A DNA stretch of 35,940 nucleotides from Bryobacteraceae bacterium. Lineage in GTDB: Bacteria > Acidobacteriota > Terriglobia > Bryobacterales > Bryobacteraceae. Within the stretch, counting starts at the first letter, position 1. Every line of letters begins with the position of its first letter. The notes beneath the pieces are model-generated. The model was not told the origin of the DNA and did not search any database. It was given only the letters and a program-made list of their open reading frames with translations. The position numbers and the translations under genes are program-made. Positions 1 through 35,940 of this stretch are shown here, in pieces. Where the stretch lies: the NCBI GenBank assembly GCA_049590695.1, contig JBAWDI010000025.1:1-35940 (forward strand), in the 5' to 3' direction.

Positions 1-1932
1 GATGAGCGGTTTCCCGATGGTGCCGGTCAATTGCGCGGTTGCATTGAGGGTGCCCGTGACGGGTGTGCTTCCAGCGCCGGCGAGCGCCGCGAGGTCTGTT
101 AGCGGGGCGTCGCGGATGGTGGCGTTCCCAAAGACCAGGCTGCCGTCGCCCGTCTTCCACTGGCTCAGGCCCACCGACAGATCGAATTGCGCGCGCGCGG
201 GGCCGCGGACCAGGACGGCATTCCGCAGCCCCAGGTTCTCCGGCGATGCGCTCACGTCCGCGTCGAGAGAGGCGAAGCCCACTGCCAGGTATGAGAAGCG
301 GGTGGCGCGCAGATGCCCGGCAATCCGCGGGTTATCCAGGTAGCCAGTGACCGTGCCATCGAAAACCACGGCGCCGCCGCTCGAGAGCTTCACCGCCAGC
401 CTGGCGGCGCTCTGGCCGATTGCCGGCAGAAGATCGTCGAGATCGCGGGTTTCAAGCTGAACGCGCATCTCGCGGCCGAAAGCGCCGGAGAAAACGGCGT
501 GCGAGGAAGGCAACGTAACGGAGGAGCGGCCCAGGTCCAATATGCCGCCGAGCGCTTCGTAGCTGGCGGAAATCTGCCCGTGGACCAGCGGGCTTTCGGT
601 TGCCGGCGCCAGTTCCAGGCTAGTGGAAACGCGGAGTTCAATGGGCCGCAGCAGTGAGCCTTCCAGGTTCACCTGGCCCGACACCAGGCTGTCCCATGGC
701 AGCCGTTGGGCGCTATACAGGGCCGCCACGCGGCGGGCCCCGAAACCCGCAATCTGGCCGGTGACCGTGTAGCGATCCAGATTGCGAAGCAGCACCTCGC
801 CGCGAAAGTTGCCGCCCAACGCGTCGATCGCCACGCCGTGGAATTCGAGATCGCGGCCGCGTAAACCGGCGGTGGCGATGCTGCCCTCCGCGGGAACCTG
901 GCTGGTGGAGTTCACCTCGTTGCCCGAGAGCCGGACACCACTCAGGCCGATTCCCGCCGTTCCAGCCGCCAGCGCCGCATCGACGCGGAAACCTCGCAGG
1001 CGCACGAAAGAGTCGCGGTATTCCACGCCGGAAGCATGCACGCGGCCGGTGGCGGAGTAGTTGGAAGATCCCGCCCAAACGGCGTTGCCGGAAACGCCGG
1101 CCATGCCGCTCCGCAGTTCCGGCACGCGCAGAATCCGGTTCACGTCGGCGAGCGAAGCGCGCAGGTCGTATCGGAAGGAGCCGTGGGGCGAGACCAGGTC
1201 TTCGACCGCGCCGGAGAAATCGATGTGGGAATCGCCCGTCGCCAGTTTCGCGGAGGTGACGCCGATGCGGTTCTTCTCGAAGGTCACGGCCATGGCGACG
1301 TTCAACGGTATGGGCCCGTAGCTGCCCCACGCCACTTCGACCGGCTCGATGGAGAGATCGCCGCGATAGCGCGGCCCGGCCCGTTCGTAGAGGAACTTCG
1401 CGTTCAGGTTGCGGCCGCGCGCGTCGAATGGGACCCGGCCGCGCGATTCGATCTCGAACACTCCGTTTTGCAGGCTGAAGCGGCCAATCGCCAGGTTGAG
1501 GATGGTCTCCGCCGTGGAGCGCCCGCCGTGCATCTTGGGCGCCGGCAGGTTGGTGCGGCCGCCGGAATCGATGGTCAGGTAGACGCGCGGCTCGACCACT
1601 TCGAGGTACTGAATGTCGACGCGGCGCTCGAGAATCGAGATAATCTTCAGACCCACGGCGACGGTTCGGGCGCGGAAGAGCGGAGGCTTGCCGGAGGGCT
1701 CCGTGCCGTGGAGGGTGAACGCCCCGATCTGGGCCCGCAGCCGCTTCCAATCGAACTGAAACGATCCGGCTTCGACGCGGCCGCCGGTGGCCGTCTCCAC
1801 CGTGCTCACCACCCGCTCACGCACCTTTTCGTAGAACCAGGCGCTGCGGAGCACCAGGATGGCGGCAACGGCGACGAGAGCGAGACCCGCGAGCCCGCCC
1901 GCGCCGATCCACGCGATGCGCCGGCGCGTCAC
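1..1932 (-). CDS. AsmA/TamB-family outer-membrane translocation and assembly protein, N-terminal 644 codons (3' end lies beyond the window edge)
   Basis: The supplied track omits this ORF because it has no stop codon inside the window. My reverse translation from GTG (1932-1930) gives VTRRRIAWIGAGGLAGLALVAVAAILVLRSAWFYEKVRERVVSTVETATGGRVEAGSFQFDWKRLRAQIGAFTLHG... The frame stays open for exactly 644 codons down to position 1. It has an N-terminal membrane anchor followed by long repetitive beta-rich sequence typical of TamB/AsmA. The start overlaps the upstream surA-like stop as GTGA. Confidence 0.7.
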   Translation of the reverse strand, partial: MTRRRIAWIGAGGLAGLALVAVAAILVLRSAWFYEKVRERVVSTVETATGGRVEAGSFQFDWKRLRAQIGAFTLHGTEPSGKPPLFRARTVAVGLKIISILERRVDIQYLEVVEPRVYLTIDSGGRTNLPAPKMHGGRSTAETILNLAIGRFSLQNGVFEIESRGRVPFDARGRNLNAKFLYERAGPRYRGDLSIEPVEVAWGSYGPIPLNVAMAVTFEKNRIGVTSAKLATGDSHIDFSGAVEDLVSPHGSFRYDLRASLADVNRILRVPELRSGMAGVSGNAVWAGSSNYSATGRVHASGVEYRDSFVRLRGFRVDAALAAGTAGIGLSGVRLSGNEVNSTSQVPAEGSIATAGLRGRDLEFHGVAIDALGGNFRGEVLLRNLDRYTVTGQIAGFGARRVAALYSAQRLPWDSLVSGQVNLEGSLLRPIELRVSTSLELAPATESPLVHGQISASYEALGGILDLGRSSVTLPSSHAVFSGAFGREMRVQLETRDLDDLLPAIGQSAARLAVKLSSGGAVVFDGTVTGYLDNPRIAGHLRATRFSYLAVGFASLDADVSASPENLGLRNAVLVRGPARAQFDLSVGLSQWKTGDGSLVFGNATIRDAPLTDLAALAGAGSTPVTGTLNATAQLTGTIGKPLI

Positions 1933-2687
1933 TGGAACACCTGTTCGTGGAACACGATTTCGGTGCGGCTGCGGGCCTCTTGGAGCCAGGTATCCATTTG
2001 CAGGTCGGCGCGCTGGCCGGTGATCGTCTGCTCGATCTGGTCGCGATAGTCTTCGAGGCCGATAGGCTGGCCGGGATGGGCGGCTTCCGCCGCCGGCTTC
2101 ACCACCTTGTCGAAATAATCCTGAATATCCTGGCCGGTCACCTGGACGCCGGATTGAAAGCGCACCTCGATGAACAGCAGCAGCGTGCGCTGCCAGAGCA
2201 GCAGGTCCTTCACATCCCGATCGGTGATGCCGTAATCCGCCAAGGCGCGCTGGTATGCCTCGTCGTTCGGAAAGCGCTCCTTCTTGAACGCCTGGAGCAC
2301 CGGCGCCACCTCGGCGGCGGTGGGGACCGGGTAGCGGCTGATTTCGAGTTCACGCCGGATGAGCACCTGCTCGACCATGCGCTCGGCGGTAGCGTGCTTG
2401 CCGGCGGGGCTGAAGTCGGGCTTCACCCCGTCCTGAAAAGCAACCACCCGGATTTCCCGGTTGAGGTCGGTTTCGGTGATCACGCGATTGCCCACCGAGA
2501 CGGCGATGCGGTCGATGATCTCGGCGCGGGCGGGGACGGCGAGCGAGAGCAGGGCGAACGCCAGCGCGGTAGTAGCCTTGTCCCACCGCTCTCTGACGGG
2601 GTGCCCCCTGGGACCGGCTTCCCCAGACCGGCCCAGCACCCCACGCGGGTGACGCATCTTGTCCGGGTGTGTGGAGTTGTCATTCAC
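1929..2687 (-). CDS. SurA N-terminal-domain periplasmic chaperone-like protein
   Basis: The 252-aa ORF has a signal-like stretch ALAFALLSLAVPARA followed by IIDRIAVSVGNRVITETDLNREI..., the typical SurA_N chaperone opening. No parvulin PPIase motif is visible. The start is uncertain: GTG at 2687 or ATG at 2657. Confidence 0.8.
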   Translation of the reverse strand: MNDNSTHPDKMRHPRGVLGRSGEAGPRGHPVRERWDKATTALAFALLSLAVPARAEIIDRIAVSVGNRVITETDLNREIRVVAFQDGVKPDFSPAGKHATAERMVEQVLIRRELEISRYPVPTAAEVAPVLQAFKKERFPNDEAYQRALADYGITDRDVKDLLLWQRTLLLFIEVRFQSGVQVTGQDIQDYFDKVVKPAAEAAHPGQPIGLEDYRDQIEQTITGQRADLQMDTWLQEARSRTEIVFHEQVFQ

Positions 2688-2738
2688 GACCTTTTAAGCT
2701 CCTCTTTTTCAATGGGTTGCGTCCGTGGGTCGGGATTT

Positions 2739-2779
2739 TGTGACGCATCTTGAGGGCCTTTTTTGCAAGATGCGTCACA
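2739..2779 (-). promoter_or_regulatory. Perfect 14-bp stem hairpin in the surA-like leader
   Basis: TGTGACGCATCTTG (2739-2752) pairs perfectly with CAAGATGCGTCACA (2766-2779) across a 13-nt loop. The 13-mer GTGACGCATCTTG occurs a third time at 2649-2661, where it spans the candidate ATG at 2657. Confidence 0.4.
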
Positions 2780-3407
2780 CGGGTGGTACGGAGCCAGATG
2801 ATTCGAGAGCGTTTGTGTAAGTGCCCTAAGTTCAATTGGATACGTCTGTCTGGAAGGCCAGCATTGGACTGCGGAGGCACCCGACCGCCAGGAGAACGGA
2901 ACGAAGCCAAAAGACGCCGATTGACCGCTGGAGACGCCGGAATCCCGGAAACGAGCCGATTCGGCTGCTTCACCCGAGATGCGGAACAAAGCCAAATTCG
3001 GATCAGGATCACGGCGGATTCCCTCCTGTCCACAGTGTACAACGGTGGGGCAGAGTAAGAAACGTAAGTGATTGATTCCGCAGAGACAATGAATTGTCAC
3101 CCGGACAATGCGTCGCTACGTGCGATCACGACGACGCTTCTGTCGGGAACGGCGTCAAAACGGGTTCTTCTGCCCGACTTCCTGGGATCACGGGTCGCCC
3201 TTACGGTGGCCTCATCCTGGTGCGCGAGTCGGACAAACGATTAGGCTACGGCTCCCAGAGGGAACAACTGCAACTAGAAAACGCGAAGGAAGGCGACTTG
3301 GTGTATGCTGACTGGTAGCCGGGACCCCAGAAGGACATTCCGGGCAGTATGAGACCGCCGCCGACGGCTTGAAGATCACTCGTGCCCGTCAGCCAAGGAG
3401 GTGCTCG

Positions 3408-6161
3408 ATGAAGCGACTGGCTCGCCGGATCGTTTCACGGATGCCGCGCTGCTACGCCGGCCTGGTAGTACTTGTAGCGGCCTTTTCGACTTTGGCTAAG
3501 ACCCAGACAGTCATAGACGCTTCGCAACGGAGGCCGAAGGCTAGCGATTTCGCTCCGGTTCAACTGCCGGCGATCGACCCGTCGCTGCTCCAGAATACGG
3601 TGGCGGCCACGCGGCCCGTGGCGTCCGTCCCCAACCTCCAACTGCAATACGATTCCACCGCCGATTTCGTCTATCCTCACGATTACAAGATCATCCGCTG
3701 GGTGGACATCAAGAACATCGGCGCTTACACCGAGCTCGATCAATCGTCCGTCGTCACCGGGCCAAACGGGTTCTCGATCAGCACCGATCAGTTGGGTGTC
3801 GCGCCGTTTCCACAGCCGGGGCCCTTGTACCTTCAGCCCAACGAGACGCAGCGCCTCTGGCTCGTCCTCAACTGGAGCGATCTGGACCAGAGCGCATGGA
3901 CCGCCGGAAGTGTCTACGATTACGTCATCGTATTCACGATCTCCCCCAAAAGAAACGGTCAGACTCCCGCCGAGATCCTGGCGCAATCCCAGACGGTGAC
4001 TCTCCACAATCAGGTGCATGTCTACTCTACCGCGCCGATTGTCGGCCAAGGTCCGCCCATCGGTGACAACAACGCCACCATCCAGGGAACGGTGTACGAC
4101 GCCGCGACCGGGAAGCCGATCGCGAACGCCGGGGTCAAACTCATCGGGCAGAACGAGAGCCCGTTCCTTCCGTATACGGATTCGGCGGGCCATTACAGCG
4201 TCGCGCTTACCGCCTACGCCCTGGCGCAGAGCGGCTTTTGGAAGCCCTACGGGGTGAAGATCACTGCCGCGGGATATGCCGACTTTCACACCGCCGTGGC
4301 GCCCCACGCCGGCGATACCATCCGGCTGGATGGTCCCATGAAACCCGCGGTGCAGGGACCCGCCTACACGGTCACGTCGAAAACCGATGGCGTGCTGAAT
4401 CAATACACCGGACAAGCCTCCAAGGACGGCAAGTACTTCGCGTTTGCTCCTTTCCACTCCATCGTGCCGTCCGGCGCCGACAGCCAGACCTACCTCGCGC
4501 AGGCCAACCTGTCGTTTTTCGGCGGCGACGGCGCTCTGCTCTGGCAGTTCCCTTTGTACGCGGAAACCCCCGCGGTGTCGGTAGCGGACGATGGATCGCT
4601 GGTCGCCACGGCGCGTGACGACACCACCCGGTCCGATAATGGCGTCTATCTTCTGAACAACGCCGACCAGGTGGTCTGGTCTGTCGGGAACCTCGGGTCC
4701 ACCGATCCCAGCGGGTTCCGCGAAGTCCGGATTTCTCACGGCGCGAAGTACCTCGCCGCCGCCGATTCGAGCGGAAACGTGTACCTGCTGGACATAGCCT
4801 CCAGGAAAGTAGTGTGGCAACGCTTCCTCAACGGGCAGGTGCGGACATTGGACTTTGAGGACGGCGACGCCACGCTCTATGCCGGCAGCGGCGACGGCTA
4901 TTTCTATTGCCTTCACATCGACGGCACCCTGGCCTGGCGCACTTATGTGGGATCGTGGCCCATCGCCTTCCACATGTCGGCAAACTACATCCTGGTGGGC
5001 GGCAAGGAGGGGTACTACCTGTCCCTGCTCGACAGACCCACCGGCCGAATCCTCTGGCAATACCCAGTGCCGGCGGGTCCCAGCGACGTCATGATCGCCC
5101 CCGACGAGTCGTACATCGCCGCAGTGGGCAGTTCGAACTTTGGAGTGTTGCTCTTCGATCTCAGCGGCGTGGTGTTCGACCAGGATACGAACGCCGGAAT
5201 GGTGGCCATCGCCAACGGCGCCTCGTACATGCTGCTCACCACCCAGGACACCGGGTCGAACGATGTCGGCGCCACCGGGCTGGCCGTCATCGGCCGCGAC
5301 GGCCGCCAGTTGTGGACCAGCGGCGATCTGGACACCACCATCCATCGCGGACCGCTCGATGGCTTCGCCTGGATGTCGGACGATGGCCGCAAGCTGGTAG
5401 CCGCCAACGGCAACTGGGTGTACTTCCTGGCGCAGCAGGGCCCCAGCGCCCCGGGCGCGGGAGTGACCAGCGCCGCCAGTTATTCCTCCAGCGCCACGAA
5501 TGGGGTTTCACCGGGCGAGATGCTGACGCTGTTCGGACAGGGTCTTGGACCGGCCCAATCGACCGGCCTGCAAGTGGACAGCACGGGGAAGGTGACGACC
5601 CTGCTGGCCGGCACTCAGGTGCTGTTCGACGACACACCCGGGCCGCTCATCTACACCTCCAGCGGGCAAGTTAGCCTGATGGCTCCTTACGATCTGGCCG
5701 GCAAGAGCACGGTGACCATCACGGCACAGTACCAGGGACTTTCCTCGCCGCCAGCGGACGTCGCGGTGGCTCCCGCCAACCCAGCCTTGTTTACGCTGAA
5801 CAGCTCAGGTCAGGGGGATGGGGCGATCGTGCGGCCCGACGGCTCAGCGGTCAATGCGGCCAACCCGGCCGGCGCGGGCGACGTGCTCCTGCTGTTCGCC
5901 GAAGGCTATGGCGTTTCTACGCCGGCTTTGCCCGACGGTCTGGTGGTGACCACTACGTTGCCGGCACCGGCGCTGACGACCGTGCTGCTGATCGACGGTC
6001 AGCCGGTGGCGACGCAGTACTGCGGCGCCGCGCCATATATGGTGAACGGGATATTGCAGGTGAATTTCCAGGTGCCGGCACTGGCGTTTGGGGCGCATCA
6101 AATCCAATTGAAGGTGGGGGATCGCACGAGCCCCGCCGGAGTGACGCTGCAGACCAGGTAA
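3408..6161 (+). CDS. Large secreted protein with a CarboxypepD_reg-like domain, PQQ/WD-like beta-propeller repeats and a Solibacter-type C-terminal domain
   Basis: AAGGAGG sits 7 nt upstream of the ATG at 3408, so the track start at 3369 (TTG) is less likely. The signal peptide reads MKRLARRIVSRMPRCYAGLVVLVAAFSTLAKTQ. IQGTVYDAATGKPIANAGVKL is a CarboxypepD_reg-like motif. Repeated propeller blades read G.VYLLD...VVWQ and GDGYFYCLHIDGTLAWR. The C-terminal ~215 aa (SAASYSS..VSPGEMLTLFGQGLGP...PALFTLNSSGQGDGAI...GILQVNFQVP) resembles the Solibacter uncharacterized C-terminal domain. Confidence 0.85.
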   Translation: MKRLARRIVSRMPRCYAGLVVLVAAFSTLAKTQTVIDASQRRPKASDFAPVQLPAIDPSLLQNTVAATRPVASVPNLQLQYDSTADFVYPHDYKIIRWVDIKNIGAYTELDQSSVVTGPNGFSISTDQLGVAPFPQPGPLYLQPNETQRLWLVLNWSDLDQSAWTAGSVYDYVIVFTISPKRNGQTPAEILAQSQTVTLHNQVHVYSTAPIVGQGPPIGDNNATIQGTVYDAATGKPIANAGVKLIGQNESPFLPYTDSAGHYSVALTAYALAQSGFWKPYGVKITAAGYADFHTAVAPHAGDTIRLDGPMKPAVQGPAYTVTSKTDGVLNQYTGQASKDGKYFAFAPFHSIVPSGADSQTYLAQANLSFFGGDGALLWQFPLYAETPAVSVADDGSLVATARDDTTRSDNGVYLLNNADQVVWSVGNLGSTDPSGFREVRISHGAKYLAAADSSGNVYLLDIASRKVVWQRFLNGQVRTLDFEDGDATLYAGSGDGYFYCLHIDGTLAWRTYVGSWPIAFHMSANYILVGGKEGYYLSLLDRPTGRILWQYPVPAGPSDVMIAPDESYIAAVGSSNFGVLLFDLSGVVFDQDTNAGMVAIANGASYMLLTTQDTGSNDVGATGLAVIGRDGRQLWTSGDLDTTIHRGPLDGFAWMSDDGRKLVAANGNWVYFLAQQGPSAPGAGVTSAASYSSSATNGVSPGEMLTLFGQGLGPAQSTGLQVDSTGKVTTLLAGTQVLFDDTPGPLIYTSSGQVSLMAPYDLAGKSTVTITAQYQGLSSPPADVAVAPANPALFTLNSSGQGDGAIVRPDGSAVNAANPAGAGDVLLLFAEGYGVSTPALPDGLVVTTTLPAPALTTVLLIDGQPVATQYCGAAPYMVNGILQVNFQVPALAFGAHQIQLKVGDRTSPAGVTLQTR

Positions 6162-6225
6162 CAGCACGACACTGAGCCGCGCCTGGCAGCGGGCGTGCGC
6201 CACGGCCGGAATGGAGAGCGCCGCC

Positions 6226-9207
6226 TCAAAACGTCTGTCCTATCGAGAAGAAGTATTGAAAATGGCTCACGCCCTGCACCACGCATTGGCTGGCGGCGCC
6301 GGCGCAGGGGTTCACGCCCGCGTTGATCAGGTCCTGCAGGGTTCCTTTGAAGCCAAAGAAGTGCGGCGGATTAATGCTGTATGCCAAGTCGACGCGGATG
6401 GGGCCGACGGGCGTGCGGTAGCGGATTCCGAAGCCTACGGCGTGGACCATGTAATCGAAATCCTGAAGGTTGCGCTGGCGCACGCGGAAGGAAAGATCGC
6501 CGAGGCTGGAATAGGCGTTTCCGGCGTCGTGAAACAGGACGCCGCCGATATTGTCGCCGACCAGCGGGAAGCGCAGCTCGGTCTGGTTGAAGAAGACCGC
6601 CGTGCCCCCTAGCGGGAAGCCGGTCACCGGGTCGCGAGGTCCGGCCTGGTTTTCCGGGAAGCCGCGGTTTGAAGTGCCGCCGCCGCCGAAAAAGCGCTCC
6701 GGCAGGGGGATGGCTGCGAGCACGTCGCCGCTGTAGCGGAACGCGTAGATGTCGCCGAATTCCGTGCTGCGCGCCAGCACCAGCTTCTTGCCCAGGGGAT
6801 GGTAGGTCGCATTGCGCGCCAGAAAGCGCAGGAAGTCGCGCTGCGAACCGACGACGTGCTCGGCCAGCCCCACGTCCAGTGTGGTGTAGATGCCTTTATG
6901 CGGGTCCACGGGGTCGTCGCGGCGGTCCTGGATGAAGCCGCCGGCGATCAGGCCCAGACGCACCGGCTGCGAAAGAAGGGGGATCAGAAACGGGGTGATC
7001 TTGAGAGTTGCCTGGTCGACGCTGACCCGCCGGTAAGTGTAGCGATAGAACAAGGTGGTGGCTTTGGAGAAGCGCTGCGACAATTGCGCCGAGCCTTCCT
7101 CGCGCTTATAGGAAAAAGTGCGGATGTCGTTCTCATCTTCATAGAGGCCGGTGAACGAGACGTTGAAACGGTCCTGGCTGTGGAAGTGCGGCCAGGTGTA
7201 GGTGAGCAGGGCGCGGCGTTCCAGTGTGGAAATGCGGGTGCGCAGGCTGATGCTGTGGGCCAGGCCCCACAGGTTGGACCGGGTGAAATCGAGCGAGACG
7301 CGCGGGGAGAAGCCGGTCTGGCCGGCGGGCGCGTCGAGGCAGGTGGTGCAGCCGCCGATGCGGGTCAACTGCGCGCCCAGGCCCACCGCGAAAGAGTAGC
7401 GCCGCGCTTCTTCCAATTCATAGAGCACGTACTTGCGGCTGGTCTCGCCGTCGGGATTCTGGATGGCGGTATCGACGCGCGAAAAGACGCCGAGGTCGTA
7501 GAGGCGGCGCTGGGTTTCGGTGATCGCCGTGGGGGAAAGCGGGTCGCCGGGATTCAGATTGAGGTTTCGATAGACCAGGCCGGGGCGCGTGGTCTTGAGC
7601 GCGCCCTGGTTAACGATCACTTCCTTCACGGATTCCTCATTGCCTTCGCCGATGGTGAAACGCAGGTCCACCAGGTTCGGCTTCCCGGCCGGCTTGGAGC
7701 TCCACTCGAAGGTGGCATTGGGGAACCCGTTGTCGAAGTATTGCGCCAGGATGGTATCGCGGTCCACCGCCACGTTGAATTCGCTGAAAGGCTGGTCCTG
7801 GGTGCAGTTGAGCATTTTCAGGATGGCCGCCTGGTCCAAGCTCCGGATGCCCTCGACCTCCAGGTGATTGACGAAGTACTGCGGCCCTTCGTCGATGGTG
7901 AGAGAGACCGCCATATCGCCGGCCTGGCCGCGGTAGTTGTCCTCCAGCCGGTCGGTCACCCGCACGTCGCGAAAGCCGTTCGACTGGTACAGATTTACGA
8001 TGGAATCCTCATCGCGGCTGAGGAGGCTCTCGCTATAGCGCCCGTGCGGAAACTGGAGGAACGAGGCCTTCTGGAGGAACATGCGCTCGCGAATGGTTTC
8101 CGTGTCGAAGTACCGGTTGCCGCGGATTTCGATGGCTACCAGCTTGTGGCGCTCGCCGGTGGAGACCACGTAATCGATGGAGGACTTATCGTTGACGACG
8201 CCCTGCTCCTTGAACTCGACCTCGGCGTTGAAGTAGCCGTCCGACTGGAAATAATCGCGCAGGTTGCGTGCGCCTTCGACCAGCAGGTCGTGATCCACGG
8301 CGTGTTCCTCGAAGACCGGAACCAAGCGCCGCAGCTTTCTTTGGGAGACCTTGGCGCCGGTGGTGCGGACCTCGATGCGCGGCCCCGCCTCGATGTGGAT
8401 GGTGGGAAGGGCGCTGTTGGTCCCGGCGTCGTACTTGAGGGAATCCAGCGCGACCTTGGCTTCCAGGCGGTCCTCCTGGTCATACAGCGCGCGGACCCCA
8501 GCGATGCCCTCGATCACGCGCGTCTGGGTGACGGGCTTCCAGGTGTGGATGATCCAGCGGCGGAATTTGGTGGCGCCGGCGATCTTTCCAGGATCCATTT
8601 TCAACTCGCCGGTCAGAACAGGTGGAGCGAAATGCGCACGCTTCCCGCTGTCGACTTCGAAGCGGAGATTCACCTGCTGGTGGGCGCGGTCGTAATCCAA
8701 CTCCGGGTGGATGCCCCTCCCGTAAAGGCCGTTGCTTTCGAGCAGCCGTTGCTGGCCGGCCACGGCCTCCTGGAGTTTGGCATCGGTGTAAGGCTGGCCG
8801 AGATCGAGCCGCGTGGCGTTCTCCAGTTGCCCGGGATTCGGATTGGACAGGCTGCCCACCGCCGACACACTGCCGATGAACCAACTGTTCTTGGTGAGGA
8901 AGCGGACGATGACACCGTTCTGGTAGGGCTCGGCATCCACCTGGATATCGGCGTACCTTCCGGTGGCAAACAGCCGCTCGATGGAGTCGCGGACGGAGGC
9001 CATGCTGAGCGGCTGGTGGATTTTGAGCGGCAGGATTTCGTACAGCTCGGAGGGGTCCAAAGGCTGCTCGACCGGATCGAACTGAATGGTGAGCACTTCC
9101 TTGCCGTCATACTTCTGGTATTGCGCCAGGAGAGAGCAGGGCTGCGCAGCCGCCAGACAGACAACCAGGCAAGAAAAGTTGGCGAGCAGCGATCGCACCA
9201 AGTTCAT
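6226..9207 (-). CDS. bamA: Outer membrane protein assembly factor BamA (Omp85 family, multiple POTRA domains plus C-terminal beta-barrel)
   Basis: The 993-aa ORF has a signal peptide (MNLVRSLLANFSCLVVCLAAAQP). It contains repeated POTRA-like units such as VLTIQFDP..., IEIRGNRYF and VEGIRSLD. The C-terminal barrel carries RGFPENQAGPRD, a GGT..FFNQTELRFPL motif and a terminal aromatic residue (..IGQTF). Confidence 0.9.
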   Translation of the reverse strand: MNLVRSLLANFSCLVVCLAAAQPCSLLAQYQKYDGKEVLTIQFDPVEQPLDPSELYEILPLKIHQPLSMASVRDSIERLFATGRYADIQVDAEPYQNGVIVRFLTKNSWFIGSVSAVGSLSNPNPGQLENATRLDLGQPYTDAKLQEAVAGQQRLLESNGLYGRGIHPELDYDRAHQQVNLRFEVDSGKRAHFAPPVLTGELKMDPGKIAGATKFRRWIIHTWKPVTQTRVIEGIAGVRALYDQEDRLEAKVALDSLKYDAGTNSALPTIHIEAGPRIEVRTTGAKVSQRKLRRLVPVFEEHAVDHDLLVEGARNLRDYFQSDGYFNAEVEFKEQGVVNDKSSIDYVVSTGERHKLVAIEIRGNRYFDTETIRERMFLQKASFLQFPHGRYSESLLSRDEDSIVNLYQSNGFRDVRVTDRLEDNYRGQAGDMAVSLTIDEGPQYFVNHLEVEGIRSLDQAAILKMLNCTQDQPFSEFNVAVDRDTILAQYFDNGFPNATFEWSSKPAGKPNLVDLRFTIGEGNEESVKEVIVNQGALKTTRPGLVYRNLNLNPGDPLSPTAITETQRRLYDLGVFSRVDTAIQNPDGETSRKYVLYELEEARRYSFAVGLGAQLTRIGGCTTCLDAPAGQTGFSPRVSLDFTRSNLWGLAHSISLRTRISTLERRALLTYTWPHFHSQDRFNVSFTGLYEDENDIRTFSYKREEGSAQLSQRFSKATTLFYRYTYRRVSVDQATLKITPFLIPLLSQPVRLGLIAGGFIQDRRDDPVDPHKGIYTTLDVGLAEHVVGSQRDFLRFLARNATYHPLGKKLVLARSTEFGDIYAFRYSGDVLAAIPLPERFFGGGGTSNRGFPENQAGPRDPVTGFPLGGTAVFFNQTELRFPLVGDNIGGVLFHDAGNAYSSLGDLSFRVRQRNLQDFDYMVHAVGFGIRYRTPVGPIRVDLAYSINPPHFFGFKGTLQDLINAGVNPCAGAASQCVVQGVSHFQYFFSIGQTF

Positions 9208-9250
9208 GATACCGTAAGTCGTTCATAGCGACTTTGTTACCATCGGATTG

Positions 9251-10270
9251 ATGGACGCGGCAGAGCGCCAGCGCTATTCCCGGCAAATCCTGTTTCCAGG
9301 CATCGGGGAACGGGGACAGGAGGCCCTGCTGCGGTCGCACGCGGTGGTGGTGGGCTGCGGCGCGCTGGGGAGTTTTCACGTTGCGGCGCTGGCCCGGGCG
9401 GGGGTGGGCACGCTCACCATCGTCGATCGCGATTACGTGGAGCCGAGCAACCTGCATCGCCAGTGGCTGTTCGAGGAATCCGACGCCGCCGAGTCGCTTC
9501 CCAAGGCCGCGGCCGCCGAGCGGCATGTCGCGCGTATCAATTCCAGCGTTCACGCGCGCGGCGTGGTGGCGGACCTCACGCCCTCGAACGTGGCGGAGTT
9601 GCTGGGCGGCGCGGACCTCATTCTGGACGGCACCGACAACTTTGAAACGCGGTACCTGATCAACGATTTCGCCGTGAGCCGCGGCGTTCCGTGGATCTAC
9701 GGAGCGGCCGTGGGCAGTTACGGCCTGACCATGCCGGTGATTCCGGGACGCACAGCGTGCCTGCGCTGCGTCTATCCCGAACCGCCCGCGGGCGTCCAGC
9801 CAACGTGCGAGACCGCTGGAGTGTTGAACGCGATTATCTCGGCGGTGGCGTCGCTCCAGGTGGCGGATGCGCTGAAGATTCTCTCCGGCAATGCCGGCCT
9901 GGTGCGCGCGCGCCTCACCACGATTGACGTATGGGACGGAGACATCCGGCAGATCGAAGGCCCGCGGATGGACCCGGAATGCCCCGCGTGCGCCCGCCGC
10001 GAATTCCCCTACCTGGAAGAATCGCCCCGCCCGCCGGCGAGCCTGTGCGGCCGGAACGCGGTGCAGATCCACGAGCGCGAGCGGCCGATTGACCTGGCGG
10101 CATTGAAAGCGCGTCTGGAGCCGCTGGGCGAAGTCCGCGCCAACGAATTTGCGCTGAGGTTTTTGGTTGCGCCGTACGAGATGACGGTGTTCCCCGACGG
10201 CCGCGCGATCGTCAAGGGCACCAGCGACACCGGCGTGGCGCGGAGTTTGTACGCGCGGTATGTGGGGTGA
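9251..10270 (+). CDS. ThiF/MoeB/HesA-family E1-like adenylyltransferase
   Basis: It opens with RYSRQILFPGIGERGQEALLRSHAVVVGCGALGS, a Rossmann GxGxxG motif, followed by IVDRDYVEPSNLHRQ. Two CxxC pairs are present (CLRC and CPAC). The ATG at 9251 is preferred over the TTG at 9248. Confidence 0.85.
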   Translation: MDAAERQRYSRQILFPGIGERGQEALLRSHAVVVGCGALGSFHVAALARAGVGTLTIVDRDYVEPSNLHRQWLFEESDAAESLPKAAAAERHVARINSSVHARGVVADLTPSNVAELLGGADLILDGTDNFETRYLINDFAVSRGVPWIYGAAVGSYGLTMPVIPGRTACLRCVYPEPPAGVQPTCETAGVLNAIISAVASLQVADALKILSGNAGLVRARLTTIDVWDGDIRQIEGPRMDPECPACARREFPYLEESPRPPASLCGRNAVQIHERERPIDLAALKARLEPLGEVRANEFALRFLVAPYEMTVFPDGRAIVKGTSDTGVARSLYARYVG

Positions 10271-10279
10271 GTTGAGATT
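9937..10279 (+). repeat. Left copy of a ~340-bp direct repeat (3' end of the thiF-like gene), putative attL-side homology
   Basis: It aligns by hand, without indels, to 16757-17061 plus 17347-17393. I count about 28 substitutions over about 330 nt. Confidence 0.85.
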
Positions 10280-10480
10280 AATTTTCAATTGTGACGTACT
10301 GCGCAAACTGCTACCCTATAGCTTCCGGCAAGGGATCGCCGAAGGAATGCATGCGTCTGTAACCGACTGCAGGAGGCATTCCCGACCTGGTGCCCATCGC
10401 CAACCGGGAAGGCCGAATCCATCTGCGAGGAAGACGGTCGCCTTGAGTCGGGTACCAGCGAGGAACGGCACCTCGACCCT

Positions 10481-11827
10481 ATGATCACGTTTGTCCATCT
10501 CTCGGATATCCACTTCTCCCCGCGGGACGATCTTTCGCAGTTTGACCTCGACCGACAGATCCGACGGGCCTTGCTAGAAGATCTCGAACGCAGACCCGCC
10601 GATGGCGCCGGCTACGATGGACTGCTCATCACCGGCGACATCGCCTTCGCCGGGAAACATGAGGAGTACCAGCGCGCCCAGGTATGGCTTGATGAGGTCT
10701 TTACCAGGACTGGTGCGTCAGCGGCTAGTACTTATGTGGTTCCGGGCAATCACGACGTGGACCGGGCATACGTTGAGCCGGAGTTCCCTCTCTGGGACTC
10801 GCATGTTCGGCTGCGCGAGGCTGCTGACCCAGTTGTTTGGCGCGATATCATAGCGAAGCAACTCCAGCGCGATCCACTGCACACTATGCTTGCCCCACTC
10901 AGGGGCTATAATGATTTCGCCCAGGGGTACGAGTGCCGAACAGAGCCAGGTAGGCTGGCGTGGTGGCGGACTTTTTGGAAAGCGCTTGACGACGGTCGGC
11001 CTGTTCGTCTGCACGGGCTGAATTCGGCGTTGGTTTCCGATGCGGCGGACGCTCCGGGCAAGTTGCTGGTATCCGAGTTTCAAACCTCGCATTTTGAACA
11101 TTCGGGTGGTGTCGTAGACGTGGTATTGTGCCATCATCCACCGGAGTGGCTTCTGGATAAAGGGGCGCTCCGCAACGCGCTACGGACTTTTGTCCCGGTG
11201 GTGCTATTCGGCCACGAACACAGCGCACGCATCGCCGCAGATGTGAAGCAGGTCCAGCTTTTTGCCGGAGCGGTTCAGCCCTCGCGACGCGATCCAGAAT
11301 GGCTGCCAACGTATCACATCGTGCAGCTTATCGTGGAGGGAGCCAATGCTCATCCCGAGTTGATCGTGCGGACGCACACCCGCGAATTTGACAAGCAGAA
11401 CTACCAGTTCCGCTCCCGGCGCAACGAGGACGACGAGCCAGTGGATATACGCCGCGTCAACATCCCGGCATGGACGCCGCCCGTCGCAAAGGCTATAATT
11501 CCCATAGTGGCTGGCCCTGCTTCTGAGTTTTGTTCCGCACCGGTGAACGACAAGCCGTCTTCCGAACCGCCGATGCCCACGCCAAAGGAAACCGCGCAGC
11601 GCGAATTGCTGGTCCAGTTCTTCCGTCTCAGGACCCCTGACCGCTATACTGCCGCCAACGAAGCGGGTTTGCTGCGCGATGGCGATGACGCGCTCAACCC
11701 CCAGACGATGTGGGCGGAGGTTTTTCGCCGTGCGACGGAAGAGCCGCACGGTCTTGCGAGGTTCTGGACCGCCGTCGCCTCCAGAACCCCAACGTTGAAG
11801 GATAGCCCGAATCCGTTTGTTACCTAA
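10481..11827 (+). CDS. Calcineurin-like metallophosphoesterase with a Pro/Ser-rich linker and C-terminal helical tail (candidate effector of the island operon)
   Basis: The ordered metallophosphoesterase motifs are LSDIHF (DxH), ITGDIAF (GD), VPGNHDV (GNHD), LCHHPPEW (H) and LFGHEHS (GHxH). A linker (PVNDKPSSEPPMPTPKE) precedes a tail of about 80 aa that looks helical. Confidence 0.85.
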   Translation: MITFVHLSDIHFSPRDDLSQFDLDRQIRRALLEDLERRPADGAGYDGLLITGDIAFAGKHEEYQRAQVWLDEVFTRTGASAASTYVVPGNHDVDRAYVEPEFPLWDSHVRLREAADPVVWRDIIAKQLQRDPLHTMLAPLRGYNDFAQGYECRTEPGRLAWWRTFWKALDDGRPVRLHGLNSALVSDAADAPGKLLVSEFQTSHFEHSGGVVDVVLCHHPPEWLLDKGALRNALRTFVPVVLFGHEHSARIAADVKQVQLFAGAVQPSRRDPEWLPTYHIVQLIVEGANAHPELIVRTHTREFDKQNYQFRSRRNEDDEPVDIRRVNIPAWTPPVAKAIIPIVAGPASEFCSAPVNDKPSSEPPMPTPKETAQRELLVQFFRLRTPDRYTAANEAGLLRDGDDALNPQTMWAEVFRRATEEPHGLARFWTAVASRTPTLKDSPNPFVT

Positions 11828-11833
11828 GAGATT

Positions 11834-12790
11834 ATGCACCCACACTTGATCGATTGGTTTCGTAACGTCAACATCCACTCAGATCCGATACTGGTTGAGC
11901 GCCGATGGCAGACGGCGGAGGAGTATTCGAGAGCACTCTCACGGTCGTCGATACCACGGTTGCTGCGCCTGTTCCTTTTTCCAAAACCAGAGACCACCGA
12001 GAACGCATGGTTTACCGACGGGTTGCTCACGTTGGATAAGGAGTTCCCCGTGGCAAACAACGCGGAACAATTGCGCCTTATGGCGGGTGTGGTAATGGTC
12101 ACTACGTTCGATGAAGGGTCGGCGGAGGGCTGCGCCTTCGCCCTTGGGTTGCGGGCCGCTGTCTTTCCCAAGAGATCTACGCTGCCAGCACAACCGGAAA
12201 TTCTTGCGGCGGCGGAAGCGTATCTGCAAGCCGAGGCTGAACGGCAACGACCCACGTACTTCGGCGACGCGCCTGAGAGCCGGCTAGCTGAACAGATCCG
12301 GCGACTAGCTGAGGAAACCGGGCTTCTGTGGTGGGTGATCAGCGAGTACAGCACTTCATTGAGACGCCGCACATCCGGGCTGACGGCACCGGCCTACGCG
12401 TTGATTGCGGCGGCAGAGGCTGCGGACCGCACGCAAATACTGCCGCCGCCGCCCTCCGCAGATGCACTACTCGCTCGCGTGCTCAAACCGTGCAAGAGCG
12501 GCCCGAAGAAGGCCCACACCCTGATCGATTTCTGGACCGCAGCCGATGCCGGCTGGCGGGCAGGGCTGCTGCGGAGCATCGATGCTTCCGAGGGCCGCGA
12601 TTTCGTGCCAATTATCACTGGGCTCGCCAAGTGCGAAGAGTTCGGCGAAGCGGTAGGCGCAGCGAGAGTGGTGCCGAAACTCTGCCCCGGCGTGAGCATT
12701 GAGCATCCTCTGTCGCCTGCGGAAGCCGCTCAGCAGCTCTACGTCGAGTTGATGTTTCTGAAGGCGCTGGGTGCCTTAGAGAAGAGCTGA
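11834..12790 (+). CDS. Hypothetical protein (318 aa) that looks all-helical from composition, second gene of the island operon
   Basis: It starts 6 nt after the upstream stop. Coding-like composition runs throughout. It is Ala/Leu/Glu-rich with no catalytic motif that I can recognise. Confidence 0.7.
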   Translation: MHPHLIDWFRNVNIHSDPILVERRWQTAEEYSRALSRSSIPRLLRLFLFPKPETTENAWFTDGLLTLDKEFPVANNAEQLRLMAGVVMVTTFDEGSAEGCAFALGLRAAVFPKRSTLPAQPEILAAAEAYLQAEAERQRPTYFGDAPESRLAEQIRRLAEETGLLWWVISEYSTSLRRRTSGLTAPAYALIAAAEAADRTQILPPPPSADALLARVLKPCKSGPKKAHTLIDFWTAADAGWRAGLLRSIDASEGRDFVPIITGLAKCEEFGEAVGAARVVPKLCPGVSIEHPLSPAEAAQQLYVELMFLKALGALEKS

Positions 12791-12795
12791 TCCCC

Positions 12796-13818
12796 ATGGC
12801 GCGCTGCAAGTTGAGGGATTGCACGATTGCGATAGACGGCCGGTGTTTAGAAGGCCGAGGGAACGAGTGTCCGAATCGTTTGGCTGATGAGTTTTCAGAC
12901 GCGACCGCAACCCAACTGGCCGATTCCTTCAGAGGTTCCGAATCGATGGCTCGCCAATATGCGCCAACTGAGGCGCTCTATTCGGGCCTTCCGCTGGAGA
13001 TCGCTGAAGCAAGGGAGCTTTCCGGACGTGCGCGGGCCATGGTCGTTTCACTGACGGGCATGTCGGAAAGTGGGAAAACCTCGCTTCTCGCACGCCTGCA
13101 TCAGATGTTCCAGACTGGCCCGGTTGGTGGGTACGACTTCGCCGGGAGCCGTACGCTGCCGCGCTTGGAGGAATTGAATTGGCTAGCGACCGTCGAGAGC
13201 GGGGTTGGAACACCGACCATGGAGAAATCATCGCGTCGATTTGACAACAGCTTTCTGCATTTCACGGTCCGGCGGCATCCCGATGGTGGTGATCCCGTAG
13301 ACGTACTGTTGAATGACATTTCGGGCGAGACCTATCCGGAGGCGATCACAGCAGAGAGTGTGTGCACGCAGCTCCTCTGCCTGCGGCGGGCAGACCATCT
13401 GGCCCTGGTTGTAGATGGCGAAGCGATTGCCGATCGCGACCGTCGGCACGACCACTGCGCAAAGGCGAAGAACTTTGTTCAGCGCGTCCTGCAGACAGGG
13501 CAGGCCGGCAACCAGACGGTAGTGCATCTCATCGTTTCAAAACTGGATGTGCTTAACAGGGAGGACCGTAAGACGGAGAACCTCGAAGCTACTGCAAGGC
13601 TTGAAACCGATTTTGTGGCCCAGTTTGAGCCTCGCGTGGCCAGGATTCACCTCTGGCGGCTGGCCGCGCGCCCGCTTGATGGCTCGATGCCAACCGAGGA
13701 AACCGTGGCCAAGCTTTTCGCAACATGGGTCGAAACCACTTATCGATACACGAATACTGATGCGCGCAGTCCCGCTTCAATTGAGCACGCCCGGGACTTC
13801 TGCCGCTTCGGTGCGTAG
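12796..13818 (+). CDS. P-loop GTPase-like protein 1 with an N-terminal Cys cluster
   Basis: G1/Walker A is GMSESGKTS, G3 is LLNDISGE (DxxG), and the G4-like motif is IVSKLD (an NKxD variant). The N-terminus reads CKLRDCTIAIDGRCLEGRGNECPN, with four Cys. It starts 5 nt after the upstream stop. Confidence 0.8.
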   Translation: MARCKLRDCTIAIDGRCLEGRGNECPNRLADEFSDATATQLADSFRGSESMARQYAPTEALYSGLPLEIAEARELSGRARAMVVSLTGMSESGKTSLLARLHQMFQTGPVGGYDFAGSRTLPRLEELNWLATVESGVGTPTMEKSSRRFDNSFLHFTVRRHPDGGDPVDVLLNDISGETYPEAITAESVCTQLLCLRRADHLALVVDGEAIADRDRRHDHCAKAKNFVQRVLQTGQAGNQTVVHLIVSKLDVLNREDRKTENLEATARLETDFVAQFEPRVARIHLWRLAARPLDGSMPTEETVAKLFATWVETTYRYTNTDARSPASIEHARDFCRFGA

Positions 13819-13832
13819 GCTGTAACTCGACT

Positions 13833-14675
13833 ATGGATGAGAACGAACACCAACTGCTCGTCGTCGGTTTGCCTGAAACAGGCAAGACGTCTTTTATTCA
13901 CGCGGTGGATGACCTACTGCAAAGTCCCCCAACACCCGAGGCTCTGCGCAGCTACGGGCTGGCTGGAGACCGAAGCTATCTTGAACGTGACAAGAGAAGT
14001 TTTCGCGCTGGCAAGAAGCTCGTGCACACCGAGCGTAGCCTTCAAGAGGCGGCGCCGGAACTGTGGTTTGAAGATCCCAGAACCGGGCGTAGAGGTCGGC
14101 TCTTTCTCCCTGATCTCAGAGGAGAGATTTTCCAAGACCAATGGACTGACCGGCGGTGGACGGAGTCCTTTCGCGATGATCTCGAGGCCATTAGCGGGGC
14201 GCTGGTCTTTGTGCGAGCCGACACCCCGGCGTCCAATCAAGAGCTGTTGGGACAGATGCTGGAATGGGCGCAGAAGAACGTCAAGCCAGCGCCATGGGAC
14301 CTAAAGAAAGCAAGCCCGCAGGTGCAGCTCGTAGACGTACTCCAGTTTATTGGTACGAAGGCAGAGATCTCGCGCCCGCTGAGGGTTGCGGTGTTGATTT
14401 CCGCGTGGGATACGGTAGGGAAACCGGGCAATCGCCAGCCCAAGGATCCCCGGGCGTTCCTAGCCAGGGAATGGCCGCTGCTGGACCAGTACCTCCGCTC
14501 CAACGCCGAGACCTTTGTCAGGAAGGTTTACGGCGTGAGTGCGCTCGGCGGGACGGAGGAGGAATTGAAGGAGCTGAGTAGGGTGCCTCCGCAGGATCGC
14601 GTGAACCTCGTCGAGGACACGCAATCATCCAAAGACCTGACCCGCCCGCTGCGGTGGTTGCTGAAGCTGGACTAA
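13833..14675 (+). CDS. P-loop GTPase-like protein 2
   Basis: G1/Walker A is GLPETGKTS, G3 is LPDLRGE (DxxG), and the G4-like motif is VLISAWD. It starts 14 nt after the upstream stop. It is clearly divergent from the preceding GTPase-like protein. Confidence 0.8.
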   Translation: MDENEHQLLVVGLPETGKTSFIHAVDDLLQSPPTPEALRSYGLAGDRSYLERDKRSFRAGKKLVHTERSLQEAAPELWFEDPRTGRRGRLFLPDLRGEIFQDQWTDRRWTESFRDDLEAISGALVFVRADTPASNQELLGQMLEWAQKNVKPAPWDLKKASPQVQLVDVLQFIGTKAEISRPLRVAVLISAWDTVGKPGNRQPKDPRAFLAREWPLLDQYLRSNAETFVRKVYGVSALGGTEEELKELSRVPPQDRVNLVEDTQSSKDLTRPLRWLLKLD

Positions 14676-14687
14676 CGCGTTCTCGAT

Positions 14688-16742
14688 ATGCGCGTCGCGT
14701 TCACATTCCATCAAGCACTCTTTGGCTACGACGGCGGTCACCATCTGCTGAGCGCTTCCCTGCAAATGCCTCCCGAAGTGCGGCATTTTCTGGCGGTGGC
14801 CACCGACCTTTCGGGCTCGGCACCTGCAGAGGGCTTCGACACCGCTTACACTGGGCTGCCGCTGGGCGAAACAAATTATTATGCACTCTTTTGCACCTGG
14901 CTTGCGCCAGAGATGCGACGCCCCGGCTGCGTGTGGAGCCATGTCTTGCTCATAGAGTTGGCAGACCTTGCGGAACTACCGGACCTCGGCGCACTTCGCC
15001 GCGCCTTTCGCCGGCCAGTCTCCCCGAATCTGGACGAGTATCGCACCAAGGTTAACTTCCAACCGCAAGGCGCAACACCACCAAGGCTTTCGAGCGCGGT
15101 GACGGCGGATGCGGGCAAGATGCTCGCAGGGCTCTACCTCGCCCCGAAACGGCCGATCGTGTTCCCGACGAACGCGTCGTCGAAGGCGGAGAGTTTGGTG
15201 TTTGCCTTGTGGTCCCAGCAGTGGCCACGATTGCGTCGGAACTTCCGCTTTTCCACCGGCTCCTTCGCAGACCGCGGTCGGAGTGGCGATTCTTTCGATT
15301 TGCAGGTGTCGCCCGAAGTGAACCGTCGAGCTTGGCAGCGCCAAGGTGAATACCTGCTCGTCGATAGCACAACCGCAACTGATGCTGCACTAACGGGTAA
15401 GGCGCCGTCTTGGATGTGCGCGGCACTTAATGACCTGCTTGCTCCGGACGTTGGCGGCTTCCGCTCATTTCTGTGCGCGTATGGAACCGATGTAAATGAT
15501 CCACGCAGCGCATTCGCCCGGTTGGCATTTGCCTACGACCGCGTGGTACTCCGCCCAAACAGCGATTGGATGGAAACGCTCCGTTCCGTTGGTGAGACGT
15601 TCTCGGACCCATCGGAGGCAATTCTTCTCAAGGAGTGGTTAGTGAGTCCTCGCGAGCTCCCCGAATCTGAGGAGGAGTTAAAGCGCAATTTGGCTACGAC
15701 TTCTTTCCTGCTGGATGCCGATGGCGCAAAGCCATACGCAGGGGCATCGCACGGGTTCTCCAGGCTCGCGCGAGGCCTCTGGCCAATGGGGGAAAAGCGG
15801 GTTCTTTCGATGTTGGCAGAGTTGGTTCGTCAGCAGGAACGACCGTGTGCATCCGCTTTCGCTGCAGCGGTGGCCAGCGCCGCCCAACCAAGTGATCTGA
15901 GGGTAATTTCGGAGGAGAGGCCAGAGCTGATACCCCTCTTCCTTCTGCATCGCCCGGAGCTCGCCTTCCACGTTGAAGCTTGGCGGCTGCCAGCGAACAC
16001 ACAATGGCGCATTCATGAGGTTCTCGACGGATTGTCACTAGATGCTAAGGACTGGGGAGAAATCATGGTTGCCATGCTCGTTGCTACGACGAGAATAGCC
16101 GTGCGTGACGTTGTGGAAAAGGCAGGCCCCTATGCGATCGAAGGTGCTTTCCGTTGGCTCGACAATAAGATTGCTCAAGAACGCCTCCCACCAGATCTCT
16201 GGCGGGAGGCTCTTGCGCCACCCGCTGCCGACCGCCTTCAGAATGCAGAATTGTCGTCGCCCGCGACTCTGGCCCTCTGCGCATGGTTTCTCCGACCTGA
16301 GGTCGCGCGCCAGGTACTCAGTGCGTCCCGTGAAGACGTGGTGCAATTGGCGCGGCAGCCCATTCAGGAGCTTCCGCCACCGCTACGTTTGTATACGGCG
16401 TTCTTGTTGGTCACACTCGGATTACGTGCCGGTGACCTTGGGGGCGCGGCACTCGTAGCGCGGGGATTTTTCCGTGTTCATGACGCGCTCGCATCTAACG
16501 ATTATTCTTCGGACTCGTGGCGGCTCCTGTGTCCAGAGCTGCCTTATCTGGGGCGCTGGAAGGAGTGGGACCGATGTGAAAAACTGCGGCGGGCCGTGCG
16601 AATGCGATTATCTCCTCACATAAAGCTGATATCCGAGATGTTGCTCGCAGCCGCAGTCAGCCCGGAACATCGCGAGATCGTTCGCCTAATTGGGGCGGGG
16701 TCTTCACCGCCGGCGAGCGATCTTGACGCCAGTCTGTTGTAG
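14688..16742 (+). CDS. Large hypothetical protein (684 aa), fifth gene of the island operon
   Basis: It starts 12 nt after the upstream stop and is an uninterrupted 684-codon ORF with coding-like composition. The N-terminal block reads FHQALFGYDGGHHLLSASLQ...RRPGCVWSHVLLI. I cannot assign any catalytic motif. Confidence 0.75.
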   Translation: MRVAFTFHQALFGYDGGHHLLSASLQMPPEVRHFLAVATDLSGSAPAEGFDTAYTGLPLGETNYYALFCTWLAPEMRRPGCVWSHVLLIELADLAELPDLGALRRAFRRPVSPNLDEYRTKVNFQPQGATPPRLSSAVTADAGKMLAGLYLAPKRPIVFPTNASSKAESLVFALWSQQWPRLRRNFRFSTGSFADRGRSGDSFDLQVSPEVNRRAWQRQGEYLLVDSTTATDAALTGKAPSWMCAALNDLLAPDVGGFRSFLCAYGTDVNDPRSAFARLAFAYDRVVLRPNSDWMETLRSVGETFSDPSEAILLKEWLVSPRELPESEEELKRNLATTSFLLDADGAKPYAGASHGFSRLARGLWPMGEKRVLSMLAELVRQQERPCASAFAAAVASAAQPSDLRVISEERPELIPLFLLHRPELAFHVEAWRLPANTQWRIHEVLDGLSLDAKDWGEIMVAMLVATTRIAVRDVVEKAGPYAIEGAFRWLDNKIAQERLPPDLWREALAPPAADRLQNAELSSPATLALCAWFLRPEVARQVLSASREDVVQLARQPIQELPPPLRLYTAFLLVTLGLRAGDLGGAALVARGFFRVHDALASNDYSSDSWRLLCPELPYLGRWKEWDRCEKLRRAVRMRLSPHIKLISEMLLAAAVSPEHREIVRLIGAGSSPPASDLDASLL

Positions 16743-16756
16743 GTGCACGGCCTCGC

Positions 16757-17393
16757 CGGAGGCATCCGGCAGATCGAAGGACCTGCGAGGGATTCGGAAT
16801 GTCCCACGTGCGCCCGCCGCGAGTTTCCCTACCTGGAAGAATCGCCCCGCCCGCCGGCCACCCTGTGCGGCCGGAACGCGGTACAGATCCACGAGCGCGA
16901 GCGCCCCATCGACCTGGCGGCGTTGAAAGCGCGTCTGGAGCCGCTGGGCGAAGTCCGCGCCAACGAATTCGCGCTGCGGTTCTTCGTGGCACCCTACGAG
17001 ATGACGGTGTTCCCCGATGGCCGCGCGATCGTCAAGGGGACCAGCGACACCGGCGTGGCGCGGGTGTGCGACATAAAAGTGACGTCCCCAGGTGAAGCTC
17101 CGCAGGAGCGAAAGACAGTAGCCCATGGCGCGAGCCGTGGGAGAATTGCGAAATCGACCTAGCCCCGGAGGGGGCGAAAGAACGTTCTTCCGCCCCCTGC
17201 GGGGCTACCCCGGTTGCTCACCAGTCCCATGGCTTGCGCCATGGGCTACTGTCTTTCGCCCTGACGGGCTTTGAGTACCGGCTACGCCTAGATTCCTGCG
17301 ATCCGCTGCGGAATCGGAGAATCCGCCACTTTTATGTCGCACACCCGCGTGGCGCGGAGTTTGTACGCACGGTATGTGGGGTGAGGTAAGATT
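16757..17393 (+). pseudogene. Displaced 3' fragment of a thiF-like gene (right copy of the direct repeat), interrupted by a MITE
   Basis: It encodes ..GIRQIEGPARDSECPTCARREFPYLEESPRPPATLCGRNAVQIHERERPIDLAALKARLEPLGEVRANEFALRFFVAPYEMTVFPDGRAIVKGTSDTGVAR. The MITE follows, then SLYARYVG-stop. It has no N-terminal two-thirds and no start context. The track ORF 16743-17162 is read-through of this fragment into the MITE. Confidence 0.85.
17062..17346. mobile_element. MITE-like non-autonomous element (~285 bp) with 20-bp perfect terminal inverted repeats and a 9-11 bp target-site duplication
   Basis: The left TIR is GGGTGTGCGACATAAAAGTG (17062-17081). The right TIR is CACTTTTATGTCGCACACCC (17327-17346). 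The flanking duplication is GCGTGGCGC(GG), at 17053-17061/63 and 17347-17355/57. The uninterrupted left repeat copy carries that sequence only once. An internal perfect 24-bp inverted repeat lies at 17108-17131 and 17236-17259, with a central imperfect hairpin at 17163-17204. The element has no coding capacity. Confidence 0.85.
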
Positions 17394-17398
17394 CAGGT

Positions 17399-17605
17399 AT
17401 GAAGCTTCTCGTCACCCTGGACCCGGATGAGACCGGCATGATTGTCGCCGAGTGTCCAGCCATCCCGGGGTGCGTTTCGCAAGGGCGGACGGAACTCGAG
17501 GCCCTGGAGAACATCCGGGAAGCGATCATCGGTTGTCTCGAAGCGCGGTTGGCCAATAATATGCCTCTGACGGTCGCAGTCCGCGAGGTCGAGGTTCCCG
17601 TCTGA
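17399..17605 (+). CDS. hicB: HicB-family antitoxin (UPF0150 fold)
   Basis: The 68-aa product reads ..DPDETGMIVAECPAIPGCVSQGRTELEALENIREAI.., which is typical of the HicB N-terminal domain. Its stop overlaps the hicA start by 1 nt (TGATG). Confidence 0.8.
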   Translation: MKLLVTLDPDETGMIVAECPAIPGCVSQGRTELEALENIREAIIGCLEARLANNMPLTVAVREVEVPV

Positions 17606-17826
17606 TGGCGGCGCTGCCCTCCGTTTCCGGAGAGCAAGCTGTCCGAGCATTTCAAAAGGCAGGGTGGGGCAAAGACCGGCAGCACGGGAGCCACGTCATC
17701 CTGATCAAGCCGGGGCATCCGGCGAGTTTGTCCATACCCCAACATCGTGAAGTGGCTCCCGGCACGCTGCGATCTTTGATACGGGCCTCGGGAATGACTG
17801 TCGCGCAATTCGTGGAGCTGCTCTGA
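17605..17826 (+). CDS. hicA: HicA-family mRNA interferase toxin
   Basis: The 73-aa product contains GEQAVRAFQKAGWGKDRQHGSHVILIKPG, a YcfA/HicA motif with the conserved GSH histidine. Confidence 0.8.
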   Translation: MAALPSVSGEQAVRAFQKAGWGKDRQHGSHVILIKPGHPASLSIPQHREVAPGTLRSLIRASGMTVAQFVELL

Positions 17827-17874
17827 GTGCTCCGGGGCATACACATGGGGAATCTAATCGTCCGCCCCACACCG

Positions 17875-18711
17875 CTATCTTCGCCACGCCGCGATGTGCA
17901 GGCCGGGCGGAAGCTGGGCGTGGGATACGTCCAAGTCGTCCTTGGTTAGCGGGATGCTTGCCTCCACCGTGTTGGGGGCGTCCGGGTAGTTGTGGCTGAA
18001 GGCGATCTTGAGACGGCGCGCGGGGGTTTCAATGAAGGCGACCTGCTGCGTCTCGTCCGCAAAGGAACGCATCTGCCGCGCCTCCGCCGGCTGGTCGTGG
18101 GTGATGAGGGCTTCGCGCAGGACGCGATCTTCCGCGGCGTAGACCAGCACGGCCACCACGTGTGGGTCTTTGAGGCGCGCGTCGGGGGTGTCGTCGGCCG
18201 GCACGTCCAGACCGGCGTATCTGGGGGTGCCGTCGGCCCTCGATACCTGGAAGCGGACCAGCTCCACATGCGTGTCGAAGAGATGGCGGCCGTCGCCCAG
18301 GCGGTAAATGGACCACATCGGCACGTCGACGTAGCCGCGATCGATCACCCAGAGGCAATTGTCGAGGGTGCGAGCGGAATCGGCTGGGAGCTTCACAGAG
18401 TAGAGAGGCTTCTGCTTCGGATCGGCGCCCAGCGGCCACGCTTCCAGCGTCAAGGCGCCCGGCTCGGGTATGTCGCCGACGAAGTCTTTCGCGTGCGTGG
18501 TGGTGCGCAGCAGGAGGCGCTCATCGGCGGGGCGGCCGGGTACGCCGGTTCCGGTGTATTGCCAGGCTACGTTATGGATCTCCACGGTTTCGCCCTCGGC
18601 TGCGACGGTATAGGAAACAGTGGAGGCGGATTGCGCCTGAAAGGGGATCTTGGCCAGGGCCAGCAGCAGCGAGGCGCAGACCGCGGCGGCGGGCAGCAGT
18701 TTCTTCAACAT
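17875..18711 (-). CDS. Secreted hypothetical protein
   Basis: The track ORF runs to 19068, but its N-terminal 110 aa are Arg/Phe-rich junk. The ATG at 18711 gives MLKKLLPAAAVCASLLLALAKIPFQAQS, a signal peptide. An alternative ATG lies at 18738. Confidence 0.65.
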   Translation of the reverse strand: MLKKLLPAAAVCASLLLALAKIPFQAQSASTVSYTVAAEGETVEIHNVAWQYTGTGVPGRPADERLLLRTTTHAKDFVGDIPEPGALTLEAWPLGADPKQKPLYSVKLPADSARTLDNCLWVIDRGYVDVPMWSIYRLGDGRHLFDTHVELVRFQVSRADGTPRYAGLDVPADDTPDARLKDPHVVAVLVYAAEDRVLREALITHDQPAEARQMRSFADETQQVAFIETPARRLKIAFSHNYPDAPNTVEASIPLTKDDLDVSHAQLPPGLHIAAWRR

Positions 18712-19003
18712 GCTCCCAGGGTCGCACGTCGCGCTCATGAGCGAAGTGCCTCCGCGTTGAAAACGGAAGCGTGTTTTTCGACGCGGAGCCGCTGAGACGC
18801 GGAGAAAAAAGCAGAGAGGAAGAAAGAAGAATAGAGTCAAAACCTGAGAGCGCAGTCTTCGAGCAAATGGAACGTTGTCAAAAGGCCTCGCTGCGCCAGC
18901 CTCCATTATCTCCGCTTCCTCCGCGGCTCCGCGTCGAAAGAAGATGCCGGGTCGCGGAGCGAAGCGCCGCGACAAAAACGGGCAAGCTAAAGCATGCCCC
19001 ACC

Positions 19004-21145
19004 TCACTGCCGCTCGAGTTCATCGAGAAGCATCGACAGGCGCGGCGCCACTTCGGTGCGGCGGCCAAAACGCAGAGCGTTGTACTTGCCGGTGAACTCC
19101 GTCACGGCTGTCCCCAGTTGGCCGGGCGGCAGCGATTCGGAGAACTCCGCGGGCGTGAACCACGCGGGCTTCTGGTAACCGCGGCGTTTCAACAGGTCGA
19201 GCATGCGCTCGTACAGCAGGGTGGCGTCCGCCACCGTGTCCTGGCCGCGGCGGACGCGCTCCACGCGGCTGCGGATGCGCAGCAGGCGAACCAGCCGCGG
19301 CCCGAGCACCCAGATGGCGACTCCCAGCGCCAGCACAATCGGGATGCCTGGGCCATAGCGCCGGAACCACGCCGCCGCGCGGAGACGCCAATTCCAGTCC
19401 AGTCCGGAAAGGGAGTCGAACCAACGGATGCCCATGCTGCGCGCACCCTGTTCCAAGCGGTCGGCCAGCGTGCCCTGCCGGCTGATGTCGTAGCTTACCA
19501 CCCACTCCCGCCAGAAGGTCCCGGCGGCATCCAGGTACAACCCGAGTTGCGACAGCAGGGCGAAGCTACGGCGGTTGGGATCGGGCGGCGTGGGATCGAA
19601 GGTGGTCCAACCACGGCCGGGAATCCAGGCCTCCACCCAGGCGTGCGCGTCGGAGGCGCGCACCAGCCAGAAATCCGTGATGGGGTTGTACACGCCGCTT
19701 TGGAAGCCCGTGGCGAGGCGCGCGGGGATGCCGGCAGTCCGGAGCATCACCGTCATGGCGGAGGCGAAGTATTCGCAGTGGCCCCGCTTGCGCGTGAAGA
19801 GGAAGTAAGCCAGCGGATCGGCGACTTCATGGTCCGGAAGTTCGAGCGTATAGCCGTAATCGGCGCGCAGCCGGCGCTCGATGGCGCGCGCCCGCTCCAG
19901 GTCCGTCGCCGGGCCCATGGGGCACCCCGCCGTCATGGCGCGCGCCAGCTCGGGAATGCGCGGGTCGAGCGGCGGCAGTTGCAGATAATCGCTTCGCGCC
20001 CGGAGCGGCAGAATGGGCTCGGGGTACGGGGCCGGCGAAGTCTCCGGCGGATCTTCGAGCCGGCTGTAGGCGTCGTAGTGGACGCCCTGGGGCGACTGGT
20101 ACCCGAGCCGGTAATTTCCGGTCGCCGTCCGCAAGAGAAATGGATAGCGCAGGTCCACCATCTCGGGCACCCCGGCGAAAAAGAGCGCGTCGGTGCCGAA
20201 AGCGTCCAGATCGACGTGGTAGTTGATGTGCCGCCCCGGCCGGCGGCCGGCGGCCGGCTCCAGGTTGGCGTGGCCGTTTTCCACCGGGATCGCCTGGTAC
20301 GCCCGGCCGGGCTCGGACCACCGCTTCCCATCGAATTCGGCGAGCGCCCGGCCACGCCATTTCAGGCCGCCAGGCGTTTCGCTGCTGAAGATGCGGATGT
20401 GCATGACCGGCCGGGAGGCGGTGCGGATCTCGCCGAACTCGCCGAGCGTCACCTCGCTCGAGAAACCGGGAAGATAGAAACGATGCGAGATCAGGCGGGA
20501 GAACGCCGCCTCGGCGGTGCGCGGCAGGAGAAAGAACAGCCCGGCGGCGATGGACAGGATTCCCAAAGTCATCAATGCCGAATGTAGCGCCAGGCGGGGG
20601 TAGAAGCGCTTCAGCCCGCTGCGCGCCGTGACCGCGGCCTGGCGCGTGGAGCGGCGAATCTCTCCGCTGGTGAGCGCCGCTATGGCACACAGCAGGTAGA
20701 GCGCCAGAAACAGGAAGAAGTTGACATCGATGGACAGGAGGGCGGCAGCCAAAAGCTCCACAAAGGCAATGGCGGCGGTGTAAAGATAATCCCGATTGGT
20801 TTTCGCCGTGAGGATTTTCATCACAGCCAGGAAAAACACCAGGTGGACAGTGGCGGTGAGAAACTCCCGCGAAAGGAGGAAATAATCGAGCGCGAAGAAG
20901 CCGGTATAGCCGAGGGTGACGATGGTTACGGTGCGATCGGACAGGTCCAGCCGCACGAACCCGCGGATGACCAGGCCGCGAAGCACCAGGCCGGCGGCGG
21001 TGAGCGCGATGGTCGCGGTATCCAGGTACCCCGAGCCGGCCACCGCGAGATATCCGCTGGCCACCAGGCCCAGCAGCGAAAACTGGAAAAAACGCTCGAC
21101 GGAGGGGCGCCCTCTGGGCCACGCGCTCGCATGCGAACGCAGCAT
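19004..21145 (-). CDS. Transglutaminase-domain membrane protein (TgpA-like, DUF3488 N-terminal region plus transglutaminase core)
   Basis: The N-terminal half has multiple transmembrane segments. The core reads RKRGHCEYFASAMTVMLRTAGIPARLATGF...SDAHAWVEAWIPGRGWTTFDPTP, supplying the Cys-His-Asp transglutaminase motif. Confidence 0.85.
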   Translation of the reverse strand: MLRSHASAWPRGRPSVERFFQFSLLGLVASGYLAVAGSGYLDTATIALTAAGLVLRGLVIRGFVRLDLSDRTVTIVTLGYTGFFALDYFLLSREFLTATVHLVFFLAVMKILTAKTNRDYLYTAAIAFVELLAAALLSIDVNFFLFLALYLLCAIAALTSGEIRRSTRQAAVTARSGLKRFYPRLALHSALMTLGILSIAAGLFFLLPRTAEAAFSRLISHRFYLPGFSSEVTLGEFGEIRTASRPVMHIRIFSSETPGGLKWRGRALAEFDGKRWSEPGRAYQAIPVENGHANLEPAAGRRPGRHINYHVDLDAFGTDALFFAGVPEMVDLRYPFLLRTATGNYRLGYQSPQGVHYDAYSRLEDPPETSPAPYPEPILPLRARSDYLQLPPLDPRIPELARAMTAGCPMGPATDLERARAIERRLRADYGYTLELPDHEVADPLAYFLFTRKRGHCEYFASAMTVMLRTAGIPARLATGFQSGVYNPITDFWLVRASDAHAWVEAWIPGRGWTTFDPTPPDPNRRSFALLSQLGLYLDAAGTFWREWVVSYDISRQGTLADRLEQGARSMGIRWFDSLSGLDWNWRLRAAAWFRRYGPGIPIVLALGVAIWVLGPRLVRLLRIRSRVERVRRGQDTVADATLLYERMLDLLKRRGYQKPAWFTPAEFSESLPPGQLGTAVTEFTGKYNALRFGRRTEVAPRLSMLLDELERQ

Positions 21146-21172
21146 GGTCCTATTCTATCAGCGGAGGTTTGA

Positions 21173-21820
21173 TTACCGCTGGCCTTCGACTTCGAAACCG
21201 AACTCCCGAAGCAGTTTTCCGGGGGGCCAATAGACGCGCACGAAGTAGATCCCCGGCTGCGTTCGCGGAACCTTGAAGCCGGCTTTCGACCCGTGTGCCG
21301 GCACAGTGGCCTGCCAGACACGGCTGCCGAAGCGATCCACCATTTCCAGCCGGTAGCGGGAAGCGGCCGGCAAATTCGCCAGGTCCAGCCGCAGCAGCAG
21401 CCATCTGCCGGCCGGCGCTTTGGCTTCGACAGCGGCGCCGCGCGTGGCTTCCAGGTCGATTGCAAACGGGTGCGCCTCGCCCGTATCCACGCGGCCGAGC
21501 CATAAACCGGCCGCCACGACCACCACCGCCAAGCCAGCCAGGGCAGGGACCAGGCGGGGAAAACGCAGCCAGGGGAGTCCGCGTTTGAGAGGCCCCATGC
21601 GCAGACGCGCGGCGGCCTGTCGCATGGCGCCAACGTAGGCGTCGGTCTGCGCCAGCCGCAGTTGGCAGGGTTCGCAGATCAAGAGATGTTCTTCAAAGGG
21701 GGCGATGGCCGCTTCCGGCATCGCCCCCATGGAGTACCGCTCGATCTCCTCGTCGTGCAGGTGACAGTTGGCGTACATGTCCAGCACCGTATTGTGGATT
21801 AGTTGCTCTCTGAAAGACAA
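21173..21820 (-). CDS. Anti-sigma factor (zf-HC2 type) with one transmembrane segment and an extracytoplasmic domain
   Basis: HLLICEPCQ is the Hx3Cx2C zinc motif. It is followed by the transmembrane segment LVPALAGLAVVVVAAGLWL. The gene lies directly downstream of the ECF sigma gene. Confidence 0.75.
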   Translation of the reverse strand: MSFREQLIHNTVLDMYANCHLHDEEIERYSMGAMPEAAIAPFEEHLLICEPCQLRLAQTDAYVGAMRQAAARLRMGPLKRGLPWLRFPRLVPALAGLAVVVVAAGLWLGRVDTGEAHPFAIDLEATRGAAVEAKAPAGRWLLLRLDLANLPAASRYRLEMVDRFGSRVWQATVPAHGSKAGFKVPRTQPGIYFVRVYWPPGKLLREFGFEVEGQR

Positions 21821-21871
21821 GGTGTATCGGAGGTGGCGAAACTCTCAACAATTCCGGGGGGAACTTATGCC

Positions 21872-22492
21872 TTACGAGCGAAAACCCGCGTGGCGGGCGA
21901 ACCGGGTCCTGCCGAGTTCGCCGAATCGCGCCTTGGCGCGGGATTTGACAAGGCGGAACTGCGTTTCCGTGAGGCCCATCTCATGGCAGATCCGATCGGG
22001 CGGCTGCTCATCCAGATAGAAACGGGCCAGAACCTCGCGATCCCGCTTGGGAAGGCTGTTCAGGATGCGCATGGCCAACTCTCCGTTTTGGTGCTCGATG
22101 GCGCTCCGTTCCGGGTTGGGGCGGTGGTCGGAGAGGGTCATCCCGAATTCCAGATCGGCCTGGTTGCGGCGCGCCTTCACGTTATCGTCGATCTGCGCGG
22201 CTACCTGCCGGCGGACGATGGTGCGCACGTAACCCATCAAGCGCTCGGGTTCGCGCAACTCGCCTTTTTGAATGGACTGGACGATGATCAGAAACACATC
22301 GTGCACTCTGTCGTCGAGATCCTGCGGGCCAAGCTGGCGGCAGAGATAAAAGCGAATGCCCGTTGAAAAGACACGATACATCCGCTCGAGGGCGGATGGG
22401 TCTCCGTTACGAATCTGTTCCACCATTCCGGACCAGGGCGAGTCCGGGAAGTTCGTAACCGATTCCATGGCGCTATGGGTCGTGGAGTTCAT
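21872..22492 (-). CDS. ECF-type RNA polymerase sigma-70 family factor
   Basis: The region 2-like stretch reads DRVHDVFLIIVQSIQKGELREPERLMGYVRTIVRR. The region 4 helix-turn-helix reads LPKRDREVLARFYLDEQPPDRICHEMGLTETQFRLVKSRA. The ATG at 22492 overlaps the upstream CHAT gene stop (ATGA), so the track start at 22522 is less likely. Confidence 0.8.
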   Translation of the reverse strand: MNSTTHSAMESVTNFPDSPWSGMVEQIRNGDPSALERMYRVFSTGIRFYLCRQLGPQDLDDRVHDVFLIIVQSIQKGELREPERLMGYVRTIVRRQVAAQIDDNVKARRNQADLEFGMTLSDHRPNPERSAIEHQNGELAMRILNSLPKRDREVLARFYLDEQPPDRICHEMGLTETQFRLVKSRAKARFGELGRTRFARHAGFRS

Positions 22493-24945
22493 TGGCCTCC
22501 AATCACGTAGTACGCTCCCCAATAGCCCGGCTGGGCATGCCAGCCTCCGGAACGAATCATTTCAAGCTGCGCGGCGCGCAGCGCCTGTCCCGGATCCGCG
22601 CGGCGCCCGGTTCGCAGGTTCCGGTAGAGAGCCTTGAACAGCGGCCCATCCTCGTCGGGCGTGGGCCAGCGGCTGCTCACCACGGCTCGCGCCCCCGCCG
22701 TGAGCCAGGCGCGAGTCAATCCCATCAGCCCGGTTCCAGGCAGAGCCGCACCCTGGGCGGAGGAACACCCGCTCAGCACGATGAGGCCTGCGTCGATTCT
22801 CCAGTGGGCGATCTCAAACGGCGTGAGAAGTTCCGCCTCCTTGCTCTCCGACAGGCTGAGGGCGATCATGCCGAAAGCCGGGCGCTCGGCGGATTCCAGA
22901 ACGTGAGTGGCGAAGTGCACCACCGCCGGGTTGCGGCGCATCTCGTCCGCCAGGTTGCGGCGCGTCGCGCCGGCCCCCTCGAGCAGAATGCTCTCGCCAT
23001 CCCAGGCTCGCGCGCAATGATCCAGTTCAGCGCCGCTGGCCACCAAACGGGGCAGGACCAGACCGGCGGCGGCGCTCGGGGCGGAAGCGGTGAAGAGTCT
23101 CAGCGGCGACAGCCATCCGGTTCCGGCATTCCTCCGGCCGTGCGGCAGCCGCGGGTCCGCCGCATTGTAGATGGGATCGCCGACTCCCAGGAACACCGGA
23201 GAGGGCTGCCCGGCGGTCTGCCGCGTGGCGGTCTCGAGCCAAAAGCCGGCGCTGGGAATGACTACCGTGGTGCGCCGTTCGGCTACATAGACGGGCCGCG
23301 GCCGGGTGCTTTCGATCAGCGCGGCTACCGGAACGTCGAAAAGGCCCTCGTCCAACGCCAGCAGCCAGCGCGTCTTGTGCCGGAACCGGGAAGCCAGCGG
23401 CCCGAAAAGAGTGTGGTACAGATTCGCGCCGGCCGGTCCGGGATCCGTCGAATCTTCGCGGATGGCGCGCACCACGGCTTGAATCTGAGACTCGATCTCG
23501 TGGCGTGGCGGCAAGACGTAGAGCGCCAGCCCGCCCCGGTCCAGCGCCCACAGCCAGGAGACGGAATCGCCCAGGTCGAAGCTGAGCAGAGCGGTATGGG
23601 AATCGAGCGCGGCGCGCGTGCGTTCCAGCAGGCCGGTGGCCGCGGGTTGGGCAATTGCGTCCGGCACTGCTTGCAGGCGGATGATTTCGGCGCGTGTGGC
23701 GCGAACCACATCCTGGGCGTGCGGGTCTTGAGTCCGCAGAGCCTCGGCCTCCTCGCGCTGCAGCCGGTCGAGCGCCTTCCAGGAGGCTGCCACGTCCACG
23801 GCGGCCGCGCGGCGTCGGAAGGGAATCTCCCGCAGCCTGCCCGCGCGGTTCTCCTCGGCGGCCTCGAAGGTTTCGCGGATCAGGGCCGGGTCGCCAGTCT
23901 CGAGATACAGCCGGTTGCCGGCTTCCACCAGAGCGGAATAGACCTGATCCAGCCAGCCTTCGGCTCCCGTGCGGGCGTCGTCATAGGGCGGCGCGGACCA
24001 GCGCCACGCGCGCGCCAGACGCGCCGCGATTCGCAAGTCATCGAGGGCTTCCCGGAAGCGGCCCTGCGCCAGCCGGACACAGCCTCGGAAATGATAGACG
24101 TCCCACGAAGGTATGGGACTATGAGGACGCGCCGCCAGCTCCACGGCGCGGTCCAGCAGCGCCGAAGCGGACGACAGGTCGCCCTGCGCCAGGCGCAGGC
24201 GTCCCAGATTGCGATACGAAGTGTCCAAAGCCAGCTTGTGCAGTTTTCGGACGCGGTAGGCCTCCAGAAGGGGTGCTTCCGCTTGCGAAAGGTCGCCGCG
24301 CTTCAAAAACTCTTCGCCCAGCCGGTTCCAGCCAAGGGCGTAAAGTTCGAGGTCGCCGGCGCGATCGGCGGCGTCGGTGCCCTGGCGGAACAACTCGGCC
24401 GCTTCCGGCATGCGGTCTTGCCGCGCGCGCAAGGTGGCCAACTGGATCAGCAACTGGGGCAGATGGTCGCGCCGGTCCTTGCCGGACACGCGCTCCAGTG
24501 CGCCTTCGATCCATTGCGCCGCGGCTTCCAGTTCTCCCATTTCGGAGTAGAGCGATGCGAGGTTGACATCCAATACCGCGGTGTAGCTGGCGTCGCCGGC
24601 CCGATCGGCCAAACGATGCGCCTCCAGGAAGGAGCGTAGAGCGGGTCGATACTGGTGAAGAGCGAATTGGCAACCGCCCACGTTGCCGGTGGCGCGCGCG
24701 GCTACATCGTCTTCCCCTGCCGCGAGTGCTTCCCGCCGAAGCGATTCAAAATAACTTTCGGCATCGCCAATTCGACCGGCCCCGAATATGCCGGCGCCCT
24801 GACGCAGCCGTGCCAGCATGGGCGCACGGCGGGCGGATTCCGAGACGAGCAGGGGCAGCGCCCCGAGTCTCGGAACGGGCTTCCGTGCCGTGCCGGCTAA
24901 CGAAAACACGAGCAGGTAACAAGCCGCTACTTTAGCTGTTTTCAA
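22489..24945 (-). CDS. TPR-repeat plus CHAT-domain (caspase-like peptidase fold) protein
   Basis: The N-terminal half has TPR-like repeats (..YRPALRSFLEAHRLA.., ..MGELEAAAQWIEGAL.., ..GDLSQAEAPLLEAYR..). The C-terminal CHAT region has the His block VVHFATH and the Cys block IVLSGCSS. The start codon is TTG at 24945. Confidence 0.85.
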   Translation of the reverse strand: MKTAKVAACYLLVFSLAGTARKPVPRLGALPLLVSESARRAPMLARLRQGAGIFGAGRIGDAESYFESLRREALAAGEDDVAARATGNVGGCQFALHQYRPALRSFLEAHRLADRAGDASYTAVLDVNLASLYSEMGELEAAAQWIEGALERVSGKDRRDHLPQLLIQLATLRARQDRMPEAAELFRQGTDAADRAGDLELYALGWNRLGEEFLKRGDLSQAEAPLLEAYRVRKLHKLALDTSYRNLGRLRLAQGDLSSASALLDRAVELAARPHSPIPSWDVYHFRGCVRLAQGRFREALDDLRIAARLARAWRWSAPPYDDARTGAEGWLDQVYSALVEAGNRLYLETGDPALIRETFEAAEENRAGRLREIPFRRRAAAVDVAASWKALDRLQREEAEALRTQDPHAQDVVRATRAEIIRLQAVPDAIAQPAATGLLERTRAALDSHTALLSFDLGDSVSWLWALDRGGLALYVLPPRHEIESQIQAVVRAIREDSTDPGPAGANLYHTLFGPLASRFRHKTRWLLALDEGLFDVPVAALIESTRPRPVYVAERRTTVVIPSAGFWLETATRQTAGQPSPVFLGVGDPIYNAADPRLPHGRRNAGTGWLSPLRLFTASAPSAAAGLVLPRLVASGAELDHCARAWDGESILLEGAGATRRNLADEMRRNPAVVHFATHVLESAERPAFGMIALSLSESKEAELLTPFEIAHWRIDAGLIVLSGCSSAQGAALPGTGLMGLTRAWLTAGARAVVSSRWPTPDEDGPLFKALYRNLRTGRRADPGQALRAAQLEMIRSGGWHAQPGYWGAYYVIGGQ

Positions 24946-25344
24946 ATGGCCCAGCTTCAGATCTGTTTGTCGGAATTCAAAACCACACCTGGCAATTCTT
25001 TGGGAATACTATCTTTCGGTAATATCCCCAAAGAATCATACCAGCTTTTACCTAAGAATAGGTTACCCCAAATTGGGGCTATTCATATGACGCGTTTGTG
25101 GGTAACGCGATTTGGTTACTTCAACAACAGCTTCTTACCACAATCCGGAAACGATGATAATAATCGGATCGGTTGGCATTTTCGCTGTAAACGACCGTTA
25201 GAAAAGCAGCGGTCCTTTTCAACCTCACATTACCTTACACATTTGCCAAGTAAGGAAGTGGTTGCGCCAAGCCGCTGACTCTAAAGGAAATTCAGTTCTT
25301 ATGTTTTAGTGAACGCCCGCAGTGGGGCGTCACCGGCGCGGCGA

Positions 25345-25809
25345 TCAACGGGGGTAGGAACCGGCGATCTTCTTCACCAAGCCGTGAAAACGATGGAACC
25401 ACGCCCCGCCGGGCAGGAACATCATGGGGCACTGGCCGGGAATCACCGAGATGCCGTTGGCTTCACAGAACTTCACGGCATCGGCGCTCACGGCTCCCTG
25501 GCCAGTGGCGCGGTACAACCATACCCGCTTGACGCCCGCTTCGGCGCAGTCGCGGACTACCCGGTCCGTAAGCGACGGCGGCGTCATCAGCAGAGCGCCG
25601 CCGACAGGAGGTTGGATCTCTTGCAGGCGGGCAAAGCACGGAAGTCCCTCCATCTCGCGGGCTTCCGGATTCACCGGCACGGGATCAAAGCCTTTCTGGC
25701 GAAACTCGCGCAGCAACGCTCTTGAGAAGTCCTTTGGCTGGCGCGAAACGCCCACGATGGCGAAGCGCTTCTGGCCCAGGAAGTCCTGTATGCGCTCCAT
25801 GACGGCCAT
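25345..25809 (-). CDS. CoA-binding domain protein (YccU-like)
   Basis: KRFAIVGVSRQPKDFSRALLREFRQKGFDPVPVNP is the typical opening of a CoA_binding_2 domain. The ATG at 25809 (or 25800) is preferred because the track N-terminal extension to 25914 looks non-coding. Confidence 0.8.
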   Translation of the reverse strand: MAVMERIQDFLGQKRFAIVGVSRQPKDFSRALLREFRQKGFDPVPVNPEAREMEGLPCFARLQEIQPPVGGALLMTPPSLTDRVVRDCAEAGVKRVWLYRATGQGAVSADAVKFCEANGISVIPGQCPMMFLPGGAWFHRFHGLVKKIAGSYPR

Positions 25810-26058
25810 GTCTGACACGAATCTCCCGTCCGCTATTATGACTCTCCGGCGAAACCCGGTCACAACTTTTTTTCCCTTCAGATTCAGTGACTTAGCGGGA
25901 TTCGCTTGCACCAAGCGCCTGCTACGATCAAATCAGAGGAGTTGTACGGGCAACTCCTGATGCCATGGCTTCCACTTGTCTGGGCGGCCTGGGGCTTGGG
26001 CGGCTCCCGGGTCCCCCGGACAGGGTGGGAGAGCGTACTGGGTTTCTGGATTCATCCG

Positions 26059-26799
26059 ATGAAGACATTTCAGCAGATCCTCGTTTGTGCCCTTCTGTCG
26101 GCCCTGACGGCGCTGGTGGTGTGTACCATCCTTTTGCTGCGCGCCGCCACGGCGACGGTGGCGGCCATCCCCGGCGAGGTCGAAGCCACTCGCCGGGAAC
26201 TGATCGGCGTGGTGGAGGCGACTCGTAAGGATCTCACCGCGCAGGTGGAATCCGCCCGCCAGGATGTGCTGGCGCGCTCCGAGCGGCAGTCGGCGGCGCT
26301 TCGCACGGACGTAATGGCCGAGGTTGCCGAGATCCGAAAGATGGCCGACCGGCGCCTCGGCGACACCCTGGCGCGCGTGGATACCGCCCTCGGGACGATG
26401 GAAGCGCTGCGGCGAGACCTCCAGCCGGTGCTCGACAATTCCGCCGCCATCACCGCGCAGGTGAATGCTTCCCTCCCCCTCTTCCTCGACTGCGACCACA
26501 ACGCCGATTGCTTCTTCAACCGGTACGTCGGAGCTTCCCGGGGAATCGAGCGCGCCGCGTTGAATTTTGGGCAAGCATCGACAACCTTCAATTCGGCGCT
26601 GCCAGGGTTTGTGAGGAACGCCGATTCCTTGGTAGCGGACAGCGCAGCGACGGCGAACAACATCAAGCGGCTGACCACGCCGAAGTGGTACGACCGCCTC
26701 ATCGGCTACGGATTGAACGGGGTGGTGATCTACCGCAACCTCAACCCTGTAACCAGCCTCGCGATCACGGGAACGCAGTTTCTGAGCGCGCGGCCATGA
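26059..26799 (+). CDS. Membrane-anchored hypothetical protein that looks coiled-coil from its heptad-like, charged-residue pattern
   Basis: The ATG at 26059 gives MKTFQQILVCALLSALTALVVCTILLL, an N-terminal transmembrane segment. Long Ala/Arg/Glu-rich helical sequence follows. It is the first gene of a four-gene plus-strand cluster that ends in a lysozyme. Confidence 0.6.
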   Translation: MKTFQQILVCALLSALTALVVCTILLLRAATATVAAIPGEVEATRRELIGVVEATRKDLTAQVESARQDVLARSERQSAALRTDVMAEVAEIRKMADRRLGDTLARVDTALGTMEALRRDLQPVLDNSAAITAQVNASLPLFLDCDHNADCFFNRYVGASRGIERAALNFGQASTTFNSALPGFVRNADSLVADSAATANNIKRLTTPKWYDRLIGYGLNGVVIYRNLNPVTSLAITGTQFLSARP

Positions 26800-26856
26800 A
26801 GTGGGTAACATAACCGCGCCCGGCGCACCGGGCAGAAGACGAAAGGAACAATCCGT

Positions 26857-27216
26857 ATGACACTCGCAAACGCATTCTCGGCAGCATGGAAAGACCTCAA
26901 GGCGGTCGCCAGCAAGGTCGCCACCGTGCTCACCAACGACTCAGCAGCCATCCAAACCGTGGTCGCGGACGCCAGCACCGTGATCGCCGCCGTGGCGCCG
27001 TCACTGGCGCCAATCGTGACGGAATTCGACGCGCTGGAAGAGGCCATCGTGGGAAAGATCGCCGCCGCCGCTGCCGACGTGACAAACGCTTCCAGCCTCT
27101 CCGCGCTGTTCGGTGAGATCTGGCCGGGCGTCCAGTCGTTGGTGGCAACTCTGAAAAACCATCCGACCGTGGCCAGCGTGACAGCGGCACTCGACACCGC
27201 TCAAAAGGCTAACTAA
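26857..27216 (+). CDS. Hypothetical Ala-rich small protein (119 aa)
   Basis: AAAGGAA sits 8 nt upstream of the ATG. The composition is coding-like. I recognise no family. Confidence 0.55.
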   Translation: MTLANAFSAAWKDLKAVASKVATVLTNDSAAIQTVVADASTVIAAVAPSLAPIVTEFDALEEAIVGKIAAAAADVTNASSLSALFGEIWPGVQSLVATLKNHPTVASVTAALDTAQKAN

Positions 27217-27237
27217 GGCCCGCAAGACAGAAAGGAC

Positions 27238-27435
27238 ATGACGTTCATGCATTCATACGTGTTCAATCTGTTGACGGGAGGCACGGCCGCGCTGGTGGTT
27301 TCGGCCGCCGCGCGCGCCCTCCCCGAGCCCATGCCGATGGGTTCGCGCCTCTACCTGTGGCTCTACCGGTTTACGCATCTCATTCTGGCCAACTTCGACA
27401 AGGTGACCAATGAAGGCAAGCCGAGCGGCAATTGA
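27238..27435 (+). CDS. Small two-TM membrane protein, holin-like by position
   Basis: The 65-aa product has two hydrophobic segments (VFNLLTGGTAALVVSAAARAL and LYLWLYRFTHLILANF) and a charged C-terminus. AAAGGA lies upstream. Its 3' end overlaps the lysozyme start by 26 nt. Confidence 0.5.
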   Translation: MTFMHSYVFNLLTGGTAALVVSAAARALPEPMPMGSRLYLWLYRFTHLILANFDKVTNEGKPSGN

Positions 27436-27859
27436 ACTGATCAAACGCTTCGAGTCGCTCGCGCTCGAAGCCTACCTTTGTCCCGCGGGAGCATGGACCA
27501 TCGGTTGGGGGCACACCGCCGGCGTCGAACCGGGAATGCGAATCACCGAGCAACACGCCGAAGAACTGCTTGGCCTCGATATCGAAGAGGTCGAGCGCGG
27601 CCTGGCATCGGTGATTCGTGCGCCGCTGACCCAGGGGCAGATCGACGCGCTGGTGTCGCTCTGCTTCAACCTCAGAGGGGGCCCCCGGCAACTTCCCAAG
27701 GCGGCGCCCAAGCTGGTTTCGAAAATCAACTCCGGCGAGTACGCCGCGGCGGCCCTCGAATTCCTGGACATGAACCACGCCAACGGCGCCGTGCTTCCCG
27801 GACTCACCCGGCGGCGCGAGGCGGAGCGGGAACTGTTTCTGGGCGCGGGCGGTACCTAG
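27410..27859 (+). CDS. GH24 phage-type lysozyme (endolysin-like)
   Basis: IELIKRFESLALEAYLCPAGAWTIGWGHT aligns to the T4-lysozyme-type E-x8-D-x5-T motif, with Cys24 in the Asp position. Downstream motifs LTQGQIDALVSLCFN and LPGLTRRREAERELF are typical of the family. Confidence 0.85.
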   Translation: MKASRAAIELIKRFESLALEAYLCPAGAWTIGWGHTAGVEPGMRITEQHAEELLGLDIEEVERGLASVIRAPLTQGQIDALVSLCFNLRGGPRQLPKAAPKLVSKINSGEYAAAALEFLDMNHANGAVLPGLTRRREAERELFLGAGGT

Positions 27860-27874
27860 ACACGGCGGCGGGTT

Positions 27875-27947
27875 GACAGACGGAAGCGTCTGTCCCACCT
27901 TTCCCACAAGGGCTTGCGCTTTTGTGGGGCAGGCGCTTTCGCCTGCC
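27875..27947. terminator. Three tandem GC-rich hairpins between convergent genes (candidate bidirectional terminator region)
   Basis: Hairpin 1 is GACAGACG-GAAG-CGTCTGTC (27875-27894). Hairpin 2 is CCCACAA...TTGTGGG (27903-27928). Hairpin 3 is GGCAGGCG-CTTT-CGCCTGCC (27928-27947). U-tracts are weak. Confidence 0.4.
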
Positions 27948-27973
27948 AACCGATTTCTTCACAACGTGCGGCA

Positions 27974-28336
27974 CTACCCGCAAACCGGGCTGCGCGCGAA
28001 CACCCACTCTTCCACCACCCGGCCGCCGATGAGGTGCTCCTGGATGATTCGCTCCAACACCTCCGGCGTGGCTGAGTGGTACCAGACGCCTTCGGGATAG
28101 ACCACCGCAATGGGGCCTTGCTCGCAGATGCGCAGGCAATTGGCTTTGGTGCGGTAGACGCGGTCCAGCAGCCCCAGTTCCGCCAGCCGCCGCTTTAGAT
28201 AGTCCCACGACTCCAGCCCGGCCTCCTTCGCGCAGCACCTCGGCGTGGTCTGATCGCAACACAGAAAAATGTGCCGCCGAATGCCCGGGATGCCCAGGCC
28301 CGCGGCAATCCGCGTCAATCGCTCGATGTCCGGCAT
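27974..28336 (-). CDS. Thioredoxin-like [2Fe-2S] ferredoxin
   Basis: The 120-aa product reads [14 protein letters not shown]...[22 protein letters not shown], the Cys pattern and fold signature of the thioredoxin-like 2Fe-2S ferredoxin family. Confidence 0.75.
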
Positions 28337-28344
28337 GCCGTTGG

Positions 28345-28923
28345 TCAGAACTGCACTTTCGGCGCCGTCCGCGCCCCTGGCTCCGTCTTGAAATAGGCGT
28401 CGTTGCGCGCGAACCCCGCCATCGACGCCACAATGTTGTTGGGGAACAACTCGATCGACGTGTTATACCGCTGCAGCACCTCGTTGTATTTGCGGCGCTC
28501 CACGGCGATGCGGTTCTCCGTCCCCGCAATCTCGTCCTGCAAGCGCAGGAAATTCTCGTTGGAGCGCAACTGCGGATAATTTTCCGAGATCACCAGCAAC
28601 CGCGAGAGCGCGCTGGAGAGCTGGTCGTTGGCCTGGATCTTCTCCTGGGGGGTGCGGCCGCCGATCAGGGCCGCGCGGGCGTCGGCGATGTCCTTGAAGA
28701 CCTCCGTCTCATGTTTGGCGAACCCCTTCACGGTCTCCACCAGGTTGGGAATGAGGTCGGCGCGCCGCTGCAAGACCACCTCGACATCCGCCCACGCCGC
28801 ATCCATGGAATTGCGCTGCGTCACCAGGTCGTTGCGCACGCTGTAATACTTGCTCACGGCCGCCAGGCCCACCACGACCACCACCAGGACCACTATCAGA
28901 ACCACGATCAGAGCGGTTTTCAC
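28345..28923 (-). CDS. lemA: LemA family protein
   Basis: The GTG at 28923 is preceded by AGGAG 5 nt upstream. An N-terminal transmembrane segment ([20 protein letters not shown]) is followed by [42 protein letters not shown]...[12 protein letters not shown], the canonical LemA sequence. The track N-terminal extension to 29154 is rejected. Confidence 0.85.
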
Positions 28924-28933
28924 GTGTTGTCTC

Positions 28934-29644
28934 CTATTTCTCGAGCCGGTCCACGGCGTCGATGACCACCGATATCCCTTGCATATACGCGGCCAGCAGA
29001 GCGACCGGTTCCATGTCGCGCGGCTTGAGGCGCTCCTCCCGGATGTCGAGCAGCTTCTGGAACGGCGCGGGGTCGATCCCAAAATGTTCCCGCGCGTGTT
29101 CGATGACCTCGCGCTTCCGGGCGGGCGCCTCCACCCCGTGCAAAACCAGGGCATGGCGGAATAGCACGCAGAAGGTGGAAACGGAATCGAGCATCAGCCG
29201 GCGCAGCAGGTTGGAATCGGAGAGCACGCCGGAAGCCTTTTGGCGCAGGCGCAGCAGCTTGGCCCGCAGATCGTGCTCCACCTGCGCGCGGTAGAACACC
29301 TGGTCCACCACCAGCGGCGTAATGACGTCCTTGCCGAGCAGCAGCCGATGGTGCCGCTTGATGTCGTTGAACTCGATGGCGAAGCAGTCGGTGGAAGTGG
29401 CCAATTCGCGCTCGGTGAGCAGCAGCGGCGCGGGGTTGCCCTTCTCGCGCCACCAGCGGAAAATGCCCTGGCTGGCGCCCAGCTCGCGCGGCGTAATCTC
29501 GCTCAGAACGCACAGAACATTGAGATCGGAGAACTTGGCGTGGTGGTCGCCGGCGGCCGCTGAGCCGTAGAGCACCACCGAGACGAGACGGTCGCCGTAG
29601 GCCTTTTGCAATTTCTCCACCAGTTGGTTCAGCACCTTTTCCAT
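28934..29644 (-). CDS. Nucleotidyltransferase-domain (Pol-beta superfamily) protein with a C-terminal region that looks helical
   Basis: VVLYGSAAAGDHHAKFSDLNVLCVL is the GS...DxD-type minimal nucleotidyltransferase motif, with Asn in the second acidic position. The ATG at 29644 lies 10 nt after the upstream stop. Confidence 0.7.
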   Translation of the reverse strand: MEKVLNQLVEKLQKAYGDRLVSVVLYGSAAAGDHHAKFSDLNVLCVLSEITPRELGASQGIFRWWREKGNPAPLLLTERELATSTDCFAIEFNDIKRHHRLLLGKDVITPLVVDQVFYRAQVEHDLRAKLLRLRQKASGVLSDSNLLRRLMLDSVSTFCVLFRHALVLHGVEAPARKREVIEHAREHFGIDPAPFQKLLDIREERLKPRDMEPVALLAAYMQGISVVIDAVDRLEK

Positions 29645-29654
29645 GAGATGGTCC

Positions 29655-30428
29655 TCACCAGTTGCTGGAAGCGCCGCCTCCACCGGAGTCGCCGCCGCCA
29701 AATCCGCCGAATCCGCCGCCGGAATCGAATCCGCCGAATCCGCCGCCGCCGCGGCCGCCCCCCATGGAGCCGCCCATCACGTTGCCCAGAATCAGCCACG
29801 GCAGGAACCCGAGGCCCCCGCCGCCACGTCCGCCGCGCGTCAGCAACAGCAGCAGGATAAAGACTCCGCCGATCAGCACCGGCCACGGGAACGAATCGGA
29901 GACCGCCGGCCGCGTGCGCCGCGGCAGGCTCGCCTGTAGTTCCACGTTCTTGGCCTTGGCGATGGCGCTGCCGATGGTCTCGGCCGCCGCCATCATGGCA
30001 TCGCCGTAATCCCCCTGGCGCAGCGCCGGCCGCATCTCGCGCAGAATGCTGCCGGCCAGCCCGTCGGGCAGAATCGGTTCCAACCCGTACCCCACTTCCA
30101 GCCGGCTGCCGCGGTCGCCGATGGAGAGCAGCAGCAGGATGCCTTCATTCTTGCCCTTCTGGCCCACGCCCCAGGCGCGGAAGATGGTATTGGCTACGTC
30201 TTCGATGGGTTCGCCTTCAAGAGACGCGACGGTAACCAGCGCCATCTGCGCGCCCGTCGACTGCTCCACAATCCCGCCATAAGCCTCCAACTGGGCCTTG
30301 CTGGCGGGGTCGATCACGCCCGCGAAATCGCTGACATACCCTTGCGGCTGGAGCGCCTTCCAATCGACCGCCCTACCGGCACAGGCGCACAAGCCCAGCA
30401 GGAGGCCCAGCCGCAACCTTTTCCACAT
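29655..30428 (-). CDS. TPM-domain (YgcG/TLP18.3-like) protein with a Gly-rich C-terminal tail
   Basis: A signal or lipobox-like N-terminus (LGLLLGLCACAG) leads into GYVSDFAGVIDPASKAQLE...STGAQMALVTV...WGVGQKGKNEGILLLLSIGDRGSRLEVGYGLE, the TPM core. A transmembrane segment and a GGFGGF repeat tail follow. Confidence 0.85.
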   Translation of the reverse strand: MWKRLRLGLLLGLCACAGRAVDWKALQPQGYVSDFAGVIDPASKAQLEAYGGIVEQSTGAQMALVTVASLEGEPIEDVANTIFRAWGVGQKGKNEGILLLLSIGDRGSRLEVGYGLEPILPDGLAGSILREMRPALRQGDYGDAMMAAAETIGSAIAKAKNVELQASLPRRTRPAVSDSFPWPVLIGGVFILLLLLTRGGRGGGGLGFLPWLILGNVMGGSMGGGRGGGGFGGFDSGGGFGGFGGGDSGGGGASSNW

Positions 30429-30466
30429 GTTGAAGTTTCAGTGTACTACGCGACGGCATCGGCGTC

Positions 30467-30496
30467 TGGATTTCGCCGCCGCGCCTTTGCTAGAAT
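30467..30496 (+). promoter_or_regulatory. Candidate sigma70-type promoter for tRNA-Gln
   Basis: The -10-like TAGAAT at 30491-30496 ends 10 nt before the mature tRNA 5' end. The -35 is weak (TGGATT at 30467-30472, 18-nt spacer). Confidence 0.3.
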
Positions 30497-30506
30497 GGAG
30501 ATCAGT

Positions 30507-30580
30507 TGGGACGTCGTCTAACGGTAAGACTGCGGCCTCTGGAGCCGCGTATCGGGGTTCGAATCCCTGCGTCCCAGCCA
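30507..30580 (+). tRNA. tRNA-Gln (anticodon CUG), CCA encoded
   Basis: I folded the cloverleaf by hand. The acceptor stem is TGGGACG/CGTCCCA and the D stem is GTCT/AGAC. The anticodon stem is GCGGC/GCCGC with loop CTCTGGA, giving anticodon CTG. The T stem is CGGGG/CCCTG with loop TTCGAAT. The discriminator is G, followed by CCA. Total length is 74 nt. Confidence 0.9.
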
Positions 30581-30624
30581 AAACTTCCGCCTTTACGCCC
30601 CAGCCCCTGTGCGAACCTGATAGT

Positions 30625-31320
30625 GTGAGCGATCGCCAACTGTCGGATCCGCTGCGGTTCCTTCTGCGGGCGCTGGTATTGCTGGCGCTCATGCTGGCGC
30701 TGTGGTGGCTGGTCCTCCTCAATCCGCTGCTGGCCGGCTTGCGCCTTTCCGCGGAGTGGACACTGCGGCTTCTGCCCGGCGGCAGCTCGGTGTCGCACGT
30801 CATCATCGGCCCCGACCGGAGTTGGACTTTCCAGGTGCCGGCGCCCGCGGCCGTGGTGAACCAGGAGAAAACGCAGCAACTGCTGGGGGCCGCGGCGGCG
30901 GGTGCCGGGCGCATCAAGATCCGTTCCATGAAGGTGGAAGGCACCGCCCGATACCCCATCCTGTTTACCGTCTCGCTTCCGCTCTTCTGGGCGATCCTGC
31001 TGGCCGCGCCGGGACGCCCGCGGCTGTGGCGGATGGCATGCGGAACGGCGGTGCTGGCGGCCGTCGCGCTCCTATCCATCGCGGTTTACGCCGTCCGGCT
31101 CGTCGGCGGATACTTTCAATTGACGACCGAAGGCTTTCCCGGATTCCTGATGGATTCCGCCGTGTACCTGGCCACGGGTGTGGTGCCCTATTTGGGTCCG
31201 GTGCTGGTGGCACTCTCGCTCGATGGGGAGCTTCGCGGTCTGATCCTGTCCGGCGGCGAGGCTGCGCCGGCCGCGGCATCGGCAGTACCGGCGGCTCCAC
31301 GGCGCCGCAGAAGGCGCTGA
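30625..31320 (+). CDS. Multi-pass membrane protein, probable exosortase-associated partner
   Basis: GTG at 30625 is the first in-frame start after the tRNA; the track start at 30298 runs through the tRNA and is rejected. The product is hydrophobic (LRALVLLALMLALWWLVLLNPLLAGL.., ILFTVSLPLFWAILLAAP..). The gene lies immediately upstream of the exosortase-like gene. Confidence 0.6.
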   Translation: MSDRQLSDPLRFLLRALVLLALMLALWWLVLLNPLLAGLRLSAEWTLRLLPGGSSVSHVIIGPDRSWTFQVPAPAAVVNQEKTQQLLGAAAAGAGRIKIRSMKVEGTARYPILFTVSLPLFWAILLAAPGRPRLWRMACGTAVLAAVALLSIAVYAVRLVGGYFQLTTEGFPGFLMDSAVYLATGVVPYLGPVLVALSLDGELRGLILSGGEAAPAAASAVPAAPRRRRRR

Positions 31321-31343
31321 CGCCATGGTATTCTGGCGGATCG

Positions 31344-31922
31344 ATGGCACGTAAACCTACCCCCAGCCAGACTCGGGCCGCGCAGGCGGAGCAGGCCGGC
31401 GCGCCGCCGCGGCAGAACCGGATGCTCCGCTTCCTGGTGCTATTCCCGATCTTCCTGGCGGTGGGATTTTGCGCTTTGCTGATTCCGTTCCTGCATCCGG
31501 CGATCACGGCCTTCACTCGCGGCCTGGTGGAGATTTCCGCCATCGTGATTCGCCTGTTCGGCGGCAACGCGGCCGCGCAGCAGGTGATCCTGCGGAATCC
31601 GTCGAACGGCTTCGCCATGGAGGTGCTGGATGGCTGCAACGGAGACGATGTCGTGGTCCTGTTGTGGGCGGCCATTCTGGCCTATCCGGCGTCCTGGCTG
31701 CAGAAGGGCAAGGGCCTGCTGGCCGGCACCGCGACGATTTACGTCATCAACTTTCTGCGCATCATCAGCCTTTTCTACCTGGGCCAATATAATGCGCAGT
31801 GGTTCGAGTTCGCGCACCTTTATGTATGGGAGAGCGTGTTTGTGCTCCTCACACTGACCATTTTCTGGATGTGGGTACGGCGCATGGCGACGCCGCTTGA
31901 GAAATCCGAACCTATGGTTTAG
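31344..31922 (+). CDS. Small exosortase/archaeosortase-family transpeptidase (XrtH-like size class)
   Basis: The 192-aa product has the three family signature positions in order: Cys in VLDGCNGDD, Arg in YVINFLRI and His in FEFAHLYVWE. Four or five transmembrane segments are present. An alternative start lies at MLRFLVLF. Confidence 0.7.
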   Translation: MARKPTPSQTRAAQAEQAGAPPRQNRMLRFLVLFPIFLAVGFCALLIPFLHPAITAFTRGLVEISAIVIRLFGGNAAAQQVILRNPSNGFAMEVLDGCNGDDVVVLLWAAILAYPASWLQKGKGLLAGTATIYVINFLRIISLFYLGQYNAQWFEFAHLYVWESVFVLLTLTIFWMWVRRMATPLEKSEPMV

Positions 31923-31931
31923 AAGTCTCAT

Positions 31932-32258
31932 ATGCGCTTCACCTCCCGCGCCATCCAGCCGGCGGTGTTGGAGGCCTGCCACAGCTTCCCCGCCGTGGTG
32001 GTGACCGTGCCGGAATTGTTCGACTACATCCGAACCTGCATCGAGCGAGACCCTCGCAAAATGGGGCAATGGCTGTTCACGGGGTCCCAGGAGGCGCCTC
32101 TGATGCAGGGTGTCACCGAGTCCATGGCCGGGCGCGCGGTCACGAATTTCCCAGTGGCCAGGGTGGGCTGTGGTCCATCGCGAATCGACGACGGCCCTGC
32201 CGACCCGGGCGCTGGCGCCGGCGGTCGAGGCGCTGGATGTGCGGGCATTTGTGGATGA
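31932..32258 (+). pseudogene. Possible degenerate remnant of an AAA_14/DUF4143-type ATPase gene
   Basis: LFTGSQEAPLMQGVTESMAGRAV resembles the TGSQ...ES[LM]AGR block of that family. No P-loop is present, the segment order looks scrambled, and the ORF decays into Gly/Ala/Arg-rich sequence. Confidence 0.25.
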
Positions 32259-32332
32259 CCTGAAGAGCGGGTCCGAACGATCGGCGAAGGCCGCGGCGCG
32301 CCAGCCGCGCAAAGCGAAATGAGGGCGGCGGC

Positions 32333-33610
32333 CTAACCCGGTTTGCGGCCGGCCTTCCAACGGGCGATTTCGGCTACGCCCCGGATGGCGGCATCGATAT
32401 GCTCTTCCGTATTGAAGGGGCCGATGGAGAACCGCACGGTGCCATGGATCCCGGCCGTTCCGAGCTGGCGGTGCGCCAGCGGGGCGCAATCGAGACCCGT
32501 GCGAGTGGCGATGTTGTGGTCCACGTCCAGCATGGTTCCGAGGTCCGCAGCTTCCAGACCGTCGAGGTTCATGGCGATGGTGGGCAGGTGATTCGCCAGG
32601 CTCTGGCAGCAGTACAGGCGCACGCCGGGGATGGCGCGCAAGCCAGCCACTAGTCTGGCCGCCAGTTTCATCCCGGCGGCGTGGATATTCGCTAAGCCGC
32701 GGCTCTCCAGCCAGTCTTGCCCCGCCCAGAGCGCGGCCACCCCCACCATGTTCGGCGTGCCGTATTCCAGTCTCCAGGGGTACTCTTCCGGGTGATAGGG
32801 ATCGGCCGACCGCACTCCCGTTCCGCCGCTGCGAACCTGCCGGATTTCGACGTGCTTGCGGACCGACAGGCCGCCGAGGCCCATCGACCCCATCAGGCAC
32901 TTGTGGCCCGTGAAGACCAGGACATCGATGTTCATTCCCTGCATGTCGATGGGGATGGCGCCCGCGGTTTGAGCCGTGTCGACCAGGAACGTCACGCCCT
33001 TCTCCCGGCAGACGCCGCCAATTTCCTTGACGGGCTGAACGGTGCCGATCACGTTCGAGCCATGGTTCACCACCACCAGCGCGGTGTTGGGCCGGATCGC
33101 CTTGGCGATGTCGCCGGGGTCGATAAACCCGGCTCCGTCGAACGGAACGAAGGTGGCTTCCACGCCGCCGTCGCGCACCAGGTGATGGATGGGGCGGATC
33201 ACCGAATTGTGCTCGAGATTCGTGGTAACCACGTGGTCGCCGGGCTTGAGCAAACCGGGAATCGCCAGGTTCAGGGCATCCGTGGCGTTGTAGCCGAACG
33301 ACAGGCGCTCGGGCGCATCTTCATCGCCGCCGAAGAACCGCGTCAGCCGTTGGCGCAGGTTATCGAGGAGCAAGCCCGCTTCCAGCGCCAGGTCGAAGCC
33401 GCTTCGTCCGGGGTTCACCCCGGCGCCGCGGTAAAAGTCGATCATGAAGCGGTAAACGCCCTCCGGCTTGGGCCAGGTGGTGGAGGCATTGTCCAGGTAA
33501 ATGAGCTGGTTGTCGAGGGGCTCCAATTTCAGGTCCTTTCCCCCGAACAGTATATCGTGGGGCAGGCCATCGTTTTCCGTGGCCCTGTCACCTGTTGCCC
33601 GCAATTGCAT
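32333..33610 (-). CDS. Class V aminotransferase / cysteine desulfurase-like PLP enzyme
   Basis: IYLDNASTTWPKP, NATDALN, NLEHNSV, LVDTAQTAG and FTGHKCLMG (PLP-binding Lys) are the class V fold motifs. The start is uncertain. Candidates are ATG at 33610, ATG at 33631, or TTG at 33526 preceded by GGGGGAAAGG. The last would give a family-typical ~397 aa. Confidence 0.8.
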   Translation of the reverse strand: MQLRATGDRATENDGLPHDILFGGKDLKLEPLDNQLIYLDNASTTWPKPEGVYRFMIDFYRGAGVNPGRSGFDLALEAGLLLDNLRQRLTRFFGGDEDAPERLSFGYNATDALNLAIPGLLKPGDHVVTTNLEHNSVIRPIHHLVRDGGVEATFVPFDGAGFIDPGDIAKAIRPNTALVVVNHGSNVIGTVQPVKEIGGVCREKGVTFLVDTAQTAGAIPIDMQGMNIDVLVFTGHKCLMGSMGLGGLSVRKHVEIRQVRSGGTGVRSADPYHPEEYPWRLEYGTPNMVGVAALWAGQDWLESRGLANIHAAGMKLAARLVAGLRAIPGVRLYCCQSLANHLPTIAMNLDGLEAADLGTMLDVDHNIATRTGLDCAPLAHRQLGTAGIHGTVRFSIGPFNTEEHIDAAIRGVAEIARWKAGRKPG

Positions 33611-33629
33611 CTCTAAAGATGGAGTTCTC

Positions 33630-34484
33630 ATGCAGACCGCTGGCTTCAGCACGATTCTTTGCCCCGTGGATTTCAGCGAACTTTCGGCCCAGGCCCTCCG
33701 CCACGCCGCTGCGCTGGCGAAGTGCGGCGACGCCAGGATTGTGGCGGCATACGCCAACTGGTTCGAAGCGCCGCCTTACTTCACCGAGGGCCGCTTGGCG
33801 GAGCTGGAGAGCCAGTTTCGAGAGTCCATGGGGGAGGCCGGGCAGAGTCTGAAGGACTTCGTAAAGTCGACACTCGGCGACGGCGCCGCGGCGGTGGAAA
33901 CCCGCGTGGTCGATGGGCTGCCGGTGGATGCCATAACAGATCTGACGGAGAGCACCCATGCCGACCTGGTCGTAATGGGCACCCACGGCCGAACCGGTTT
34001 CAACCACTGGATGCTGGGTTCGGTGACCGAGCGGATCTTGCGCGAAAGCCCGGTCCCGCTGCTCACGGTCCGCGGCGCGCCGGCGGGGCCGGTTCGTCAA
34101 ATTCTGTGTCCGATCGATGGCACGGACATCTCGCGCCACGCGTTCCGCCTGGCCGCCGATCTGGGCGCGTGTTTCGACGCCACCGTCACGGCCCTCTATG
34201 TGAATGAAGGCGGTCCGGACCAGGCCCCGCCGGACATTTGCGACTGGATTCCCGCCGAAGAGCGCCAACGCTGCCGCGTCCGCGAGTTGGTGCGGCACGG
34301 AGACCCGGCCGAGGAGATCATTGCGCTCGCATCCGCGGAGGGATGCGACCTCATTGTGCTGGGTGCGCCCCGCCGGCACTTCTTCGAGGGTATGGTCCTG
34401 GGAACGACGACCCTGCGCGCGGTCCGGCACGCACCGTGTCCGGTAATGACGGTCAGTGGACCGAGGAAGGTTACTCATGCCTGA
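33630..34484 (+). CDS. Tandem universal stress protein (two UspA domains)
   Basis: There are two repeats of the Usp pattern. The first runs ILCPVDFSE...LVVMGTHGRTGFNHWMLGSVTERILRESPVPLLTV. The second runs ILCPIDGTD...LIVLGAPRRHFFEGMVLGTTTLRAVRHAPCPVMTV. Confidence 0.85.
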   Translation: MQTAGFSTILCPVDFSELSAQALRHAAALAKCGDARIVAAYANWFEAPPYFTEGRLAELESQFRESMGEAGQSLKDFVKSTLGDGAAAVETRVVDGLPVDAITDLTESTHADLVVMGTHGRTGFNHWMLGSVTERILRESPVPLLTVRGAPAGPVRQILCPIDGTDISRHAFRLAADLGACFDATVTALYVNEGGPDQAPPDICDWIPAEERQRCRVRELVRHGDPAEEIIALASAEGCDLIVLGAPRRHFFEGMVLGTTTLRAVRHAPCPVMTVSGPRKVTHA

Positions 34485-34566
34485 GTGGCTGATCTACGCG
34501 CTTGTTCTGGTGGGCTATTTCGTTGTGATGAAGTGGGTGCTGCCCCGATTTGGGGTGCCCACTTGA
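34477..34566 (+). CDS. Possible 29-aa single-TM micro-protein
   Basis: It is not in the supplied track because it is too short. The ATG at 34477 overlaps the usp 3' end by 8 nt. The product is MPEWLIYALVLVGYFVVMKWVLPRFGVPT-stop, a clean hydrophobic helix followed by basic residues. Confidence 0.3.
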   Translation: MPEWLIYALVLVGYFVVMKWVLPRFGVPT

Positions 34567-34686
34567 ATGGCCAACTCCTGCGACGCCGCGGCGCGGCGTG
34601 AAAAGAACACGGGAGAACCGGCGGCTGCCCCGGAAAACCGACAACCCTGAACCGCCGGCGTTATCCTGGAATCGGGTGAAACTACC

Positions 34687-35094
34687 ATGCAAGCTGCCGG
34701 CACCATTCAGTATGGCTATGTGCGCGATGTGGCGCTCCCCTTCGAGGAGGCCATCGCCAAGACCGAAGCTGTGCTCAAAACCGAGGGCTTCGGGGTTCTG
34801 TGTCAGATCGATATACAGGCCAAGCTCAAAGAAAAGCTGGGAGTGGACTTCCCGCGGTATGTGATTCTGGGCGCCTGCAACCCGCCCATCGCCTACCAGG
34901 CTCTCCAGCGGGAAATCAACCTCGGATTGCTGTTGCCCTGCAACGTCGTGGTGTACGAACAGGGCGGAGTGGTCCGCGTGGGCGCGGTGGATGCCGTGAA
35001 AATGTTGTCCGTGGTGGGGAACGCCGCCATGGAAGCAATGGCACGGCAGGTAAACGAGAAACTCCGCCGCGCGGTGGACACCGTGGCGGCTTGA
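34687..35094 (+). CDS. DUF302 domain protein
   Basis: [41 protein letters not shown]...[12 protein letters not shown] is the characteristic DUF302 sequence. Confidence 0.85.
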
Positions 35095-35159
35095 GCTTGT
35101 CACCTGGAGTATTTCCTCTGCATCTAGGTTTGTGAAACCGCAATTCCAATTCAAATCCT

Positions 35160-35940
35160 ATGCGAAAGACACTCTTCCTTTTGTTTTCCGGGTACCTATG
35201 GGCTCAGGACCCGCTCTCGCTACGCGATGCAGTGCGCCTCGCCATCCGCGAAAACAAGGCCATCGCAGCCACCGCCGCGGGAGCGCAGGCCTCCCAGGCG
35301 CGCATAACGGAGGCGCGCAGCGGGCGGCTGCCCAAGGTCAACTACTCCGAATCCTTCGCGCGCAGCGACAACCCCGTATTCGTGTTCAGCTCCTTGCTGA
35401 CCCAGCACCAGTTTGGCGCCGAGGACTTCAACATAGGTCCGCTGAACCGGCCCGACTTTCTGAATAACTTCCAATCGCAAGTCACCCTCGACCAGGTGTT
35501 GTACGATGCGGGCCAAACCCGCACCGCGGTCAAGTCCGCTCAACTGGCGAGTGAGTTGACGGGGGAGGAGCAGCGGCGCGTCGAGATGGACGTCATCTCC
35601 GGAGTGGCCCGGGCTTACTACGGAGTGGTGTTGGCCGCGGAGAGTCTCAAGACAGCGGAGCAGGCGGTGCTCTCGGCGGAAGCCGATCTGAAACGCGCCG
35701 AGTCGGTTCACGCGGCGGGCATGTCCACCGATGTGGATGTGCTTTCCATCCGCGTGCACCTGGCGGGCGTCCAGGAGCAGCGCATCACGCGCGCGGCCGA
35801 TCTGAATGTCGCCAAGGCCGCGCTCAACGATGCCCTCGGGCTGCCGCTCGATACGCCCCACACGCTGACCACCGCTCTGGCGCCGCTGGCCCCCACCGGC
35901 GCCGCTCTCGCCGGCCTGGAGCAGGCGGCTTCCACCGGCC
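35160..35940 (+). CDS. TolC-family outer membrane efflux protein, N-terminal part (continues beyond the window)
   Basis: It is not in the track because no stop lies in the window. The ATG at 35160 gives MRKTLFLLFSGYLWAQDPLSLRDAVRLAIRENKAI...VNYSESFARSDNPVFVF...LDQVLYDAGQTRTAVKSAQL, the typical TolC/OMF N-terminal repeat. Confidence 0.8.
   Translation, partial: MRKTLFLLFSGYLWAQDPLSLRDAVRLAIRENKAIAATAAGAQASQARITEARSGRLPKVNYSESFARSDNPVFVFSSLLTQHQFGAEDFNIGPLNRPDFLNNFQSQVTLDQVLYDAGQTRTAVKSAQLASELTGEEQRRVEMDVISGVARAYYGVVLAAESLKTAEQAVLSAEADLKRAESVHAAGMSTDVDVLSIRVHLAGVQEQRITRAADLNVAKAALNDALGLPLDTPHTLTTALAPLAPTGAALAGLEQAASTG

Follow-up and report, generated by a model that had tools for sequence, protein, structure and literature searches.

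A double-GTPase conflict operon behind thiF in a Bryobacteraceae bacterium: a likely case of integrase-independent, homology-driven insertion via the thiF 3′ end

The window analyzed here (the whole stretch of 35,940 nt of contig JBAWDI010000025.1, Bryobacteraceae bacterium, an acidobacterium from soil) carries a recently inserted, horizontally acquired segment of 6.5 kb behind the gene for a ThiF/MoeB-family adenylyltransferase. The segment contains an intact GAP1-N1-type double-GTPase conflict operon, a family that is already known. On either side of the segment lies a copy of the thiF 3′ end, the two having diverged from each other; the insertion geometry is a variant of 3′-end displacement. 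On balance, we favor an integrase-independent, homology-driven insertion via the thiF 3′ end, with a single crossover involving a circle as the most likely route.

The resident thiF gene (9251–10270, plus strand; 339 aa; Pfam ThiF PF00899, E = 9.5e-73) is intact, with TTG at 9248 as alternative start, and its divergent partner is BamA (6226–9207, minus strand). This gene pair is kept in most of 80 Acidobacteriota genome loci. The last 334 nt of thiF and 9 nt past its stop codon (copy 1; 9937–10279, plus strand) are present again in direct orientation about 6.8 kb downstream as a displaced 3′ end (copy 2; 16757–17393, plus strand), which is split by a MITE-like element into 16757–17063 and 17358–17393. 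Local alignments gave 91% identity over 300 nt (9937–10236 vs. 16757–17056) and 92% over 53 nt (10227–10279 vs. 17341–17393). When the MITE and its target duplication were left out, the copies aligned without gaps and were identical at 312 of 343 positions (91.0%), and the reading frame of copy 2 was open through to the same stop codon as in copy 1. The first-pass annotation had described a MITE-interrupted direct repeat of about 330 nt with a five-gene operon exactly between the copies, and both observations hold: the fifth gene stops at 16742, 14 nt before the repeat begins. Homology of the left flank to copy 2 and to relatives stops at 10279. At the other end, the 14 nt that follow the GAP1 stop codon and precede the thiF fragment (16743–16756) are unlike the thiF sequence upstream of 9937 and constitute the non-homologous joint of the inserted DNA.

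Copy 2 is followed on the plus strand by a toxin–antitoxin pair (hicB, 17399–17605, Pfam HicB_lk_antitox; hicA, 17605–17826, Pfam HicA_toxin), which is the old neighbor of the native thiF 3′ end. The junction between thiF remnant and hicB seen in the window is also present in L113–L115, and L083 has a truncated hicB directly behind thiF. The right-hand backbone (17875–21145, minus strand) encodes a secreted 287-aa protein (17875–18738) and a TgpA-like transglutaminase (19004–21145); collinearity with relatives resumes in this part, with 88–94% nucleotide identity to L086–L091, L113, and L118. The MITE-like element (17064–17346, 283 nt) has terminal inverted repeats of 21–26 nt (17059–17084 and 17324–17349, 96% complementary), a central 76-nt palindrome and two inverted Acido-Lenti-1 matches (RF01687; 17096–17141 on the minus strand, 17226–17270 on the plus strand). 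Its 11-bp target, GCGTGGCGCGG, is duplicated at 17053–17063 and 17347–17357, but a length of 9–11 bp is possible, as the duplication and the initial bases of the inverted repeats share positions. The MITE was inserted later than the thiF fragment was displaced.

Inspection of related loci supported the earlier proposal that the segment is an insertion. In L118 (92% nucleotide identity), the site is truly empty, since the thiF stop codon is followed by an 85-nt hairpin spacer and then by the secreted-protein gene, and L086–L091 (90.7%) carry only a 93-aa ORF at this position. The island was absent from 195 other fetched loci, the window's own contigs excepted. Among close relatives (88–94% nucleotide identity), we found the empty state and, besides the island, five or more further fillings. 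A DO-GTPase system, AbiGi with a protease, an AbiL/AAA_21-type ATPase and HicBA are alternative occupants of the site, none of them with mobility genes. Two of the further fillings also left thiF remnants: a DUF3738 gene in L096/98/99 with a remnant from thiF nt 544, which differs from thiF at 11 synonymous and 2 non-synonymous sites, and AbiGi with a trypsin-like protease in L113–L115 with a remnant from about nt 882. Together with the window (nt 687), displaced remnants thus start at three positions, and the corresponding cargos measure 0.84 kb (a single 840-nt gene), about 3 kb, and 6.5 kb. In several lineages, differing cargo begins 7–9 nt past the thiF stop codon. The site is a small local hotspot confined to a narrow clade; across the order as a whole, thiF is followed by ordinary genes that are unrelated to one another. 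These data fit the fallback reading of the first-pass annotation, a recombination-swapped module at a hotspot, and they do not fit an arrangement in which all relatives share duplication and operon, since the relatives have neither in common with the window. Of the two empty-site configurations that had been proposed, thiF followed by the secreted-protein gene is realized in L118 with the hairpin spacer in between, and thiF followed by hicBA was seen only in part, with the truncated hicB of L083.

The island differs from its surroundings in base composition. Its five genes have GC3 values of 0.62–0.68, compared with 0.76–0.84 for backbone genes (pooled, 0.65 vs. 0.79), and this calculation bears out the impression, previously gained by eye, of a preference for A/T-ending codons. 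The segment is compositionally foreign. Both thiF 3′ copies have a GC3 of 0.83–0.84, which indicates a close relative as the source of the homology arm and a more distant source for the cargo.

The operon is encoded on the plus strand and is preceded by the non-coding left end of the island (10280–10480, GC about 0.57), which probably contains the operon's own promoter, although a consensus scan of this interval gave no promoter-like match. The first gene (10481–11827) encodes the effector, a calcineurin-like metallophosphoesterase (Pfam Metallophos, E = 5.9e-11). Its C-terminus is a probable GAAD adaptor domain; the match stayed below threshold (18–22 bits vs. a cut-off of 23.6) but recurred at the same position in two orthologues. 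The following genes encode a GASH (GTPase-associated system helical) protein (11834–12790; PF19994, E = 1.2e-10), a DO-GTPase2 paralogue (12796–13818; PF19993, E = 4.5e-38) with GKT and DxxGE motifs and a zinc-ribbon-like N-terminal segment with four cysteines (C4, C9, C17, C25), a DO-GTPase1 paralogue (13833–14675; PF19975, E = 3.1e-50), and finally a GAP1 protein with a GAP1-N1 domain (14688–16742; PF20012, E = 1.5e-28). All five Pfam families are components of the published GAP1-N1 subsystem of GTPase-centric (DO-GTPase) conflict systems (Kaur, Burroughs, Iyer, & Aravind, 2020, eLife, PMC7159879), with which the window shares the GAP1 protein, GASH, the calcineurin-type phosphoesterase effector with its probable GAAD adaptor and a pair of DO-GTPase paralogues, of which one carries a Cys4 segment at its N-terminus. 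Such systems have been reported mainly from Proteobacteria, Bacteroidetes, and Spirochaetes (Kaur et al., 2020, PMC7159879), whereas the host considered here is a Bryobacterales/Solibacteraceae acidobacterium. Only 221 GAP1 homologues were found, and the window's protein is at most 65% identical to any sampled full-length GAP1 (86% over a fragment). PADLOC has no model for four of the five operon proteins. Homologous loci with the same gene order adjoin helicase, restriction-modification and ArdC genes, and distant homologues occur on 28 plasmids, 22 of them conjugative. The operon presumably has an anti-phage role.

We compared the two thiF 3′ copies with each other and with the closest backbone reference group (L092/L096/L097). 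The copies differ by 21 synonymous and 7 non-synonymous codon changes (4, 4, and 21 differences at the first, second, and third codon positions; dS 0.30, dN/dS 0.11) and have, therefore, diverged as working genes in separate lineages, under purifying selection. The 5′ part of thiF is 96.2% identical to the reference group. Copy 1 matches this group at 96.8% in the first block (thiF nt 687–874) and at 92.8% in the last block (nt 882–1020), whereas the corresponding values for copy 2 are 91.0% and 97.8%. At the sites that differ between the copies, the backbone-matching allele changes over from copy 1 to copy 2 in the interval between 10102 and 10150, and a maximum chi-square permutation test for a breakpoint gave p = 0.011 with 30 informative sites and one reference group. 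A reconstructed recipient is 97.3% identical to L092, compared with 91.9% for the reconstructed donor, which has its best match in L086 in both blocks. The switch could partly reflect recombination in the reference lineages, because thiF 3′ haplotypes in the population are mosaic (L086, for instance, switches type along the gene). We read the block pattern as the trace of a single reciprocal crossover between thiF and a circle of about 6.8 kb, for which the allele switch would place the exchange at 10103–10149 (16923–16969 in copy 2).

According to the insertion model that we favor, a circle of about 6.8 kb would have formed from the operon and 343 nt of the thiF 3′ end of a relative with about 9% divergence. 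A single reciprocal (Campbell-type) crossover between this circle and the resident thiF, at about 10103–10149, would have yielded a working hybrid thiF, the operon and a displaced hybrid thiF 3′ fragment abutting hicBA, and the MITE would have landed in this fragment later. The incoming DNA was presumably circular and the host recombination machinery the probable agent.

A linear donor fragment with thiF and the operon offers another, though rather unlikely, explanation. Here, homology-facilitated illegitimate recombination would be one-sided: the fragment would have paired upstream of thiF nt 687 and its far end would have been joined illegitimately at nt 687, so that copy 1 would stem entirely from the donor and copy 2 would be entirely the native, displaced 3′ end. 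The differing remnant starts (nt 544, 687, and about 882) would then need no special machinery, a mechanism of this kind has been put forward to explain the orphan 3′ ends of Rhs and T6SS loci, and the overall identity ranking of copy 2 (L084/L092 > L086 > L083) equals that of the thiF 5′ part. However, a wholly native copy 2 should match the closest backbone group at about 96% in its first block, where we found 91.0% and where copy 1 reaches 96.8%, and the ancestry switch lies inside the repeat. A version of this process with duplicated recipient DNA is excluded because the first blocks of the two copies differ by 10%.

Prophages that integrate into icd (phage 21, e14) leave the gene intact but with a replaced 3′ end, followed by the cargo and by the native 3′ end, which is displaced and forms a direct repeat. 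The first-pass annotation had drawn this analogy, and in the window thiF is likewise intact with a substituted 3′ end that differs mainly at synonymous sites; cargo of different kinds starting 7–9 nt past the thiF stop codon in several lineages would also be in line with a site-specific element that brought a replacement thiF 3′ end and whose integrase was later deleted or acts in trans from another part of the genome. Nevertheless, we give this explanation little credence and consider the analogy unsupported. In keeping with the earlier statement that no recombinase lies in or beside the island, a Pfam search of all plausible ORFs of the whole 36-kb window detected no integrase, transposase or excisionase domain, and no recombinase was found in the two other remnant-leaving cargos (L096/98/99 and L113–L115), one of which is a single gene. 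The cargo lacks phage and conjugation genes, the remnant boundaries differ across the three independent events and the signal of the crossover is located mid-repeat, not at the 5′ edge. No IMG/VR contig with a sequence closely related to this thiF 3′ end was retrieved in a search of limited sensitivity.

The possibility that the thiF 3′ end was first duplicated locally in tandem and that the operon then entered between the copies in an unrelated event, an origin already raised in the first-pass annotation, is largely refuted: the repeats are direct and lie 6.8 kb apart in the same orientation, but their 9% difference is almost all synonymous (a non-functional duplicate would change at all codon positions), each copy has its own pattern of relatedness to the other lineages and no relative carries the duplicate without cargo. 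Still less credible is a chimeric contig joining strains with different thiF alleles, since, although these communities are heterogeneous at the site and six short-read contigs end 7 nt past the thiF stop codon, two contigs of the same assembly (L001/L106 and L107, 99.3% identity) span island, thiF fragment, MITE and hicA, the left junction recurs on an independent MAG contig (L002), copy 2 contains a clean MITE target duplication and remnants of an analogous kind are present in separate assemblies of other samples.

The arrangement resembles the 3′-end or C-terminal displacement described for Rhs, CdiA, and T6SS effector–immunity loci (Jackson et al., 2009; Kirchberger et al., 2017, PMC5361080) in its conserved upstream anchor, its new downstream genes, the old 3′ end pushed downstream as an orphan, the lack of an integrase and the repeated events at one locus in related strains. 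In contrast to these loci, the anchor is a housekeeping gene whose 3′ end is conserved and is not a variable toxin tip, defense-type operons take the place of toxin–immunity pairs as cargo, and each locus holds one remnant only. The pattern of ancestry agrees better with a reciprocal crossover involving a circle than with illegitimate joining on one side. In E. coli, Vibrio, and Pseudomonas, defense hotspots between core genes swap cargo by flanking homologous recombination, and ordinary double-crossover replacement leaves no duplication. Like these hotspots, the single site between thiF and the secreted-protein/TgpA genes is empty or variously filled without mobility genes; unlike them, it is restricted to a narrow clade and three of its fillings keep a diverged copy of the 3′ end of the flanking gene. 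This retained, diverged thiF 3′ copy is a record of the recombination route.

The 3' end of the resident thiF gene (9251-10270, plus strand) occurs twice in the window, and the direct repeat claimed in the first-pass annotation was borne out. Positions 9937-10236 matched 16757-17056 (300 nt, 91%) and positions 10227-10279 matched 17341-17393 (53 nt, 92%). The resident gene is intact and its 3' end, together with 9 nt past the stop codon, forms the first repeat (copy 1, 9937-10279). The second repeat (copy 2, 16757-17393) is a displaced thiF 3' end, which is split by a MITE and adjoins hicBA (17399-17826). When the MITE and one copy of its target were removed, the repeats aligned without gaps, 312 of the 343 nucleotides were identical (91%) and copy 2 read in frame through to the same stop codon as thiF. 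Between the repeats lies an operon of five genes (10481-16742), the last of which, GAP1, ends 14 nt short of copy 2. Directly after the TAG stop codon of GAP1, GTG and the displaced thiF fragment continue in frame (16740-17162), and the resulting 139-amino acid ORF (16743-17162), which runs into the MITE, is called a gene in the source annotation. Translation of thiF from the ATG at 9251 yields a protein of 339 amino acids. In an exact-protein look-up the version starting at TTG had no match; the ATG version matched, and the identical protein is encoded on ERZ25039466:contig_8975 and on a contig of GCA_049686475.1. The best 80 genome matches to ThiF were all from Acidobacteriota, mostly Bryobacterales. 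The window itself belongs to a metagenome-assembled genome of Bryobacterales/Solibacteraceae (Acidobacteriota).

The 6477-nt island between the repeats is a foreign insertion. The earlier impression, gained by eye, that it uses more A/T-ending codons was substantiated, since GC3 amounted to 0.62-0.68 in the five island genes vs 0.76-0.84 in backbone genes. For both thiF 3' copies GC3 was 0.83-0.84, and thus the homology arm has the composition of the host clade and the cargo does not. Comparison with homologous loci (L-numbers) uncovered both an empty site and alternative fillings. Among the matches listed in a metagenome scan with ThiF there was one new close relative, L118 (92% nucleotide identity to the window), and its site is truly empty: the thiF stop is followed by an 85-nt spacer, the convergent secreted-protein gene and TgpA, a transglutaminase-like gene. 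Between the convergent genes, this spacer (L118 1722-1808) carries a perfect hairpin (TTTCGGTGACAGGCTAC...GTAGCCTGTCACCGAAA), probably a bidirectional terminator. In L086-L091 (90.7%) a single 93-amino acid ORF follows the thiF stop, and in L083 (90.7%; 93.3% in the 5' part of thiF) about 70 nt of hicB and then an unrelated gene. The site is filled by an AbiL/AAA_21/PtuA-like ATPase gene in L097 and by a DUF3738 gene in L096/L098/L099 (ThiF 96% identical at the amino acid level in each case), and in L113-L115 (about 90% nucleotide identity) by AbiGi, a trypsin-like protease and a 91-amino acid gene, followed by hicB. Moreover, six short-read contigs from different metagenomes (L084, L085, L092-L095) all end 7 nt past the thiF stop (...TGAGGCGGAG). 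Assemblers give such ends at polymorphic junctions, which suggests that several site variants coexist in those communities. The hotspot is local to the clade in which ThiF is about 90% identical or more. An order-wide defence hotspot after thiF was rejected, since the next genes of 66 species-level relatives were ordinary and diverse (MFS transporters, epimerases, sulfatases), with essentially no PADLOC matches and no synteny.

The five island genes are co-oriented. The first (10481-11827) encodes a metallophosphoesterase effector with a clear match to Pfam Metallophos (43.6 bits) and is followed by a GASH helical protein (11834-12790; PF19994, E = 1.2e-10, 41.6 bits vs a cut-off of 27), DO-GTPase2 (12796-13818; PF19993, 131.6 bits), DO-GTPase1 (13833-14675; PF19975, 171.4 bits) and GAP1 with its GAP1-N1 N-terminal domain (14688-16742; PF20012, E = 1.5e-28, 99.5 bits vs a cut-off of 27). 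A GAAD match of the effector was weak (18.3-21.8 bits, under the cut-off of 23.6), and orthologues gave a match at the same C-terminal position (L100, 20.2 bits; L103, 23.5 bits). The N-terminus of DO-GTPase2 contains four cysteines (C4, C9, C17, C25), which were judged by eye to form a zinc ribbon and matched no Pfam model. The translations show GKT (P-loop) and DxxGE motifs in both DO-GTPases and the metal-binding motifs in the phosphoesterase, and with these motifs present the operon looks functional. A GTPase-centric GAP1-N1 subsystem consisting of GAP1, GASH and two DO-GTPases, one of them with a zinc ribbon, was predicted by Kaur et al. 2020 (PMC7159879); its effector is most often a calcineurin-type phosphoesterase and may carry a GAAD adaptor. 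As judged by domain content, the five-gene operon is this already published, computationally defined subsystem. In the literature only this computational paper was found to treat the system substantively, and no experimental paper was found.

PADLOC has no model for four of the five operon proteins. The nearest sampled full-length GAP1 was just 65% identical, and homologous loci (GAP1 57-62% identical) retain the same five-gene order. Neighbours of the homologous operons are a DUF4011/AAA_11/AAA_12 helicase, or ArdC, ParB and a restriction-modification module of SNF2 plus MmeI type. Distant homologues were located on 28 plasmids, 22 of them conjugative; phage records yielded no GAP1 homologue and viral contigs no close relative of DO-GTPase1. 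Family membership and neighbourhood suggest that the operon may have a protective role (anti-phage or other conflict), and its sharing of one small site with AbiG-, AbiL- and HicBA-type cargo speaks circumstantially for this putative function. Direct repeats were looked for at the flanks of the homologous five-gene operons in L100 and L103 and none were found; the thiF arm is therefore not general to this operon family. When we scanned the island for consensus promoters and terminators, the counts were near the shuffled expectation.

To trace how the island got in, we analyzed the 31 differences between copy 1 and copy 2. These comprise 21 synonymous and 7 non-synonymous codon changes, with a 4/4/21 distribution over the codon positions and a dN/dS of 0.11, and we conclude that the copies diverged as working gene ends in different lineages. 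We then compared both copies block by block with the closest backbone group (L092/L096/L097). The 5' part of the resident gene, which is not present in copy 2, was 96.2% identical to this group. For thiF nt 687-874 the identity was 96.8% for copy 1 and 91.0% for copy 2, and for nt 882-1020 this order was reversed (92.8% vs 97.8%). When the first part of copy 1 was joined to the last part of copy 2, the product matched L092 at 97.3%. The converse join matched it at 91.9%, and this "donor" sequence was closest to L086 in both blocks. From 30 informative sites, with a handful of haplotypes as reference, a maximum chi-square test placed the ancestry break between 10102 and 10150, in the middle of the repeat (permutation p = 0.011). 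The proposed event would be one reciprocal crossover in which the chromosome took up a circle made of the 343 nt of the thiF 3' end and the 6477-nt island. The block switch matches what one such crossover would leave, and the ancestry pattern favors a circular intermediate.

A one-sided illegitimate join, after which copy 2 would be wholly native to the recipient, fits less well. A wholly native copy 2 is at odds with its identities to the closest backbone group (91.0% in the first block, 97.8% in the last), but the thiF 3' haplotypes in the population are themselves mosaic, and a join of this kind may therefore still have taken place. Prophages of the phage 21/e14 type replace the 3' end of icd in an integrase-mediated way, and the first-pass annotation had likened the locus to them. 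As far as geometry is concerned, this likeness stands (the gene is kept intact and its 3' end forms direct repeats). However, assignment to this family failed, as there was no recombinase and no fixed boundary, and the ancestry switch does not fall on the 5' edge of the homology. As claimed earlier, the plausible ORFs of the window (36 kb) contained no integrase, transposase, excisionase or tyrosine or serine recombinase domain detected by Pfam, and the precomputed gene annotations of the source contig contain none either. In a search of limited sensitivity, nothing closely related to the thiF 3' end came up on IMG/VR viral contigs, and the sole tRNA gene (tRNA-Gln at 30507) is 13 kb off. A wholly donor-type copy 1, considered for its likeness to L083, was dropped when the block-wise matrix showed that L083 resembles the first block only, which is of backbone type. 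The 10% difference between the two first blocks excludes an illegitimate one-sided join that duplicated recipient DNA. Finally, a local tandem duplication left to decay is excluded by the low dN/dS and the codon-position pattern.

When we searched all 196 fetched loci with ThiF (tblastn), second thiF fragments were detected in three lineages only. The remnant in L096/L098/L099 lies behind the 840-nt DUF3738 gene and consists of thiF nt 544-585 joined in frame to nt ~893-1020. Its identity to the resident copy amounts to 85-88%, with synonymous differences in 11 codons and non-synonymous ones in 2. Behind this remnant (L096 9950-10106) there are GC-rich hairpin repeats (GGGGCAGACCCCCTGGTCTGCGCGGGTCCCCCTGGACCCGC), possibly a further small repeat element. 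A remnant of thiF nt ~882-1020 plus the stop codon (91.5% identical to the resident copy) stands behind the AbiGi-protease cargo in L113-L115. Here, the joint between remnant and hicB is the same as in the window (...GTGGGGTGAGGTAAGATTCAGGTATGAAGCTT...), and thus the thiF 3' end next to hicBA is an old native adjacency. Separate events have set different cargos to the left of this adjacency and cut the old thiF end at nt 544, 687 (window) and ~882, so that the independent insertions share no attachment boundary. None of the three remnant-leaving cargos, one of which is a single small gene, contains an integrase.

A conserved upstream anchor, new downstream genes and an orphan old 3' end were thus found for copy 2 of the window, for L096/L098/L099 and for L113-L115. 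Defence hotspots between core genes swap their cargo through flanking homology, and the window site is alike in this respect. At Rhs and T6SS loci, orphan 3' ends arise by C-terminal displacement, which has been attributed to homology-facilitated illegitimate recombination (PMC5361080). This displacement resembles the window geometry more closely than the icd prophages do. In contrast to both systems, the anchor in the window is the end of a conserved housekeeping gene, both recombinant products are kept and the ancestry pattern favors a circular intermediate.

The MITE in copy 2 (17064-17346) is a non-coding element of 283 nt with 26-nt terminal inverted repeats, the arms of which are 96% complementary. 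It is flanked by a target duplication of 9-11 bp (GCGTGGCGCGG at 17053-17063 and 17347-17357), and its precise removal gives back the thiF sequence. The element is present as a single copy in the window and no further copy was found in the other fetched loci. It holds two inverted matches to the Rfam sRNA motif Acido-Lenti-1 (17096-17141, minus strand; 17226-17270, plus strand), scoring 41.8 and 36.6 bits vs a gathering score of 37 and lying symmetrically about the central palindrome. Acido-Lenti-1 is a recurrent family in Rfam; here it is part of the arms of a mobile element and not a stand-alone RNA gene. The MITE landed in the displaced copy after the island had been inserted. Apart from it copy 2 is undamaged, and thus the insertion event is recent.

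A second variable segment (3097-6220) was observed in the window. It is separated from the island by the conserved BamA-thiF pair and carries a 930-amino acid beta-propeller gene (3369-6161). In its place there is an oxidoreductase and an HDAC-like gene in L084/L092, an AAA ATPase and two S8 peptidases in L086, and an HTH gene and a pectate-lyase-like gene in L113; in L109 the segment is absent and TamB abuts the neighbour gene of BamA. The GC content falls to about 0.56 at 24500-26000, and collinearity with L086 stops at 25292. This may be another variable junction, and a gene with a CoA-binding domain (25345-25914, minus strand) lies right after it. An isolated gene of the phage-lysozyme family (27410-27859; PF00959, E = 2e-36) precedes LemA and TPM-domain genes, and no other phage genes were seen nearby in the window.

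This locus is unusually readable: both products of a natural crossover appear to be retained, the lineages involved being about 9% apart, and the empty site and other fillings can be read from sequenced relatives. Since these products and site states are preserved, the route by which a putative defence operon entered without a mobility gene can be reconstructed base by base. We consider it possible, but rather doubtful, that the thiF 3' fragment acts as the functional part of a mobile cassette which needs no integrase. Host homologous recombination would loop the cargo out as a circle, the one 3'-end copy of this circle would serve as portable homology arm, and re-entry by a single crossover into relatives sharing the core gene would regenerate the repeats. 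If this were true, defence genes would be exchanged as cassettes at the thiF site of the clade by a natural system that is independent of recombinases. As a signature for scanning other genomes we suggest a copy of the 3' end of a core gene that lies downstream of accessory genes and has diverged mostly at synonymous positions. Should the circle-and-crossover route prove general, it would in part explain how defence systems move among related soil bacteria at sites that lack an integrase.

Follow-up and report, generated by a model that had tools for sequence, protein, structure and literature searches.

A complete GAP1-N1-type DO-GTPase operon, a predicted conflict system, within an acquired island of a Bryobacteraceae bacterium

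GTPase-centric (DO-GTPase) conflict systems of the GAP1-N1 type were described by computational prediction (Kaur, Burroughs, Iyer and Aravind, eLife 2020, PMC7159879), and in that paper their role in conflict or defence is a prediction only. The GAP1 protein is described there as having three regions (N, M and C), with no fold given, and is encoded downstream of a DO-GTPase. Effectors are coupled through fusion to GAP1, through EAD1 or through GAAD; the calcineurin-type phosphoesterase is the commonest effector, GAAD coupling is a frequent configuration, and the commonest host groups given are proteobacteria, bacteroidetes and spirochaetes (PMC7159879). A literature search found no experimental study of any DO-GTPase/GAP1 system, in agreement with a preliminary description of the present locus, which had spoken of systems lacking experimental characterisation.

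A second point of comparison is provided by two validated anti-phage systems, DS-8, a metallophosphatase-NACHT protein, and DS-9, a metallophosphatase with HAD (DefensePredictor, Science 2026, PMC13092281). The catalytic residues of the metallophosphatase are needed for defence by both DS-8 and DS-9A (PMC13092281). Here we compare with these systems a five-gene operon found in a 35,940-nucleotide stretch of DNA from a Bryobacteraceae bacterium, which we refer to as the window.

Identity and conservation of the five-gene operon

The ORF list places five plus-strand ORFs at 10481-16742, with intergenic gaps of 6, 5, 14 and 12 nt and products of 448, 318, 340, 280 and 684 aa for genes 1 to 5 in order. 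The preliminary description had given the same packing, with gaps of 5-14 nt, and its coordinates are exact. A Pfam profile search of genes 1 to 5 identified Metallophos with a GAAD tail, GASH, DO-GTPase2, DO-GTPase1 and GAP1-N1:

10481..11827, + strand: gene 1, calcineurin-like metallophosphoesterase effector (Pfam Metallophos, NCBIfam, GAAD in homologue tails)
11834..12790, + strand: gene 2, GASH, all-helical (PF19994, 1.2e-10, 41.6 bits, cut-off 27, residues 154-308)
12796..13818, + strand: gene 3, DO-GTPase2 with N-terminal zinc ribbon (PF19993, 4.5e-38, 131.6 bits, cut-off 27)
13833..14675, + strand: gene 4, DO-GTPase1 (PF19975, 3.1e-50, 171.4 bits, cut-off 27, full model)
14688..16742, + strand: gene 5, GAP1 (PF20012, GAP1-N1, 1.5e-28, 99.5 bits, cut-off 27)

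These genes form a complete, intact GAP1-N1-type DO-GTPase operon, and a mobile one. The preliminary description had pointed to the 'double-GTPase' systems of the Aravind group, rightly, as PF19993, PF19975, PF19994 and PF20012 are all matched; the profile searches that it proposed place the operon in the DO-GTPase/GAP1 family. Its alternative, that the operon might be something new, is unsupported, the operon being a textbook family member, and none of the five genes falls in a housekeeping family, the outcome that it had named as speaking against its reading. As in the system of Kaur et al., the two DO-GTPases are paralogues and have the Walker-B glutamate, a zinc ribbon precedes one of them at the N-terminus, GAP1-N1 lies downstream of the GTPases, GASH and a GAAD-coupled phosphoesterase are present, and the spread is mobile and patchy. 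The architecture does not differ, but the host, a member of the Acidobacteriota, lies outside the commonest groups listed. In PADLOC-DB v2.0.0 the system is absent: genes 2-5 have no match at E <= 1, and the metallophosphoesterase domain alone resembles PDC-S60, PDC-S10 and one generic effector model. NCBIfam likewise gave no match for genes 2-5. We rejected a membrane-associated reading of the system, the hydrophobic segments of the five proteins falling below a transmembrane-like score; with no transmembrane-like segment the proteins look soluble, and the system therefore appears to be cytoplasmic.

The gene 1 product consists of a phosphoesterase domain (residues 3-279), a Pro-rich, poorly conserved linker and a GAAD adaptor (about 373-448, nt 11597-11824), so that the effector-plus-adaptor design proposed earlier from a linker and helical tail is recognizable as Metallophos with a GAAD tail. 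Pfam Metallophos matches at 5.9e-11 (43.6 bits, cut-off 21.5). The full calcineurin-like motif set named in the preliminary description is present as SDIHF (D9, H11), GD (D53), GNHD (89-92), HH (218-219) and GHEH (244-247), and across 66 homologues the conservation of the metal-ligand motifs is 95% or higher. The GAAD match of the window protein itself reaches 18.3-22.0 bits (22.0 for the tail alone), just under the Pfam cut-off of 23.6, and pairwise BLAST of the tail against clear GAAD proteins recovered no similarity. When each aligned homologous tail was scanned against Pfam, 17 of 17 matched GAAD (best 5.6e-14). The effector is swappable while the GAAD adaptor stays: at locus L036 an alpha/beta-hydrolase replaces the effector and GAAD is retained (5e-20), and at L031 a GAAD-only remnant of a truncated effector adjoins an IS. 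By sequence, the nearest solved relatives of the metallophosphoesterase are GpdQ, Rv0805 and Icc-type phosphodiesterases, at weak E-values of 0.003-0.2.

Gene 1 also resembles the effector domain of DS-8 and DS-9. The N-terminal domain profile of NCBIfam DS8_antiphage matches it at 1.6e-28 over profile positions 1-232, and DS9_1 matches at 1.1e-15. We rejected gene 1 as an orthologue of either, since its full-length scores lie far under the equivalog cut-offs (99 versus 790 bits and 57.5 versus 420) and the metallophosphoesterase domain alone aligns. The Pfam search found no NACHT or HAD domain in the operon. What DS-8 and DS-9 share with gene 1 is a homologous metallophosphoesterase effector domain in an NTPase-controlled protein or complex. 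The regulator of DS-8 is a fused NACHT STAND ATPase, whereas here regulation would fall to the two GTPases together with GAP1 and GASH, all of them separate polypeptides, with GAAD making the link.

The two GTPases are different small P-loop proteins with G1-, G3- and G4-type motifs, as had been described. Gene 3 has a predicted zinc ribbon (C4, C9, C17 and C25, nt 12805-12870), whose cysteines are at least 90% conserved in 33 homologues, followed by Walker A GMSESGKT (88-95), Walker B DISGE (174-178) and SKLD (248-251); in that set these motifs, too, are either invariant or conserved to 90% or more. In gene 4, Walker A GLPETGKT (12-19), Walker B PDLRGE (93-98) and SAWD (190-193) are invariant in 32 homologues. 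In both GTPases, the D, G and E of Walker B DxxGE show either no change or a conservation of 90% or more (32-33 homologues). Conservation of G-motifs and metal ligands had been singled out for checking, and across the operon it extends to 65-75 homologues from many phyla. Profile comparison by hhalign identified genes 3 and 4 as paralogous (probability 98.9%, E 2.7e-17). PDB sequence searches with single proteins and with profiles of both GTPases returned P-loop-limited or chance matches only. The DO-GTPases are a TRAFAC family of their own, and by sequence no solved structure comes close to them. GASH has the lowest or joint lowest identity to its homologues of the five components in most loci, and is a candidate sensor.

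Co-occurrence of the genes in other genomes, another check suggested at the outset, was observed widely. The metallophosphoesterase/DO-GTPase2/DO-GTPase1/GAP1 order and strand are kept in 67 of 70 genome loci; GASH was detected in 48 of these 67, and a gap of GASH size occurs in the other 19. The conserved loci come from Acidobacteriota, Verrucomicrobiota, Planctomycetota, Proteobacteria, Bacteroidota, Myxococcota, candidate phyla radiation lineages and others. Altogether, 80 cassette loci are spread patchily over more than 10 phyla. The cassette is carried by 28 plasmids (22 conjugative, 5 mobilizable), and one copy lies inside an ICE, adjoining relaxase and T4SS genes. Other copies are found in integrase- or relaxase-flanked islands, and one adjoins an RHS toxin. 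On a conjugative IncF plasmid of Klebsiella, the cassette has Abi and TrlF-family genes and ccdAB as neighbours.

The island in the window

In the window, the cassette is an insertion bracketed by imperfect 343-nt direct repeats, which are 90.8% identical across 306 nt. The relevant features around it are:

9937..10279, + strand: left direct repeat, the 3' end of an intact ThiF/MoeB-like gene (9248-10270) plus 9 nt past its stop (repeat search, alignment)
10280..10480, + strand: 201-nt leader between the left repeat and gene 1, the expected place of a promoter (sequence reading)
16757..17393, + strand: right direct repeat, an apparently displaced, non-functional ThiF 3' copy (16757-17062 and 17341-17393) split by a MITE (repeat search, alignment)
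17059-17349: MITE-like element with 26-nt terminal inverted repeats, found at just two places in the window (repeat search)
17399..17826, + strand: hicB-hicA toxin-antitoxin pair (hicB 17399-17605, hicA 17605-17826; Pfam HicB_lk_antitox and HicA_toxin on the identical contig L081)

An empty site is found in a relative of about 93% identity (metagenome contig L093), where the genes downstream come straight after ThiF, and the cassette, the MITE and hicBA are all missing. None of 80 ThiF-linked loci carries the cassette. The acquired island next to a MITE and a hicBA pair, as first described, is borne out by this empty site, and both the MITE-like element and hicBA are real. The hicBA pair lies outside the five-gene system, yet within the segment missing from the empty-site relative. 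With nothing more than this pair as the nearest neighbour in the window, the operon does not belong to a rich defence island here, which counts against a conflict role.

The GC content of the island (0.58-0.61) is slightly below that of its flanks (0.62-0.69). Neither ThiF 3' copy stands out as the native one: relatives share 93.1% identity with copy 1 and 94.1% with copy 2, and the discriminating sites divide 12 to 15. An exact-protein look-up of the ThiF-like protein gave no match. Scans for sigma-70 promoters and terminators yielded counts not above shuffled expectation and identified no promoter in 10280..10480, and Rfam has no family in this leader. Inside the MITE-like element, Rfam Acido-Lenti-1 matches at 17096-17141 on the minus strand.

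Predicted fold of GAP1

GAP1 starts 12 nt past the end of DO-GTPase1 and belongs to a family of moderate to large size, with 2,234 related cluster representatives at E <= 1e-3. Whereas the 2020 paper gives no fold for this protein, our model comprises a longin-like GAP1-N1 region (residues 5-106, nt 14700-15005), a DENN-core-like alpha/beta region (about 120-217, nt 15045-15338) and an all-helical C-terminal region (about 242-670). All three are visible in the full-length AF2 prediction (pLDDT 92.2, pTM 0.83). In a Foldseek search with this full-length model, the helical C-terminal part draws most of the matches, which are weak and ARM/HEAT-like (best E 0.03), and because of this we modelled the N-terminal 240 residues separately (pLDDT 85, pTM 0.87). 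In the resulting model, a longin beta-beta-alpha-beta-beta-beta-alpha-alpha unit is followed by a five-stranded alpha/beta domain and helices.

The best Foldseek match of this 1-240 model in the PDB is DENND1B-Rab35 (3tw8_A, E 3.3e-4, probability 1.0), and further matches are C9orf72, TagF (9t0n, probability 0.96), FNIP2/FLCN and the Lst4 longin domain. The TM-scores of the DENN-type matches are 0.42-0.49, all below 0.5, a likeness at the level of fold only; at E <= 1, Pfam DENN, longin and TagF profiles gave no match in GAP1 and hence no sequence-profile support. The model suggests a longin plus DENN-core module for residues 1-240. Between the last two predicted longin strands lies an invariant R78-P79-G80 loop, a candidate arginine finger in the model. 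This predicted longin/DENN-like fold is the sole addition made here to an already predicted system.

The fold predicted for GAP1 1-240 resembles that of eukaryotic longin-DENN regulators (DENND1B-Rab35, FLCN-FNIP2 with RagA/C, and C9orf72-SMCR8) and of bacterial TagF, and the genetic coupling of GAP1 to two paralogous GTPases is reminiscent of the Rag heterodimer and its longin-DENN GAP. In contrast to this likeness of fold, no similarity to these regulators was detected at the sequence level, and either homology or convergence could account for the likeness; the roles also differ, being membrane traffic for the eukaryotic regulators and, by prediction, conflict for the GAP1 system. Tentatively, and at somewhat less than even odds, GAP1 may be a genuine bacterial longin-DENN GAP or GEF acting on a paralogous GTPase heterodimer. 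It would be a prokaryotic equivalent of the Rag-FLCN/FNIP and C9orf72-SMCR8 type of switch, perhaps even related to it, and bacteria would use it to license an immune effector. If so, DENN-type GTPase regulation would be an ancient invention of conflict systems rather than a eukaryotic one.

A possible mechanism, and alternatives to a conflict role

We infer a conflict or defence function for the five-gene operon, and each step of the following mechanism. DO-GTPase1 and DO-GTPase2 would form a heterodimeric nucleotide switch, on which GAP1 would dock through its longin and DENN-like module, probably setting the GTP/GDP state of the pair as a GAP or GEF. The helical C-terminal region of GAP1 could serve as a scaffold that holds the metallophosphoesterase via its GAAD tail. 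A cue derived from the invader, sensed by GASH and/or the zinc ribbon of DO-GTPase2, would alter the state of the GTPases, and the phosphoesterase would then be released or activated. This enzyme would be a nucleotide or nucleic-acid phosphodiesterase from the domain family of DS-8 and DS-9A, and through its activity either the infected cell or the invader itself would be brought to a halt. Taken as a whole, a GAP1-N1-type conflict system carried as island cargo, in which a GTPase switch licenses a phosphoesterase, is the best explanation, with a probability of about 0.7.

Alternatively, the cassette could be an addiction or inter-element competition module that serves its carrier, by stabilising a plasmid or ICE or excluding rivals, rather than defending the host against phage. 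The 22 conjugative and 5 mobilizable plasmids, the ICE copy by relaxase and T4SS genes, the ccdAB neighbour in Klebsiella and the hicBA neighbour in the window would all suit such a module, as would the absence of the cassette from 50,697 phage records. Defence systems, however, are likewise typical cargo of such elements, Abi and TrlF-family genes are also neighbours, and the effector domain is common to validated anti-phage proteins. A regulated switch of five proteins moreover far exceeds known addiction modules in elaboration, and we regard this reading as unlikely. Eukaryotes use DENN and longin modules to regulate housekeeping GTPases, and this, together with the weak relationship of the effector to GpdQ, Rv0805 and Icc-type phosphodiesterases, could instead point to physiological signalling, with the GTPase pair and its regulator controlling a cyclic-nucleotide or phosphodiester hydrolase for the host. 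Such a role is quite improbable given the extremely patchy distribution of a structurally constant cassette, its absence from the corresponding site of the close relative and from every ThiF-linked locus, its mobile-element contexts and the unrelated hydrolase found on the same GAAD adaptor.

That the window copy is the inactive relic of a decayed mobile element seems the most remote of these readings. The island does lack an integrase or other mobility gene, a MITE has inserted in its flanking repeat, and decayed relatives exist (a lone GAP1 at L039, the truncated effector at L031 and a split effector gene at L172). But the five ORFs are full length and tightly spaced, every conserved motif is kept, and the window proteins recur as identical sequences on six independent contigs.

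The Klebsiella cassette DNA found no match among E. coli complete genomes, and because of this, E. coli pangenome screens could not sample such copies; this likely explains why DO-GTPase/GAP1 systems were overlooked. The Klebsiella IncF conjugative plasmid offers a tractable copy of the system, while the window locus and its empty-site relative make a clean natural pair with and without it. A longin-DENN GAP1 with a candidate R78 finger is a concrete structural hypothesis that mutants can test. If confirmed, a conflict system of this kind would represent GTPase-switch immunity distinct from STAND/NLR-type defence, and would bear on how the GTPase regulators of eukaryotes arose.

Family membership of the five-gene operon

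Five genes lie on the plus strand at exactly the positions claimed for them in the preliminary description. The gaps between consecutive genes, from the first to the fifth, are 6, 5, 14 and 12 nt.

Genes of the operon, from ORF calling
10481-11827, + strand, gene 1, phosphoesterase effector
11834-12790, + strand, gene 2, GASH
12796-13818, + strand, gene 3, DO-GTPase2
13833-14675, + strand, gene 4, DO-GTPase1
14688-16742, + strand, gene 5, GAP1

The phosphoesterase and G-motifs that had been named are all found in the translated proteins: gene 1 has D9/H11, D53, GNHD (89-92), HH (218-219) and GHEH (244-247), gene 3 has GMSESGKT, DISGE and SKLD, and gene 4 has GLPETGKT, DLRGE and SAWD. Transmembrane-like hydrophobic stretches are absent from all five proteins.

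A Pfam search matched gene 1 to Metallophos (5.9e-11) with a weak GAAD tail, gene 2 to GASH (1.2e-10), gene 3 to DO-GTPase2 (4.5e-38), gene 4 to DO-GTPase1 (3.1e-50) and gene 5 to GAP1-N1 (1.5e-28). The Pfam families of all five proteins were made for GTPase-centric conflict systems (Kaur, Burroughs, Iyer, Aravind; PMC7159879). The GAP1-N1 subtype is defined by two DO-GTPases, a GAP1 gene 3' of them and a GASH protein; its GTPases have a Walker-B glutamate, and one has an N-terminal zinc ribbon (PMC7159879). The effector varies, with a calcineurin-type phosphoesterase being the commonest, and is often joined via GAAD, a small helical domain (PMC7159879). Every defining feature of the subtype is found in the window operon. 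The Pfam families and the match to the published definition bear out the ‘double-GTPase’ identity that had earlier been suggested by comparison with Aravind-group work. The locus adds one member to a known family that was defined by computation, and is not a new kind of system.

The families of the two GTPases are paralogous (hhalign probability 98.9%, E 2.7e-17). In the DO-GTPase2 protein, C4, C9, C17 and C25 are at least 90% conserved among 33 homologues. Public calls of this gene (window 12796-12945; loci L081-L085, the first being a contig of identical context) begin 28-50 codons late, giving proteins of 290 or 312 aa rather than 340 aa, and so lose the conserved zinc ribbon with its four Cys residues. 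The GAAD tail of the window effector, when scored alone, reached 22.0 bits against a gathering cut-off of 23.6; we accept it as GAAD despite this score because all 17 of the aligned orthologue tails match GAAD (best 5.6e-14).

The phosphoesterase domain is far better fitted by the NCBIfam DS-8 model (99 bits, 1.6e-28, profile positions 1-232 of 994) than by the generic Pfam model (43.6 bits). DS-8, a metallophosphatase-NACHT protein, and DS-9A, a related metallophosphatase, have both been validated against phage, with defence lost in catalytic mutants (PMC13092281). Because the match is confined to the phosphoesterase domain, we rejected the window effector as a DS-8 orthologue. The nearest solved sequence relatives of the domain, all weak matches, are GpdQ, Rv0805 and Icc-type phosphodiesterases.

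Conservation across phyla and exchange of the effector

When GAP1 relatives were sought with each species represented by a single genome, 80 loci were found in many phyla, among them Acidobacteriota, Verrucomicrobiota, Planctomycetota, Alpha-, Beta-, Gamma- and Deltaproteobacteria, Bacteroidota, Myxococcota, Gemmatimonadota, Armatimonadota, Chloroflexota, Melainabacteria and candidate phyla radiation lineages. Synteny was counted in the 70 loci with enough upstream DNA, and 67 of these keep the order and strand of the phosphoesterase, DO-GTPase2, DO-GTPase1 and GAP1 within 5.5 kb. GASH was found by tblastn in 48 of the 67; the remaining 19 have a gap of 1.1-2.2 kb between the phosphoesterase and DO-GTPase2 matches, at the place expected for GASH. 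The metal ligands and the G-motifs show at least 95% conservation among 65-75 homologues. In most loci GASH has the lowest, or tied lowest, conservation of the five components. The GAP1 family is moderately large and diverse: of 1.84 billion cluster representatives, 2,234 match at E <= 1e-3, and 918 still do at E <= 1e-30.

The three exceptions to the conserved order are L036, where an alpha/beta-hydrolase with a clear fused GAAD domain (5e-20) takes the place of the phosphoesterase; L031, where a 147-aa GAAD-only remnant adjoins an IS integrase gene; and L039, where the neighbours of a solitary GAP1 are a serine recombinase and a disrupted gene for xanthine dehydrogenase. The effector is thus modular, and its exchange supports GAAD as the adaptor.

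Two side observations concern the relatives. The phosphoesterase and DO-GTPase1 of L001, L004, L009 and L013 are closer to the window (10481-16742) than GAP1 is, and in L002, L006-L008 and L010 GAP1 is the closest of the components; these incongruent identity patterns hint at recombination between GAP1 and the other cassette genes. In a Pirellulaceae MAG (L172, 5773-7110) the effector gene is in two parts: a phosphoesterase of 273 aa, and a separate 86-aa ORF that holds GAAD alone. The split may have arisen by frameshift or may be a naturally two-part form.

An insertion beside ThiF and mobile contexts elsewhere

To the left of the cassette lies a ThiF/MoeB-like gene whose final ~343 nt are repeated 3' of GAP1, at 16757-17062 and 17341-17393.

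Repeats flanking the cassette
9937-10279, left imperfect direct repeat, ThiF 3' end (repeat search and alignment)
16757-17393, right imperfect direct repeat, displaced ThiF 3' end, interrupted by the MITE-like element
17059-17349, MITE-like element with 26-nt terminal inverted repeats and an internal 76-nt palindrome, splitting the right ThiF copy

Window positions 8520-10266 and 17877-20220 align colinearly, at 92-94% DNA identity, with a metagenome contig of a close relative (L093), which carries an empty site in which only 88 nt separate the two segments. Because this contig joins the flanks so closely, the whole of 10267-17876 is an insertion, in which a leader and the five genes are followed by the duplicated ThiF end with the MITE, and by hicBA. 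The cassette was absent from all 80 ThiF-linked metagenome loci. Identity between the two repeat copies is 90.8%, yet each reaches 93-94% against the relative's single copy. Since they resemble the relative more than each other, one copy stems from a different lineage and not from recent in-situ duplication. This suggests Campbell-type integration of a circular element bearing a foreign ThiF 3' fragment. No integrase gene is left within the island.

The hicB-hicA pair (17399-17826) begins 6 nt past the right repeat and is a separate or co-acquired small module, since it is also missing from the empty-site relative. An Rfam match to the Acido-Lenti-1 sRNA (17096-17141, minus strand, 41.8 bits, gathering score 37) falls inside the MITE-like element, and this ‘sRNA’ motif may therefore be part of a mobile repeat. 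Further along, a CHAT (caspase-like) and TPR protein is encoded at ~21872-24945 on the minus strand, 3' of a sigma-70 region-4 (ECF-like) gene and a small ORF, according to the annotation of the identical contig L081; it is possibly another conflict or signalling module.

In other genomes as well, the cassette occurs in mobile contexts. It lies within an ICE, adjoining TrwC, a coupling protein, VirB8 and TrbL; in the Pirellulaceae genome a tyrosine integrase gene stands on either side of it; in a Bryobacteraceae genome its neighbours are genes for relaxase, primase and replication; and in Terriglobus albidus it adjoins an RHS/EndoU toxin. GAP1 relatives are present on 28 plasmids, 22 of them conjugative and 5 mobilizable. 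On a K. pneumoniae IncF plasmid (L090, NZ_CP060051.1, cassette at record positions 17733-23853) the five genes have ccdAB on one side and an Abi-family gene and a TrlF-family ATPase on the other, and on an Aeromonas salmonicida plasmid (L091, pAsa9-like) they are flanked by two recombinase genes. These two plasmids are conjugative and their hosts are clinically and veterinary relevant; RefSeq labels their cassettes only as ‘metallophosphoesterase’, ‘GASH’ and three hypothetical proteins. No relative was found among the phage records or the E. coli complete genomes searched.

Predicted structure of GAP1 and a proposed mechanism

From a 110-sequence alignment, AlphaFold2 gave a confident model of full-length GAP1 (pLDDT 92.2, pTM 0.83). 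In this model residues 5-106 follow a longin-domain-like order (beta-beta-alpha-beta-beta-beta-alpha-alpha), residues ~120-217 form an alpha/beta domain with five strands, and residues ~242-670 are helices only. A Foldseek search with the full-length model returned just weak, uninformative ARM/HEAT-like matches. When the N-terminal 240 residues were modelled separately (pLDDT 85, pTM 0.87), the top PDB match was the DENN domain of DENND1B with Rab35 (3tw8_A, E 3.3e-4, probability 1.0), followed by C9orf72 (7mge_C, 6lt0_C), the type VI secretion protein TagF (9t0n, probability 0.96, TM 0.49), FNIP2/FLCN in the Rag-Ragulator complex (6ulg_N, 8dhb) and the Lst4 longin domain (4zy8). All TM-scores were below 0.5 and GAP1 had no sequence-profile match to DENN or longin, and we therefore regard the N-terminal module as probably, rather than provenly, DENN-like at the level of structure. 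DENN, longin and Roadblock are not mentioned in the 2020 family paper (PMC7159879). A 2012 DENN survey from the same group described no bacterial DENN-module homologue and traced the longin domain alone to prokaryotes, in MglB-like Roadblock GAPs (PMC3521125).

In the alignment and model, an invariant R78-P79-G80 of GAP1 lies in the loop joining the final two strands of the longin domain. FLCN, NPRL2 and similar longin-domain GAPs supply an arginine finger from this domain, which makes R78 a candidate finger.

We propose that the GTPase pair would act as a heterodimeric switch whose nucleotide state is set by the longin-DENN module of GAP1, while the GAP1 helical region would hold the effector via GAAD. 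GASH, the zinc ribbon or both might sense an invader, and switching would release or activate the phosphoesterase, which would then degrade nucleotides or nucleic acids and so stop the infected cell or the incoming element. A role of the cassette in addiction or in inter-element competition is less well supported, as is a role of the operon in physiological signalling. We likewise consider an inactive relic less well supported.

For this family of predicted conflict systems, our work adds an empty site in a relative that proves acquisition, evidence for GAAD as an adaptor, plasmid cassettes identified here as tractable homologues, and the prediction that GAP1 is probably DENN-like.
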